Assembly: GCA_050743525.1 (NCBI GenBank) | Contig: JBOGFV010000022.1 | Coordinates: 1 to 34,240 of the forward strand | Reading direction: 5' to 3' | DNA from: Acidimicrobiales bacterium | Lineage (GTDB): Bacteria > Actinomycetota > Acidimicrobiia > Acidimicrobiales > RAAP-2 | Length of the DNA stretch: 34,240 bases | Part shown: positions 1 to 34,240 of the stretch, one piece after another | Layout of the letters: the number at the start of each line of letters is the position of its first letter | Numbering within the stretch: the first letter of the stretch is position 1 | The notes under the pieces: generated by a model | Told to the model about the DNA's origin: nothing | Seen by the model: only the letters and a program-made list of their open reading frames with translations | Database searches by the model: none | Program-made: the position numbers and the translations under genes

Positions 1-1501
1 GCACCAGGTAGTACCCGCCGGGGAAGCTGAACCGCATGTTCGCCTGGATCTGCCACAACGCCCCGGCCGGGGTGGCCGCGCTTGGGTACGGATAGAGGAG
101 GGCAACCTGGCCCGCCGGGAGCCGCGCTGCGAGCGGCGAGCCGAAGTAGGTCGAGATCGGGACGGGGCGCGCGAAGTCGTAGGGGACCGCCGGGATGAGC
201 GGGATCAACGCCAAGACCGCCACTGCCGCTGGAGCCCCAATCGCCCTCACCGGGCCGGGCTCGTCGGTTCCTGACCTGAGCCGGTCCACGATGACGGCGA
301 GCAAGAGGGCTGAGGCCATCGCGACGTAGAGCGAAAAGCGCGCCGGCAAGATGTTGCGGAAGACCGGCAACCGGCTCACGAGGTCCCACGGGAGCGGGAC
401 CCCCCCAGTGGGCGCTCCGGTCGCAGTGGCCATCGGGGCTGATCGGACCACCAGCCGCGCCCCGAGCGAGCACACGAAGAAGACCACGCCTACGACTGCC
501 GCGACCTGCGCCGCCGCCTGTCGGCGCAGCCACACGGCTCCGGAGAGCAGAACAATGAGCAACGGGATCCCGAGATACGAGCCGTTCTCGGACCAGTTCC
601 CGGCGAACAGGTTGGCCATGTTGGCAAATGATGCTGGTGCGATGCGGATCAACCCATCGGGCGCGATCGGGCCAAGCAGGTCGGCGCGGTACAGCGCCGT
701 CATCTGGAGGGGGCCGTTGACGTGTTCAGGCCCAGCCAGCGCGTACCACGCGGGGTAGGCGAGCACGACGACGGCGATCCCAAGCGCCCATCCGAAGCCG
801 AGCGCCGCGTCCCGGAGACGATCCTTGAGGTGGTGACGCCCCCGGACCGCGATCACCACCGCCACGAGAAGCCCGGCCATGGCCGTGGTCACGAGCACCT
901 CGGTCGAGACGAAGAACTGGGCGACGACCAACAGGCCTAGCGCGATCCCGCGACGGCGAGCGTGGTGGCCGGATCGGACCGCGATCTCGTGGACGAGCAG
1001 CAGGATGATGGGCGGCAGCACGCAGAAGCTCAGATTGAGGTGCGCGGTGCCCTGGCCGATCTCGTAGGGGCCGAAGCCGTAGAGGAGGCCGGCAACGAAG
1101 GCGGCCGGTCGCCAACGCACGAACCGACGCACCACGAAGTACATCGAAGTTGCAGATCCAGCAAGGGCGACGGTCTCACCGAGGTTGAAGGCGGCGGTTG
1201 GGCCGAACAGCACCGTGATCGGCGAGAGGAGGAACCCGAGCAACGGACTCGAGGTCTGGTCGAGCAGGTTGATGCCGTGTGGCACGTTGACGAGGGCGGA
1301 GTGGAGAGGGTTGAGCCCATGGCCAAGCGCGTATGGGATCCAACTGAGGAACCACATCGTTTGCACGGCGTCGTTCTGGTACAGGTAGACGTGACCGAGC
1401 CCCCGGGCCCACAGCTCGCCATAGCAGACGACGGCCAAACCGCAGAAAAGCGCGACGACGAGGCCGTCGGACAGATCGAACGTCCTCGGGCGGGCGACCA
1501 A
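1..1501 (-). CDS. Polytopic integral membrane protein, C-terminus cut by the window edge. Function not assignable; a GT-C/YfhO-like membrane glycosyltransferase is only a guess.
   Basis: Absent from the ORF track because no stop lies inside the window. My own minus-strand translation, in the frame that follows the TAG at 1628..1626, starts at TTG(1501..1499). It reads VARPRTFDLSDGLVVALFCGLAVVCYGELWARGLGHVYLYQNDAVQTMWFLSWIPYALGHGLNPLHSALVNVPHGINLLDQTSSPLLGFLLSPITVLFG...FSFPGGYYLV and stays open to nt 1. It has many hydrophobic helices and G/C-rich third codon positions. The TTG start is tentative. Confidence 0.6.
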   Translation of the reverse strand, partial: MVARPRTFDLSDGLVVALFCGLAVVCYGELWARGLGHVYLYQNDAVQTMWFLSWIPYALGHGLNPLHSALVNVPHGINLLDQTSSPLLGFLLSPITVLFGPTAAFNLGETVALAGSATSMYFVVRRFVRWRPAAFVAGLLYGFGPYEIGQGTAHLNLSFCVLPPIILLLVHEIAVRSGHHARRRGIALGLLVVAQFFVSTEVLVTTAMAGLLVAVVIAVRGRHHLKDRLRDAALGFGWALGIAVVVLAYPAWYALAGPEHVNGPLQMTALYRADLLGPIAPDGLIRIAPASFANMANLFAGNWSENGSYLGIPLLIVLLSGAVWLRRQAAAQVAAVVGVVFFVCSLGARLVVRSAPMATATGAPTGGVPLPWDLVSRLPVFRNILPARFSLYVAMASALLLAVIVDRLRSGTDEPGPVRAIGAPAAVAVLALIPLIPAVPYDFARPVPISTYFGSPLAARLPAGQVALLYPYPSAATPAGALWQIQANMRFSFPGGYYLV

Positions 1502-1625
1502 AGGGCCCCCGTCTCGATGGGCCCGGCCTCCGAACCGAGGAGTGGTTTGGGGGTGGGTGAGATCGGTGGTGTCCGTGGACATGGGTGATCGACTGGGTGG
1601 CCGCGGCCGCCGAGGACCCGTTCGG

Positions 1626-3974
1626 CTAACTGAAGAGGCCGTCGCCCATCGCCTCGGCCACCTCGGCCTCGTCGATGCCGAGCAGCTCGGGGTACACCTC
1701 GAAGTTGTGTTCACCCGGGTATGCGGCGGCTTGCCGGTACGGCTCAAGCGTCATCGCGCTCCAGATGGCGGGATAGCGGTCGTGTGGCCGGATCCCGAAC
1801 GTCGGGTGATCGAATGTCCGCCACATGGCTCGGTCGACCAGCTGGGGGTCCACCATGAGGTCACCGGTGGTCTGGATCTTGCCGGCGGGTACGCCGGCAG
1901 CCTGGAGACGAGCGGCTCCTTCGTCGGCGTCGACCGTGGCCACCCACCGGCCGACCAGTCGATCGACGGCCTCGGGGTGCTCGATGCGGCCCTCAACCAT
2001 CGCCAGCTGCGGGTCGCCAGCCGCGCCGATGACGCCCGCGAGGCGCTGCCAGTCGCCGTCGTCCCGGCACGACACGGCCAGCCACTCGCCGTCGGCGGCC
2101 CGGTAGCACTCGTTCGGGGCCAGCTGTTCGAATGGATCCCGGTTGCCTTCGGGATGGGCCTCCCGTCCGTTGTTGAGGTAGTCGACCAGGGCGGGACCAA
2201 TCAGATACCCGCCCGTCTCCATCTGGGAGATGTCGACGTGCTGACCCTCACCGGTGGCCTGACGTCCCTCGAGCGCTGCCAGTACTGCGAACGCAGCCGA
2301 CAGCCCGGCCGCGATGTCGTTGAGCGAGAAGCCTGGCCCGAGGTCGCCCCGGCCGGGAGGGTTGGAGAGGTAGGTGAGGCCGCACATCGCGTGGATGGTG
2401 GGGGCAAAGGTGACCAGGCTCGCCCACGGCCCCTCGTGGCCGCAGCCCGACATGGTCACGTAGACGATGGCCGGGTTCCAGGCCTGTACCTCCTTATAGG
2501 AGAGGCCCCAGCGGTCGAGCACCCCGGCCGAGAAGTTCTCGATGAGGACGTCGCTCTGCTCAACGAGCTTGCGCATCACCTCGTTGGCCTGCTCGTGCTT
2601 CATGTTGAGGGTGACCACCCGCTTGGAGCGGTTCCACGCGTAGAAGTAGGGGTGAGCGGGGTCGTTCACCGTGCGGGCCCGCTCGGTCGTCTGGACCTTC
2701 ACGATGTCGGCCCCGAGATCCCCGAGGGTCCGGGTGCACATCGGGCCGGCCAGCACATGGCTCAAGTCGAGGACCCGAAGACCGCTCAGCGGCTTGTCCA
2801 GCTCGGCCGGCACTTCCTCGGGCCCCGGGGCCGGCCGCCCCCACGACTCGAGGAGCGCTTCGAAGTCAGCCAACTCCCCGGGCGGACGGGGTGCTGGGGC
2901 GGGCGTCCCCAGGAACCGGGCGATGGGGCCGGGGATCGAGACGTCCGGACCCGCCCAGTCGACTGGGCGGAAGAACCTGCGGTACTCGTGCTGTGGGTTG
3001 GTGGCCACCTGAGCCACGGTCTGGACCTCCGCGAAGGCGATGTGTCGTTCTTGGGCCGAGTGGAACAGCTCGCCGGCGTCCTTGGTCTTGGCGAACTCTC
3101 CGATCGTGTCCATGACCCTGCCGAGGTTCCCGATCAACTCCTCCGGAGGAAGTGTGGCCAGCTCGATCGCCGGCTCGAACTGCTCCTCCAACATCCAGGT
3201 CATGAGACCGACCGCGTTGGGCGTGGGCGTGATCATCTCCCAGCCGGTCTTGGCCGGCACCACTTTGTAGGCGCCGATCCAGTGCAACGAGCCCTGCCGC
3301 AACGCGACCTTCGGATAGGGCAGGTGGTCGTCGAACCAGTACTGGAACAGGAGCTGCTCGACCGTGGAGCAGACCGACTCGTGGAGCGAGAGGTCCACGT
3401 GCTGGCCCACCCCGGTGACCCCGGCCGCCCGGACCGCCGCCAAGCCGCTGATCGCGGCGAGGAGACCTCCGAAGTTGAAGGCCTGTCGGCCCCACGGGTT
3501 GATCGGCTGGTCGGGAAGCCCTGACACCGACAGAACTCCGCCCATGGCTGCCGCCACGAGGTCGCTCGTCTGCCAGCCAGCCCGGGGACCGGTCCGGCCG
3601 AACGGGGTGAGCGAGACTTGAGCGAGGCGGCGGTTGGTCGGCGCCAGGTCGGGGTGGTCGAGGCCCATGTCCGCGAGCGCGCCAGGTGCCTGCGTCTCGA
3701 CGATGAGGTCGACCCGTTCGGCCAGCGCGCGGTATCCGGTCCGACCGGCGTCGGTGGTGAGGTCGAGGTTGATTCGGGCCTTCCCGCCGTCGTACCACCA
3801 ATCGAGCAGGCCGCCCTGGGCCACCACCTCGACGTCGCGCATGGCCGGTCCTGGCGTCGTCGGGCAGATCTGGACGACGGATGCGCCGGACTCGGCGAGC
3901 AGCTTGGTCGCAAAGCGACCGCTGTCGTCGGTGACGTCCAGAACTCGGAGACCCTCCAATGGGCCCTGCATCAT
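1626..3974 (-). CDS. Duplicated (tandem two-domain) family III CoA-transferase, CaiB/BaiF type
   Basis: 782-aa ORF. The N-half begins MMQGPLEGLRVLDVTDDSGRFATKLLAESGASVVQI. The C-half restarts with LSGLRVLDLSHVLAGPMCTRTLGDLGADIVKV. Both halves carry a GQHVD(L/I)S segment. The C-half has the LNDIAAGLSAAFAVLAAL block expected around the catalytic Asp. Confidence 0.85.
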   Translation of the reverse strand: MMQGPLEGLRVLDVTDDSGRFATKLLAESGASVVQICPTTPGPAMRDVEVVAQGGLLDWWYDGGKARINLDLTTDAGRTGYRALAERVDLIVETQAPGALADMGLDHPDLAPTNRRLAQVSLTPFGRTGPRAGWQTSDLVAAAMGGVLSVSGLPDQPINPWGRQAFNFGGLLAAISGLAAVRAAGVTGVGQHVDLSLHESVCSTVEQLLFQYWFDDHLPYPKVALRQGSLHWIGAYKVVPAKTGWEMITPTPNAVGLMTWMLEEQFEPAIELATLPPEELIGNLGRVMDTIGEFAKTKDAGELFHSAQERHIAFAEVQTVAQVATNPQHEYRRFFRPVDWAGPDVSIPGPIARFLGTPAPAPRPPGELADFEALLESWGRPAPGPEEVPAELDKPLSGLRVLDLSHVLAGPMCTRTLGDLGADIVKVQTTERARTVNDPAHPYFYAWNRSKRVVTLNMKHEQANEVMRKLVEQSDVLIENFSAGVLDRWGLSYKEVQAWNPAIVYVTMSGCGHEGPWASLVTFAPTIHAMCGLTYLSNPPGRGDLGPGFSLNDIAAGLSAAFAVLAALEGRQATGEGQHVDISQMETGGYLIGPALVDYLNNGREAHPEGNRDPFEQLAPNECYRAADGEWLAVSCRDDGDWQRLAGVIGAAGDPQLAMVEGRIEHPEAVDRLVGRWVATVDADEGAARLQAAGVPAGKIQTTGDLMVDPQLVDRAMWRTFDHPTFGIRPHDRYPAIWSAMTLEPYRQAAAYPGEHNFEVYPELLGIDEAEVAEAMGDGLFS

Positions 3975-4004
3975 CGTCCTCCCCAGGCGTGGGTGAGCTT
4001 CACG

Positions 4005-4320
4005 TTAGGCAGTTTTGACGACGATCGAGGTCCTTGGTCCGAGCGGTTCGGGCTGGTGACCACGGTCCAGGACCGTCGGATGCTCCCGCCCAAACGGGCT
4101 GTACACCCCGATGTCCGCATCGGGATCACGGGCCCGCAGCTCCCCGCTGTGCGATCAGCGGAAGGAGGTGGTCCCCGTAGTTCTGTCCCCCAAACCCCAA
4201 CGGTTTCCGGCCTTCGCCATCTCCCGGCGCGATCAAGGCGAAGCCGGACCCCCGAATTGTACCGGGCGGCCAGAAGTTCCCTGGTGGAGAGGTCGTTGCC
4301 ACCGTGAGACCAGCCGCCTC
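4005..4320 (-). pseudogene. Possible remnant of the C-terminal part of an unidentified enzyme gene, read across three frames
   Basis: My own translation of this 'intergenic' stretch gives protein-like pieces in successive minus-strand frames. They are WSHGGNDLSTRELLAARYNSG, then GSGFALIAPGDGEGRKPLGFGGQNYGDHLLPLIAQRGAAGP (stop 4128..4126), then DPDADIGVYSPFGREHPTVLDRGHQPEPLGPRTSIVVKTA (4127..4008, TAA 4007..4005). There is no start codon and no single intact frame. Confidence 0.3.
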
Positions 4321-4329
4321 CCGACCCGG

Positions 4330-5610
4330 TCAGCCGCTGTCGCCGACGCTCGACTGGGAGAACTCGTCGGCCAGGAGCGACTCGCCTCGGAAGATGGGCG
4401 AGCGGCGGACCTGGCGCTCGATCGACGTCGCAGTCAGCGTGTAGCCAAGGAACAGCAGCAGGGAGACCGTCTGGATGGCCACGCCCGGCCACAGCGTGCT
4501 CGAGTGCGAGAGGACAAAGTCGTTGAGGGCGTGAAGGACCGCGGCCAGCGCGATGCCGCCGATGATGAGCTCGATCCGGCGGCGGGCGTAGTTGACCCCC
4601 ATCCCGATGAAAAAGGCTGACATGCCGGCCCAAATGGCGTGCTGGAACCCGTCGACGAACACCCGCTCGGCGAAGGCGAGCAGGTCGACGATCACCAGAC
4701 CCGGGTTGTGGTTGATCTGGAGCACCGAGGCGGCGGTGTAGCCCGAGGCCTCGCGGACGCCGAAGGTCAATCCCGAGATGGTGCCGAGGAACATCCACAT
4801 GCGGACGTCCCACCGGCTGCTCCGGGCCTTGCGGATCACGAGGGCGATCACAAGGACCGGCAGCGCCTTGGTGATCTCCTCGTTGAAGCCGACCCCGAGT
4901 GCGTCACCGAAGTGTTTCAGGGACAGGTGGTTGTTGATGTTGATCGTCACCACCTGCATCCACGCCAGGACCGCCCCGATGATCAGGATCGCCGCCAGCA
5001 CCTCCTTCTTCCCGATCCGACCGGGCCGGATCAGCAGGTAGAAGGCGATCGCCCACAGCGGGGCCACGTACAGGCTGTAAGCCCATCCCGGCGTCGTCGC
5101 GTTGGTGGTGTTGGAGTACAGCTGGATGAAGATGAGCGGCAAGAGCGCGTACGGGATCACCAAGATCCGCCAGCCTGTCCGCCATCCCCGGTTGGTGAGC
5201 CAGCTCCGCAGCGGCACCAGGATGTGGAGCGCAGAGGCGAACTCGCGCATCGCGTCCGGGTGTGCCGGTGCGGCTCCGACCCCTGCGCCCACCACCGGCA
5301 TCACCGCGTCGGCGGCGGGGGGGTGGGCGAGCTCGATCCGCAGCGCCGGCCCGTCGGGAGTGGCCAGGTGGATCTCCGTCGGGGCGGTGATGACCTGGCG
5401 ATCGACCGGGGTGCCGCCGACGAAGGTTCGGCCCTTGCTCACTTCGGTCAGGACCCAGCCCTCTGGGCCGTAGATGAGTTGCGCATGCTCCCTCGAGACC
5501 GACGGGTCGTCCACCACGACGGCGCTCTCGGCCGATCGACCGATGGTGACCATGCCCGGCGGCGCGAACTCGTGCACGCTCCCGGCCACGACGACTCGAA
5601 TGTTGCTCAT
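4330..5610 (-). CDS. FHA domain fused to a PrsW-family intramembrane metalloprotease
   Basis: The track ORF is 4330..5847. I prefer the ATG at 5610 (MSNIRVVVAG), which is preceded by a G-run usable as a ribosome-binding site. FHA signature: TIGRSAESAVVVDDPSVSREHAQLIYGPEGWVLTEVSKGRTFVGG. About 8 TM helices follow, carrying PrsW motifs: FNEEITKALP (EExxK), VDGFQHAIWAG and AAVLHALNDF (HxxxN/D). Confidence 0.8.
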   Translation of the reverse strand: MSNIRVVVAGSVHEFAPPGMVTIGRSAESAVVVDDPSVSREHAQLIYGPEGWVLTEVSKGRTFVGGTPVDRQVITAPTEIHLATPDGPALRIELAHPPAADAVMPVVGAGVGAAPAHPDAMREFASALHILVPLRSWLTNRGWRTGWRILVIPYALLPLIFIQLYSNTTNATTPGWAYSLYVAPLWAIAFYLLIRPGRIGKKEVLAAILIIGAVLAWMQVVTININNHLSLKHFGDALGVGFNEEITKALPVLVIALVIRKARSSRWDVRMWMFLGTISGLTFGVREASGYTAASVLQINHNPGLVIVDLLAFAERVFVDGFQHAIWAGMSAFFIGMGVNYARRRIELIIGGIALAAVLHALNDFVLSHSSTLWPGVAIQTVSLLLFLGYTLTATSIERQVRRSPIFRGESLLADEFSQSSVGDSG

Positions 5611-5773
5611 TACCCCCCCGGCAGCACAGATTCCGACGCGATCGACGGCGGCGAATCCTCGCATCAGATCGTCGGACCCGCCACCGGCCCGGGACGGGTA
5701 GTGCGCGCGGGGGTAACATCCGCGTCCCCACGGACGCTCGGGCCGGCCACGGCCCCGGGCCACAAGGAGGACC

Positions 5774-6883
5774 GTGCCCGATCCTGTCTGGGACCCATCG
5801 GGGAAGACCGCCGACGCGCTCAAATCCATCGTGTCGGACTTCGGCACGAGGGCGCTGTCGACGCCGTCGATCCTGGAGAACGTCCTTCACGACCTGCTCC
5901 CGGACTCGCCCCGCCAGGTAAGCCTGATCGTCGCGGCGGGCGGCTCGTCGGTCGCCGCCTCACTCCAGGAGCAGGTCGGCAACGGGATGGACCCGGAAAC
6001 CGCCGTCCGCCTGGCGGCCGCCCAGCTGGCCGAGCAGACCCCATTTGACGCGGCGGGCTGCCGCTGGGTGGTGGTCGAGTTCGCTCGAGCCCTCGGTCAC
6101 CAAGTCGCCGACAGTGCCGAGGTGCCGATCGCACCCACACCGGCAGTGGAGACCCCGGGACCGGCAGCGCCGGTTATGCCGGCCAGCCCCGTCAACCAAC
6201 CGAGCGCGGACAAGGCCGAGACGGTGCTCCCCGGGGCTCCTGGTGGGGACGCGACCCCGGTCCCTGCCACTCCGGTCGTGTCGGGCGGGGTGGCGGTACC
6301 GCGGAGGCGGCGCCGCACTCCGATGGTGCTCGTCGCGCTCTTGATCGTGCTCGGTGCCCTGGTCGGAGTAGCGGCCGGCACCCACTTCGGCCCCTTCAAG
6401 CCCTCTCCTTCGTCGGCGCCGCTAAGGAAGTTGCTCCCCGATGATGTCGCCGCGTGCACGACCAATGTCGGGCACTTCAAGTTCACCGGGATGACGGCGA
6501 TCATCGGTTGCAACGTGAACGCGATCGGCGGCCTCGTGTTCTCGTACCAGTTCGACAACCAGGCCGACTTCCAAACCAGCCTGGCCTCATTCAACAAGGC
6601 GGAAGGGTTCGCCCCCGGAAGGGCGAGCGGGAACTGCCCACCGAACCAAAGCGATGGCAATGGCGTGACCACCTGGCACAGCCATCTCTTCCCCCCCGTC
6701 TCCGGCCAGAAGCTGGAGTGCTACACGGTCTTCTCCAACCACAATGCCAATGACGCGCGCGCCACCTATGTCTGGGAAGTGCCGAGCGAGTTCGCGTTCT
6801 TCCAGGCGGTCACCGGTCGTGGCTACACCATGAACCAAATCAACAATTGGTGGGTCAACCACGCCGGGCCGTTCCACAAGTGA
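5774..6883 (+). CDS. Single-pass membrane protein: cytoplasmic helical N-domain, Pro/Ala-rich linker, RRRRR-TM anchor and Cys-containing extracytoplasmic domain (sensor-like, unknown family)
   Basis: GTG start at 5774, 3 nt after an AAGGAGG site. The TM segment is RRRRRTPMVLVALLIVLGALVGVAAG. The C-terminal domain has 4 Cys (CTTNVGHF..IIGCNVN..GNCPPNQ..LECYTV) and ends NNWWVNHAGPFHK. Confidence 0.75.
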   Translation: MPDPVWDPSGKTADALKSIVSDFGTRALSTPSILENVLHDLLPDSPRQVSLIVAAGGSSVAASLQEQVGNGMDPETAVRLAAAQLAEQTPFDAAGCRWVVVEFARALGHQVADSAEVPIAPTPAVETPGPAAPVMPASPVNQPSADKAETVLPGAPGGDATPVPATPVVSGGVAVPRRRRRTPMVLVALLIVLGALVGVAAGTHFGPFKPSPSSAPLRKLLPDDVAACTTNVGHFKFTGMTAIIGCNVNAIGGLVFSYQFDNQADFQTSLASFNKAEGFAPGRASGNCPPNQSDGNGVTTWHSHLFPPVSGQKLECYTVFSNHNANDARATYVWEVPSEFAFFQAVTGRGYTMNQINNWWVNHAGPFHK

Positions 6884-6893
6884 GCGCCCGCCC

Positions 6894-7610
6894 GTGACCG
6901 CGGTTTCGGAGCCCGTCATGCCAGGAGGCGGCGTCGCCCGCCGCCCGCTGCACTTCATCATCATGGCGGACTGCTCCGGCTCGATGGCTGGCGACCGGAT
7001 GCAGGCGCTCAACTACGCGATCGCCGACATGCTCCCGCAACTGGCCGACTGGGAGCGTGACCAGCTGGTCGCCCAGGTGATGGTGCGGGTCCTCGGATTC
7101 GCGACCGCCCCGGTGTGGCACGTCCCGGATCCGGTTCCCGTGGCCGACCTGCGCTGGAAGGCGCTGCACGCCGTCGCGGGTGGGTACACCAACATGGGGC
7201 CAGCATTCCGCGAGGTCGCGGCAGCGATCGGCCCGGACCGGCTGGAGAGCCGGGCGCTGAGGCCGGCGATCCTCCTCGTCACCGACGGTCGTCCGACCGA
7301 CTTGGGGAACGAGTTCGCCGATGGCCTCGCCGCGCTCACTTCCTTCCCGGCCGGCCAGGCCGCGCTCCGGCTGGCCATCGCGATCGGCCACGACGCCAAG
7401 TCCGAGTTCCTGGACCAATTCATCGGCGACCCGACGGTGCCGGTGATCGTGGCTGGCAACACCGAGGAGATCGCCGAGCGGCTGGTCGCCGCGTCGATCG
7501 CGGTCTCCCGGCTCTCCGAGTCGGGCGCCGACCAGGGGGCGCTCGTGAGCCAGCTGCTGGGCACCGGGTCGGGGCGCCCCGAGGACTCCGAGGACCAGAG
7601 CATCCTCTGA
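6894..7610 (+). CDS. von Willebrand factor A (vWA) domain protein, TerY-like
   Basis: Intact MIDAS start HFIIMADCSGSMAGDRM (DxSxS), a later LLVTDGRPTD block, and length 238 aa. It starts 10 nt after the previous stop. An alternative ATG lies at 6918. Confidence 0.85.
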   Translation: MTAVSEPVMPGGGVARRPLHFIIMADCSGSMAGDRMQALNYAIADMLPQLADWERDQLVAQVMVRVLGFATAPVWHVPDPVPVADLRWKALHAVAGGYTNMGPAFREVAAAIGPDRLESRALRPAILLVTDGRPTDLGNEFADGLAALTSFPAGQAALRLAIAIGHDAKSEFLDQFIGDPTVPVIVAGNTEEIAERLVAASIAVSRLSESGADQGALVSQLLGTGSGRPEDSEDQSIL

Positions 7611-7613
7611 GCG

Positions 7614-8471
7614 ATGACAAACCCGGCTGAAGCGTCGACCGGCCCCGCAGGGTGGGACGTCATGACCGCGTCCACACGCGGCGCCGCCCATGAGGCCACC
7701 GACCGTCCCAACCAGGACGCTCAGGGGTGGCGGGTGCTCGACCCGGCCCGCCGGCTGGTCATCGGGGCCGTGGCCGACGGCCACGGGCACTCCCGTCACT
7801 TCCGGTCCGAACAGGGCGCTCGCCTGGCCGTCGAGCAAGGGTGTGACGCCGCCGCCGCCGTTGTGGGCACCTTCGATGGGCTAGAGGCCGACGACCAGGT
7901 CGCCGGCGCGGTCCGGGCCGAACTCGTGGACCGGGTGGTCGACCGGTGGTCTCGTGCCGTCGCTGAGGACCACGACCGCAGGCCCTTCAACCCCGAGGAG
8001 GAGGCGGTCCGGGCGATGTACGACGACGAGGTCGCCATCGCCTATGGGAGCACCCTGCTCCTGCTCGTGCTCCTGCCGCGATGGGTGGTGGTGGCCCAGA
8101 TCGGCGACGGCGACGTCGTGGCGCTGCACGCCGATGGCTCGGTCGCGGTGCCGGTCCCCGTCGACCCGTCCCTCGACGGGCACTACACGACCAGCCTGTG
8201 TCAGCCCGGGGCGGCGGACTCGTTCCGCGTCGCGGTGCTCGACCGATCCGAGACCCCCGTCCTCGGCATGCTCGCCGCGACCGACGGGTTCGGCAACGCC
8301 CAGGCGGCCGAGCCCTGGCAGGACGCGGTGGGCACCGACCTCTCCGAGATGCTGCGGTCCAAGGGGACCGGCTGGGTGCGGGACCGGCTCGGGTCGTGGA
8401 CCGAGCAGTGCGCGTCGAGCGACGGGAGTGGCGACGACACCACGGTGCTGCTGGCGGTGGCCGACCGGTGA
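7614..8471 (+). CDS. PP2C-family Ser/Thr protein phosphatase
   Basis: Motifs: NQDAQGW, VIGAVADGHGHSRH, VVAQIGDGDVV, LAATDGFGN, SGDDTTVLLAV. It starts 3 nt after the vWA stop. Confidence 0.85.
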   Translation: MTNPAEASTGPAGWDVMTASTRGAAHEATDRPNQDAQGWRVLDPARRLVIGAVADGHGHSRHFRSEQGARLAVEQGCDAAAAVVGTFDGLEADDQVAGAVRAELVDRVVDRWSRAVAEDHDRRPFNPEEEAVRAMYDDEVAIAYGSTLLLLVLLPRWVVVAQIGDGDVVALHADGSVAVPVPVDPSLDGHYTTSLCQPGAADSFRVAVLDRSETPVLGMLAATDGFGNAQAAEPWQDAVGTDLSEMLRSKGTGWVRDRLGSWTEQCASSDGSGDDTTVLLAVADR

Positions 8472-9781
8472 TCCGGTTGCCCGAGCAGGGCGACATCCTG
8501 TCGATGTCCCGGGTCGGCTCGGCCTTGACCGTGGGGCGCCGGCTCCAGCAGGGCGGACAGGGCGTCGTCCACGAGTCCTTCGTCGGCGACGGCGTCTTCG
8601 CAATGAAGTGGCTCCGGGTGTCGGACCGCACCGCGGCGCTCCGTGCCTCGATCGAGGCGCTCGTCGACCGTCCCCGCCCCAATCCCGCCTTTGTCTGGCC
8701 CATCGACATCGTGACGAGCGCCGAGCTGGAGGGGTTCGGCTACGTCATGCGGCTGCTGGAGCCCCGCTACGTGTCGTTCGCCCGGATGCTCCAGGACCAG
8801 CCGACCTTTCGCAGCCTGACGACGGTGGCCCGCAAGTTGGTCGATTCGTTCGCCGCCCTCCACTCCTCGGGTCTCTGCTACCGGGACATCAGCTTCAACA
8901 ATCTCTACGTGGACCCGATCCGCTCGGAGGTCGCCGTCATCGACAACGACAACGTCGGCCTCGACGGGGGCGACGTCTTCGTCAAGGGCACCAACCAATT
9001 CATGGCACCCGAGGTGGTGCGGGACGAGGCCTTGCCCTCGACCGTGACCGATCTGTGGTCGCTCGCCGTCTTCCTCTTCATCCTGTTCGTGCGGGGCCAT
9101 CCCCTGGAAGGCCTGAGGGCGGTCTCCAGCTACTCGTGGGCCCAGACCGACCACGCCTCCGAGCACGAGCTGCTGCTTCGCAACTTCGGCTTCGGGCCTG
9201 TCTTCGTGTTCGACCCCGACGACGACTCGAACCGACCGTCACCCGAGAGCCCGATGCTCATCTATTGGCCCATCTACCCGCAGTTCTTCCGGGATCTCAT
9301 GACCCGGTCGTTCACCGTCGGGCTCACCGACGCCTCGCTGTCGGGCCGTCCGACCGGGAGCGTGTGGCGCCGGGCACTGCTTCGACTCTCCGACATGCAC
9401 GCCACCTGCAGGTGCAACGCCGCGATCTTCTTCGACCCCGACGAGCCGGGCCGGCCGTGCTGGCGGTGCGGCAACGTCCCGCCGCCTCAGCCCATCCTCC
9501 GGTTGCCCGGACGGAGCCTGGTGCTCTCGGAGGGGAGCACGGTGAGCTCCGACCACCTGCGCCGCGACCGCGCGTACGACCAAGCCGTGGCGGTGGTCGA
9601 AGCCCACCCGAGCGAGCCCGGCGCAGTGGTCCTCCGGAACCTCGGTCCTTCCACGTGGTCTGCCCGCCCGGTTGCCGAGTCCGAGCGTGCGGTCGCCCCG
9701 AGCCAGAGGCTGGGGGTGCGGCCGATGGGAATCGATTTCGGGTCGGTCGCGGGCGAGATCGCGCTCAGCGAGCTCGCCTGA
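8468..9781 (+). CDS. Ser/Thr protein kinase (triad type) with C-terminal Cys4 zinc-ribbon-like motif and beta-rich tail
   Basis: The track ORF starts at 8081 inside the PP2C gene. I prefer the in-frame GTG at 8468, which overlaps the PP2C stop (GTGA). Kinase motifs: LQQGGQGVVHES (Gly loop), VFAMKWL (Lys), LCYRDISFNNLYV (catalytic loop), AVIDNDNVG (DFG equivalent), GTNQFMAPEV (APE). The tail carries CRCN...CWRCGN. Confidence 0.8.
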   Translation: MIRLPEQGDILSMSRVGSALTVGRRLQQGGQGVVHESFVGDGVFAMKWLRVSDRTAALRASIEALVDRPRPNPAFVWPIDIVTSAELEGFGYVMRLLEPRYVSFARMLQDQPTFRSLTTVARKLVDSFAALHSSGLCYRDISFNNLYVDPIRSEVAVIDNDNVGLDGGDVFVKGTNQFMAPEVVRDEALPSTVTDLWSLAVFLFILFVRGHPLEGLRAVSSYSWAQTDHASEHELLLRNFGFGPVFVFDPDDDSNRPSPESPMLIYWPIYPQFFRDLMTRSFTVGLTDASLSGRPTGSVWRRALLRLSDMHATCRCNAAIFFDPDEPGRPCWRCGNVPPPQPILRLPGRSLVLSEGSTVSSDHLRRDRAYDQAVAVVEAHPSEPGAVVLRNLGPSTWSARPVAESERAVAPSQRLGVRPMGIDFGSVAGEIALSELA

Positions 9782-9863
9782 CGCAATTGTTCGGTCACCC
9801 GTCCTGGAGCCGGTTCGGTCTTCGGCCCATTGCGCGGGCCGGTCGGCTCGTGGCCAGTTCCGG

Positions 9864-10229
9864 CTAGACCGGGTCGAGGACCTCGGCGAGTCGCTCGGGC
9901 GGGCGGGCGATCACCGCCCGGTTACCTCGCACGACGACCGGCCGCTCCATCAGCTCGGGATGGGCGAGAAGGAGATCGATCACCTCGCCGGCGGTCCTGT
10001 AGCCGGCCGGATCGAGGTCGAGTTCCTTGAAGCGCGGGTCGCCACGGCGGACCAAATCCGCCACCGGCCCCACGAGCTTGCCGGCGATGTCCTCGAGCTC
10101 GATACGAGTAAGCGGGGTCACGAGATACTCGACGACGCGTGCGTCGATGGCGCGCTCGCCCAGGATGCCGAGCGCCCCCCGGCTCTTCGAGCAGCTCGGG
10201 TTGTGGAAGATCGTGACGTCGTCGGTCAT
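9864..10229 (-). CDS. arsC: Arsenate reductase, glutaredoxin-type ArsC family
   Basis: MTDDVTIFHNPSCSKSRGALGIL...HPELMERPVVV lines up with the R773/E. coli ArsC pattern (YHNPxCxxSR ... INRPIVV). I prefer the ATG at 10229, which gives about 121 aa, over the track start at 10274. Confidence 0.8.
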   Translation of the reverse strand: MTDDVTIFHNPSCSKSRGALGILGERAIDARVVEYLVTPLTRIELEDIAGKLVGPVADLVRRGDPRFKELDLDPAGYRTAGEVIDLLLAHPELMERPVVVRGNRAVIARPPERLAEVLDPV

Positions 10230-10406
10230 CGCATTGACCGTATCGGACGTGGCTTCGGCCGAGCGCGCGTTCACCCCGGACGACGGTCCCGAGACGATCG
10301 ACGCCAGCCGTCGTCGGACGATCTGTCCGGAAGGGAGCCAGGTCGGCCTCGACCTCGCGTTGCTTGGCCGGGTTGCGTCGACCCCCGCTGGAACAGGCCG
10401 TCGCGC

Positions 10407-10940
10407 TCAGGCGGATTGTTCGGTCGGGGGTTCGTGGCCCAGGAGCTTCGCCTCGAGGGTCTCGATGTAGTCGTCCATGACCCTGAGCTGGGGCGACGAG
10501 GTGTTCGACGTCGTGGGCGACCTCGCGGTTGTTGGTCGACGTAATCGGCGAACCCCCGTTCCATGCTGGACGTGCTGTTCCAGGGTTTCGATGTGCTGCT
10601 CGATCGACATGGATGCCCGGGTGGCGCGGGAGCGGCGCGGCCGTGTGGGACGAGGTCACGGTGAACATCCGGATCGGCTGCATCGCTCCGTCGATGACGG
10701 TCCGCCGCTCATGGGAGATGCCCCGAGGCCGGGCCGATCTCGAGCACTCGGCGCCCCGCGAGATCCAGGCCACCCAGGTTCGCGGCCTCGTGGCCACGCA
10801 GATCCCAGAACGCACCCGCCCAGTCCATGTTCGGGAATGTCGATGGCGGCAGAAGGGGCAGTCCGCGACATCGTCGACGTGTCGAGGCGTCGCGTAGAGT
10901 CCCGGGGGTCGACCATGGGGCGACGCTCACCGGTCGCCAT
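10407..10940 (-). pseudogene. Probable decayed class I SAM-dependent methyltransferase gene with multiple frame changes
   Basis: Protein-like, GC3-rich pieces occur in different minus-strand frames. In order they are: MATGERRPMVDPRDST..SAAIDIPEHG; MDWAGAFWDLRGHEAANLGGLDLAGRRVLEIGPASGHLP-stop (10828..10709, SAM motif I VLEIGPASG); SHERRTVIDGAMQPIRMFTVTS..; MSIEQHIETLEQHVQH; ERGFADYVDQQ; NNREVAHDVEHLVAPAQ; VMDDYIETLEAKLLGHEPPTEQSA-stop at 10407. The boundaries are approximate. Confidence 0.3.
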
Positions 10941-11011
10941 GGCGACGTCGGTGCCCGCTGTGCCTCGATGGGAGAACGCGACGGGCTGATCGAACGGGGA
11001 AAGTCGCACAC

Positions 11012-12121
11012 ATGCCGAGGACCTACGAGCTGCGGGTCGACCTCGGCGCCACCCTGGCCGAGCAGCCCCTCAGCGGACACAACCGCTGGCATCCCGGCAT
11101 CGAGGCGTTGGTCCACATCGCCTCCGGGGACCGCGTCGTGCTCCAGATGCGCGACGCGCTCGACCTGCAATTCGGTCGGCACGCCAGCTTGGCCTCGGTG
11201 GCCACGGTCGACCTGAACCTCGTCCACCCGCTCACCGGGCCGGTGTACGTCGACGAGGCCGAGCCGGGCGACCTGCTCGAGGTCCGGATCCTCGACCTCG
11301 AGCCCGACACCTACGGCTTCAGCGCTCAGATCCCCGGGTTCGGGTTCCTGCGGGACCACTTCCCGGATCCCTTCCTCGTGCAGTGGACGATCACGGACGG
11401 GTACGCGACATCGCCACAGATCCCCGGCCTCGCCATCCCCGGCGCGCCGTTCCCAGGGATCGTGGGCCTGGCCCCGAGCCATGAGCTCCTCGGGGCCATC
11501 GTCCGCCGGGAGCGGGCCGACGCCGAGCGCGGCGGCATGGTCGTCGAGCCCGATCCGGCGGGCGCCGTGCCGAGCGATCAGCGGATCGCGACCGAGGCGC
11601 TCCGCACCATTGCGCCGCACGAGGTCGGAGGGAACATCGACATCAAGCAGCTCACCGCCGGCTCGACGCTGTTTCTGCCGGTGTCCGTGCCGGGGGCCCT
11701 GCTCTCGGCCGGCGACGGCCACTTCGCGCAGGGCGACGGCGAGGTGTGCGGGACTGCCATCGAGATGAGCGGCACCCTCCATCTCGAGCTGCACCTCCAC
11801 AAGGGGAGAGCGATCCAGCGGGGGATCACGACGCTCCAGTTCTCCTCCGACCGCCCGACCGGGCCGCCTGCGGGCCCGTACTTCGCCACCACGGGGCTGT
11901 CGGTGAGCGCGGCGGGAGAGAGCCGCGCCGAGGACCTCGGGCTGTCGGCCGAGAACGCGCTGCTGGCCATGATCGAGCACCTGGGGGCCGAGTACGGCTA
12001 CTCGGCCCAGCAGGCCTACGCGATCTGCAGCGTCGCCGTCGACCTCAAGGTCAGCCAGGTCGTCGACGTCCCCAACTTCATCGTCTCGGCCGTCCTGCCG
12101 CTCTCGATCTTCGTCGGCTAG
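11012..12121 (+). CDS. Acetamidase/formamidase family amidohydrolase
   Basis: 369 aa. Diagnostic stretches: HNRWHPGIEALVHIASGD, LTGPVYVDEAEPGDLLEVRILDLEP, GFSAQIPGFGFLRDHFPDPF, GGNIDIKQLTAGSTLFLPV, AGDGHFAQGDGEVCGTAIE. These are typical of FmdA/AmdA enzymes. Confidence 0.85.
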   Translation: MPRTYELRVDLGATLAEQPLSGHNRWHPGIEALVHIASGDRVVLQMRDALDLQFGRHASLASVATVDLNLVHPLTGPVYVDEAEPGDLLEVRILDLEPDTYGFSAQIPGFGFLRDHFPDPFLVQWTITDGYATSPQIPGLAIPGAPFPGIVGLAPSHELLGAIVRRERADAERGGMVVEPDPAGAVPSDQRIATEALRTIAPHEVGGNIDIKQLTAGSTLFLPVSVPGALLSAGDGHFAQGDGEVCGTAIEMSGTLHLELHLHKGRAIQRGITTLQFSSDRPTGPPAGPYFATTGLSVSAAGESRAEDLGLSAENALLAMIEHLGAEYGYSAQQAYAICSVAVDLKVSQVVDVPNFIVSAVLPLSIFVG

Positions 12122-13263
12122 TCGAGGAACTCCTCGCTCCCGAGCTGGAGGCAGGTGAGGAAGACCCGCTCGGCCATCAGCGCGACCAGTTCTCGGCCGC
12201 GCTCATTGGCAGGGTCCATCGAGCCGCCCGCGACGACTGGGTACACGGCCATGCCGAGCACCGCCCGTCGGTATTGGGACCACGCCTCCTCGAAGGGATA
12301 GCCGTCAATCCCCGCAGGCGACCCACCCTCGAGCGACGCGGCCACCCGGTAATACCAGCCCTGGACCAGCGCCTGCTCCTGGGCCCGGCGGGTGTCGACG
12401 GAGAGCGACTGGCTGAGGAGGTAGGCGACGTCCGAGATCGCCGGACCCTTGTAGCTGATCTGCCAGTCGAGGACGGCGACCCGGTCGGGTCCGGCGTCGT
12501 CGAACAGCAGGTTGTCGATCCGGTAGTCGCCGTGGCAGATGGTGGTGGGGGCCATCTTGAGGAGCGACACGGTGAGGTCCCCCCAGACCTCCTTGATGCG
12601 GGCCCCGAGGTCGACCGCTCCGTCGGGGAGCGCCTCGCCGAACAGGGCGACGAAGTTGTCCCAGGCCTGCCGGAATTGCTCGCCGGCCGACAGCACGAGC
12701 GGCTCGTCCATCCTCGGCATCCAGTCGAGCGCGTCGAGGCCGGCGCCGTCCCACCAGGCGGCGTGCAGGCTGGCCAGGGCGCCCAGGGCCTGGGCGGCCC
12801 GGTCGGGCCCGGCCCCCGCCACCTGGCTGATGCTGGTCCACCCGCCCAGGTCCTCGAGCAGGAGGCCGTACTCGTCGGCATCGGGGTCGATGTGGTTCCA
12901 GTAGCAGCGCGGGGTGCGCATGGAGAGCTTCTCGCCGATCTCCCGGTAGAAGCGACCCTCCCGCTCATAGAAGTGGAAGTAGTTCCCGATGGCTCGGTTC
13001 TCGGGGAACTCGGAGGGGATCTTGAGCACCACGTTCCCCGGAGCGCCAGGGGCCTCGCCCGCATAGCGGAGGCTGAGCCGGGCCAGCTGGCCGACGATCC
13101 CGACCCCGACCCCGATCTGCTCGTGCTCGATCTCGGCGACGCTCGTGTCGCCACCGATCACCCCTCCCGATCGGAGTGCTTCGGTGAGGAACTCGACCGT
13201 CGTGTCCTCGGTCCGGCTCGGGATGGCGGTCATCCGGCCCCCCTGCGCTGGTGGCCGATCCAA
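12118..13263 (-). CDS. Phosphotransferase enzyme family protein (APH / ecdysteroid-kinase-like fold)
   Basis: Catalytic-loop region TTICHGDYRIDNLLFDD and VAVLDWQISYKGPAISDVAYLL. Length 381 aa. The start could instead be the internal ATG at 13233 (MTAIPSR). Confidence 0.8.
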   Translation of the reverse strand: MDRPPAQGGRMTAIPSRTEDTTVEFLTEALRSGGVIGGDTSVAEIEHEQIGVGVGIVGQLARLSLRYAGEAPGAPGNVVLKIPSEFPENRAIGNYFHFYEREGRFYREIGEKLSMRTPRCYWNHIDPDADEYGLLLEDLGGWTSISQVAGAGPDRAAQALGALASLHAAWWDGAGLDALDWMPRMDEPLVLSAGEQFRQAWDNFVALFGEALPDGAVDLGARIKEVWGDLTVSLLKMAPTTICHGDYRIDNLLFDDAGPDRVAVLDWQISYKGPAISDVAYLLSQSLSVDTRRAQEQALVQGWYYRVAASLEGGSPAGIDGYPFEEAWSQYRRAVLGMAVYPVVAGGSMDPANERGRELVALMAERVFLTCLQLGSEEFLD

Positions 13264-13389
13264 GCCCAGGAGCGCGGCGCGCTGGCGTCGTGCTCCGATG
13301 CGACGTGGCCGGATGGCCCCACTCTGGCAAGGTCAGCCACGAGCCCCCCGGGGCGCTCCGGGGACCGTGGTGGCCGGCGGGACTGCCCT

Positions 13390-13427
13390 GTTCTCGACAG
13401 AGAACGCTACCGCCCGAAAGGGGGCGG
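13390..13427 (-). terminator. Two adjacent hairpins downstream of the VOC gene (candidate intrinsic terminator, or an operator for the APH-like gene)
   Basis: A perfect palindrome GTTCTC-GACA-GAGAAC lies at 13390..13405. It is followed by CCGCCC-GAAAG-GGGCGG at about 13410..13427. On the minus strand both lie 15-55 nt after the stop at 13443. There is no clear U-tract. Confidence 0.3.
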
Positions 13428-13442
13428 CGAAGGTGGCGGCAG

Positions 13443-14048
13443 TCAGACGTGGGGCGACATGAACGCGATCGGCACCGTCGAACCGGCGGCGCGGTCGAGG
13501 GTGGCGATCCGGCGCCCCTCCTGCACGGCCTCCTTGGCCGGACGGAGTTTGGCGCCGAGGAAGGCGGCGGTGGCGCCGAGATCGAGGACGCTGAAGGCCA
13601 ACCCGTACAAGCGGGCCGGCCCCGGCCGGGGCTGTTCGAGCGGACCGACCACCTCGGCGATGGTCTCGCCCAACCAGAAGAATGCCTGAGCCGTCGGGCG
13701 CTCCGGGGTGCCGGTGTCGCGGGTTCGTCGGAGCTCGAGCCCGCAAGCCTCGAAGACCTCGATCGTGTGACGCAGGTCGGGGGTGGCGATCACGATGTGA
13801 TCGAGCCCGGTCACGCCGTTCGGGTGAGCGGGCGTCGGCTCGGCCGCAGGAGGGTTGCCGGCCGCCACCGGGAGCTCGCGCAGATCCTCGGCGCCCCGGA
13901 GCGACCACTCCCGGATTCCGTTGCCGGCCCCGCTTAGGAGGTGGCGGATCCCGCTCACCCATGCGGCGTCCGCTTCGATCACGAAACCGAGGTCCGCCCA
14001 CAGCCCCGGGGGGTCGCCGAGGGTCAAGGACGCGATCTCGGGCGGCAT
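13443..14048 (-). CDS. Glyoxalase-like / VOC superfamily protein
   Basis: 201 aa. GVTGLDHIVIATPDLRHTIEVFEACGLELRR and LYGLAFSVLDL are typical of VOC beta-alpha-beta-beta-beta modules. Confidence 0.75.
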   Translation of the reverse strand: MPPEIASLTLGDPPGLWADLGFVIEADAAWVSGIRHLLSGAGNGIREWSLRGAEDLRELPVAAGNPPAAEPTPAHPNGVTGLDHIVIATPDLRHTIEVFEACGLELRRTRDTGTPERPTAQAFFWLGETIAEVVGPLEQPRPGPARLYGLAFSVLDLGATAAFLGAKLRPAKEAVQEGRRIATLDRAAGSTVPIAFMSPHV

Positions 14049-14098
14049 GCTCGCACGCTACCGGCGGGTGGTCGGCAGCCCGGGGCCAAGCTCTGGAC

Positions 14099-14584
14099 AT
14101 GGAGATCCGAGAAGCGACCGACGCCGACTGCCCCGGCATCTGGCGGTTCCTCCGCCCGATCGTCGATGCCGGCGAGACCTACTGCTACGCCCCCGACCTC
14201 GCCGAGCCCGACGCGCGGGTGCGCTGGATAATGGCGTCGCCGGGCACCACCGTGGTGGCGGTCGAGGGCGGCCCGGTGCCCGGGAGCGCCACGGCCTGCC
14301 CGAACCAGGGGGGCGGGGGCACTCACGTGGCCGGCGCAAGCTTCATGGTCGACCCGGACGCCTCCGGCCGCGCCGTCGGCCGGGCCCTCGGTCTGCACAT
14401 CTTGGAATGGGCCCGCTCAGCCGGGCTCCGGTCGATGCAGTTCAATGCTGTCGTCGAGACGAATACCAGCGCCGTCGCCCTGTGGCGCTCGCTCGGCTTC
14501 GAGGTCCTGGCCACGGTCCCCGAGGCCTTCGCCAACCCCCGGGCCGGGCTGGCCGGGCTGTCCGTCATGCACCGGCGTTTGTGA
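14099..14584 (+). CDS. GNAT family N-acetyltransferase
   Basis: The real gene starts at ATG 14099 (MEIREATDADCPGIW) within the longer track ORF 13682..14584. The acetyl-CoA binding region is DPDASGRAVGRALGLHILEWARSAGLRSMQFNAVVETNTSAVALWRSLGFEV. Confidence 0.8.
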   Translation: MEIREATDADCPGIWRFLRPIVDAGETYCYAPDLAEPDARVRWIMASPGTTVVAVEGGPVPGSATACPNQGGGGTHVAGASFMVDPDASGRAVGRALGLHILEWARSAGLRSMQFNAVVETNTSAVALWRSLGFEVLATVPEAFANPRAGLAGLSVMHRRL

Positions 14585-15463
14585 GCCCTGCCCCGGGGAC
14601 CTCTGACCGTCGGGGCGGATCCCGCCGGTGCCGAGGAAGGATCCGACCAGCACCAACGGGATCCCGAACGCGAGCCCGACCGTGAAGTGCTCGTGCAAGA
14701 GGACGATCCCGAGCACCACCGCGACCGCGGGGTTGATGTAGGTGATCACCGTGGCTCGAGCTGGGCCCACCTCTGCGATCAGCGCGAAGTAGAGGATGAA
14801 CGCCGTAGCGGTGCAAAGGACGACCAGGAGGATGACGGAGCTGATCTCCTCCGGCGAGACCCGGCTGGGGAGGTGGGTAAGCCCGAAAGGCGCGTAGCCG
14901 ATGCCGCTCAACAGGAGCGAGGCGCCGACCACCGAGACCGACGGAACCTGGTTCAGGTGCCGATCCACGATGAAGGGCCCGACGGCATAGCAGACGGCCA
15001 CCCCCACCACTTCGGCGACGGCCCAAGCGTCGGGGCCCTGCACGTCGATCCCGACGATGACGGCCACCCCGGCGAAACCGACGGCGAGGCCGACCAGGCG
15101 GCTCCGGCCGAGCGGGCCCTCGTGCCGGGTGGCCCACGAGAAGACAACCGCCACGAGCGGGACCGTCGCGATCAGCAGGCCCGAGAGCGAGCTGGTCAGG
15201 CGCTGTTCAGCCCTCGAGAGCAGGAGCCATGGGATGGCGACCTCGATCACGGTGTAGACGATGAGCGGCACCCAGCGCCGCCGCATCGCGGCGAGCGACT
15301 CCCGTCCGAGGATGAAGGGCAGGAAGGCGATTCCGGCGGGGGCGGTCCGGAAGAAGACGAGGGTCGGGGGCGAGAAGTCCCGGACCGCGATCCGGATCAA
15401 GAGGTAGGGAACGCCCCAGATGACGCTGAGTGCAGCGAACAACACCCAACCGCGCCTGGACAT
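14417..15463 (-). CDS. EamA/DMT-superfamily transporter (10 TM)
   Basis: I prefer the ATG at 15463 (MSRRGWVLFAALSVIWGVPYLLIRIAV). There are two EamA repeats. The last roughly 55 codons are a low-complexity read-through tail antisense to the GNAT gene. Confidence 0.8.
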   Translation of the reverse strand: MSRRGWVLFAALSVIWGVPYLLIRIAVRDFSPPTLVFFRTAPAGIAFLPFILGRESLAAMRRRWVPLIVYTVIEVAIPWLLLSRAEQRLTSSLSGLLIATVPLVAVVFSWATRHEGPLGRSRLVGLAVGFAGVAVIVGIDVQGPDAWAVAEVVGVAVCYAVGPFIVDRHLNQVPSVSVVGASLLLSGIGYAPFGLTHLPSRVSPEEISSVILLVVLCTATAFILYFALIAEVGPARATVITYINPAVAVVLGIVLLHEHFTVGLAFGIPLVLVGSFLGTGGIRPDGQRSPGQGSQTPVHDGQPGQPGPGVGEGLGDRGQDLEAERAPQGDGAGIRLDDSIELHRPEPG

Positions 15464-15746
15464 CCGCTCAACGATAGGGGAGCCGACTCGCTGGGTCGGC
15501 TCGTCGGCCGTCAAGCGACCGTCCACATCGTGACCCGTCGCGACCGATCGCGATCACTTGACCGGCCAGTCGGATCACTGCAGGTCGGACAGCCCGGGGA
15601 TATATTGCGGCCGTCCGTCGAGATTTGGCCCGGCGACGAGAAGGGGGAGGCGGAAGCGAAGGTGGACGAGCACGTGCATGAGGTCTGTCCCGCACGTTGC
15701 TAATCGACGTCCGTCCGAAGTCGGTTCCGCTGACCGCACGATCAAG

Positions 15747-15780
15747 AGAAGGAAGGGAGCCACGAGGCGCCCTTCCTTCT
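15747..15780. repeat. Perfect 11-bp inverted repeat (stem-loop) in a long divergent intergenic region
   Basis: AGAAGGAAGGG (15747..15757), a 12-nt loop, then CCCTTCCTTCT (15770..15780). It lies in the 5' region of the secreted-protein gene that starts at 15804/15882. Confidence 0.6.
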
Positions 15781-15803
15781 CATAGTGCCCGAGATGACCG
15801 CTC

Positions 15804-16301
15804 GTGAGATCGCAACGCCCAGCCTTCGATGTGATTCAGCGCCGGAAGGCTCCTGGGTTCGCCTCCCATCGGTGCACCCCGATGGCAATGTGCTTGACCC
15901 TGATCCTCATGGGCTCGTTCTACGTGTGTCTTCCCCAGAGCGCGACCGCCGCTGCGACCCTGCCGAGGGTCATCGCATGTCCCGGCGTCATCAAGCCGGC
16001 GTTGAAACCCTCGACATTCATCCTCGCCTGCGCAGACGCGAACCAGTACGTGGCCCATATCAGATGGGCCTCGTGGACAGCCACCTCGGCCCGGGGATAC
16101 GGGACGCTCAAGACGAACCAGTGCGCCCCTGACTGCGCCGCCGGGCAGTTCGTCGCCGCGCCGACGACGATTGTCCTCTCGAGGCCCGTCCGGACGTCGA
16201 AAGGGGTGCTCTTCTCGTTGGTGACGGTCCCGGGGGCCATCTCGGCAGGAGGGAGCGCGCCGGCCCGCCGGCTCGTCTTCCCCAAGTCGCGGAGCCGGTA
16301 G
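15804..16301 (+). CDS. Small exported protein of unknown function (Cys-containing beta-rich domain)
   Basis: Hydrophobic signal-like segment MAMCLTLILMGSFYVCLPQSATAAA (alternative start 15882). The mature part reads PSTFILACADANQYVAHIRWASWTATSARGYGTLKTNQCAPDCAAGQFVAAPTTIVLSRP. This pattern recurs in uncharacterised actinobacterial secreted proteins. Confidence 0.6.
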   Translation: MRSQRPAFDVIQRRKAPGFASHRCTPMAMCLTLILMGSFYVCLPQSATAAATLPRVIACPGVIKPALKPSTFILACADANQYVAHIRWASWTATSARGYGTLKTNQCAPDCAAGQFVAAPTTIVLSRPVRTSKGVLFSLVTVPGAISAGGSAPARRLVFPKSRSR

Positions 16302-16384
16302 CGATCACGCCCGACCGTTCGGCCGAGCCGTCTCGTCAAGTCGATTCGGCCCATTCGACCGTCACCTGGTCCAACGGCGGATCG

Positions 16385-17119
16385 TTGGTCGTCAAGCGCT
16401 ACCTCGCGCCCGACCGGTTCACGATCTTCGACCGGTCGCGGCTTGGTTACGAGGCTCGAGTCAACCGCTGGCTGCTCCGGCACCCGCCGCCGGTCCGATT
16501 CCCCCGACTCGTGGGCGTCGACCGGGCCGCCGGCACCCTCAGCTTCGAGGCAATCGACGGAGATCCGGTCGGCCTGAAGTTCCCCACCGAGCTCGACTCG
16601 GCCACCCTCGACAAGATGATCAATTTGGCCTGGGCGATCCCGGCGCGGGTCACGGGCTGCCGGTGGCTGCGCCGGTTTTCGTTGGGCGCCAGGCTCCGGT
16701 CGGCCGTGGCCGTCGGCCACCTGCGCGAGGGCGATGCCGGCGCGGTCTTGCGCGCGGCCCCGATTGGTCCGCCCAGCTTGCGGTTCGCCCACGGCGACCT
16801 CACCGCTCGCAACGTGCTCCGGAGCTCGATGGGCGAGCTGGTCGTCATCGACTGGGAGTGGGCCGGGCTATACCCGGTGGGCTATGAGGCGGCCTTCCTG
16901 TGGCTCTCGGTCCTCGACGTTCCAGGGGCCCGGGCGCGAGTCGAGGCGTCCGTCCCTGAAGGGGCCGCCGCGTGGTTCTGGCGCTCGGCGCTGTGCGTCC
17001 AGCTGGTCCACCTCGCCCTGTACGCACCGCGACCGGAGCTGGCCGGACTGCTCGAACGCCACCTGGCGACGCGCGACGAGCTGGTCGAGCGGATCACCTC
17101 GTCTCCGATGGCCGGCTGA
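16385..17119 (+). CDS. Aminoglycoside-phosphotransferase-like kinase fold protein; N-terminus uncertain
   Basis: Catalytic region LRFAHGDLTARNVLRSSMGELVVIDWEWAGLYPVGYEAAF. The track start is a TTG. The in-frame upstream sequence (..SAHSTVTWSNGGS-LVVKRY) still looks coding but has no ATG/GTG/TTG. Confidence 0.65.
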   Translation: MVVKRYLAPDRFTIFDRSRLGYEARVNRWLLRHPPPVRFPRLVGVDRAAGTLSFEAIDGDPVGLKFPTELDSATLDKMINLAWAIPARVTGCRWLRRFSLGARLRSAVAVGHLREGDAGAVLRAAPIGPPSLRFAHGDLTARNVLRSSMGELVVIDWEWAGLYPVGYEAAFLWLSVLDVPGARARVEASVPEGAAAWFWRSALCVQLVHLALYAPRPELAGLLERHLATRDELVERITSSPMAG

Positions 17120-17134
17120 CCGCCGGCAAGCGCC

Positions 17135-17632
17135 CTACGGGTTGGGCACCCCGCACCTGGCCCCGAAGTAGCTGGACAGCGTCCGGCTGGCCGCCGCCAG
17201 CTTGGGGTTCGAGCCGAAGGAGGTGAAGACCGCCTCCAGCTGCTGGAGGTTGCTCGACGCCTGGATCTTGCCCTTCAGCGAGTTGAACTGGCCGAGGATC
17301 GTACCGAAGGCCGCCTTTACGTTGGCAGGAGCTCCGCTCAGGAAGCCGTTCACCCTGGCGACCGCCGAGCCGAGCTGGCCGAACTCGGCCAGCAGGGCCG
17401 CCTTGATCTTGGAGAAGTTCCCCGAAGACAGCGCGCTGGCGAACGAGGTGCCGAGCTTGGTCGACTGGGCCTGCTCCTTCGTGATCGCGCCGCACTCGCC
17501 GGGCTTCACGCTGGCGCCGTGGGTCGGGTGGCTCTTCGCTTTGGCGAAGGCTGGCGAGGCCGCCATCGGCGCCGTGGCGAGGGCCGCGACGAACACGAGC
17601 ACACCGATCGAGGACAACGTGCGACGGAGCAT
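17135..17632 (-). CDS. Small secreted alpha-helical protein, unknown function
   Basis: ATG at 17632 within the longer track ORF. Signal peptide MLRRTLSSIGVLVFVAALATAPMAASPAFA-KAK. The mature part is Ala/Leu/Ser-rich and helical, with one Cys near each end. A GAAAGAG ribosome-binding-like site lies upstream. Confidence 0.7.
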   Translation of the reverse strand: MLRRTLSSIGVLVFVAALATAPMAASPAFAKAKSHPTHGASVKPGECGAITKEQAQSTKLGTSFASALSSGNFSKIKAALLAEFGQLGSAVARVNGFLSGAPANVKAAFGTILGQFNSLKGKIQASSNLQQLEAVFTSFGSNPKLAAASRTLSSYFGARCGVPNP

Positions 17633-17736
17633 GGTTCCCACTCTTTCCGAGTCACCCAGTTGGGACTGCGCGCCGCAGCCTACGACCCGCCCGGCCCGCC
17701 GTCGTGGACCGGCGGTCGTCGGCGCGCTGGGCCCTC

Positions 17737-18987
17737 CTACAGCTGACCCAGGTAGAAGCGGGTGCCCTGGTCGTCGGTGCACGTCGAGGAGATCCCATAC
17801 GGCTGGGCCTCGGGATCGGTGGCCGCGCCCCCCGCCTCCCGCACCCGCTCGACCGCCACCGCGACGTCGTCGACTCGGTACATCGGGATCACCACGGGGT
17901 CGCGCCCGCCGGCCACCCCGACCATCGGGACGACGTCGTCGACGTTCCAGCCGTCCTCCACCCGGCCGGGCTCGAACCGCCAGCCGAGCACCGAGCCATA
18001 GAAAGCCCGGGTCCGAGCCGAGTCGGCCACCTCCATCGTCACGTAGGCGAGGTCGCCGTGGCGCGAGCCGTTGGGGGCCGCGGCGGCGCCCGAGACGGTG
18101 CCGCCGGGCGGCTCGAATATCGCGAACGCGACGCCCTGGTCGTCGGTGCAATCGGCCAGAAGGCCGTAGGGCTCCTCGGTGGGCTCGTTGGCGGTGCCGC
18201 CGGCGGCGCGGATCCGCTCGCCGGCGGCGTCAATCGAGTCGACTGCGTAGCAGCAGAAGAGCGTGGGGTCGCTGGCGCGCTCCCACACGCCGTGGTGCAG
18301 GCTCTGGCCCTGGACCTGTCGGCCCTGCGGGCCGCTGGCCGGTCCGTAGGACCACCCGAGGACATGGGCGAAGAACTCGGTGGCCCGCGTGACGTCGGGG
18401 ACCCACAGCGAGACGTAGCCGATGTCGCCGTGGCGCGGCCCCGTCGGAGCCTCCCGCATCAGCATCCAGCGGTGGCCGTAGGGGTCACGGACCACCCCGC
18501 CGCGGCCGTACTGGTGGTCGGTGAGCGGCCGCTCCATCCGGGCGCCGGCGGCCAGGGCCCGCTCGAAGAGCGTGTCGACGTCAGGGACCGACACGTGGAT
18601 GGTCACGGGGACCCCGGCGTCGGGATCCGGGGCCGCGACCCCGATCCCAGCGCTCTCCTCGGCGAGCATCAGGCGGGCGCCACCGAGGTCGAGCTCCGCG
18701 TGGCCGACGGTGCCGTCGCCCATGACGATGGGGTCGCCGACCACCCGGGCGCCGAGGGCGTCCGCGTACCAGGCCAGGGCCGACTCGGCCCCTCGGACGA
18801 TCAGGTACGGCGAGACCGAGGCGTTCGTGGTGAGGACGGCGGGCTCCCGGACGGCGAGATCGGACATGGTGCCTCCTTGGGTCGGGGTGAGGGCGCGGGC
18901 GACCCGCTCGCGCAGGCGGGCGGCGAAGATCGGATCGGGGTCGACGGGGGAGTCGTCGAGTCGCAGGTGCTCGAAGGGGTCAGGCAT
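17737..18987 (-). CDS. Three-module VOC/glyoxalase superfamily protein with a 40-aa N-terminal extension
   Basis: 416 aa. Module 1 is PhnB-like (SPYLIVRGAESALAWYADALGARV...HAELDLGGARLMLAEE). Modules 2 and 3 begin GDIGYVSLWVPDVTRATEFFAHVLGW and GDLAYVTMEVADSARTRAFYGSVLGW. The start ATG overlaps the sigma-factor stop by 8 nt. Confidence 0.8.
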   Translation of the reverse strand: MPDPFEHLRLDDSPVDPDPIFAARLRERVARALTPTQGGTMSDLAVREPAVLTTNASVSPYLIVRGAESALAWYADALGARVVGDPIVMGDGTVGHAELDLGGARLMLAEESAGIGVAAPDPDAGVPVTIHVSVPDVDTLFERALAAGARMERPLTDHQYGRGGVVRDPYGHRWMLMREAPTGPRHGDIGYVSLWVPDVTRATEFFAHVLGWSYGPASGPQGRQVQGQSLHHGVWERASDPTLFCCYAVDSIDAAGERIRAAGGTANEPTEEPYGLLADCTDDQGVAFAIFEPPGGTVSGAAAAPNGSRHGDLAYVTMEVADSARTRAFYGSVLGWRFEPGRVEDGWNVDDVVPMVGVAGGRDPVVIPMYRVDDVAVAVERVREAGGAATDPEAQPYGISSTCTDDQGTRFYLGQL

Positions 18988-19504
18988 CCTGATCGTCCTC
19001 GTCGAGGTAGGCGCGCCGGAACGCGCGGCGGGCCCGGACGAGCAGCGCCTCGGGGGCGTGCACGGTCCGGGAGAGAGGGGCGGCGACCTCGGTAACGCTC
19101 AGAGCGTCGAGGTAGCGGAGGGTGAGGGCGGCGCGGTGCTGGGCGGCCAATCCGTTCAGCACCGCGCCGACCCGCATGGCATCGAGCTCGGCGTCCCAGG
19201 GGTCCGCCAACGAGGGCTCCTCGTCGGCCAGCGCGGCCAGTCGGCGCTCGCCGCGGGCCTGGCCTCGCCAATGGTCGACCAGCTTGTGGCGGGCCACGCC
19301 GATCACCCAGGGCACCGAGACCGCCGGGGCGCCTGGCCGTCGGGCCGCGTCGACCGCGGCAAGGAAGGTCTCGGCGGTCAGGTCTTCGACGACCGCCTGC
19401 GGGCCGCACCGCCGAGCCAGATAGCCGTAGACGTGCGGGAGGGCGTCGTCGTAGAAGTCGAGGAAGGACTGGTGGTCACCGGTGACCGCCGACGGCACGC
19501 CCAT
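18980..19504 (-). CDS. ECF-type sigma-70 family RNA polymerase sigma factor
   Basis: ATG at 19504 (MGVPSAVTGDHQSFLDFYDDALPHVYGYLARRCG) within the longer track ORF. Region 2: AEDLTAETFLAAV, WVIGVARHKLVDHWR. Region 4: AAQHRAALTLRYLDALSVTEVAAPLSRTVHAPEALLVRARRAFR. Confidence 0.85.
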   Translation of the reverse strand: MGVPSAVTGDHQSFLDFYDDALPHVYGYLARRCGPQAVVEDLTAETFLAAVDAARRPGAPAVSVPWVIGVARHKLVDHWRGQARGERRLAALADEEPSLADPWDAELDAMRVGAVLNGLAAQHRAALTLRYLDALSVTEVAAPLSRTVHAPEALLVRARRAFRRAYLDEDDQDA

Positions 19505-19599
19505 ACCCCTATCGTCGCCCGGCGGCCGAAGTCTCCGACGCCCGGCCCAAGATTTCTCGTCCTCCGGAACGGCCATCCTCCGTCCCGGTCGGCGACGGT

Positions 19600-20319
19600 G
19601 TGAGGATCGGGACCGGCGCCGAGGGGAGCGGGGTGAACGAGACCGAGCAGGGCGACCAGGCGGAGCTCGAGGCCGAGTGGGGCGGGCGGGCCCGCCGCGA
19701 GCCCCGCTGGCCGGCCTCGATCGCGGTTGCGGTTGCGATCGGCCTCCAGGTCGTCCTGCCCGACCGGCTCGTTTTCGGACCCCGGTGGGTGGCCCCCGCC
19801 CTTGAGGGGGCGCTCGGCATCGCGTTGCTAGTGGTGAGCCCCCAGCGGCACAACCGCGAGTCGAGCGTCGTTCGGAGCCTGTCAATCGGGCTGATCGCGC
19901 TCATCAATGTGTCCAACCTGGTGTCGCTCGGCTACCTCGTCGATGCGCTGGTCGCGACGCACCCGGTCGGTGGAAAGACGCTGATCTACTCGGCGGTGCC
20001 GGTGTGGGCGACCAACATCATCGTCTTCGGCCTCTGGTACTGGGAGCTCGATCGGGGTGGCCCTTCGGCCCGGGTGCTGACCACCCGCCGGGCCCCCGAC
20101 TTCCTGTTCCCCCAGATGATGGCGCGGGGGAGCACCGGCAACGACTGGTCGCCGAGCTTCCTCGACTACCTGTACACCTCGTTCACCAACGTCACGGCCT
20201 TCAGTCCCACCGACACGATGCCGCTCACGCCGTGGGCGAAGCTCCTGATGATGCTGCAGTCATTGGCGTCGCTGCTCACCTTGGGCCTCGTCATCTCGAG
20301 GGCCGTCAACATCCTCTGA
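19600..20319 (+). CDS. DUF1345-family integral membrane protein
   Basis: 239 aa. Matching stretches: WPASIAVAVAIGLQVVLPDRL, NIIVFGLWYWELDRGGP, DFLFPQM, FLDYLYTSFTNVTAFSPTDTMPLTPWAKLLMMLQSLASLLTLGLVISRAVNIL. An alternative GTG start lies at 19633. Confidence 0.8.
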   Translation: MRIGTGAEGSGVNETEQGDQAELEAEWGGRARREPRWPASIAVAVAIGLQVVLPDRLVFGPRWVAPALEGALGIALLVVSPQRHNRESSVVRSLSIGLIALINVSNLVSLGYLVDALVATHPVGGKTLIYSAVPVWATNIIVFGLWYWELDRGGPSARVLTTRRAPDFLFPQMMARGSTGNDWSPSFLDYLYTSFTNVTAFSPTDTMPLTPWAKLLMMLQSLASLLTLGLVISRAVNIL

Positions 20320-20956
20320 CTCGGGCGGTCGACGCTGCAGGGTCCTCTTTATCGCTCGGGCGCCCAGTGCCCTCGGACCCATCGGGCGACCGCCGTAGCT
20401 GCATCCTGCGGCGAGCCCTTGCTCGTGTCGACATGCTCGTCGATATGTTCCCGAAGCCATGCCGCGAACGCGAGCTGCGCGTCGAACTCCCTCGACCGCC
20501 AGGGCGGGCGGGATTCGAGCCGTGCTCTACGGACCTGGTCAGGACAGTCGAGAGGAGGAACCGGATCTCGCCGATCCATCGTCGGGCCGGTAGCCCCTCC
20601 AGGTGGTCAGGGATGAACGGTCCGAGGAGCACCACGGCGGTCCCGGAAGGGCTGATGGCGTGGGCGACGGCGAGCCAAGCGTCGCGAAACGCAGGCCACG
20701 AGAACGCCCGCCCGTCGCCGGCCAGCGCGGTGGCCGAGTCGAGCAGCAGGTCCGTGTCGATGGTCACGGCCGTTCCGGCGAGGCTGCGGGCCAGCGGCGT
20801 CGAGATCGCGCTCTTCCCAGATCCCGAAGCACCGGTGATGATGAAGAGTTGGCCCAGCTTCCCGACATCGTCGAGCCGACCGCAGTCAGGGCAGCGAGCG
20901 TGGTCGTCGACCGGCTCCATCGGTACCGGCTGGGCGCACGTCTGGCAGTAGTGCAT
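20306..20956 (-). CDS. Zinc-ribbon plus P-loop kinase/NTPase-like protein, with an apparent frameshift near 20550-20560
   Basis: ATG at 20956. The start reads MHYCQTCAQPVPMEPVDDHARCPDCGR (CxxC..CxxC), followed by the Walker A motif LFIITGASGSGKSAI. After ..WIGEIRFLL this frame turns into Arg/Ser-rich junk. The protein-like continuation LDCPDQVRRARLESRPPWRSREFDAQLAFAAWLREHIDEHVDT... is in the frame of track ORF 20349..20579. Confidence 0.65.
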   Translation of the reverse strand: MHYCQTCAQPVPMEPVDDHARCPDCGRLDDVGKLGQLFIITGASGSGKSAISTPLARSLAGTAVTIDTDLLLDSATALAGDGRAFSWPAFRDAWLAVAHAISPSGTAVVLLGPFIPDHLEGLPARRWIGEIRFLLSTVLTRSVEHGSNPARPGGRGSSTRSSRSRHGFGNISTSMSTRARARRRMQLRRSPDGSEGTGRPSDKEDPAASTARVRGC

Positions 20957-21006
20957 CGGCAAGAGTCTGCTCGACGCTCTCCTGATCAGCGGCGGTCGGA
21001 ACCGGA

Positions 21007-22275
21007 TCAGCCCTCGACGTAGAGCTCGCCGTTGCCGCCTTCGGCGATCGTGAGGCGGCGCAGTCCGGTCGCGGCCGGGCCCTGGACCACGGCGCCGTTG
21101 TCGGGATTGAACTCGGAGCCGTGGCATGGACAGGCGATGATCCGCTGCGAGGGGAGGTAGCCGACGGTGCAACCGGCGTGGGGGCACAGCGCGTCGTAGG
21201 CGACGAAGCGTCCACGTTCGAGCTGGATCACCAGCGACGGGAACCGGGTGGTGGGGTCGTTGAAGGCAGCCGAGCCACCGACCGGCACGTCCTTGGCCAA
21301 CCCAATTGCGTGTCCGGGCGGGGTGGCGGTCGTGGGCCCGGTGGCGGACCCGGTGGTTGTCCGGGTCTTGGTGGGTTGAAGGGAGACGGGCAGGGGCGCG
21401 GCTTTGGCCCCGCCGACCATCCGGCCGATCCCGGCGGCGGCACCCGCCGCGGCAAGCCCGACGGCGCCGACCGCGGCGGCGGCCGTCCCCGTGACAACCA
21501 GCTGGCGGCGGGTGATCTGGCCCGGTGCCTCCGGCTCGGCGGCGCGCCTGGGCGGGTGGTTGAGGAACGGACATGGAGCTGGCTCGCAGACCGCCCCTCG
21601 GCGGGCCCGGCACCGCCCGTCGTCGAACTGTCCGCAGACTCGCTGGATGGTGCCGAACGGGACGGTCACCGGAACCCCGGAGCCCTGGCCGTGGACGGCC
21701 CTCCTCCGGGTGGCCAGCATCGCATCGACGGAGAGCACTCCGCCGGCGCCAGCGATGACGAGCGGCGTCCACGCGAACACGAACACGATGTCGGCGCCCG
21801 TGTAGTAGGGCGCGGCGTTGTAGCTGACCGTGAGGAAGAGGAGCAGGGAGAGCAGGGCTCCGAACCCCGCCGCCACCCGCGTCCAGAGCCCGGCCAGCAC
21901 CCCGAGACCGATCGCGAGCTCCCCGAAGGCGATGAGGAGGCCGATCGGCGTCGAGAGACGGAGCAGGTGGCCGAGAGCGAAATTCAGGGGGCTGATCCGG
22001 TCGGCCGCCACCATCTGGGCGTAGATCCCGGCCGGGTCGGCACGGGTGAAGAAGTTGGGGTTGGCCAGCTTCTGCAGCCCGGCGACGCAGAACGTCACGC
22101 CGAGAAACGCTCGGAGGGGGAGCAGCGCCCAGCCGGCGAGCATCGGAAAGCGCGCCGGTGGCCTGGTCAGCCGATGGCGGAGGCCGGGCACGACTTTCGA
22201 CGCTACCGGCCCTAGGGAGACGGGTGACTGAGGCCCGAGCGGACCGCGCTCATCCCTTGACGAAAAGCTGACCAC
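21007..22275 (-). CDS. Fusion protein: DoxX/DoxD-like membrane domain, Cys-rich linker, Tat-like RR-TM segment and Rieske [2Fe-2S] domain
   Basis: N-terminal part: LLPLRAFLGVTFCVAGLQKLANPNFF plus 4 TM helices. Linker: CGQFDDGRCRARRGAVCEPAPCPF. Then ITRRQLVVTGTAAAAVGAVGLAAAGAAAG. Rieske motifs: CPHAGCTVGY and CPCHGSEFNP. The start is uncertain: 22275 overlaps the upstream gene by 26 nt, and an alternative ATG lies at 22143. Confidence 0.8.
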   Translation of the reverse strand: MVSFSSRDERGPLGPQSPVSLGPVASKVVPGLRHRLTRPPARFPMLAGWALLPLRAFLGVTFCVAGLQKLANPNFFTRADPAGIYAQMVAADRISPLNFALGHLLRLSTPIGLLIAFGELAIGLGVLAGLWTRVAAGFGALLSLLLFLTVSYNAAPYYTGADIVFVFAWTPLVIAGAGGVLSVDAMLATRRRAVHGQGSGVPVTVPFGTIQRVCGQFDDGRCRARRGAVCEPAPCPFLNHPPRRAAEPEAPGQITRRQLVVTGTAAAAVGAVGLAAAGAAAGIGRMVGGAKAAPLPVSLQPTKTRTTTGSATGPTTATPPGHAIGLAKDVPVGGSAAFNDPTTRFPSLVIQLERGRFVAYDALCPHAGCTVGYLPSQRIIACPCHGSEFNPDNGAVVQGPAATGLRRLTIAEGGNGELYVEG

Positions 22276-22699
22276 CCGAGACTGTGATGGTCAGCTTCTT
22301 CAGCCCGTGGGGCGCCGGCCCGCGCACCCGACGGCCGGTGGCCGGGTTGAACTGGGATCCATGGCAGGGGCACTGGATCAGGTGCTCCTGCGGCACGTAG
22401 CCGACCGTGCAGCCCTCGTGCGGGCACACCGCGTCGTAGGCGACGAACTTGCCCCTGTGCAGCTGGATGACGAGCGAAGGCAGATGGGTCTTGGGGTCCG
22501 CGAAAAGGGCGGAGGATCCGACCGGTACCGCCCTGGCCGGGCCGATCCTTTTTCCAGCGACCTTGGTGGTCGCTTCCGCGGCCCCGGTGCCCACCGTGGC
22601 GGCACCGGCGGCCCCAATCGCGGCGGCCCCGGCGATCACGACCTGGCGCCGGGAGAGCGTCTCGCGGGCGGGCGGCGGCAAAGGATTGGAGTGGTCCAC
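22250..22699 (-). CDS. Tat-signal Rieske [2Fe-2S] protein
   Basis: GTG start at 22699. Twin-arginine signal LSRRQVVIAGAAAIGAAGAA. Rieske boxes CPHEGCTVGY and CPCHGSQFNP. By eye it is about 60% identical to the C-terminal domain of the downstream fusion protein. Confidence 0.85.
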   Translation of the reverse strand: MDHSNPLPPPARETLSRRQVVIAGAAAIGAAGAATVGTGAAEATTKVAGKRIGPARAVPVGSSALFADPKTHLPSLVIQLHRGKFVAYDAVCPHEGCTVGYVPQEHLIQCPCHGSQFNPATGRRVRGPAPHGLKKLTITVSGGQLFVKG

Positions 22700-22717
22700 G
22701 ACGGTCCTTTGTGGCGT

Positions 22718-22749
22718 TCGGGGCGCTGAGGCCCCATCGGGGCGCTGAG
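22718..22749. repeat. 13-nt perfect direct repeat (two copies, 19-nt period) just upstream of the Rieske operon
   Basis: TCGGGGCGCTGAG occurs at 22718..22730 and again at 22737..22749, 19-50 nt upstream of the GTG at 22699 (minus-strand gene). Confidence 0.6.
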
Positions 22750-22820
22750 CTCCCGGGGGCGTCGTTCGACCCTATCGGAGGGTCGCGGTCGAGTGGCCGC
22801 GCCCCTCCGGGAGCCGCAGC

Positions 22821-23069
22821 TCAATCCGGTTTGACCGGAGGCAAGAGCGCGGCGATCAGCACCCGGTCGCCGGGTCCAAGGCCGGCGGCGGCGAACCGAC
22901 CCGCCACCTCGGCCGTGCGCTCCAGCAACTCGCTACCGCTCGCCCAGCTCCCGTCGGGGTCACGGACGACCTCGGAAGATGGGTTCGCCGCCCAACGGGC
23001 CCGCCACGCCGCGGGGAGCATCCCGGCACCGATCAGGTCGACCGCGCCAGGGTCGGTTCCGGGGGCCAA
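22821..23069 (-). pseudogene. N-terminal stub (82 codons) of an AMP-dependent synthetase/acyl-CoA ligase
   Basis: LPAAWRARWAANPSSEVVRDPDGSWASGSELLERTAEVAGRFAAAGLGPGDRVLIAA matches the stereotyped N-terminus of adenylate-forming enzymes. It stops 8 codons later, and no continuation appears in any frame before 22700. Confidence 0.45.
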
Positions 23070-23126
23070 ATGGGCCGACCAGGAGAGGAGAGTGTCGGTC
23101 CCGACATCCGGAGTCGCCGGGCGCGG

Positions 23127-23924
23127 TCAGCCTCGGTCGGGCTCGCCGTTGAGGGCGTTCTGGCGGCCCCGGCGCCAGTACGGCTTGAAGCTCACCCGGT
23201 CGGCGTCCATGCCCCGAGCGATCAACACGTCGCGGAGCCGGGTGACCATTGCGTGCTCGCCCCCGACATAGGCGTGGCCGGTCCCGGTAGGGAGGGCCGT
23301 GTCGGCCAGGGCGGCCTCGAGGGCCTGCGGGTTGCCAAGCGCGCCCTGACGCACCACCCACCGCGGCCCCTCGACGGTCGCGCCGATCTCGCTTGGCTGT
23401 TCGTGGCCGTCACCGTCGATCTCGATCGCCAGGACGACCGTTTGGTTCGGGTTGACCGCCTCGGCCATGTTGAGCGCCGCCGGTGCGAACGAGTCGTCGC
23501 CGAAGAAGAGGTGCCACTCGGCGTCGGGGTCCAAGGTGATTTTCCCCCGCGGGCCGATCGCTTCGATCAGGTCGCCGGTCCGGGCGACGGTGGCCCAGCG
23601 CCGACCGGGTCCGTCGCCGTGCAGGGCGACGTCGAGATCGACCAGGCATCGCTCGTGGTCGTAGTGCCGGATCGTGTAGCGCCGACGCCGAGTCCTGTCC
23701 CCATCGAGGTCCAGCGAGAGCATGAGGTCCTGGCCCGGCAGCGGGTCGAGGGCCGCGAGGTCGTCCCCGCCGAGCCGGACCCGGCGACACGACGGCGTGA
23801 GGGCCCGGGCGTCGACGACCTCGAGGCTGAGGGCGATGACCCCAAGGCGGTCGGCGAGCGCCTCATTGTCGCGACGGCCGGGGCGGGCCTCGCCCGCGGC
23901 GCGCTGGTCAGTGGAGGGGTCCAT
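23127..23924 (-). CDS. Siderophore-interacting protein (SIP/ViuB-type FAD-binding ferric reductase)
   Basis: ATG at 23924 within the longer track ORF. Matching stretches: RRRYTIRHYD (FAD-binding RxYT/S motif), WHLFFGDDSFAPAALNMAE, YVGGEHAMVTRLRDVLIARGMDADRVSFKPYWRRG. Confidence 0.8.
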   Translation of the reverse strand: MDPSTDQRAAGEARPGRRDNEALADRLGVIALSLEVVDARALTPSCRRVRLGGDDLAALDPLPGQDLMLSLDLDGDRTRRRRYTIRHYDHERCLVDLDVALHGDGPGRRWATVARTGDLIEAIGPRGKITLDPDAEWHLFFGDDSFAPAALNMAEAVNPNQTVVLAIEIDGDGHEQPSEIGATVEGPRWVVRQGALGNPQALEAALADTALPTGTGHAYVGGEHAMVTRLRDVLIARGMDADRVSFKPYWRRGRQNALNGEPDRG

Positions 23925-23959
23925 CCCGACATTCTCGCGCCCGACCGGCCGGGCGCGGC

Positions 23960-24352
23960 CTACGAGCTGGTCGACCCCGAGCGAGCCAACAGGTCCCTGA
24001 TCTCGGTCAGGATCTGGACCTCCTCGGACACCTCGGCCTCGTCTGTCTGCGGGCCCCGCCGGCGGGCCAGCACGGCGTTCATCGGGGCGACCACGAGGAA
24101 GTAGACGGCGGCCGCGATGGCGAGGAAGGCGATGATGACGTTGACGAGGTCGCCGTAGTGGAAGGTGCTGTGGTGCACCGTGAAGGTCAGGTTGTTGAAG
24201 TTCGGCTTGCCGGCGATGGCGGCGATCAGCGGGGTGACGATGTCCCGGACCAGCGCCTGGACCACTGCATTGAACGCCACCCCGATGACCACCGCGATCG
24301 CCAGGTCGACCACGGTGCCCCGCAGGATGAACTGCCGGAATCCCTTGAGCAT
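23960..24352 (-). CDS. mscL: Large-conductance mechanosensitive channel MscL
   Basis: ATG at 24352. MLKGFRQFILRGTVVDLAIAVVIGVAFNAVVQALVRDIVTPLI is the canonical MscL TM1. Length 130 aa with a second TM and a charged C-terminal helix. Confidence 0.9.
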   Translation of the reverse strand: MLKGFRQFILRGTVVDLAIAVVIGVAFNAVVQALVRDIVTPLIAAIAGKPNFNNLTFTVHHSTFHYGDLVNVIIAFLAIAAAVYFLVVAPMNAVLARRRGPQTDEAEVSEEVQILTEIRDLLARSGSTSS

Positions 24353-24408
24353 GGTGTGCCCCCTCTCCCTCGGCCACCTCCGGGTGGCCTTCTGGAGCTT
24401 GGCACACC
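24353..24408. promoter_or_regulatory. Nested inverted repeats in the mscL / copZ divergent intergenic region
   Basis: Outer arms: GGTGTGCC (24353..24360) and GGCACACC (24401..24408). Inner arms: GGCCACC (24372..24378) and GGTGGCC (24383..24389), with a 4-nt spacer. The outer arm abuts the mscL start codon. Confidence 0.3.
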
Positions 24409-24474
24409 CCCTGAGCTGGGATCGGGTTCGCGGCGACGGCCCGATCGAGTGAGCGTGGGAATTACGCTGGGCCA

Positions 24475-24726
24475 ATGCCGATCGACGCCGACGGGACTGG
24501 CACCATGGTCGAGCTCGAGGTGGGTGGCATGCACTGTCAGTCCTGTGTGGCCCTGATCGAGGAGACGCTGGCTTCAGAACCCTGGGTGAAGTCGGTCCGC
24601 GTCGACCTCGATGCCGGTCGGGCCCTCGTCGTGTTCGACGGCAGCGCCATCACGGTCGACGAATTGTGCGCCGCGGTGGTGGGGGCGGGTTACCCCGCCC
24701 GCTCTCTCTCTTCTCCGGGTTCCTAA
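24475..24726 (+). CDS. copZ: Copper chaperone CopZ (HMA domain)
   Basis: MVELEVGGMHCQSCVALIEETL carries the MxCxxC metal-binding motif in a ferredoxin-like domain of about 70 aa. An alternative start lies at 24505. Confidence 0.85.
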   Translation: MPIDADGTGTMVELEVGGMHCQSCVALIEETLASEPWVKSVRVDLDAGRALVVFDGSAITVDELCAAVVGAGYPARSLSSPGS

Positions 24727-24775
24727 TGCTCACCGCCCCCTTGGACCGGGCGGTCGCGATCGAAGAGGGCGTCCG

Positions 24776-27394
24776 GTGGTGACGACCAGCGAGCTCGCGC
24801 TCGAGGGCATGCACTGCAGCGCCTGCGCGACCCGGATTGAGCGAACGTTGTCGGGCCGGGCCGCCGTGCTCAGCGCCTCGGTCAACCTGGCCACCAACCG
24901 AGCCTTCGTGACCTACGACACCGATGCGGCGGACCTCGCCGACCTGTGCGCGGCGGTCGTCGCGATCGGCTACGGCGCCACCGAGGCCGGACCCGGTGGC
25001 GAGCCATCGGGCGGTGATTCGGAGCGTTGGATCGCCCGGGCGCTGGTGTCGTGGCCAGCGGCCGTCGCCGCGCTGCTGGTGGCGCTGGTCGGCCCCGAGA
25101 ACGCGACGGCCGGATGGGCGGTCCTCATCCTCGGGATCCTCGTCGAGCTGACCGGGGGCTGGCCATTCATCCGCACGACCGTCCGGCTCCTCCGGCACGG
25201 CGCGACCAGCATGGACACGCTCATCGCGGTGGGGACGCTGGCCGCGCTGACGGTCAGTGCCGTCGAGGCGATCGCCCTCGGCGGCCGCCATGTGCACCTC
25301 GGCGGCAACGGCGCCTTTGCGGCCCGCCTGCACGGCGTGATGGCACCGATCATCGTGTCGATTCTCGTGACCGGCCGAGCCATCGAGGCGCGCGCTCGAC
25401 ACCGGGCCGCCCGCGCGATGCGGTCCCTGATGGGCCTGAGGCCGCCCACGGCCCGGGTCGTGGTCGGCCTCGACGACCAGGAGGGGCGACTGGTCGCGCC
25501 TGAGAGTGTCCCGGTCGGCGCGCTCGTGCGGATCCGCCCGAACGAGGTCATCCCGCTCGACGGCACGGTCATGACCGGCCACTCGGCGGTCGACGAGTCC
25601 CTTCTGACGGGCGAGCCGCTGCCAGTCGACCGCGGTCCCGGGAGTCCGGTGACCGGCGGGACCCGAAACGGGTCGGGCGCATTGGTGGCCCAGGTCGAGA
25701 CGACCGCCGATGAGTCGGTGCTGGCCCAGATGCAGCGGCTCGTCGACGAGGCCCAGCGGGACAAGCCCCCGATCCAGCAACTGGCCGACCGCATCAGCGG
25801 GGTCTTCGTCCCGGCCGTGCTCCTGCTCGCGTTGGCCGCGTTCCTCGGGTGGTGGCTCGGTGACGGCAACTTCGGGATCGCCGTGCTGAGTGCGGTGGCG
25901 GTCCTTCTGGTCGCATGCCCTTGTGCGATGGGCCTCGCCACGCCGGTGGCGATGATGGTCGGCACCGGCCGGGCCTCGACGCTCGGCATCCTGATCCGCA
26001 GCGGGCAAGTGTTGGAGCGCCTCGCTCGGGCCGACACCGTGGCGTTCGACAAGACGGGCACCCTGACCGAGCGGTTCGCCCGGGTGACCACGGTGGCGGC
26101 CGTGGAGGGGATGGGCGACCACGAGCTGCTCGAACTGGCCTCGTCGGTGGAGGCCGAGAGCGAGCACCCGATCGCCTGGGCGATTCGGGACGCGGCCGCA
26201 CCCGCAGGTCAAGCGACCGCGGTCGAGTCGGTCACCGGATCCGGCGTGACCGGCCTTGTCGGCGGCCACCGGGTGAGCGTGGGCCGTGCCGACCCCAACG
26301 AGCTGCCCGCCGCCCTGGCCGATTCCGTCGCTGCGGCACTGGGCCGGGGCGACACGGTGGTCTCGGTGGCGCGCGACGGAGTGGTCGTCGGGGTGATCGG
26401 ACTGGCCACCCCAATTCGACCGGACGCGGCGCCGGCGGTCGCCCAGCTGCACGGCATGGGCCTCGACACCGCCATCTTGAGCGGCGACGGGGCCGAGGCG
26501 GTCAAGACGATCGCGGCGTCGGTGCGCATCGACGAGGTCCGCAGCCGGCTGGCCCCGGCCGACAAGTTGAACGCGTTGCGCGAGTGGCAGTCCGACGGTC
26601 ACCGGGTCGTGATGGTCGGTGACGGCGTGAACGACGCGCCGGCGCTCGCCGCCGCCGACATCGGGTGCGCGGTGGGCAGCGGCGCCGACATCGCCGTTTC
26701 CAACAGCGATGTCGCCCTCTTGGGCAGCAACCTGCACGGGGTTCCGGGGGCGATCGGGATCGCGAGGGCCACTTCGGCGGTCATCCTCCAGAACTTCGGG
26801 TGGGCGATGGGTTACAACATCTCGGCCATCCCGCTGGCGGCGGCCGGCCTTCTCGATCCACTGGTGGCGGCGATCACGATGGGCGTCTCCAGCCTGATCG
26901 TGGTCCTGAACAGCCTGCGGCTCATGCGGCTCGGCCGGGCCGGGATCGATACCATCAGACCCCCGACGCTCTTCCGGGGCGCCCGCGGGTTCGCCGCCTC
27001 GGTGCTGATCCCGGTCGCGTTGTTCGCCGGGGCGACCGTGGTGACGCAGATCTACTCGCCGAGCCGCGGACAGTCGCTGTTGCCGACCTTCTACGACATC
27101 ACCACCGTCGATCTCCCGGGTGGGGTCGGCGCGCAGGTGTACCTGGTCAAAGCGAATGCCGGCGTGAACACCTTCCATGTGCTGTTCACGACTCCGGGCC
27201 CCGCAGTTGGCCGACCCAGCGCCACGGCCGCCCGGGGGAGCGGGGTGCCGAGCCCCTTGCGAATCACCCGGTACAGCCCCAACCACTATCTGGCCGTCGG
27301 GGTGTTCACGCCTGCCGGCACCTGGCACTTCCAGGTCCACGTCCGGGTGGGTGGGCACCAGCGATCCTTCGGCATCGTCCGCACGCTCACCTGA
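24776..27394 (+). CDS. copA: Cu(I)-translocating P1B-type ATPase (CopA/CtpA-like) with an extra C-terminal TM helix and a roughly 110-aa extracytoplasmic domain
   Basis: I prefer the in-frame GTG at 24776 (VVTTSELALEGMHCSACATRIE) over the track start at 24611, which overlaps copZ. Motifs: CPC (LLVACPCAMGLATP), FDKTGTLT, SEHPIAWAI, MVGDGVNDAPAL, MGYNISAIP, MGVSSLIVVLNSLRL. A further 149 aa begin at 26945. Confidence 0.9.
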   Translation: MVTTSELALEGMHCSACATRIERTLSGRAAVLSASVNLATNRAFVTYDTDAADLADLCAAVVAIGYGATEAGPGGEPSGGDSERWIARALVSWPAAVAALLVALVGPENATAGWAVLILGILVELTGGWPFIRTTVRLLRHGATSMDTLIAVGTLAALTVSAVEAIALGGRHVHLGGNGAFAARLHGVMAPIIVSILVTGRAIEARARHRAARAMRSLMGLRPPTARVVVGLDDQEGRLVAPESVPVGALVRIRPNEVIPLDGTVMTGHSAVDESLLTGEPLPVDRGPGSPVTGGTRNGSGALVAQVETTADESVLAQMQRLVDEAQRDKPPIQQLADRISGVFVPAVLLLALAAFLGWWLGDGNFGIAVLSAVAVLLVACPCAMGLATPVAMMVGTGRASTLGILIRSGQVLERLARADTVAFDKTGTLTERFARVTTVAAVEGMGDHELLELASSVEAESEHPIAWAIRDAAAPAGQATAVESVTGSGVTGLVGGHRVSVGRADPNELPAALADSVAAALGRGDTVVSVARDGVVVGVIGLATPIRPDAAPAVAQLHGMGLDTAILSGDGAEAVKTIAASVRIDEVRSRLAPADKLNALREWQSDGHRVVMVGDGVNDAPALAAADIGCAVGSGADIAVSNSDVALLGSNLHGVPGAIGIARATSAVILQNFGWAMGYNISAIPLAAAGLLDPLVAAITMGVSSLIVVLNSLRLMRLGRAGIDTIRPPTLFRGARGFAASVLIPVALFAGATVVTQIYSPSRGQSLLPTFYDITTVDLPGGVGAQVYLVKANAGVNTFHVLFTTPGPAVGRPSATAARGSGVPSPLRITRYSPNHYLAVGVFTPAGTWHFQVHVRVGGHQRSFGIVRTLT

Positions 27395-27566
27395 GCGGTG
27401 CTCGGACACCCGAACGGATCCGCACGTCCCAATCCGTCAGCCCGACCCGCCAGACCGAGAGCCCGAGGCTGGGCTGCCGGTTCCAGCGAGGCCCTCGGGA
27501 GAAACGTCGGGCCCGAACCGTCCGGGCCTGCCTCACTGACCAGGCGCTGTTGGCTACCCTAAGGCC

Positions 27567-28697
27567 GTGCGACTGACCCGGGTTGTGAAATCGTTTGCCC
27601 CGCTGCTGCTCCTGGCCGCCGCCCTCACGGTGGTCATCGGTCCGTCGAGGGCCCAGGGCTCGGTCGCCATCACCACGATCAACCTCCAGCAGGCCCGGGC
27701 CTACACCCCCAAGGCGCCGGCCGGGGCCACCGACGACTACCACTGCACATTGCTCAACCCGCACGTGAAGGCGAACTCCTACATCGTCGGGAGCCAGTTC
27801 TTCCCCGGGTCCAAGGAAGACCACCACTCGATCCTCTTCCTGGTCCCGCCGAACCTGGCCAGCGCGGCCCAGGCGGCCAACGTCGGCAACGGCGGCTGGT
27901 CGTGCTTCGGTGAGACGCCGATCCCGGGCACCGGGCTGGGGCAGATCTCCAACACCCCGTGGCTCGCCGCCTGGGCGCCCGGCCACGGCGCTGACTCGCT
28001 GCCCAAGGGCACCGGCATCTACCTGCCGGCCGGCAGCCTCGTCGTGATGCAGGTCCACTACAACCTGCTGGTCGGGCACAAGCCGGTCAAGAACTCGCTC
28101 ACGCTAAAGACGGTCCCGGCCTCCACGCCGCTGCAGCCGCTGAAGCTGGACCTCATGCCGGCTCCGCCGGACATCCCGTGCCCGGCCAACACCAGCGGCC
28201 CGTTGTGCTCCCGTGCCGCGTCCCTGACCAACCTGGGTCAGCGGTTCGGGGCCAGCGCGGTCGGCTTTGTGAATGCCATCGAGGCGGTGTGCGGCCGGAG
28301 CCCGAGCAACCCGCCGATTGGCGACTCGACCTCGTGCGAGTGGCCCATCTACTCCGACGGCTACATCGTGCGGGCCGGAGCCCACATGCACCTGCTGGGG
28401 GTGAGCTTCACCATGACGCTCAACCCAGGCACGCCGCAGGCCAAGACCATCCTGAACGTGCCGGCCTACAACTTCGACTTCCAGAAGGCCTACACGATGG
28501 CCCACCCGATCCCGGTCCAACCCGGCGACAAGGTGCAGGTCACCTGCAACTACAACCCCCAGCTCGGCCAGGAGCTCCCGCTCCTGCGCAAGGTGGCGCC
28601 GCACTTCGTGACGTGGGGCGACGGGTCCTCCGACGAGATGTGCCTCGGGCTCATGTGGACCGCGACGGCCCTGCCGAACGCCTCGGCTTCGGTCTAG
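27567..28697 (+). CDS. Secreted copper type II ascorbate-dependent monooxygenase-like protein (PHM/DBH fold)
   Basis: Signal peptide MRLTRVVKSFAPLLLLAAALTVVIGPSRAQG. CuH-site ligand pattern: KEDHHSILF and VVMQVHYNL. CuM-site pattern: AGAHMHLLG (HxH) and SSDEMCLG (Met). Conserved Cys pairs: DDYHCTLL and GGWSCFGE. Confidence 0.8.
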   Translation: MRLTRVVKSFAPLLLLAAALTVVIGPSRAQGSVAITTINLQQARAYTPKAPAGATDDYHCTLLNPHVKANSYIVGSQFFPGSKEDHHSILFLVPPNLASAAQAANVGNGGWSCFGETPIPGTGLGQISNTPWLAAWAPGHGADSLPKGTGIYLPAGSLVVMQVHYNLLVGHKPVKNSLTLKTVPASTPLQPLKLDLMPAPPDIPCPANTSGPLCSRAASLTNLGQRFGASAVGFVNAIEAVCGRSPSNPPIGDSTSCEWPIYSDGYIVRAGAHMHLLGVSFTMTLNPGTPQAKTILNVPAYNFDFQKAYTMAHPIPVQPGDKVQVTCNYNPQLGQELPLLRKVAPHFVTWGDGSSDEMCLGLMWTATALPNASASV

Positions 28698-28713
28698 CGG
28701 CCCACCCGCCGCC

Positions 28714-29265
28714 CTAGTCCCCGGCCCAGCAGCCGAGGATCACCACCGCCACCGTCACCGCGATGTCGCTGGCCGCGGTCTGGGGCACGCCGAATCGGTC
28801 CGGCAGCCTGGCCACGTTGACGAGGAGCACCTTCCAGTCCTTGCGGACCACGACCGAGCCGTCGGCGGTCTGATAGGCCCCCTGGCCGAGGTTGGCCAGC
28901 GGCCGGACGAACCCCATGGTTCTCTTGAAGGACCGGAAGTAGCTGAACATCTGGTTCCAGCTCGACAGCTCCTGGATCGAGAGGGTGAAGCTCCCGGTCT
29001 TGTAGCCGTACGAGCAGCTGTAGCGGTGATCGCGCCAGGTGCGGGGACCGACCTTGCCCTTCAGCCCCAACGCGTCGGCCAGTTCGTGCTGGGCCTCGGA
29101 CTCGCAGGGCATCTTCGCGATCGGTGACGGCCTGAGTCCGGCCGGGAGCGGCGGTGGCTTCTTGGTCACCGCCGTCGCCGCTCCAGTGATCAGGACACAA
29201 AGCAATCCGGCCACCGCGACCGAGAGCCCCAGTCGGACCAGCGTCCGGATCGGTGCAGCATCCAC
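28714..29265 (-). CDS. Membrane-anchored/exported hypothetical protein
   Basis: 183 aa. N-terminal hydrophobic anchor LVRLGLSVAVAGLLCVLITGAATA, a Pro-rich spacer, then a globular part with 3 Cys. The coding frame has good GC3. Confidence 0.65.
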   Translation of the reverse strand: MDAAPIRTLVRLGLSVAVAGLLCVLITGAATAVTKKPPPLPAGLRPSPIAKMPCESEAQHELADALGLKGKVGPRTWRDHRYSCSYGYKTGSFTLSIQELSSWNQMFSYFRSFKRTMGFVRPLANLGQGAYQTADGSVVVRKDWKVLLVNVARLPDRFGVPQTAASDIAVTVAVVILGCWAGD

Positions 29266-29400
29266 CCCGCAAATCTAGGTGGGCACCCTGGGGGCGCCCC
29301 TTCATCTCGCCCGCGTACGGCGACTTCGTGCACAGGCTCGACGGACACCCAAGGGCGAGGGCCCGGGCGGGGGTCCGGCCGGGACCTGCCAAGATGTGGC

Positions 29401-30159
29401 GTGCTCTTCTCGATCGAAGGTAAGAACGCCCTCGTCACCGGGGGCTCCCGTGGCATCGGCAAGATGATCGCCACCGGCTTCGTCGAAGCCGGGGCCAAGG
29501 TCTACATCGCGGCGCGCAAGCACGCGGCGAGCGAAGAGACGGCGGCCGAGCTGTCCAAGATCGGTGAGTGCATCCCGTTCGAGGCCGACCTGTCGACCGA
29601 GGCCGGTTGTCGCGGCCTCGCCGACCGGATTGCCGAGCGCGAGGACAAGCTGCACATCCTGGTCAACAACGCCGGGGCGACCTGGGGCACCCCGCTCGAG
29701 GATTTCGACGATGCGGCGTGGGAAAGAGCTCTCTCGGTCAACGTCAAGGGCGTCTTCCACCTGACCAAGTTCCTGTTGCCCCTGCTCAAGGCGGCCGCCA
29801 CCCCGGAGGACCCGGCCCGGGTGATCAACATCGGCTCGATCGACGGCCTGCGGGCCCCCCGAATGGACACCTACTCGTACTCGGCCTCCAAGGCGGCCGT
29901 CCACATGCTGACCAGGCATCTGGCCGGCAAGCTGTCCCCGGAGATCACGGTGAACGCGATCGCTCCCGGTCCCTTCGAGTCCAAGATGATGGCCGAGACG
30001 CTCCGGAACTTCGGCGACTCCATCGCGGCGTCCGCCCCCATGAGGCGCATCGGCCGGCCCGACGACATGGCCGGCGCCGCCATCTTCCTGTCGTCGCGAG
30101 CCGGCTCGTACCTCACCGGGACCGTCATCCCGGTCGACGGAGGCATCTCAACCATCTGA
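29401..30159 (+). CDS. Short-chain dehydrogenase/reductase (SDR, classical)
   Basis: GTG start. ALVTGGSRGIGKMIATGF (TGxxxGxG), LVNNAGA, YSYSASKAAVHMLTRHLA (YxxxK), PGPFESKM. Confidence 0.85.
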   Translation: MLFSIEGKNALVTGGSRGIGKMIATGFVEAGAKVYIAARKHAASEETAAELSKIGECIPFEADLSTEAGCRGLADRIAEREDKLHILVNNAGATWGTPLEDFDDAAWERALSVNVKGVFHLTKFLLPLLKAAATPEDPARVINIGSIDGLRAPRMDTYSYSASKAAVHMLTRHLAGKLSPEITVNAIAPGPFESKMMAETLRNFGDSIAASAPMRRIGRPDDMAGAAIFLSSRAGSYLTGTVIPVDGGISTI

Positions 30160-31151
30160 TGCTCGTCGTCGCCGGGCCGGTCGGGGAACGCGGGCACGAG
30201 CGCACCGGACACCCGGAGCGCCCGGCGCGGCTCACCGCCGCGATGGCGGGCGTGCACGACCTCGAGCTCGGTGACGACCTCATGACGGTCGGCCCGGCGC
30301 CGGTGAGCGCCGACCAGCTCGCCCGGGTGCACGACCGGCGTCACCTCGAGTGGCTCGAGGCCCAGCCGCCGGGCCAGCTCGACGCCGACACCTATCTGGC
30401 CGCCGACTCTTGGGACACGGCGCTGCGGGCGGCCGGTGCCGGCCTCGCTGCCGTCGACACAGTCGGATCCCACGCCGGCGCGGTCGGCTTCGTGGCGGCC
30501 CGCCCGCCCGGCCACCACGCCGAGCGCCACCGGGCGATGGGGTTCTGCCTCATCAACAACATCGCGGTGGCGGCGGCCGAGCTGGCCGCCCGCGGGGAGC
30601 GGGTGGCGGTCATCGACTGGGACGTCCACCACGGCAACGGCACCCAGGAGATCTTCTGGGACGTGCCCGAGGTCCTGTACGTGTCGACCCACCAGTCGCC
30701 GTGGTACCCCGGGACTGGCCGGCCCGACGAGGTCGGCGGCACCCATGCCCGGGGCCAGACCCTCAACCTTCCGCTTCCGGCCGGCGCCACCGGGGATGTG
30801 CTGCGGCGGGCTTTCGAGGAGATCGCCGGGCCGGTGGTCGAGCGATTCGCGCCGAGCTGGGTGCTCGTGTCCGCCGGCTACGACGCCCATCGGGCCGACC
30901 CGCTCGCCCATCTCGAGCTCAGCTCCGGAGACTTCGCGGCGTTGGCCCGGATCGTCGCGTCGTATGGGACGTCGAAGATCGTGCTGTTTTTGGAGGGCGG
31001 CTACGACCTCGACGCCTTGCGGGCGTCGGTCGCGGCGTCGCTCGGCGCATTGGTCGACGCCGCGGTTGGCACCGAGGCGCCCACCGCCGGCGGACCCGGG
31101 GACGCCGCACTCGAGTCGTCCCGCCGCGCCTATGAGGGTGCCCTCTCATGA
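30159..31151 (+). CDS. Histone-deacetylase-family amidohydrolase (AcuC / acetylpolyamine amidohydrolase-like)
   Basis: The ATG at 30159 shares one nt with the SDR stop (TGATG). Motifs: ARPPGHHAERHRAMGFCLINN, IDWDVHHGNGTQEIF, STHQSPWYPGTG, LEGGYD. Confidence 0.85.
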   Translation: MLVVAGPVGERGHERTGHPERPARLTAAMAGVHDLELGDDLMTVGPAPVSADQLARVHDRRHLEWLEAQPPGQLDADTYLAADSWDTALRAAGAGLAAVDTVGSHAGAVGFVAARPPGHHAERHRAMGFCLINNIAVAAAELAARGERVAVIDWDVHHGNGTQEIFWDVPEVLYVSTHQSPWYPGTGRPDEVGGTHARGQTLNLPLPAGATGDVLRRAFEEIAGPVVERFAPSWVLVSAGYDAHRADPLAHLELSSGDFAALARIVASYGTSKIVLFLEGGYDLDALRASVAASLGALVDAAVGTEAPTAGGPGDAALESSRRAYEGALS

Positions 31152-31915
31152 TGTCAAAGGCGATCACGCGCTTCGAGCGACAGCTTCGCGACGAGGACGC
31201 CGAGGATGCTCGTGAAGCCCGGGTCGCGGTCCGGCGCCTGCGGGCCCAGCTCGTCCTGGCTGACTGCTTTGATCCCGACTGGGTGTGGCTGCTGCGCCGG
31301 GAGCTCCGTTGGGTCGAACAATCGGTTGGCGACGTGGTCGACGTCGACGCGCTGATGTGTTGGGTCGGGCGCCAGTCGGTCGACGACCGCGACGAGAAGG
31401 CGCGGGCCGAGCTCGTCGCCGAGCTGACCCGGGAGCGGTCCCGGGCCCACCGTCGTCTGGTTGCGTTGCTCGACTCGGCCCGCTACGAGCGGATGGTCCG
31501 CGACCTGGCCCGCCCGTACCGGGACCCCGAGGAGCTGGCCCGGTCGGTCGGACGGGAGTGGAAGTCGCTGAAGGCGGTCGTCGCCTCGGTCGGCGACCAC
31601 CCCGGCGACCAGGACCTGCACCGCCTGGCCATGCGGGTCGACCGGGTCCGCCACGGCGCCGAGCTGGCCAAAGACGCCGCACCGTGGGCGGCGACGCTGG
31701 CCGATGTGCGCGAGGCCCTCGACGCGTTGCAGGAGGCCTCGCTGGCCCAGGGCTGGCTCCGCCACGCCGCCGGTACTCCGACGGCCAGCTGGGACCTGTT
31801 GTCCGGCCAGCTGCTGGAGCGGGCCCGAGCCGCCGAGTCGGTCTGGCTGGACGAGTGGTCGACCCGCTGGGAGCTGGCCCGGGTCAAGAGCCTGCGGGCC
31901 TGGCTCAAGAGCTAG
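31148..31915 (+). CDS. CHAD domain protein
   Basis: The start overlaps the HDAC stop (ATGA). It is all-helical, with CHAD-type repeats AREARVAVRRLRAQLVL and DLHRLAMRVDRVRHGAELA. Confidence 0.7.
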   Translation: MMSKAITRFERQLRDEDAEDAREARVAVRRLRAQLVLADCFDPDWVWLLRRELRWVEQSVGDVVDVDALMCWVGRQSVDDRDEKARAELVAELTRERSRAHRRLVALLDSARYERMVRDLARPYRDPEELARSVGREWKSLKAVVASVGDHPGDQDLHRLAMRVDRVRHGAELAKDAAPWAATLADVREALDALQEASLAQGWLRHAAGTPTASWDLLSGQLLERARAAESVWLDEWSTRWELARVKSLRAWLKS

Positions 31916-31938
31916 GGCCCTCGCGTACGCTCGCCGCC

Positions 31939-33333
31939 ATGCGGACGGTCGACGTGGTGGTGGTGGGCCTCGGACCGGGGGGCGAGGACGTCGCCGGCAA
32001 GCTGGCCGAAGCGGGGCTTGAGGTGGTCGGGATCGACGCCGAGCTGGTCGGGGGCGAGTGCCCCTATTGGGGGTGCATCCCCTCCAAGATGATGATCCGG
32101 GCGGCCAACCTGTTGACCGAGGCCCGCCGCATCGAGGGCATGGCCGGCCACGCCGAGGTCGCTCCCGACTTCGCGCCGGTGGCCCGTCGCATCCGCGACG
32201 AGGCCACCGACACCTGGGACGACCAGGTCGCGGTGGATCGGCTGGTGTCGAAGGGCGCGACCTTCGTCCGGGGCTGGGCCCGCCTCCAGGGACCCCGCAC
32301 CGTCTCGGTGGGGGACGAGACCTTCGAGGCCCGCCGGGCCGTCGTGTTGAACCCGGGGGCGAGGGCGTGGGCGCCCCCCATCGAAGGGCTGGCCGACACC
32401 CCCTACTGGACCAATCGCGAGGCGATCGAGACCGAGTCGGTGCCGGAGCGGCTGATCGTGATCGGCGGGGGCGCCATCGGCCTCGAGCTCGGGCAGGTCT
32501 TCCTCCGGTTCGGAGCCGAGGTGACGACCCTCGAGACTGCGCCGCGCCTCTTGGCGCTGGAGGAGCCCGAGTCTTCGGAACTGATCACCGCTGCGCTCAC
32601 CGACGAGGGGATGCGCGTGCAGATGGGGGTGAAGATCATCTCGGTCCGCCACGATGGGGTCGCCTTCACCCTGTCGGTCGACGCCGTCGGCGAGCTCAGC
32701 ACCGACCGCCTCCTGGTCGCAACGGGGCGACGTCCCGACCTCAAGACACTGGGGGTCGGTGCCATCGGCCTCGACGAGTCGGCGCGTTCGATCCCGGTCG
32801 ACCAGCGGATGCGAGCCGCCGACGGGGTGTGGGCGATCGGCGACGTGACCGGTGCGGGCGCATTCACCCACGTCTCGATGTACCAGGCCGCCATCGCGGT
32901 CGACGACATCCTCGGCCGCGACGGCCCGGCCGCCGACTACCGGGCCCTACCCCGCGTCACCTTCACCGACCCCGAGGTCGGGTCGGTCGGGCTCACCGAG
33001 GCCCAGGCGCGCCAGCAGCATCCCAACGTGGCGGTCGGGATGGCCAATGTGGCCAGCTCGGCGCGGGGCTGGATCCACAAGGCCGGCAACGCCGGGCTGA
33101 TCAAGTTGGTGGCCGACGCCGACTCGGGCGTGCTGGTCGGCGCGACCTCGGCCGGGCCGGTGGGCGGCGAGGTTCTGTCGATGCTGGCCCTGGCCGTCCA
33201 CGCCCGGGTGCCGATCGGGACCCTGCGCACGATGATCTACGCGTACCCGACCTTCCACCGGGGCGTGGAAGACGCCCTACGGTCGCTGGCAGAAGAGATG
33301 CCAGCCGGCGCCGCCCCAGGCGCACAGGGCTAG
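31939..33333 (+). CDS. Class I pyridine nucleotide-disulfide oxidoreductase (flavoprotein disulfide reductase)
   Basis: ATG at 31939 within the longer track ORF. Motifs: VDVVVVGLGPGGEDVAGKLAEAG (FAD GxGxxG), the redox disulfide GGECPYWGCIPSK, LIVIGGGAIGLELGQ (NAD site), and the dimerisation-domain segment YAYPTFHRGVED. Confidence 0.85.
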   Translation: MRTVDVVVVGLGPGGEDVAGKLAEAGLEVVGIDAELVGGECPYWGCIPSKMMIRAANLLTEARRIEGMAGHAEVAPDFAPVARRIRDEATDTWDDQVAVDRLVSKGATFVRGWARLQGPRTVSVGDETFEARRAVVLNPGARAWAPPIEGLADTPYWTNREAIETESVPERLIVIGGGAIGLELGQVFLRFGAEVTTLETAPRLLALEEPESSELITAALTDEGMRVQMGVKIISVRHDGVAFTLSVDAVGELSTDRLLVATGRRPDLKTLGVGAIGLDESARSIPVDQRMRAADGVWAIGDVTGAGAFTHVSMYQAAIAVDDILGRDGPAADYRALPRVTFTDPEVGSVGLTEAQARQQHPNVAVGMANVASSARGWIHKAGNAGLIKLVADADSGVLVGATSAGPVGGEVLSMLALAVHARVPIGTLRTMIYAYPTFHRGVEDALRSLAEEMPAGAAPGAQG

Positions 33334-33486
33334 CGCCCGGCCCAACCACGACTGGGCGAACCATCGCAGCGCCGACACCGGGCCGGGCAGGTCTCGACGG
33401 ACCGAGGTCAGCGCCGCCCACGCCACCAGCGCGGCTCCGAGAATGGCCCAGACGACGGCCCCGACGCTCACCGCTTCTTGCGCCAT
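33277..33486 (-). CDS. Small two-TM membrane protein (hypothetical)
   Basis: Internal ATG at 33486 of track ORF 33277..33984. Sequence: MAQEAVSVGAVVWAILGAALVAWAALTS...WLGRALALCAWGGAGWHLF. In the 57-nt convergent overlap with the reductase gene, the minus frame has the higher GC3 by my count. Confidence 0.4.
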   Translation of the reverse strand: MAQEAVSVGAVVWAILGAALVAWAALTSVRRDLPGPVSALRWFAQSWLGRALALCAWGGAGWHLFCQRP

Positions 33487-33905
33487 CCGGTCGCCAAGGC
33501 TGCGCCGAGGGCCAGCCACACGGCCACCAGGCCGGCCCGCCCCGGTCGGCTGTCCGTCACGTGGCCGAAGATCGAGCTCAAGGTGGGCAGGTCGTGGTGC
33601 TGGTGCACGAAGCTGTTGAGGTCCCAACCGACGACGGCGAGGAGCAGGACCACCCAGATCACCGAGGCGAGGGTGGCCGCCGGTGCGCCGGCGTAGTGGC
33701 GGCGGACGGCCAGCGGGCCGGCCGCCCACTGGCGGGACCGCAACGGCTGGCGTCCCCGGCCGACGAGGACGGCGGCGCCGATCGCGAGCCCGATGGCGAC
33801 CAGGACGCCGGCGTGGGCGGCGACCGTGGCCTGCCCGAGCCCGCCCTCCCACCACGAGAAGGCGACGGCGGCGGCGAACGCCGCCACCTCTAACGTCCTG
33901 CTCAC
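33468..33905 (-). CDS. Four-TM integral membrane protein (hypothetical)
   Basis: 145 aa with hydrophobic helices (EVAAFAAAVAFSWW, VLVAIGLAIGAAVLV, VIWVVLLLAVVGW, LVAVWLALGAALATGW). The ORF looks clean and non-shadow. Confidence 0.65.
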   Translation of the reverse strand: MSRTLEVAAFAAAVAFSWWEGGLGQATVAAHAGVLVAIGLAIGAAVLVGRGRQPLRSRQWAAGPLAVRRHYAGAPAATLASVIWVVLLLAVVGWDLNSFVHQHHDLPTLSSIFGHVTDSRPGRAGLVAVWLALGAALATGWRKKR

Positions 33906-33943
33906 AGGGCAAAGGGTAGGGTGTCCCAGGATCGAAAGGGGAT

Positions 33944-34240
33944 GTGGTGACTCTCGTCCAATCCGACACCGACAGGGTCGACACGCTGGTCGATCAACTG
34001 CTGGCCGACTGCCCGCCCAAGGAGACCGACGCCACCAAGTTCCTCGGTGAGCAGTTCGACCGCGGACTCGCCTGGGTGCACTTCGCCGATGGCGAGGGCG
34101 GACTCGGCCTTTCGCCGGCCCTGCAGACCCGAGCGACCGCCCGGCTGATCGAGGGTGGCGCCCCCTCGGCGGCCATGCGCAACGTCATCGGCTACGGCAT
34201 GGTCGCCCCGACCATCGCGGTGCACGGCACCGAGGATCAG
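33944..34240 (+). CDS. Acyl-CoA dehydrogenase, N-terminal part (runs off the window)
   Basis: Not in the track because there is no stop. My own translation from GTG 33944, which follows a GAAAGGGGA site: VVTLVQSDTDRVDTLVDQLLADCPPKETDATKFLGEQFDRGLAWVHFADGEGGLGLSPALQTRATARLIEGGAPSAAMRNVIGYGMVAPTIAVHGTEDQ. This is a typical ACAD N-terminal helical domain. Confidence 0.8.
   Translation, partial: MVTLVQSDTDRVDTLVDQLLADCPPKETDATKFLGEQFDRGLAWVHFADGEGGLGLSPALQTRATARLIEGGAPSAAMRNVIGYGMVAPTIAVHGTEDQ

Follow-up and report, generated by a model that had tools for sequence, protein, structure and literature searches.

Five adjacent genes on a contig of an Acidimicrobiales MAG, encoding a Ser/Thr kinase, a PP2C phosphatase, a vWA protein, a membrane protein and an FHA-fused protease, raise the question of whether phosphorylation in the cytoplasm controls proteolysis at the membrane. 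They lie in the window, the 34,240-nucleotide stretch of DNA analyzed here, and the initial annotation had read them as a kinase/phosphatase switch gating regulated intramembrane proteolysis.

Organization of the locus

The FHA-PrsW gene (4330-5610, minus strand) has an ATG start and encodes 426 amino acids; its longest open reading frame reaches 5847, and the start at 5610 is favored by GC3 scoring and by orthologue alignments. The plus strand carries the genes for the membrane protein (5774-6883), a cytoplasmic TerY/YegL-like vWA protein (6894-7610), a PphC-like PP2C Ser/Thr phosphatase (7614-8471) and a YegI-like Ser/Thr kinase (8468-9781). The membrane protein and vWA genes are separated by 10 nt and the vWA and PP2C genes by 3 nt, and the PP2C and kinase genes share a 4-nt GTGA overlap. 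All five reading frames, with their coordinates, spacing and the 163-bp divergent region, are confirmed as initially annotated. The alignment of six orthologous regions of this intergenic stretch (5611-5773, assigned to neither strand) contains a conserved block CGAATCCT..CA.C.G, the invariant block CGCCACCG, the conserved RBS AAGGAGGAC and a -10-like TAACAT, which is TATGAT or TATAGT in the orthologues. A strict sigma-70 consensus scan of the intergenic region gave zero matches.

The window had been described as lacking TerD, TerB and TerC, and no Ter gene was found anywhere in it. The locus had likewise been said to lack sigma and transcription factors, and neither was found within the five genes; an ECF-type sigma factor gene is 9 kb away (18980-19504, minus strand). 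Neither an output domain nor a site-2 protease is encoded in the locus. The neighboring window genes are metabolic, with no integrase, transposase or recognizable defence gene among those annotated by Pfam.

The FHA-PrsW protease and the membrane protein

The protease starts with a cytoplasmic FHA domain (residues ~1-100; Pfam FHA, E=2e-11) joined by a variable linker to a polytopic PrsW-type domain (residues ~140-400; Pfam PrsW-protease, E=7e-16), both above the gathering score, and a hydropathy scan gives at least six hydrophobic segments. Across 14 homologues with identities as low as 54%, the FHA residues R25, S39, R40 and H42 and the PrsW-motif residues E244, E245, K248, H324, H360, N363 and D364 are invariant. 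The two FHA domains of Mycobacterium tuberculosis Rv1747 are the nearest of known structure, and R25, S39, R40 and H42 align with their conserved GR and SxxH motifs. The whole family has another residue in place of the canonical Asn of the FHA "SxNG" loop (G60 in the window protein), and pThr binding by this candidate phosphothreonine reader is therefore likely rather than certain.

The membrane protein begins with a cytoplasmic helical domain (5774-6097, plus strand, residues 1-108), modeled by AF2 as seven helices with pLDDT 80-90, which is the best-conserved part of the protein. No Pfam or NCBIfam model matches it significantly, even at a cut-off of E<=10, and 659 cluster representatives match it at E<=1e-3. 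It is almost always at the protein N-terminus, the C-termini of the matches vary, and a Hanks kinase in locus L034 also carries it, as a C-terminal fusion. The domain is thus a widespread family without a Pfam model.

The disordered cytoplasmic linker that follows contains the motif DKAETVLP (D146-K-A-E-T150-V-L-P153; 6209-6232, plus strand). Among 26 orthologues of the membrane protein D146 and T150 are invariant and P153 is almost so, the remaining linker being hardly alignable. Linkers of other clades have similar T-x-hydrophobic-x-P motifs (PTQVAPIP, ETLPP, TVMPG); the T150 motif is not strictly kept across all clades and is only loosely similar at the loci with trypsin-type or ABC-type effectors described below. 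Judged from sequence, T150 is a candidate phospho-acceptor and FHA docking site.

A single transmembrane helix (6323-6379, plus strand, residues 184-202) has a hydropathy of 2.76 over 19 residues and is preceded by RRRRR, which by the positive-inside rule gives an N-in topology. Beyond it lies an extracytoplasmic alpha/beta domain (6416-6883, plus strand, residues ~215-369; AF2 pLDDT 75-89), a putative sensor that is predicted to be disulfide-bonded, with C228, C246, C288 and C316 invariant or almost so. Structural comparison gives this domain only weak matches, to PsbP, TM1622 and the soluble domain of mycobacterial TiME (E 0.01-0.1), and the membrane protein has neither zf-HC2 nor another Pfam-detectable anti-sigma domain. 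With one strong transmembrane segment and four conserved cysteines, its earlier description as single-pass and Cys-rich holds.

The vWA, PP2C and kinase triad

The vWA protein matches VWA_2 at E=4e-5, below the Pfam gathering score; the assignment is supported by homology to Escherichia coli YegL and by an intact MIDAS (D26-x-S28-x-S30, T99, D131), as first annotated; of these residues, 57 homologues conserve D26, S28, T99 and D131. Its C-terminal helix is conserved and Ser-rich, and the tail has conserved Ser and no conserved Thr. The phosphatase (Pfam PP2C_2, E=2e-28) has the metal-binding motifs ADGHGH, IGDGD, ATDGF and GDDTT and is 29% identical to E. coli PphC (BLASTP, E=2e-7).

The kinase has a catalytic domain (8468-9367, plus strand; Pfam Pkinase, E=2e-11, residues 115-216 only) in which conservation across 61 homologues covers K47, D140, N145, D159-N-D161, T175 of the activation loop and APE, and it is 25% identical to E. 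coli YegI over 342 residues (E=2e-12). It continues into a zinc ribbon (9407-9469, plus strand), whose C314, C316, C331 and C334 are invariant in 24 homologues, and ends in a divergent FHA-fold domain (9485-9763, plus strand; AF2 pLDDT 92). Foldseek relates this fold to the FHA domains of APLF, KIF1A, ArnA, MDC1 and TIFA (probability 1.00) and to FHA-1 of Rv1747 (0.97); a Pfam search of the region gave no match. The kinase is predicted to be soluble.

The homology of the three proteins to YegL, PphC and YegI (pairwise BLASTP, E=4e-9, 2e-7 and 2e-12) places the trio in the TerY-P family, and together with the kinase zinc ribbon, a feature described for the TerY-P kinase (PMC11090510), it bears out the initial assignment. 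The other domain calls of the initial annotation likewise stand up to profile-HMM comparison, FHA and PrsW-protease above and VWA_2 below the gathering score. It had overlooked the terminal zinc ribbon and FHA fold of the kinase, as well as the widespread unmodeled N-terminal domain of the membrane protein.

Conservation of the module and replacement of the effector

The five genes are a conserved unit, and their juxtaposition exceeds chance. The module recurs in dozens of Actinomycetota contigs with flanking genes that differ between loci, and it has two layouts: divergent, as in the window (L001-L003, L084, L087-L089), or, at many more loci, co-directional in the order membrane protein, vWA, PP2C, kinase and FHA-PrsW, with the kinase almost abutting FHA-PrsW. 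The aligned ends of these two genes are 20-122 nt apart at 49 loci, mostly 32-33 nt. Co-conservation is clearly positive from both directions: of the 80 species-level FHA-PrsW loci, 22 have the kinase within 10 kb, and of the 36 kinase-anchored loci that extend 1.5 kb or more downstream, 24 have FHA-PrsW. At each of the 11 loci where both flanks can be seen, an FHA-fused protease is present. The gene immediately upstream of vWA encodes the membrane protein with the N-terminal helical domain at 36 of the 40 loci that allow this test. In a neighbor-joining tree of PrsW domains the triad-linked copies are whole clades, and identities across loci are 41-86% for FHA-PrsW and 44-84% for the kinase. 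A dedicated kinase is not found nearby at 47 of the 80 FHA-PrsW loci, which belong to paralogous clades; FHA-PrsW can therefore pair with kinases other than that of the triad, and may have a substrate other than the adjacent membrane protein.

At related loci the membrane effector is swapped for a non-homologous one while the FHA reader stays. FHA-PrsW is replaced by an FHA-TM-Trypsin_2 protein (L109, L114, L117, L122, L157, L167, L168) or by an Rv1747-like FHA-ABC transporter (L023, L095, L099, L166). By precedent for PrsW, and by its predicted position after the transmembrane segment for the trypsin-like domain, both proteases would act at or outside the membrane with the FHA domain inside. 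The replacement of PrsW by a trypsin-like protease that is also fused to FHA strengthens the idea of a switch that gates a membrane protease. The FHA-ABC transporter in the same place suggests a general role for the triad in regulating FHA-tagged membrane machines, not one specific to cleavage of the neighboring receptor.

Proposed function and alternatives

Here it is proposed, with roughly even confidence, that the five genes encode one cell-envelope phospho-signalling module in which phosphorylation times PrsW cleavage through FHA docking. The kinase would write threonine phosphorylation and PP2C would erase it, with T150 in the linker of the membrane protein as the prime candidate site and T175 in the kinase activation loop as the alternative. 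The FHA domain would read the pThr mark and so bring the protease to its target, with either the membrane protein or the kinase as its docking partner, and would thereby gate cleavage. Acting as a site-1-type protease, PrsW would cut at the membrane's outer face or close to it. Cytoplasmic phosphorylation would then set the timing of clipping, whether of the receptor-like protein or of another membrane protein that it binds, and this clipping may switch the pathway on or off. The vWA protein is probably a metal-dependent adaptor in the kinase complex, by analogy with archaeal ArnA (Zn-finger-FHA) and ArnB (vWA). Phosphosite, FHA-target pairing, substrate and output are in this scheme what we infer; gene content, motifs, folds and the conservation of the module are what the analysis shows. 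An FHA domain on the protease implies that control is by Ser/Thr phosphorylation and not by envelope damage sensed directly. FHA domains that read kinase marks have precedents in ArnA-ArnB (PMC6509490), in Fha-TssL of the T6SS (PMC3953482) and in Rv1747, the nearest FHA protein of known structure. Of the initial reading, the switch gains from the alternative FHA-fused proteases, whereas regulated intramembrane proteolysis and the vWA protein as adaptor or target stay inferential.

The FHA domain of the protease may instead bind the autophosphorylated kinase (e.g., at pT175) or a phosphorylated vWA-kinase complex, much as phosphorylated ArnB, a vWA protein, is bound by ArnA (PMC6509490). The soluble kinase would then be drawn to the membrane or the protease switched on allosterically, the true substrate would be unlinked (an anti-sigma factor, for example), and the neighboring membrane protein would only be a sensor that controls the kinase. 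The near-abutting kinase and FHA-PrsW genes at 49 loci suggest a stoichiometric complex, and the conserved T175, the solubility of the kinase, its ArnA-type Zn-ribbon and FHA terminus with ArnA among the top structural matches, the FHA-PrsW paralogues unlinked to a triad and the Hanks kinase fusion in L034 point the same way. However, FHA domains are pThr-specific and the vWA tail has conserved Ser and no conserved Thr, and this model leaves unexplained both the membrane protein in 36 of 40 loci and the invariant linker Thr; it is judged rather unlikely. It is very improbable that FHA-PrsW and the triad operon are neighbors through chance or history alone, with no functional relation between them. 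This reading could draw on the 47 of 80 FHA-PrsW loci without the triad and on the divergent transcription in the window, but the linkage survives inversion and changed flanks, is kept in whole clades, is found from both survey directions, and gives way to another FHA-fused membrane effector where PrsW is missing, and the identity ranges disfavor near-identical copies of a mobile element. The surveys in effect refute it.

An anti-phage role, in which the triad senses infection and the FHA-fused protease or transporter damages the membrane or blocks phage development, is considered improbable. It has in its favor the protection against T7-like phages by TerY-P-like triads, as summarized in PMC7699616 and PMC11090510, weak PADLOC matches of the kinase to the PD-T4-6 and Mad6 kinases, and the swapping of effector modules that is typical of defence systems. 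Against it, the vWA, PP2C, FHA-PrsW and membrane proteins have no PADLOC match, the kinase ends in an FHA fold and not in the OB fold of the system of Gao et al. (PMC11090510), and the window combines metabolic neighbors with a lack of Pfam-annotated integrase, transposase or defence genes. The module is also kept by whole clades and is essentially absent from viral contigs, and an extracytoplasmic sensor domain is better suited to envelope sensing. In one clade it adjoins a block that resembles, and that we take to be, the housekeeping garA-type cluster of mycobacteria.

Comparison with known systems

The TerY-P triad was reportedly defined computationally by Anantharaman, Iyer and Aravind in 2012. 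Like it and E. coli YegL-PphC-YegI, the window encodes the three homologous proteins side by side; unlike TerY-P it is without Ter genes, restriction systems or CoCoNuT partners, and unlike both it couples the triad to an FHA-fused membrane effector as well as to the N-domain membrane protein. YegI has two transmembrane helices and a helix-hairpin-helix region, where the window kinase has its zinc ribbon and FHA fold. The earlier statement that no experimental output exists for the triad is outdated, as TerY-P-like modules are stand-alone anti-phage systems according to summaries of Gao et al. 2020 (PMC11090510, PMC7699616), and YegI and PphC have been characterized biochemically (Rajagopalan and Dworkin preprints, bioRxiv 10.1101/819920 and 10.1101/303594). 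The Gao system shares the vWA, PP2C and Ser/Thr kinase genes in one operon; its kinase ends in an OB fold (PMC11090510) in place of the FHA fold, and the window is not a defence island, PADLOC giving only generic kinase-domain matches (PD-T4-6, Mad6, MkoA). The locus had been put forward as a candidate for an undescribed system: the fusion of FHA to PrsW by itself was on record in 2012 (PMC3482391), whereas the literature search found no paper linking the TerY-P family to FHA-PrsW, or the triad to the N-domain membrane protein together with an FHA-fused membrane effector.

Similarly to the PrsW-RsiW-RasP system of Bacillus subtilis, in which the sigma-W anti-sigma factor undergoes regulated intramembrane proteolysis, the locus has a PrsW-family protease with all conserved motifs and an adjoining single-pass N-in protein with a cytoplasmic domain, a transmembrane helix and an extracytoplasmic domain. 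However, this neighbor has no Pfam-detectable anti-sigma domain and the locus no sigma factor, and B. subtilis PrsW is without the cytoplasmic FHA domain of the window protease. The Sulfolobus Arn system also brings together an FHA reader, ArnA (Zn-finger and FHA), a vWA protein, ArnB, the Ser/Thr kinases ArnC/D and the phosphatase PP2A (PMC6509490, PMC12852372). The kinase C-terminus has the architecture of ArnA, whose FHA domain is among its top structural matches; ArnA and ArnB, however, are separate soluble regulators of archaellum expression without a protease or membrane receptor, whereas in the window the Zn-ribbon-FHA is fused to the kinase.

The DRA0331-DRA0334 operon of Deinococcus radiodurans (bioRxiv 10.64898/2026.01.23.701218), encoding a vWA protein, an STPK, an FHA protein and a KI-FHA-PP2C protein, is comparable by domain content, with vWA, kinase, PP2C and FHA in one operon and FHA domains as phospho-docking switches. 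These are on a soluble protein and the phosphatase, and, unlike the window, the operon encodes neither a receptor-like protein nor a membrane protease. The FHA-FHA-ABC transporter Rv1747 of M. tuberculosis follows the same logic as the window protease, with a pThr reader in the cytoplasm attached to a machine in the membrane. It is controlled by the kinase PknF, which is of the Hanks receptor type and not part of a TerY-P triad, and its effector is a transporter, whereas that of the window is a protease.

Gene Layout and Genomic Context

The module consists of an FHA-PrsW gene (4330-5610, minus strand) divergent from four plus-strand genes encoding a membrane protein (5774-6883), a vWA protein (6894-7610), a PP2C phosphatase (7614-8471) and a kinase (8468-9781), in a window with a G+C content of about 70%. 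Within the four-gene operon, spacers of 10 nt and 3 nt separate the first three genes, and the end of the PP2C gene overlaps the start of the kinase gene by 4 nt (GTGA); 163 bp lie between the divergent units. All five ORFs and their spacings lie exactly where the initial annotation had placed them, and GC3-based gene calling yields the same gene set; the starts of FHA-PrsW (5610) and PP2C (7614) are also backed by orthologue alignments. At 42-77 nt upstream of the start of FHA-PrsW, the intergenic region (5611-5773) has conserved non-coding blocks, of which CGCCACCG is invariant and the other reads CGAATCCT..CA.C.G; on the membrane-protein side, it has a -10-like TAACAT, which is TATGAT or TATAGT in orthologues. 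These sequences may represent a shared regulator site or promoter elements; a strict consensus scan of 4200-10000 gave no sigma-70 promoter, and the only conserved promoter-like features are -10-like hexamers.

As previously noted for this stretch, TerD, TerB and TerC are absent from the window, and so are DNA restriction or processing genes; linkage to such genes is frequent in the TerY-P family but not needed for membership. The only sigma factor of the window is an ECF-type gene (18980-19504, minus strand; Sigma70_r2 and r4_2), at a distance of 9 kb from the module; the flanks of the module lack conservation among related loci. The sigma factor gene overlaps by 8 nt with the one for a 416-aa protein with glyoxalase/bleomycin-resistance domains (17737-18987), and the two (17737-19504, minus strand) could be an unusual sigma/anti-sigma-like pair. 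Other genes of the window include a copper- or metal-related cluster (23960-28697) with MscL (23960-24475, minus strand), a heavy-metal P-type ATPase with an HMA domain (24776-27394, plus strand) and a Cu2_monoox_C-domain protein (27567-28697, plus strand), a 782-aa protein with two CoA-transferase family III domains in tandem (1626-3974, minus strand), and a 500-aa ORF (2-1501, minus strand), which reaches the window edge, shows a strong coding signal and has no Pfam match.

The FHA-PrsW and Membrane Proteins

A single 426-aa protein carries both FHA (PF00498, E = 2e-11) and PrsW-protease (PF13367, E = 7e-16; 58.7 bits against a cutoff of 23.5) domains. The protease motifs E244-E245-x-x-K248, H324 and H360-x-x-N363-D364 are invariant, and there are at least six hydrophobic segments; by its profile match, its EExxK/R, FxxxH and HxxxN/D motifs and its polytopic domain, the protein is a member of the PrsW family (MEROPS M82). 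In the FHA part, G24-R25 and S39-R40-x-H42 are invariant, while the canonical Asn of the Asn-Gly loop is replaced by Gly, Ala or Ser across the family.

The most conserved region of the membrane protein is its N-terminal domain (N-domain, residues 1-108), a well-predicted cytoplasmic domain of seven helices. After it come a linker that is Pro-rich and disordered, the stop-transfer signal RRRRR, the only TM helix (184-202) and an outer alpha/beta domain with four conserved Cys, which weakly matches PsbP, TM1622 and TiME folds in Foldseek. The linker contains the motif DKAETVLP, in which D146 and T150 are shared by all of 26 orthologues and P153 by nearly all, the rest of the linker being unalignable; similar T-x-hydrophobic-x-P motifs occur in the linkers of other clades. 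The N-domain is covered by no Pfam model and has no Foldseek match, and a search of a library of 1.8 billion proteins gave 659 matching cluster representatives, in which it is nearly always N-terminal. The C-termini of these relatives vary (DUF4190, fn3, beta-propellers, PDZ), and Pfam scans of the longer ones found only varied domains of extracytoplasmic type, with no functional clue. In one related locus (L034, 19646-21085), a classical Hanks-type Ser/Thr kinase (Pkinase, E = 4e-43) carries the N-domain at its C-terminus as a fusion, which hints that the domain is a kinase-associated module.

An anti-sigma role for the membrane protein was also considered and rejected, as neither the protein nor its separate domains, searched at E ≤ 10, gave a significant Pfam or NCBIfam match. 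Of the components of a sigma-W-type cascade of regulated intramembrane proteolysis (anti-sigma factor, PrsW, S2P, ECF sigma factor), the locus has neither a cognate ECF sigma factor nor, in its membrane protein, a detectable N-terminal anti-sigma domain.

Identity of the vWA-PP2C-Kinase Triad

The proposed assignment of the trio to the TerY-P triads holds, the vWA protein, the PP2C and the kinase with its zinc ribbon all matching the published definition, which includes this ribbon (PMC11090510). Among the domains assigned earlier, Pfam confirmed FHA, PrsW-protease, PP2C_2 (E = 2e-28) and Pkinase (E = 2e-11); the VWA_2 match remained below the gathering score. The vWA protein shares 33% identity with E. 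coli YegL (E = 4e-9) and has the MIDAS residues D26xS28xS30, T99 and D131, with D26, S28, T99 and D131 conserved in 57 homologues. The phosphatase is homologous to E. coli PphC (E = 2e-7) and has the metal-binding motifs, and the kinase is homologous to YegI (E = 2e-12), with K47, D140, N145, D159/D161 and the activation-loop T175 present and conserved. In several co-directional related loci, the PP2C (L125, 8653-9993; L094, 8853-9983) has a long C-terminal extension, which in L125 includes a hydrophobic segment, so that this phosphatase may itself be membrane-anchored.

The last 140 residues of the kinase have no Pfam match. A model of the C-terminus built with an alignment (pLDDT 92) has a zinc ribbon, whose four Cys are invariant, and then a beta-sandwich. 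All its best structural matches are FHA domains, with a Foldseek probability of 1.00 for APLF, KIF1A, ArnA, MDC1 and TIFA, and Rv1747 FHA-1 also matches, with a probability of 0.97. Because the beta-sandwich matches FHA domains, the predicted architecture of the kinase is a Ser/Thr kinase domain, a zinc ribbon and a divergent, cryptic FHA fold. With the N-domain, this fold is the second of two unannotated domains brought to light here.

Conservation of the Module

Co-conservation of FHA-PrsW and the triad was positive in both survey directions. In a survey anchored on FHA-PrsW (80 loci from GTDB species representatives, with partners sought within 10 kb), the full triad was found in 21 of 80 loci and one more had the kinase at a contig edge, 11 had PP2C alone directly upstream, and 47 had neither. 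A survey anchored on the kinase covered 80 metagenome loci, 63 of them in the actinobacterial clade, of which 36 extend 1.5 kb or more downstream of the kinase. Among these 36, FHA-PrsW was present in 24, an FHA-TM-Trypsin_2 gene upstream of the membrane-protein gene in three and an FHA-ABC transporter in two, the other seven being cut off upstream. All 11 kinase-anchored loci visible on both sides have an FHA-fused protease (PrsW in eight, trypsin in three). Four further long contigs carry, one each, FHA-ABC, FHA-trypsin, FHA-FHA-trypsin with a second kinase, and a decayed form with a truncated vWA gene.

The divergent layout of the window is shared by its closest relatives (loci L001-L003, L084 and L087-L089), and the five genes are co-directional in more distant ones; in 49 co-directional loci, 20-122 nt (mostly 32-33 nt) separate the kinase from FHA-PrsW, measured between their aligned ends. 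In 36 of the 40 loci that could be tested, the gene for the N-domain membrane protein immediately precedes vWA, and the genes flanking the module differ between loci. In a neighbour-joining tree of PrsW domains, whole clades consist of triad-linked copies; some of their sister clades retain only PP2C and FHA-PrsW, others carry kinase and vWA genes with in-frame deletions (L033, L081), and separate clades are unlinked paralogues. The outcome of both surveys, the layouts, the retention of the membrane protein and the PrsW tree together exclude a chance juxtaposition, and there is high confidence that the five genes work together. Outgroup triads from gut and termite metagenomes (about 30% kinase identity) have neither the membrane protein nor FHA-PrsW. 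No cultured host of the module was found, the related loci of named source all being MAGs and the others metagenome contigs.

Several variants of the module were observed. Two loci have in-frame deletions in the kinase and vWA genes (L081, 8513-9950; L033, 7997-9937), leaving intact ORFs for the internally deleted proteins and whole PP2C and FHA-PrsW genes; their kinase keeps the N-terminal segment and the C-terminal FHA fold and has lost the catalytic core, so that these loci represent a stage of decay or else a kinase-less scaffold form. Another locus (L168, 6250-14832) encodes a small FHA protein, a kinase, FHA-FHA-Trypsin_2, a protein like the membrane protein of the module, vWA, PP2C and a second kinase, and is a duplicated or elaborated module. 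In the L125 clade (L125, 1194-6716; also L063, L076, L077 and L118), the module or its reduced forms lie directly downstream of one gene block, comprising a nucleotidyl-transferase/phosphomannomutase-like gene, a small FHA protein, a 156-aa protein and a MerR-like protein, which, from our reading of the sequences, resembles the mycobacterial garA-Rv1828-Rv1830 region. This single chromosomal position hosts the full module, PP2C with FHA-PrsW, or FHA-PrsW alone.

Proposed Mechanism and Alternatives

The strongest clue to function is that FHA is kept while the effector is swapped. The effector slot is occupied by PrsW, by a trypsin-like protease after one TM helix or by an Rv1747-like ABC transporter, and these three alternatives are all predicted membrane machines with a cytoplasmic phosphothreonine (pThr) reader. 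The known substrate of PrsW is cleaved outside the membrane, where the trypsin-like domain is predicted to lie as well; thus, a cytoplasmic mark would position a protease that cuts outside. Beyond gene content, motifs, folds and co-conservation, we infer that the kinase would write a pThr mark at T150 in the cytoplasmic linker of the receptor-like membrane protein, and that PP2C would erase it, resetting the switch. The FHA fused to PrsW would read the mark from the inside, and PrsW would cut the marked protein at the outer face of the membrane, freeing the helical N-domain as the signalling output. The complete scheme, from phosphorylation of T150 to release of the N-domain, is tentative and rather doubtful; confidence is moderate that the FHA-protease is a phospho-dependent effector, and low to moderate that its substrate, via T150, is the membrane protein encoded next to it. 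The natural target of such an effector would be a protein that spans the membrane and can be phosphorylated in its cytoplasmic part, a description that the neighbour with its invariant T150 fits; the main rival explanation is that the FHA of PrsW docks on the autophosphorylated kinase and that the substrate of the protease is encoded elsewhere.

The initial annotation had interpreted the locus as a kinase/phosphatase switch gating regulated intramembrane proteolysis, with the vWA protein as adaptor or target. The locus itself was confirmed and the interpretation is partly supported. The vWA C-terminal tail, considered as the FHA target by analogy with ArnB, has conserved S201, S205 and S208 and no conserved Thr, so it is a less likely target for a pThr-specific reader. 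The vWA protein and the zinc-ribbon-FHA part of the kinase resemble archaeal ArnB and ArnA, where the FHA partner binds the vWA partner in its phosphorylated form (PMC6509490), and they may form the regulatory core of the kinase complex.

A role in defence, like that of the TerY-P system of Gao 2020, is less likely. PADLOC gave no match for vWA, PP2C, FHA-PrsW or the membrane protein and only generic matches for the kinase, which ends in an FHA fold in contrast to the OB fold of that system; neither this OB fold nor the defence profiles that mark the anti-phage system were found here. Furthermore, the neighbours of the module are metabolic genes, the module is kept by whole clades, and scans of viral contigs gave one partial kinase relative and zero FHA-PrsW, all of which argue against defence.

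Significance and Comparison with Known Systems

Triads of the TerY-P/YegL-PphC-YegI type are widespread, including in E. coli. The module matters because it gives this poorly understood family a testable output, in the form of a membrane protease or transporter with a putative pThr reader, and a candidate input, the membrane protein with its extracytoplasmic domain, and because it points to a PrsW-type protease under phosphothreonine-gated control. If pThr-gated proteolysis across the membrane is true, it would be a new bacterial trigger of regulated intramembrane proteolysis and the first defined physiological output of TerY-P/YegI-type triads.

The earlier statement that no mechanism or output had been shown experimentally for TerY-P systems needs correcting, since there is biochemical work on YegI and PphC (bioRxiv 10.1101/819920, 10.1101/303594) and a TerY-P-like variant protects against T7-like phages (PMC7699616, PMC11090510). 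A full-text literature search for PrsW with FHA, PP2C or kinase returned only a 2012 polymorphic-toxin paper, which lists the PrsW-FHA fusion among signalling-domain fusions (PMC3482391). No paper found links FHA-PrsW to the TerY-P triad, PP2C or this membrane protein, the 2012 Ter paper being outside the search, and none of those found describes control of a PrsW-type site-1 protease by Ser/Thr phosphorylation. Compared with these known systems, what is new here is that a receptor-like membrane protein and a membrane effector with a fused FHA domain are coupled to a TerY-P triad.

Follow-up and report, generated by a model that had tools for sequence, protein, structure and literature searches.

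The FHA-PrsW protein encoded in this window, a stretch of 34,240 nucleotides from an Acidimicrobiales bacterium, is predicted to be the membrane-embedded output of a five-gene phospho-signalling cassette and to be gated by a kinase and a phosphatase, a reading that we consider probable, though by some way short of secure. The fusion itself is not new, and annotation pipelines already label such proteins. Zhang, de Souza, Anantharaman, Iyer and Aravind (2012, Biol Direct 7:18, PMC3482391) listed FHA-PrsW fusions as 'signalling peptidases', described an identical architecture in which the FHA domain is N-terminal to an 8-TM PrsW core with conserved motifs, and already drew the inference that the fusion couples the peptidase to phosphorylation. 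Their description occupies one sentence and gives no neighbourhood, partner or substrate, whereas the protein studied here can be tied to genes for a Ser/Thr kinase, a PP2C-family phosphatase, a vWA protein and a single-pass membrane protein that we call X. It is this genomic context, a conserved cassette beside the FHA-PrsW gene, that is new here; no experimental study of any FHA-PrsW protein was found in the searchable literature.

Both domains lie in one open reading frame (Table 1), with the FHA match (PF00498) at residues 21-75 (E 2.2e-11, 44.5 bits, cut-off 20.7) and the PrsW-protease match (PF13367) at residues 203-380 (E 7.3e-16, 58.7 bits, cut-off 23.5), and neither match is due to chance. 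The initial annotation, made from the sequence before any database search, had proposed a fusion of exactly this extent, with an Ala/Pro linker between the FHA domain and a multi-TM PrsW core, and both proposals are borne out. The stop codon occupies positions 4330-4332, and the ATG at 5610 is preceded by a G-rich, Shine-Dalgarno-like run. The longest possible ORF would begin at a GTG at position 5847 and encode 505 amino acids, but this start was rejected in favour of the ATG because homologues begin at the Met of 5610 (MSNIRV, MSDIRV or MNELQV) and because the extended form would overlap the divergent gene that begins at 5774. The possibility that the true start lies beyond the FHA region, leaving it outside the protein, is thus not borne out.

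In an AlphaFold2 model of the protein (mean pLDDT 86.4), residues 4-94 fold as a beta-sandwich, residues 99-115 form a disordered linker and residues 142-392 contain eight long helices. Homologues number more than 1,300, and among the 120 matches listed nearly all carry both domains; residue invariance was scored over 86 homologous sequences. The linker of the window protein contains no Thr, and in relatives its length varies, reaching about 200 amino acids in the alignment. The C-terminal tail is conserved, with I397, E398, V401, R402, P405, F407, R408, G409 and S411 invariant or nearly so.

Table 1. Positions in the window of the FHA-PrsW gene, its parts and the neighbouring cassette genes
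Feature	Position	Strand	Basis or remarks
FHA-PrsW gene	4330..5610	-	single ORF, 426 aa + stop; both Pfam domains above gathering scores
Conserved C-terminal tail, aa 394-426, predicted cytoplasmic	4330..4431	-	motif SIERxVRR[T/S]PxFRGES
PrsW membrane core, aa 118-393, 8 TM helices	4432..5259	-	Pfam PF13367, invariant columns, AF2 helices
Ala/Pro-rich disordered linker, aa 98-117	5260..5319	-	pLDDT <50 at 99-115
FHA domain, aa 1-97, predicted cytoplasmic	5320..5610	-	Pfam match and AF2 beta-sandwich 4-94, pLDDT 90-97
Divergent intergenic region, 163 bp	5611..5773	.	between FHA-PrsW and the X-vWA-PP2C-STK operon
Gene X, single-pass membrane protein, 369 aa	5774..6883	+	AF2 model, hydropathy, motif conservation
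Standalone vWA protein, 238 aa	6894..7610	+	MIDAS-like D-C-S-G-S...T...D pattern, conserved
PP2C-family Ser/Thr phosphatase, 285 aa	7614..8471	+	Pfam PP2C_2, 99.7 bits
Hanks-type Ser/Thr kinase, 437 aa, soluble	8468..9781	+	Pfam Pkinase, 44 bits; PDB kinase matches

The N-terminal part of the model finds its best PDB match by Foldseek in the first FHA domain of Rv1747 (6CCD; TM-score 0.92 on the target, rmsd 1.1 A). Residues G24, R25, S39, R40 and H42 do not vary across the 86 sequences and T62 hardly varies, and in the window protein R25, S39 and H42 align with the GR and SRxH motifs of both Rv1747 FHA domains. The motifs from which the FHA domain had originally been recognized, IGR (G24 and R25), SREH (S39 to H42) and SKGRTFVGG (residues 58-66), are all present, and the pThr pocket that they imply (Arg25, Ser39 and His42) is intact. 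R25 and S39 correspond to Arg70 and Ser85 of Rad53, which bind pThr directly and are essential (PMC3138270). The canonical Asn of the S-x-N-G-T loop is replaced by Gly60 in the window protein (S58-K59-G60-R61-T62) and by Ala, Ser or Gly in relatives, giving a family consensus of G-R-[A/S/G]-G-T, so that the Asn is missing family-wide. In other FHA domains this Asn contacts the peptide backbone, and because of its absence pThr binding by the window domain is probable yet not assured. A ligand within the same protein is not favoured, because the linker of the window protein lacks Thr, the RR[T/S]P site of the C-terminal tail is a Ser in the window's clade, and FHA domains, as far as is known, strongly prefer pThr over pSer.

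The membrane core retains the active-site motifs defined for PrsW (EExxK, a TM His and HxxxD; PMC4602095), which fall at E244-E245-x-x-K248 in TM4, H324 in TM6 and H360-x-x-x-D364 in TM7, with a further Glu, E287, in TM5; all are placed in the outer-leaflet half of the membrane. E244, E245, K248, H324, H360 and D364 are invariant in the 86 homologues. None of the catalytic Glu-Glu, His and His...Asp residues is therefore missing, and the three blocks on which the initial annotation had based its view that the protease looks active (FNEEITK, GFQHAIWAG and HALND) were all recovered. The protein is accordingly predicted to be a catalytically competent PrsW-type protease (glutamic/metallo-type, MEROPS M82). 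Because Lys and Arg residues number 19 on the predicted cytoplasmic segments versus 1 on the outside loops, the FHA domain is predicted to be cytoplasmic and the catalytic residues to lie near the outer face, the position that a site-1-type cut would call for. A PDB sequence search with the whole protein returned FHA matches and no solved PrsW relative, the best 50 Foldseek matches of the model were all FHA domains, with no match to the membrane core such as to Rce1-type structures, and a tblastn search of a plasmid collection gave only a distant Deinococcus PrsW and unrelated FHA matches.

Upstream of the FHA-PrsW gene, and transcribed divergently from it, lies an operon of four genes encoding X, the vWA protein, the phosphatase and the kinase, with intergenic gaps of 10, 3 and -4 bp; the GTG start of the kinase gene overlaps the stop of the PP2C gene as GTGA. 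The intergenic region between the two transcription units presumably holds both divergent promoters. In the window, then, the FHA-PrsW gene is not co-transcribed with the operon, an arrangement that counts against the reading of a single signalling cassette. The vWA protein scores just under the Pfam cut-off for VWA_2 (24.6 bits versus 27), and is the most conserved cassette member, with 54-87% identity across loci that have full-length matches. Conserved motifs of the phosphatase are DGHGH, QIGDGD, TDG.GN and DDTT, and those of the kinase are A.KW, YRD, IDNDN, GT..FMAPE and C.C...CW.C. The last of these belongs to a C-terminal zinc-ribbon-like motif that comes after the kinase domain, CxC...CxxC (C.C...(15 aa)...CW.C), which has no Pfam match, as is also true of the conserved extra domain at the C-terminus. 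Hydropathy analysis found no TM segment in the kinase, the phosphatase or the vWA protein.

In domain content, these three genes resemble the TerY-P triad, which, in the summary that PMC11090510 gives of Anantharaman et al. (2012), combines a TerY-like vWA protein with a phosphatase of the PP2C family and a Ser/Thr kinase whose C-terminus carries a zinc ribbon. An actinobacterial trio of a kinase (with zinc ribbon and beta-rich domain), a PP2C phosphatase and a vWA protein has also been described (PMC7159879). As in the TerY-P triad, the window genes are three adjacent genes of matching domain content; in the window kinase, the zinc-ribbon-like CxC...CxxC motif is followed by the conserved extra domain. 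Unlike TerY-P triads, which are accompanied by tellurite-resistance, restriction, CoCoNuT or GTPase genes, the window triad is accompanied by FHA-PrsW and X, in the order vWA-PP2C-STK. A literature search, outside which the original TerY-P paper lies, found no paper that contains both PrsW and TerY.

Protein X has a helical N-terminal domain (residues 10-106) and a disordered linker carrying the motif RPDQAxT150VLPP, both assigned to the cytoplasm, followed by a run of five arginines (RRRRR), one TM helix (residues ~185-205) and an extracytoplasmic alpha/beta domain (residues 215-365) with conserved Cys residues. It has a single hydrophobic segment and an N-in/C-out topology, the orientation of site-1 substrates such as RsiW. 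The Thr motif is conserved within an otherwise variable linker, and takes the form PTQ[VIM]AP in Streptosporangiaceae. All 28 homologues are hypothetical proteins, and X has no match in Pfam (default thresholds and E<=10), PADLOC or, by profile search, the PDB; Foldseek gave nothing significant, the best match being PsbP-like (E 8e-3, probability 0.72). No regulatory domain is recognizable in X, such as an anti-sigma domain of the zf-HC2/RskA type, and the cassette has no sigma gene. That X lacks a regulatory domain that would explain the effect of its cleavage also counts against the cassette reading. On its topology and conserved motif, X may be proposed, tentatively, as a plausible substrate of FHA-PrsW.

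The association of FHA-PrsW with the cassette extends well beyond this genome. The X/vWA/PP2C/STK genes adjoin FHA-PrsW in at least 20 species-level MAGs of Acidimicrobiales and Streptosporangiaceae, usually in one co-directional operon. The divergent layout of the window is found at L001 and L005-L007, and a co-directional X-vWA-PP2C-STK-FHA-PrsW operon at L002, L008, L038, L046, L048, L050, L058, L060-L066, L072, L076, L079 and L083. Within 8 kb of FHA-PrsW at 80 species-level loci, the phosphatase gene was found at no fewer than 31, the kinase gene at 23 or more, the vWA gene at 21 or more and X at 19 or more, counts that are lower bounds because many contigs are short. The window protein falls in a clade in which all members are cassette-linked. 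VWA-PP2C-Pkinase genes again precede the gene of a relative that is 36% identical and has three FHA domains, and a homologue of X lies there too. Roughly half of the FHA-PrsW loci that are related to this one are paralogues (classes C-F) with no kinase, phosphatase or X nearby, and about a dozen (class B) keep only the phosphatase; many loci thus have neither X nor the kinase, from which it follows that the protease is able to function where X and this particular kinase are absent. The genes flanking the cassette, in the window and at related loci, are ordinary metabolic genes.

The initial annotation had suggested that an FHA domain on the protease would couple cleavage to Ser/Thr kinase activity. 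Strong circumstantial support for this prediction now comes from the Ser/Thr kinase and PP2C phosphatase genes some 2 kb away from the FHA-PrsW gene, in a divergent operon, and from the conservation of their linkage in related genomes. A sequence of events can be proposed from what is established here, namely the identity of the domains, the presence of all catalytic and pThr-contacting residues, the topology, the operon structure and the conserved linkage. The soluble kinase, possibly under the control of the vWA protein, would place a pThr mark on a cytoplasmic site. The conserved Thr motif in the X linker is the best candidate for this site, with the activation loop of the kinase itself as the alternative. 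Docking of the FHA domain on the mark would allow the outer-leaflet active site of PrsW to clip the tethered bitopic protein on its extracytoplasmic side, much as in a site-1 cut, whereas PP2C would erase the mark and reset the switch. We infer, in particular, that the kinase makes the FHA ligand and that FHA binding gates proteolysis. In its most specific form, the cassette would be a self-contained switch, in which the vWA-controlled kinase marks the Thr motif of X, the FHA domain captures the pThr, PrsW cuts X outside and PP2C resets the system; the signal released by the cut would then be either the extracytoplasmic domain of X or, once X has been processed further, the helical domain on its cytoplasmic side. 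This full version is doubtful, and a little more so than the choice of X as substrate.

Two systems offer precedents for parts of this scheme. Rv1747 of Mycobacterium tuberculosis is an ABC transporter with two FHA domains that is co-operonic with the kinase PknF; its FHA domains bind pThr sites, and this binding regulates its activity (PMC3138270). Like the window protein, Rv1747 is a polytopic membrane machine with an N-terminal cytoplasmic FHA domain, encoded beside its Ser/Thr kinase. Its output is a transporter rather than a protease, its pThr sites lie in its own inter-FHA linker, whereas the linker of the window protein has no Thr, and its FHA domains keep the canonical Asn that the window FHA lacks. 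In Deinococcus radiodurans, the DRA0331-0334 operon likewise encodes a vWA protein, a Ser/Thr kinase, an FHA protein and a PP2C phosphatase together (bioRxiv 10.64898/2026.01.23.701218), and the FHA protein serves as a phospho-docking link between kinase and phosphatase. There the FHA domain is a soluble, stand-alone protein, whereas in the window it is fused to an intramembrane protease, giving a proteolytic output at the membrane.

Docking of this kind is the basis of the best-surviving alternative, although we consider it unlikely: the FHA domain would bind the autophosphorylated kinase, at the activation-loop Thr of GT..FMAPE, and hold the soluble complex of vWA protein, phosphatase and kinase at the membrane, with proteolysis constitutive or otherwise regulated. 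All three partners are without a TM segment, the activation-loop Thr is conserved, and FHA domains commonly dock on phosphorylated kinases, as for Rv1747 with PknF and for Deinococcus DRA0333. A purely anchoring role, however, accounts neither for the constant use of a protease as the anchor, its catalytic residues fully conserved, nor for the fact that X travels with the cassette. Such docking is also compatible with the gated-protease reading, of which it would form the first step.

Also unlikely, and placed after the anchoring role, is a pathway of the RsiW type, in which FHA-PrsW would make the site-1 cut in a membrane anti-sigma factor encoded elsewhere, any Ser/Thr kinase would supply the FHA ligand, and the cassette would be only loosely related. 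PrsW of Bacillus subtilis (YpdC), the sole characterized member, cleaves the anti-sigma factor RsiW (PMC3498285, PMC4602095), and shares with the window protein the PF13367 domain, the EExxK, TM-His and HxxxD motifs, and an active site predicted to face outward, which suits an N-in/C-out bitopic substrate. Many FHA-PrsW paralogues have no nearby kinase, and at L001 an ECF sigma / zf-HC2-RskA anti-sigma pair lies ~1.2 kb downstream of FHA-PrsW. This pair does not, however, recur at L002-L004, L085 or L086, and the window genes that were scanned include neither a sigma nor an anti-sigma gene, whereas linkage to the kinase, PP2C, vWA and X genes recurs across clades. The Bacillus enzyme, moreover, has not been described with an FHA domain or other cytoplasmic reader, and the anti-sigma factor that it cleaves is co-regulated with sigma-W, whereas the candidate substrate X has no anti-sigma domain. 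Because no conserved sigma/anti-sigma pair lies nearby, the analogy to RsiW would hold for the mechanism and not for the substrate.

A third alternative, which strikes us as improbable, treats the FHA domain as a module whose interactions do not depend on phosphorylation, or as an autoinhibitory lid, comparable to the FHA-like cytoplasmic domains of YscD proteins in type III secretion; the nearby kinase would then be irrelevant to it. The family-wide loss of the loop Asn is in keeping with it, as is a sub-threshold match of the FHA region to Yop-YscD_cpl (28.1 bits versus a cut-off of 33.2). Yet the Arg and Ser that are essential for pThr contact vary little or not at all, as is also true of the His and of the Thr in the loop, the nearest structural matches are actinobacterial FHA domains that genuinely bind pThr, and the conserved linkage to a kinase and a phosphatase would be left without explanation. 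Least likely is an anti-phage or conflict system, in which a TerY-P-like triad would sense infection and PrsW would act as a membrane-damaging or toxin-processing effector: stand-alone defence systems made up of TerY-P-like modules have been reported, TerY-P triads are found alongside restriction-type systems (PMC11090510), and PrsW domains in other architectures process polymorphic toxins (PMC3482391), but the vWA, PP2C, X and PrsW proteins have no match among the PADLOC models and the kinase matched only generic kinase-containing models (PD-T4-6, mad6, MkoA), so that a likeness to the anti-phage modules is not supported, the neighbours are metabolic genes, the cassette proteins are highly conserved in stable chromosomal synteny, no toxin domain is fused, and Zhang et al. 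explicitly set FHA-fused PrsW apart from the toxin-associated versions (PMC3482391).

Even for the Bacillus enzyme, it is not yet clear what activates site-1 proteases of the PrsW type. Against this background, the locus offers a specific kinase, a specific phosphatase, a vWA partner and, in X, a bitopic candidate substrate whose Thr motif is conserved. Should the coupling fail, the gene would be one more member of an already catalogued architecture. If the gated-protease reading is correct, Hanks-type Ser/Thr signalling would be linked directly to regulated membrane proteolysis in Actinomycetota, and the poorly understood vWA-PP2C-kinase triads of the TerY-P-like type would gain a concrete output. 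If, in addition, the full five-gene switch operates as outlined, an intramembrane protease would select its substrate by means of a phospho-mark that is read on the opposite side of the membrane.

A single minus-strand open reading frame exactly fills the interval in which the initial annotation had placed an FHA domain joined to a PrsW intramembrane protease, and both domains score well above their Pfam gathering scores (FHA, 44.5 bits vs 20.7; PrsW-protease, 58.7 bits vs 23.5); NCBIfam returned FHA-containing families only, all sub-threshold. Each motif quoted in that annotation is found in its place. A G-rich, ribosome-binding-like run precedes the ATG at 5610, and nearly every full-length homologue starts at this position (MSNIRV, MSDIRV or MNELQV). 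Because of this shared start, and because an alternative GTG at 5847, which was rejected, would prepend 79 residues that lack conservation and overlap the gene that begins on the other strand at 5774, the FHA region lies inside the true gene, as had been supposed.

Features of the window and of the proteins FHA-PrsW and X (nucleotide positions unless residues are indicated)
Feature	Position	Strand	Remarks
Protein of 782 aa	1626-3974	-	CoA-transferase family III domain twice in tandem (Pfam, two stretches, 496.8 bits)
FHA-PrsW gene	4330-5610	-	426 codons plus stop
FHA-PrsW C-tail motif	4330-4431	-	SIERxVRR[T/S]PxFRGES
FHA-PrsW beta-sandwich (FHA)	residues 4-94		AlphaFold2 model
Pfam FHA	residues 21-75
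FHA-PrsW disordered Ala/Pro linker	residues 99-115		AlphaFold2 model
FHA-PrsW eight long helices	between residues 142 and 392		AlphaFold2 model
Pfam PrsW-protease	residues 203-380
E244-E245-x-x-K248			TM4 of PrsW core
E287			TM5 of PrsW core
H324			TM6 of PrsW core
H360-x-x-x-D364			TM7 of PrsW core
FHA-PrsW two short helices	C-terminal end		AlphaFold2 model
X	5774-6883	+	First gene of operon
X helical cytoplasmic domain	residues 10-106		Predicted model
X disordered linker	after helical domain		Predicted model
X RRRRR run, then one TM helix	TM about residues 185-205		Predicted model
X extracytoplasmic alpha/beta domain			Predicted model; conserved cysteines
vWA protein	6894-7610	+	VWA_2 24.6 bits, just under cut-off; conserved DxSxS...T...D pattern
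PP2C phosphatase	7614-8471	+	99.7 bits
Hanks-type Ser/Thr kinase	8468-9781	+	Pkinase 44 bits
Kinase C-terminal third	9350-9781	+	Conserved domain of ~120 aa
APH/EcKL-type phosphotransferase-like gene	12118-13263	-	Small-molecule type
APH/EcKL-type phosphotransferase-like gene	16385-17119	+	Small-molecule type
Metal/copper-flavoured gene cluster	21007-28697		Includes DoxX-Rieske fusion and second Rieske protein
MscL-like ORF (cluster)	about 23960-24400	-
Small HMA-like ORF (cluster)	about 24415-24726
P-type ATPase with HMA domain (cluster)	24611-27394
Secreted protein (cluster)	27567-28697		Weakly similar to copper type II monooxygenases
Stand-alone CHAD-domain protein	31148-31915	+	87.7 bits
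ORF resembling pyridine-nucleotide-disulfide oxidoreductase	after CHAD-domain gene

The AlphaFold2 model of FHA-PrsW, built from 86 homologues (mean pLDDT 86.4, pTM 0.75), finds its top structural match in the PDB in Rv1747 FHA-1 (6CCD; E 3.9e-7, TM 0.92 on target, rmsd 1.1 A), followed by OdhI, GarA and FhaA; a PDB sequence search found no PrsW relative of solved structure. Lys and Arg residues number 19 in the predicted cytoplasmic segments vs 1 in the predicted outer loops, which places both the FHA domain and the C-tail in the cytoplasm. Each of the four conserved polar motifs of the PrsW core sits in the outer-leaflet half of its helix, and E244, E245, K248, E287, H324, H360 and D364 are invariant in the 86 homologues, retaining the catalytic Glu and His residues as first described; the published PrsW active-site motifs are EExxK, an extra His and HxxxD (PMC4602095). 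Judged by these motifs, the protease looks catalytically competent. The Arg, Ser and His of the FHA pocket are likewise intact, with G24, R25, S39, R40 and H42 invariant in the same homologues and T62 nearly so; the equivalents of R25 and S39 touch phosphothreonine directly and are both essential (PMC3138270). The canonical Asn of the S-x-N-G-T loop is replaced by Gly60 in the window's protein and by Ala, Ser or Gly in relatives. The domain is predicted to be a likely phosphothreonine binder, and its peptide recognition may be atypical. Sequence and structure agree throughout on PrsW-family membership, and on FHA-family membership at every point except this Asn. The cytoplasmic C-tail motif is strongly conserved, with Ser at position 404 in the window's clade and Thr in most relatives, and could be a phospho-site or docking motif.

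This architecture is already catalogued. When 5.8 billion proteins were searched through a word index, 8,000 candidates were scored and 1,336 of these were homologues at E<=1e-5; PF00498 and PF13367 occur together in nearly all of the best 120 of them, in line with the architecture first proposed; a 333-aa partial match, annotated as from an Acidimicrobiales MAG, is 100% identical to the window's protein. Exhaustive phmmer comparison with 1.84 billion representatives at 50% identity found 1,870 matches with E<=1e-3, of which 335 reached E<=1e-10 and 55 reached E<=1e-30; among the matches are full-length FHA+PrsW proteins down to about 30-36% identity. Public annotation already names such proteins, one JGI name combining an FHA protein with 'RsiW-degrading membrane proteinase PrsW'. 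Zhang et al. (2012, PMC3482391) listed PrsW fusions to PilZ, cNMP-binding, 'phosphopeptide-binding FHA' and Zn-ribbon domains in several bacteria, and therefore both the architecture and the functional suggestion drawn from it are previously published and the fusion is not novel. No experimental study of any FHA-PrsW protein was found in the searchable literature.

Transcribed divergently from the FHA-PrsW gene, 163 bp away, is a tightly packed operon encoding X, the vWA protein, the PP2C phosphatase and the kinase, whose GTG start overlaps the PP2C stop (GTGA). The kinase retains the Lys, YRD, DND and APE elements, an activation-loop Thr and a conserved C-terminal CxC...CxxC motif. The domain that follows, with the pattern L.LPG...VLS.G...HL.R.R..D...VE.HP..PG..LRN...W....V.P..RLG.RPM.IDFGS, has no Pfam match and may be the 'beta-strand-rich domain' of PMC7159879. 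The operon's domain content resembles both the TerY-P triad of vWA, PP2C and zinc-ribbon kinase (summarised in PMC11090510) and the actinobacterial trio of kinase (ZnR plus beta-rich domain), PP2C and vWA (PMC7159879). The window's APH/EcKL-type genes are unrelated to this Hanks-type kinase.

The family to which protein X belongs is uncharacterised; no relative of X was found in Pfam, PADLOC or the PDB, and Foldseek with its model gave no significant match. Within its otherwise variable linker is a short conserved motif, RPDQAxT150VLPP, which takes the form PTQ[VIM]AP in homologues from Streptosporangiaceae and SDTVAP in one distant homologue. The extracytoplasmic domain is at best weakly PsbP/Mog1-like.

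The linkage of FHA-PrsW to these four genes is conserved. Among homologous loci (numbered L001-L086), L001 (70% identical) has the divergent layout of the window, and L002/L003 (55-59%) has X-vWA-PP2C-STK-FHA-PrsW as one co-directional operon. GTDB genomes supplied 80 species-level loci, and a homologue encoded within 8 kb of FHA-PrsW was counted in 31 of them for the window's PP2C, in 23 for its kinase, in 21 for its vWA protein and in 19 for X; since many contigs are short, these are minimum counts. With few exceptions these loci come from MAGs of Acidimicrobiales, Streptosporangiaceae/Trebonia or unclassified Actinomycetota. The neighbour-joining tree, a rough guide, places the window's protein in a clade of linked members only. 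At 36% identity, L086, with three FHA domains, directly follows VWA-PP2C-Pkinase, and an X homologue (31% identity) adjoins that operon; another relative, at 35%, is unlinked. Neighbour clustering separates a full-cassette class, a decayed PP2C-only class and several classes of paralogue flanked by unrelated metabolic genes, and linked and unlinked paralogues can share one MAG.

Several further observations concern these loci. Within L005-L084, some MAGs have at least two paralogues, one cassette-linked and one beside unrelated metabolic genes, for example those of L026+L058, L023+L060, L022+L083 and L061+L065. In decayed cassettes PP2C lies directly upstream of FHA-PrsW (L004, L037, L009, L015, L017, L018, L033-L036, L039, L080, L081), X is missing, and vWA and kinase are fragments in L004 and L037 and absent in the others. 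About eight related loci match the PrsW core only, seemingly without FHA (e.g. L047, L049, L056, L078). In L086 (8001-11453) three tandem FHA domains are fused to PrsW, and a neighbouring gene fuses FHA to a guanylate/adenylate-cyclase domain. In L001, at 12573-13990, an ECF sigma factor and zf-HC2/RskA anti-sigma pair lies ~1.2 kb downstream of the FHA-PrsW homologue; no such pair was seen in the window, L002-L004, L085 or L086.

It is established that FHA-PrsW has the makings of a competent protease, its active site facing outward, together with a cytoplasmic putative phosphothreonine reader; that a seemingly dedicated kinase/phosphatase pair and a vWA protein travel with it; and that X, which travels with it too, is bitopic and N-in/C-out and carries a conserved Thr motif in the linker on its cytoplasmic side. 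Read most economically, the cassette would be a phospho-gated proteolytic switch, in which the kinase would place a phosphothreonine mark, the FHA domain would read it, the PrsW core would cleave a membrane protein on the outer side, and PP2C would remove the mark. Rv1747-PknF and the Deinococcus vWA-STK-FHA-PP2C operon are each precedents for part of this logic. The initial suggestion that FHA might couple kinase to cleavage gains support from the conserved linkage, and a functional tie between the protease and the adjacent kinase and phosphatase is reasonably probable; X is a doubtful candidate for the substrate. Against the switch stand the missing loop Asn, the unlinked paralogues and PP2C-only loci lacking X, the divergent rather than co-transcribed FHA-PrsW gene of the window, and the want of a recognisable output domain in X. 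That the FHA domain purely anchors the kinase, in a protein that travels with that kinase and keeps its protease motifs invariant, seems improbable. Cleavage of an anti-sigma substrate encoded elsewhere, on the pattern of B. subtilis PrsW and RsiW and with the neighbouring cassette loosely related at most, is about as improbable. A phospho-independent FHA domain, compatible with the lost Asn and at odds with the invariant R25 and S39, is also improbable. A defence effector can be largely discounted, the TerY-P-like content notwithstanding, as PADLOC defence models matched none of the vWA, PP2C, X or PrsW proteins.

Association of FHA-PrsW with a TerY-P-like triad and X was not found in the searchable literature, a scope that leaves out the original TerY-P paper, and priority is not claimed. 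With the switch as the preferred reading, a prediction that had been published in a single line becomes, through the conserved cassette, a concrete and testable model of how a PrsW-type protease may be gated.

Follow-up and report, generated by a model that had tools for sequence, protein, structure and literature searches.

A CopZ, extended CopA and PHM/DBH-like gene neighbourhood in Acidimicrobiales as a candidate copper export and hand-off module

Bacterial Cu(I) pumps of the P1B type are known from systems that differ in what becomes of the exported copper. In CopZ–CopA1 efflux systems (E. coli, L. pneumophila CopA, mycobacterial CtpV), an HMA chaperone is combined with a pump carrying CPC, YN and MxxSS motifs, a combination also found in the locus analysed here. 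Pumps of the CopA2/CcoI/FixI type, which metallate cbb3 oxidase, are second copper pumps that exist besides a conventional CopA and serve exported cuproproteins (PMC8475189), an idea that may apply here too; CcoI carries an extra Grx-like CxxC site ahead of its HMA domain (PMC8475189). It was also found that the efflux CopA of Rhodobacter capsulatus matures the exported multicopper oxidase CutO (PMC8456105). Among the possible recipients of exported copper, PHM and DBM have been listed as eukaryote-only cuproproteins (PMC7435645), and no substrate of a bacterial PHM/DBH-type enzyme was described in the literature found.

The locus presented here lies in a 34,240-nucleotide stretch of DNA from an Acidimicrobiales bacterium (GCA_050743525.1, JBOGFV010000022.1:1-34240), hereafter the window. 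It consists of three genes, all on the plus strand, encoding a CopZ-like chaperone, an extended CopA and a PHM/DBH-like protein, as the original prediction had proposed. The prediction went on to interpret them as a dedicated metallation pathway built around a pump of the CcoI/FixI/CopA2 type. This interpretation is retained in part, namely for the recurrent linkage, the distinct clade of the pump and its outer domain, and is abandoned for the CcoI/FixI type and for the dedication to a single enzyme. The reading favoured below, with a probability of roughly one in two, is that of a module for copper export and hand-off, specific to the Acidimicrobiales lineage, in which the PHM-like cuproenzyme would be one frequent client; it is built on gene neighbourhoods and models.

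The chaperone, the pump and its extension

The first gene (24,475–24,726, plus strand) encodes a CopZ-like Cu(I) chaperone of 83 aa, recognized by the Pfam HMA model (E 1e-14) and by its GMHCQSC motif; CopZ-type NCBIfam models also match it, with scores under their cut-offs. A CopZ gene is found upstream of the extended pump in most related loci. The ORF of the pump spans positions 24,611–27,394, with a likely GTG start at 24,776, deduced from the copZ stop (24,726) and the position of the HMA domain, giving a protein of 872 aa. Its core (24,776–26,986, plus strand), delimited by family models and motifs, comprises an N-terminal HMA domain with a single CSAC at residue 14, eight membrane helices and the A and P/N domains. 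It scores 474.7 bits against TIGR01511 (cut-off 397) and 544 bits against TIGR01525, and matches the Pfam families E1-E2_ATPase (E 1.1e-50) and Hydrolase (E 9e-27). The P-type ATPase motifs (DKTGT425, TGE278 and GDGVND615) are present and the transmembrane Cu(I) site is complete (CPC381, YN680 and MGVSS702). By these family models and motifs, CopA is a P1B-1 Cu(I)-transporting ATPase, its transport activity being predicted.

L. pneumophila CopA (3RFU) aligns to residues 112–719 (390 bits), and the alignment of solved copper pumps to this protein stops at about residue 719. Beyond this alignable region, CopA was indeed found to be extended, by a ninth transmembrane helix and a C-terminal domain of ∼115 aa. 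The additional helix (residues 738–756; 26,987–27,043, plus strand) corresponds to a hydropathy peak of 2.08 and to a helix at residues 11–34 of the AlphaFold model of the extension; across 103 sequences, its residues P746 and F750 do not vary. It is followed by a predicted extracytoplasmic beta-sandwich (residues 757–872; 27,044–27,394, plus strand), delineated by conservation and by the AlphaFold model, which has a mean pLDDT of 79 and was built on an 11-sequence alignment. In 103 unique sequences, H801 and H837 are the two invariant His of this outer domain, which has no conserved Met or Cys and carries an SPxRGQxLLP linker. It has no Pfam match, CopC included, even at E up to 10, and no NCBIfam family. 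Its best fold match in the PDB is H. pylori CrdA (9ll2, E 7.6e-5), with TM scores of 0.53 (query-normalized) and 0.70 (target-normalized), GAE, CBM and Ig domains scoring almost equally. The beta-sandwich is thus a generic fold, and the modelled outer domain is a candidate copper acceptor.

The PHM/DBH-like protein and the promoter elements

After the predicted 172-nt gap (27,395–27,566) comes the gene of a 376-aa PHM/DBH-like type II copper monooxygenase homologue (27,567–28,697, plus strand), assigned on the basis of Pfam, PDB profile and ligand evidence. Its animal counterparts amidate peptides (PHM) or hydroxylate dopamine (DBH). The Cu2_monoox_C model gives 31.8 bits (cut-off 23) and the N-terminal Cu2_monooxygen model 20.9 bits (cut-off 30), and some homologues pass both cut-offs. 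When the PDB is searched with a 26-homologue profile, DBH (E 0.005) and PHM (E 0.1) are the sole matches, both weak, and the alignment covers the VHY, HxH and SSDEMC ligand motifs of these enzymes. The residues corresponding to the CuH site (H86, H87 and H164) and to the CuM site (H273, H275 and M358) are invariant in 26 sequences. The N-terminus resembles a Sec-type signal or anchor. The family is large, with 2939 homologues among 8000 candidates scored and 4601 representatives at 50% identity. Fusions to cytochrome c domains among distant relatives suggest a genuine redox enzyme.

Both transcription units appear to have elements of their own. Upstream of copZ, a conserved AATTACGCTGG motif (24,460–24,470, plus strand) contains the hexamer TACGCT (24,463–24,468), which ends 6 nt ahead of the copZ ATG and is therefore a candidate −10 element for leaderless transcription of copZA. 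Of 38 non-redundant regions upstream of copZ, 23 contain the 9-mer AATTACGCT, and nearly all of the 38 non-redundant occurrences of ATTACGCT precede a copZ-type ATG or GTG by a constant distance. The same 38 upstream regions contain no conserved −35 element, no palindrome of the CsoR, RicR, CueR or CopY type and no TACCC-N-GGGTA or ACCCC-N-GGGGT box (0/38). Similarly, a −10-like hexamer, TACCCT (27,555–27,560, plus strand), lies 6 nt before the GTG of the PHM-like gene and may represent its own leaderless promoter; the pattern TANNNT-N5-7-start, with the start in frame, precedes 76 of 98 non-redundant PHM-like genes (shuffle mean 1.3). Neither a terminator-like site nor an unusual fold was found in the 172-nt gap. 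With a leaderless-type −10 of its own, the PHM-like gene need not be co-transcribed with copZA, and the two probably start at separate leaderless promoters, judging from these sequence patterns.

Linkage across relatives and placement of the pump

Recurrent adjacency of PHM-like genes and copZA had been set as a test beforehand, and it is observed: an extended CopA lies within <10 kb of the PHM-like gene at 34 of the 80 PHM-anchored loci. Of 48 linked loci, 24 have copA immediately followed by the PHM-like gene in the same orientation, with a gap of 2–240 nt, and the three-gene neighbourhood recurs in soil Acidimicrobiales. Linked genes are scattered over the PHM and CopA trees. Conversely, 46 of the 80 PHM-like loci are away from any extended pump, and contigs anchored on the CopA extension (Cext) contain a PHM-like gene in 14 of 43 cases (contigs extending 3 kb or more downstream) and in 11 of 25. 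In other words, most PHM-like genes have no nearby pump and most pumps no nearby PHM-like gene, which counts against the hand-off reading. Both situations occur in genome OY969919, with one unlinked (L006) and one linked (L082) PHM-like paralogue.

All 80 PHM-anchored genome loci belong to Acidimicrobiales, and part of the linkage may consequently be inherited synteny. Pushed further, this leads to the view that a PHM-like paralogue came by chance to lie in a slowly rearranging region of one bacterial order, without functional coupling to the pump. The unlinked majority of PHM-like genes and the separate promoter elements agree with it, as do the rRNA methyltransferase and nitroreductase genes that intervene between pump and PHM-like genes in one clade. 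However, the proximity survives at least three gene orders, down to ∼60% PHM identity, and the observed 43% compares with a Cu-ATPase expected, by our own estimate for random genes, in ∼1–2% of 20-kb windows; we regard an uncoupled neighbourhood as improbable. Since chaperone, pump and PHM-like genes recur together, the extended pump probably supplies copper to the PHM-like enzyme, as suggested by gene context and models.

Whether it supplies this enzyme only is another matter. Strict dedication would imply a low-rate CopA2/CcoI-like pump serving solely the PHM-like enzyme, the three genes forming one operon, and same-strand adjacency in the window and in the 24 related loci is what such an operon would give. 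The pump also forms a clade of its own, apart from conventional CopA, and a second, conventional CopA (37–40% identical, grouping with the CtpV-like pump) is present nearby in some loci. However, a pump of the FixI/CcoI type was rejected. The extended pump is 34.6% identical to FixI, as against 36.9–37.9% for E. coli and CueR-linked CopA and 41.5% for a CtpV-like pump, and in a neighbour-joining tree (710 columns, one FixI reference, bootstrap values not displayed) FixI is the most distant from it; phylogenetic placement thus contradicts the CcoI/FixI/CopA2 assignment, with respect to that single reference. No ccoGHIS/fixGHIS or cbb3 oxidase genes occur in the window or in the related loci examined, a real fixGHIS locus (L166) serving for comparison. 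Nothing precedes the CSAC at residue 14, so no Grx-like CxxC site of the kind reported for CcoI (PMC8475189) stands ahead of the HMA domain, and no significant similarity was found between the fused outer domain and FixH.

Dedication is further contradicted by the own −10 element of the PHM-like gene and by the partners of the pump. The commonest and tightest of these is sec183 (28,714–29,265, minus strand), convergent with the PHM-like gene and encoding an uncharacterized secreted or membrane-anchored protein of 183 aa. It adjoins the extended pump in 35 of the 43 Cext-anchored contigs, most of which are devoid of a PHM-like gene. None of its 1147 homologues has a Pfam domain, C54, C84 and C179 are invariant, and its confident AlphaFold model (pLDDT 87) has no fold match in the PDB. 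The extended pump is neither of the CcoI/FixI type nor dedicated to the PHM-like enzyme, and a strictly dedicated three-gene operon is about as doubtful as an uncoupled neighbourhood.

The absence of a copper regulator, an argument of the original prediction for metallation and a point in favour of dedication, is confirmed for the window: no CsoR, CopY/BlaI, MerR/CueR or ArsR Pfam domain was detected among the other plausible ORFs scanned, and the statement holds for these ORFs. The argument itself is weak and regulators rather speak against dedication, since in many relatives the extended pump is flanked by ArsR-family (HTH_5) or BlaI/CopY-family (PF03965) regulators and by DUF5134. The latter, absent from the window, is found beside the orthologous pump in many relatives; it occurs in 13–16 of the PHM-anchored loci as well as in numerous contigs anchored on Cext, and it partners the CtpV-like pump in a mycobacterial cso-type reference operon (L169). 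These neighbours bring up a copper-stress island, with a copper-induced efflux pump and with PHM-like, sec183 and the DUF5134/membrane-protein pair as extracytoplasmic copper-handling or protective parts (sink, oxidase or repair) rather than clients for an unrelated metabolic reaction. Regulators and cso-type partner favour this scenario, and so do the identity values, which place the pump nearer to CtpV-like, CueR-linked and E. coli CopA than to FixI, and the top fold match of the extension, a copper-resistance protein. On the other hand, the regulators that were read (L083 and L084) show no obvious copper-sensing Cys motifs, the conventional CopA of some loci could carry the detoxification load, and the six invariant PHM/DBH ligands together with the cytochrome c fusions are more in keeping with an enzyme that activates oxygen than with a sink. 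Detoxification as the purpose of the locus is judged unlikely, if somewhat less so than the two preceding alternatives.

Other neighbours are of less certain relevance. A MscL gene (23,960–24,352, minus strand; Pfam MscL, E 3.6e-35) is divergent from copZ, an arrangement also present in three related loci (L001, L002 and L092), and its participation in the module is uncertain. Farther upstream, a DoxX–Rieske fusion (21,007–22,275, minus strand; Pfam Rieske and DoxX) and a Rieske protein with a Tat signal (22,250–22,699, minus strand; Pfam Rieske) might, speculatively, be extracytoplasmic electron donors; the recurrence of Rieske/DoxX genes upstream of copZA or beside the PHM-like gene is confined to two clades.

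The proposed hand-off and its known counterparts

For the export and hand-off module, the following path is proposed. CopZ would deliver Cu(I) to the P1B-1 ATPase, which would extrude it, both steps corresponding to the established behaviour of these families. At the exit, copper might be caught by the fused beta-sandwich, with the two invariant His as ligands, and then passed to the exported sec183 protein and, where present, to the PHM-like protein, which, if Sec-exported, must obtain its copper outside the cell. By analogy with the CopA feeding CutO in Rhodobacter, the pump may also take part in copper tolerance.

The extended pump can be compared with several described systems. Its closest sequence relatives are the efflux systems of the CopA1/CtpV type, from which it differs by its recurrent PHM-like and sec183 neighbours and by forming a separate clade next to a conventional CopA; with respect to solved CopA pumps, only the extended pump possesses a ninth helix and an extracytoplasmic domain of ∼115 aa. 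The mycobacterial cso operon shares the DUF5134 partner with related loci, but here neither CsoR nor DUF1490 is found. CopA/CutO of R. capsulatus and CopA/CusF of E. coli offer a precedent for an efflux-type CopA that provides copper to a protein outside the cytoplasm (PMC8456105); in these cases a distinct periplasmic protein acts as acceptor, whereas here the candidate acceptor is fused to the pump. CopC/CrdA proteins provide the best fold match of this domain, which, unlike them, has no family match or Met-rich site, displays two invariant His and is tethered to the pump in the membrane. Finally, ATP7A, which supplies PHM and DBH in animals, is likewise a Cu(I) P1B pump, bringing copper to the part of the secretory pathway in which such an enzyme folds (PMC8067471), but it has many clients and no genetic linkage to them, whereas here the link is one of gene neighbourhood only, and in bacteria.

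The pump and its C-terminal extension

Three neighbouring plus-strand genes, found at the positions given in the original prediction, encode a copper chaperone, a P1B-1 pump and an exported PHM/DBH-like protein. The chaperone CopZ (24475-24726, +) has a single HMA domain with the motif MHCQSC. The ATPase ORF covers 24611-27394 (+), with the GTG at 24776 as its likely start, judged from where copZ stops (24726) and where the HMA domain lies; this start yields 872 amino acids. All P1B-1 hallmarks are present (CSAC14, TGE278, CPC381, DKTGT425, YN680 and MGVSS702), and the TIGR01511 score is 474.7 bits. With a probability of about 0.5, these genes would belong to a lineage-specific module for copper export and hand-off, in which an acceptor-like domain is fused to the pump on the extracytoplasmic side, with the uncharacterised secreted or membrane-anchored protein sec183 as constant partner and, as a frequent client, the PHM-like cuproenzyme.

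The description of the pump as an 'extended CopA' proved accurate: solved copper pumps align with it only to about residue 719, and the chain then continues with a loop of positive charge, an additional, ninth hydrophobic helix at 738-756 and a domain of 115 residues. From the usual topology of such pumps, this domain should face outward. It has no match in Pfam or NCBIfam, and a limited literature search, periplasmic-fusion pumps included, returned no P1B pump described as carrying a fused domain on its outer side. A search with the 147-residue extension yielded no more than 10 pump C-termini, all fragmentary, which left a shallow alignment of 11 sequences for structure prediction; the resulting AlphaFold model (mean pLDDT 79) predicts a helix followed by a beta-sandwich. 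Among PDB structures, the CopC-like copper-resistance protein CrdA of Helicobacter pylori matches the model best (E 7.6e-5; TM 0.70 normalised to the target), with generic Ig-like domains scoring close behind. Among 103 unique sequences, H801 and H837 are the only invariant potential ligands in the extension, and the linker SPxRGQxLLP, just outside the membrane, is likewise invariant. Separately, a FixH-like identity of the domain was rejected (hhalign probability 0.3%).

The original prediction had proposed, as a test, to place the pump relative to the CopA1 efflux and CopA2/CcoI metallation clades; the outcome was negative for CopA2. In a tree of 78 pump cores, with conventional CopA paralogues lacking the extension as outgroup, the extension-bearing pumps form a clade; some of the same loci also encode such conventional paralogues. 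The references were a FixI from a genuine ccoNOQP-fixGHIS locus, E. coli CopA, a CueR-linked rhizobial CopA and a CtpV-like pump from a mycobacterial regulator-DUF1490-ATPase-DUF5134 operon; all but E. coli CopA came from a plasmid tblastn search, annotations being otherwise generic. The reference tree, which holds one FixI and in which clade support was not quantified, gives the extended clade a branch of its own and groups the conventional paralogues with the CtpV-like pump. Of the references, FixI stands farthest from the extended pump, at 34.6% identity, and the CtpV-like pump nearest, at 41.5%. CcoI also has an additional N-terminal Grx-like site (PMC8475189), which the window's pump lacks. 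Because of its own branch away from FixI and the missing Grx-like site, the pump is not of the CopA2/CcoI type, as judged against a single FixI reference, nor is it simply a standard efflux CopA.

The PHM-like protein and the recurrent gene neighbourhood

The PHM-like protein (27567-28697, +) has 376 amino acids and a Sec-like N-terminus. Pfam recognizes the PHM/DBH C-terminal domain above threshold and the N-terminal domain below it, and a PDB search with a 26-sequence profile returned DBH and PHM as sole matches, with the ligand motifs in register. All six copper ligands are invariant, as are eight cysteines. A look-up found no database record for the window's own protein; a 99%-identical one (P0001) is labelled Streptosporangiaceae, although the 80 best genome loci all belong to the Acidimicrobiales; the label may reflect mis-binning. 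PHM/DBH-type copper monooxygenases are treated as eukaryote-only, a 2020 review listing PHM and DBM as cuproproteins of eukaryotes alone (PMC7435645), but bacterial homologues number in the thousands: the wider PHM-like family counts 4601 representatives at 50% identity. Limited literature searches returned no function described for any bacterial member. Some longer family members carry cytochrome c and YceI domains ahead of the PHM-like module, as in the distant proteins P0307, P0313, P0337, P0292 and P0275, with N-terminal PF13442 and PF04264 fusions; these architectures suggest a redox enzyme that is supplied with electrons by its own fused domains. Another member, P0258, has a fibronectin type III domain as its fusion partner.

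The closest relatives of the window are metagenome-assembled Acidimicrobiales. Recurrence of the neighbourhood, proposed earlier as a test, was borne out when homologues of the window's proteins were sought in 80 genome loci, all from Acidimicrobiales, with the PHM-like protein as anchor: the extended pump lies at most 10 kb from the PHM-like gene in 34 of the 80. The usual order in linked loci is copZ, copA, the PHM-like gene and then the convergent gene of the 183-residue sec183. Variants place between copA and the PHM-like gene either a DUF5134 gene with a gene for a 300-residue membrane protein, or sec183 with rRNA methyltransferase and nitroreductase genes; three loci (L013, L036 and L060) have an inverted order. 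The PHM-like gene directly follows copA, 2-240 nt away, in half of the linked loci (24/48). In the PHM tree, linked genes occur in several clades, mixed among unlinked paralogues, and the OY969919 genome holds both an unlinked copy (locus L006) and a linked one (locus L082). That such linkage is merely inherited synteny, pump and PHM-like protein being functionally uncoupled, is considered improbable.

The reverse test started from 80 metagenome contigs anchored on the pump's extension. Of the 43 contigs that extend 3 kb or more downstream, 35 carry sec183 and only 14 the PHM-like gene; for 5 kb or more, the figures are 22/25 and 11/25. These comparisons identify copZ, extended copA and sec183 as the conserved core, to which the PHM-like gene is a frequent accessory and not an obligatory one. 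The claim of a pathway dedicated to the PHM-like enzyme thus fails on the 14/43 count, and a strictly dedicated operon, although the window displays the three genes in a row, has a low probability. In the proposed hand-off module, sec183 stays the constant element. This protein (28714-29265, −) is one of more than 1100 related secreted proteins that lack any Pfam domain; C54, C84, C179, W77, W144 and a C-terminal CWxGD are invariant. Its model is confident (pLDDT 87) and predicts an alpha/beta fold; the PDB gave no usable match by fold or by sequence and hence no solved counterpart, Pfam and NCBIfam scans gave no matches, and a limited literature search found no description of this large family.

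Other neighbours are less constant. A Lipoprotein_15 (PF03640) protein, absent from the window, accompanies the PHM-like gene in 32 loci (e.g. L028, 11147-11755), its gene lying directly downstream of many PHM-like genes, pump-less ones included, or upstream of copZ; a PDB sequence search with it gave nothing usable, and the literature on PF03640 and DUF5134 nothing specific. Just upstream of copZA, the window encodes a DoxX-Rieske fusion (21007-22275, −) and, overlapping it by 26 nt, a small Rieske protein with a twin-arginine (Tat) signal (22250-22699, −). Homologues occur upstream of copZA in L001, L042, L092, L115, L121, L130, L134 and L142 and beside the PHM-like gene in L030, a recurrence limited to two clades; their role as extracytoplasmic electron carriers or donors is speculation. 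Between the Rieske genes and mscL lies the gene of a siderophore-interacting (SIP, FAD-binding) reductase (23127-24407, −), conserved in L001 and L002, whose true start must be further downstream since the ORF overlaps mscL. The MscL mechanosensitive channel gene (23960-24352, −) is divergent from copZ, likewise in L001, L002 and L092, and mechanosensitive channels are reported in a 2025 paper to mediate copper influx (PMC12198049). As an unlikely alternative to export and hand-off, the module could be a copper-stress island, the PHM-like protein itself having a protective role. A by-eye identification also noted a VKOR-like membrane protein with a membrane-anchored DsbA-like neighbour, adjoining a conventional CopA in L015 (15082-16591) and the PHM-like gene in L060 (11229-12588).

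Promoter-like elements and regulators

In a window of about 70% G+C, comparison of upstream regions revealed a strikingly conserved element, AATTACGCTGG, at 24460-24470 directly upstream of copZ, placed alike in L001, L002, L004, L014, L017, L019, L101-L107 and others. In most loci, 6 nt separate the end of its TACGCT from the copZ start codon, a geometry that fits the −10 element of a leaderless mRNA. The loci sharing AATTACGCTGG encode proteins only 40-75% identical; being conserved far beyond the need of a generic −10, the element may be recognized by a specific sigma factor or regulator. An operator search of the copZ upstream regions found no CsoR, RicR, CueR or CopY-type palindrome.

The same geometry, with a different hexamer, precedes the PHM-like gene, where TACCCT (27555-27560, +) stands before the GTG at 27567, and TANNNT occurs 5-7 nt before the ATG or GTG of 76 of 98 non-redundant PHM-like genes (shuffle mean 1.3). 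PHM-like genes are therefore likely to be transcribed leaderless from promoters of their own, also where they lie directly behind copA. The gap between the two genes does measure 172 nt, as previously described; consensus scans for terminators and promoters and a folding of this gap gave nothing above chance, and its small inverted repeats are not terminator-like. Rfam has no match in the whole window.

The prediction had also argued from the lack of a copper regulator. The other plausible ORFs of the window indeed have no CsoR, MerR, ArsR or BlaI/CopY domain, but the argument fails since relatives do have regulators next to this pump type: an ArsR-family gene divergent from copZ in L084, L101-L107 and L112, and a BlaI/CopY-family gene in L083, L098, L099, L116, L118, L133, L135, L143 and L145, as well as beside a conventional CopA in L122. 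The DUF5134/membrane-protein pair often accompanies these genes. Inspection of regulator sequences (L083 and L084) found no canonical copper-sensing cysteine motif.

Comparison with known copper delivery routes

The recurrent pump link offers a concrete handle on the metal supply of exported cuproenzymes in monoderm bacteria, and hints where the substrate of the PHM-like enzyme might be found. A bolder reading, tentative and doubtful as it stands, sees here a bacterial version of the route by which ATP7A serves PHM/DBH in animals: the pump, through its own acceptor domain, would load the secreted PHM-like monooxygenase, possibly via sec183, with electrons coming from the neighbouring exported Rieske and DoxX proteins or, in relatives, from the fused cytochrome c. 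If true, soil Actinomycetota would possess an extracytoplasmic oxygenase system of a new kind. As for bacterial precedents, the module stands closer to the CopA-dependent maturation of CutO (PMC8456105) than to CcoI.
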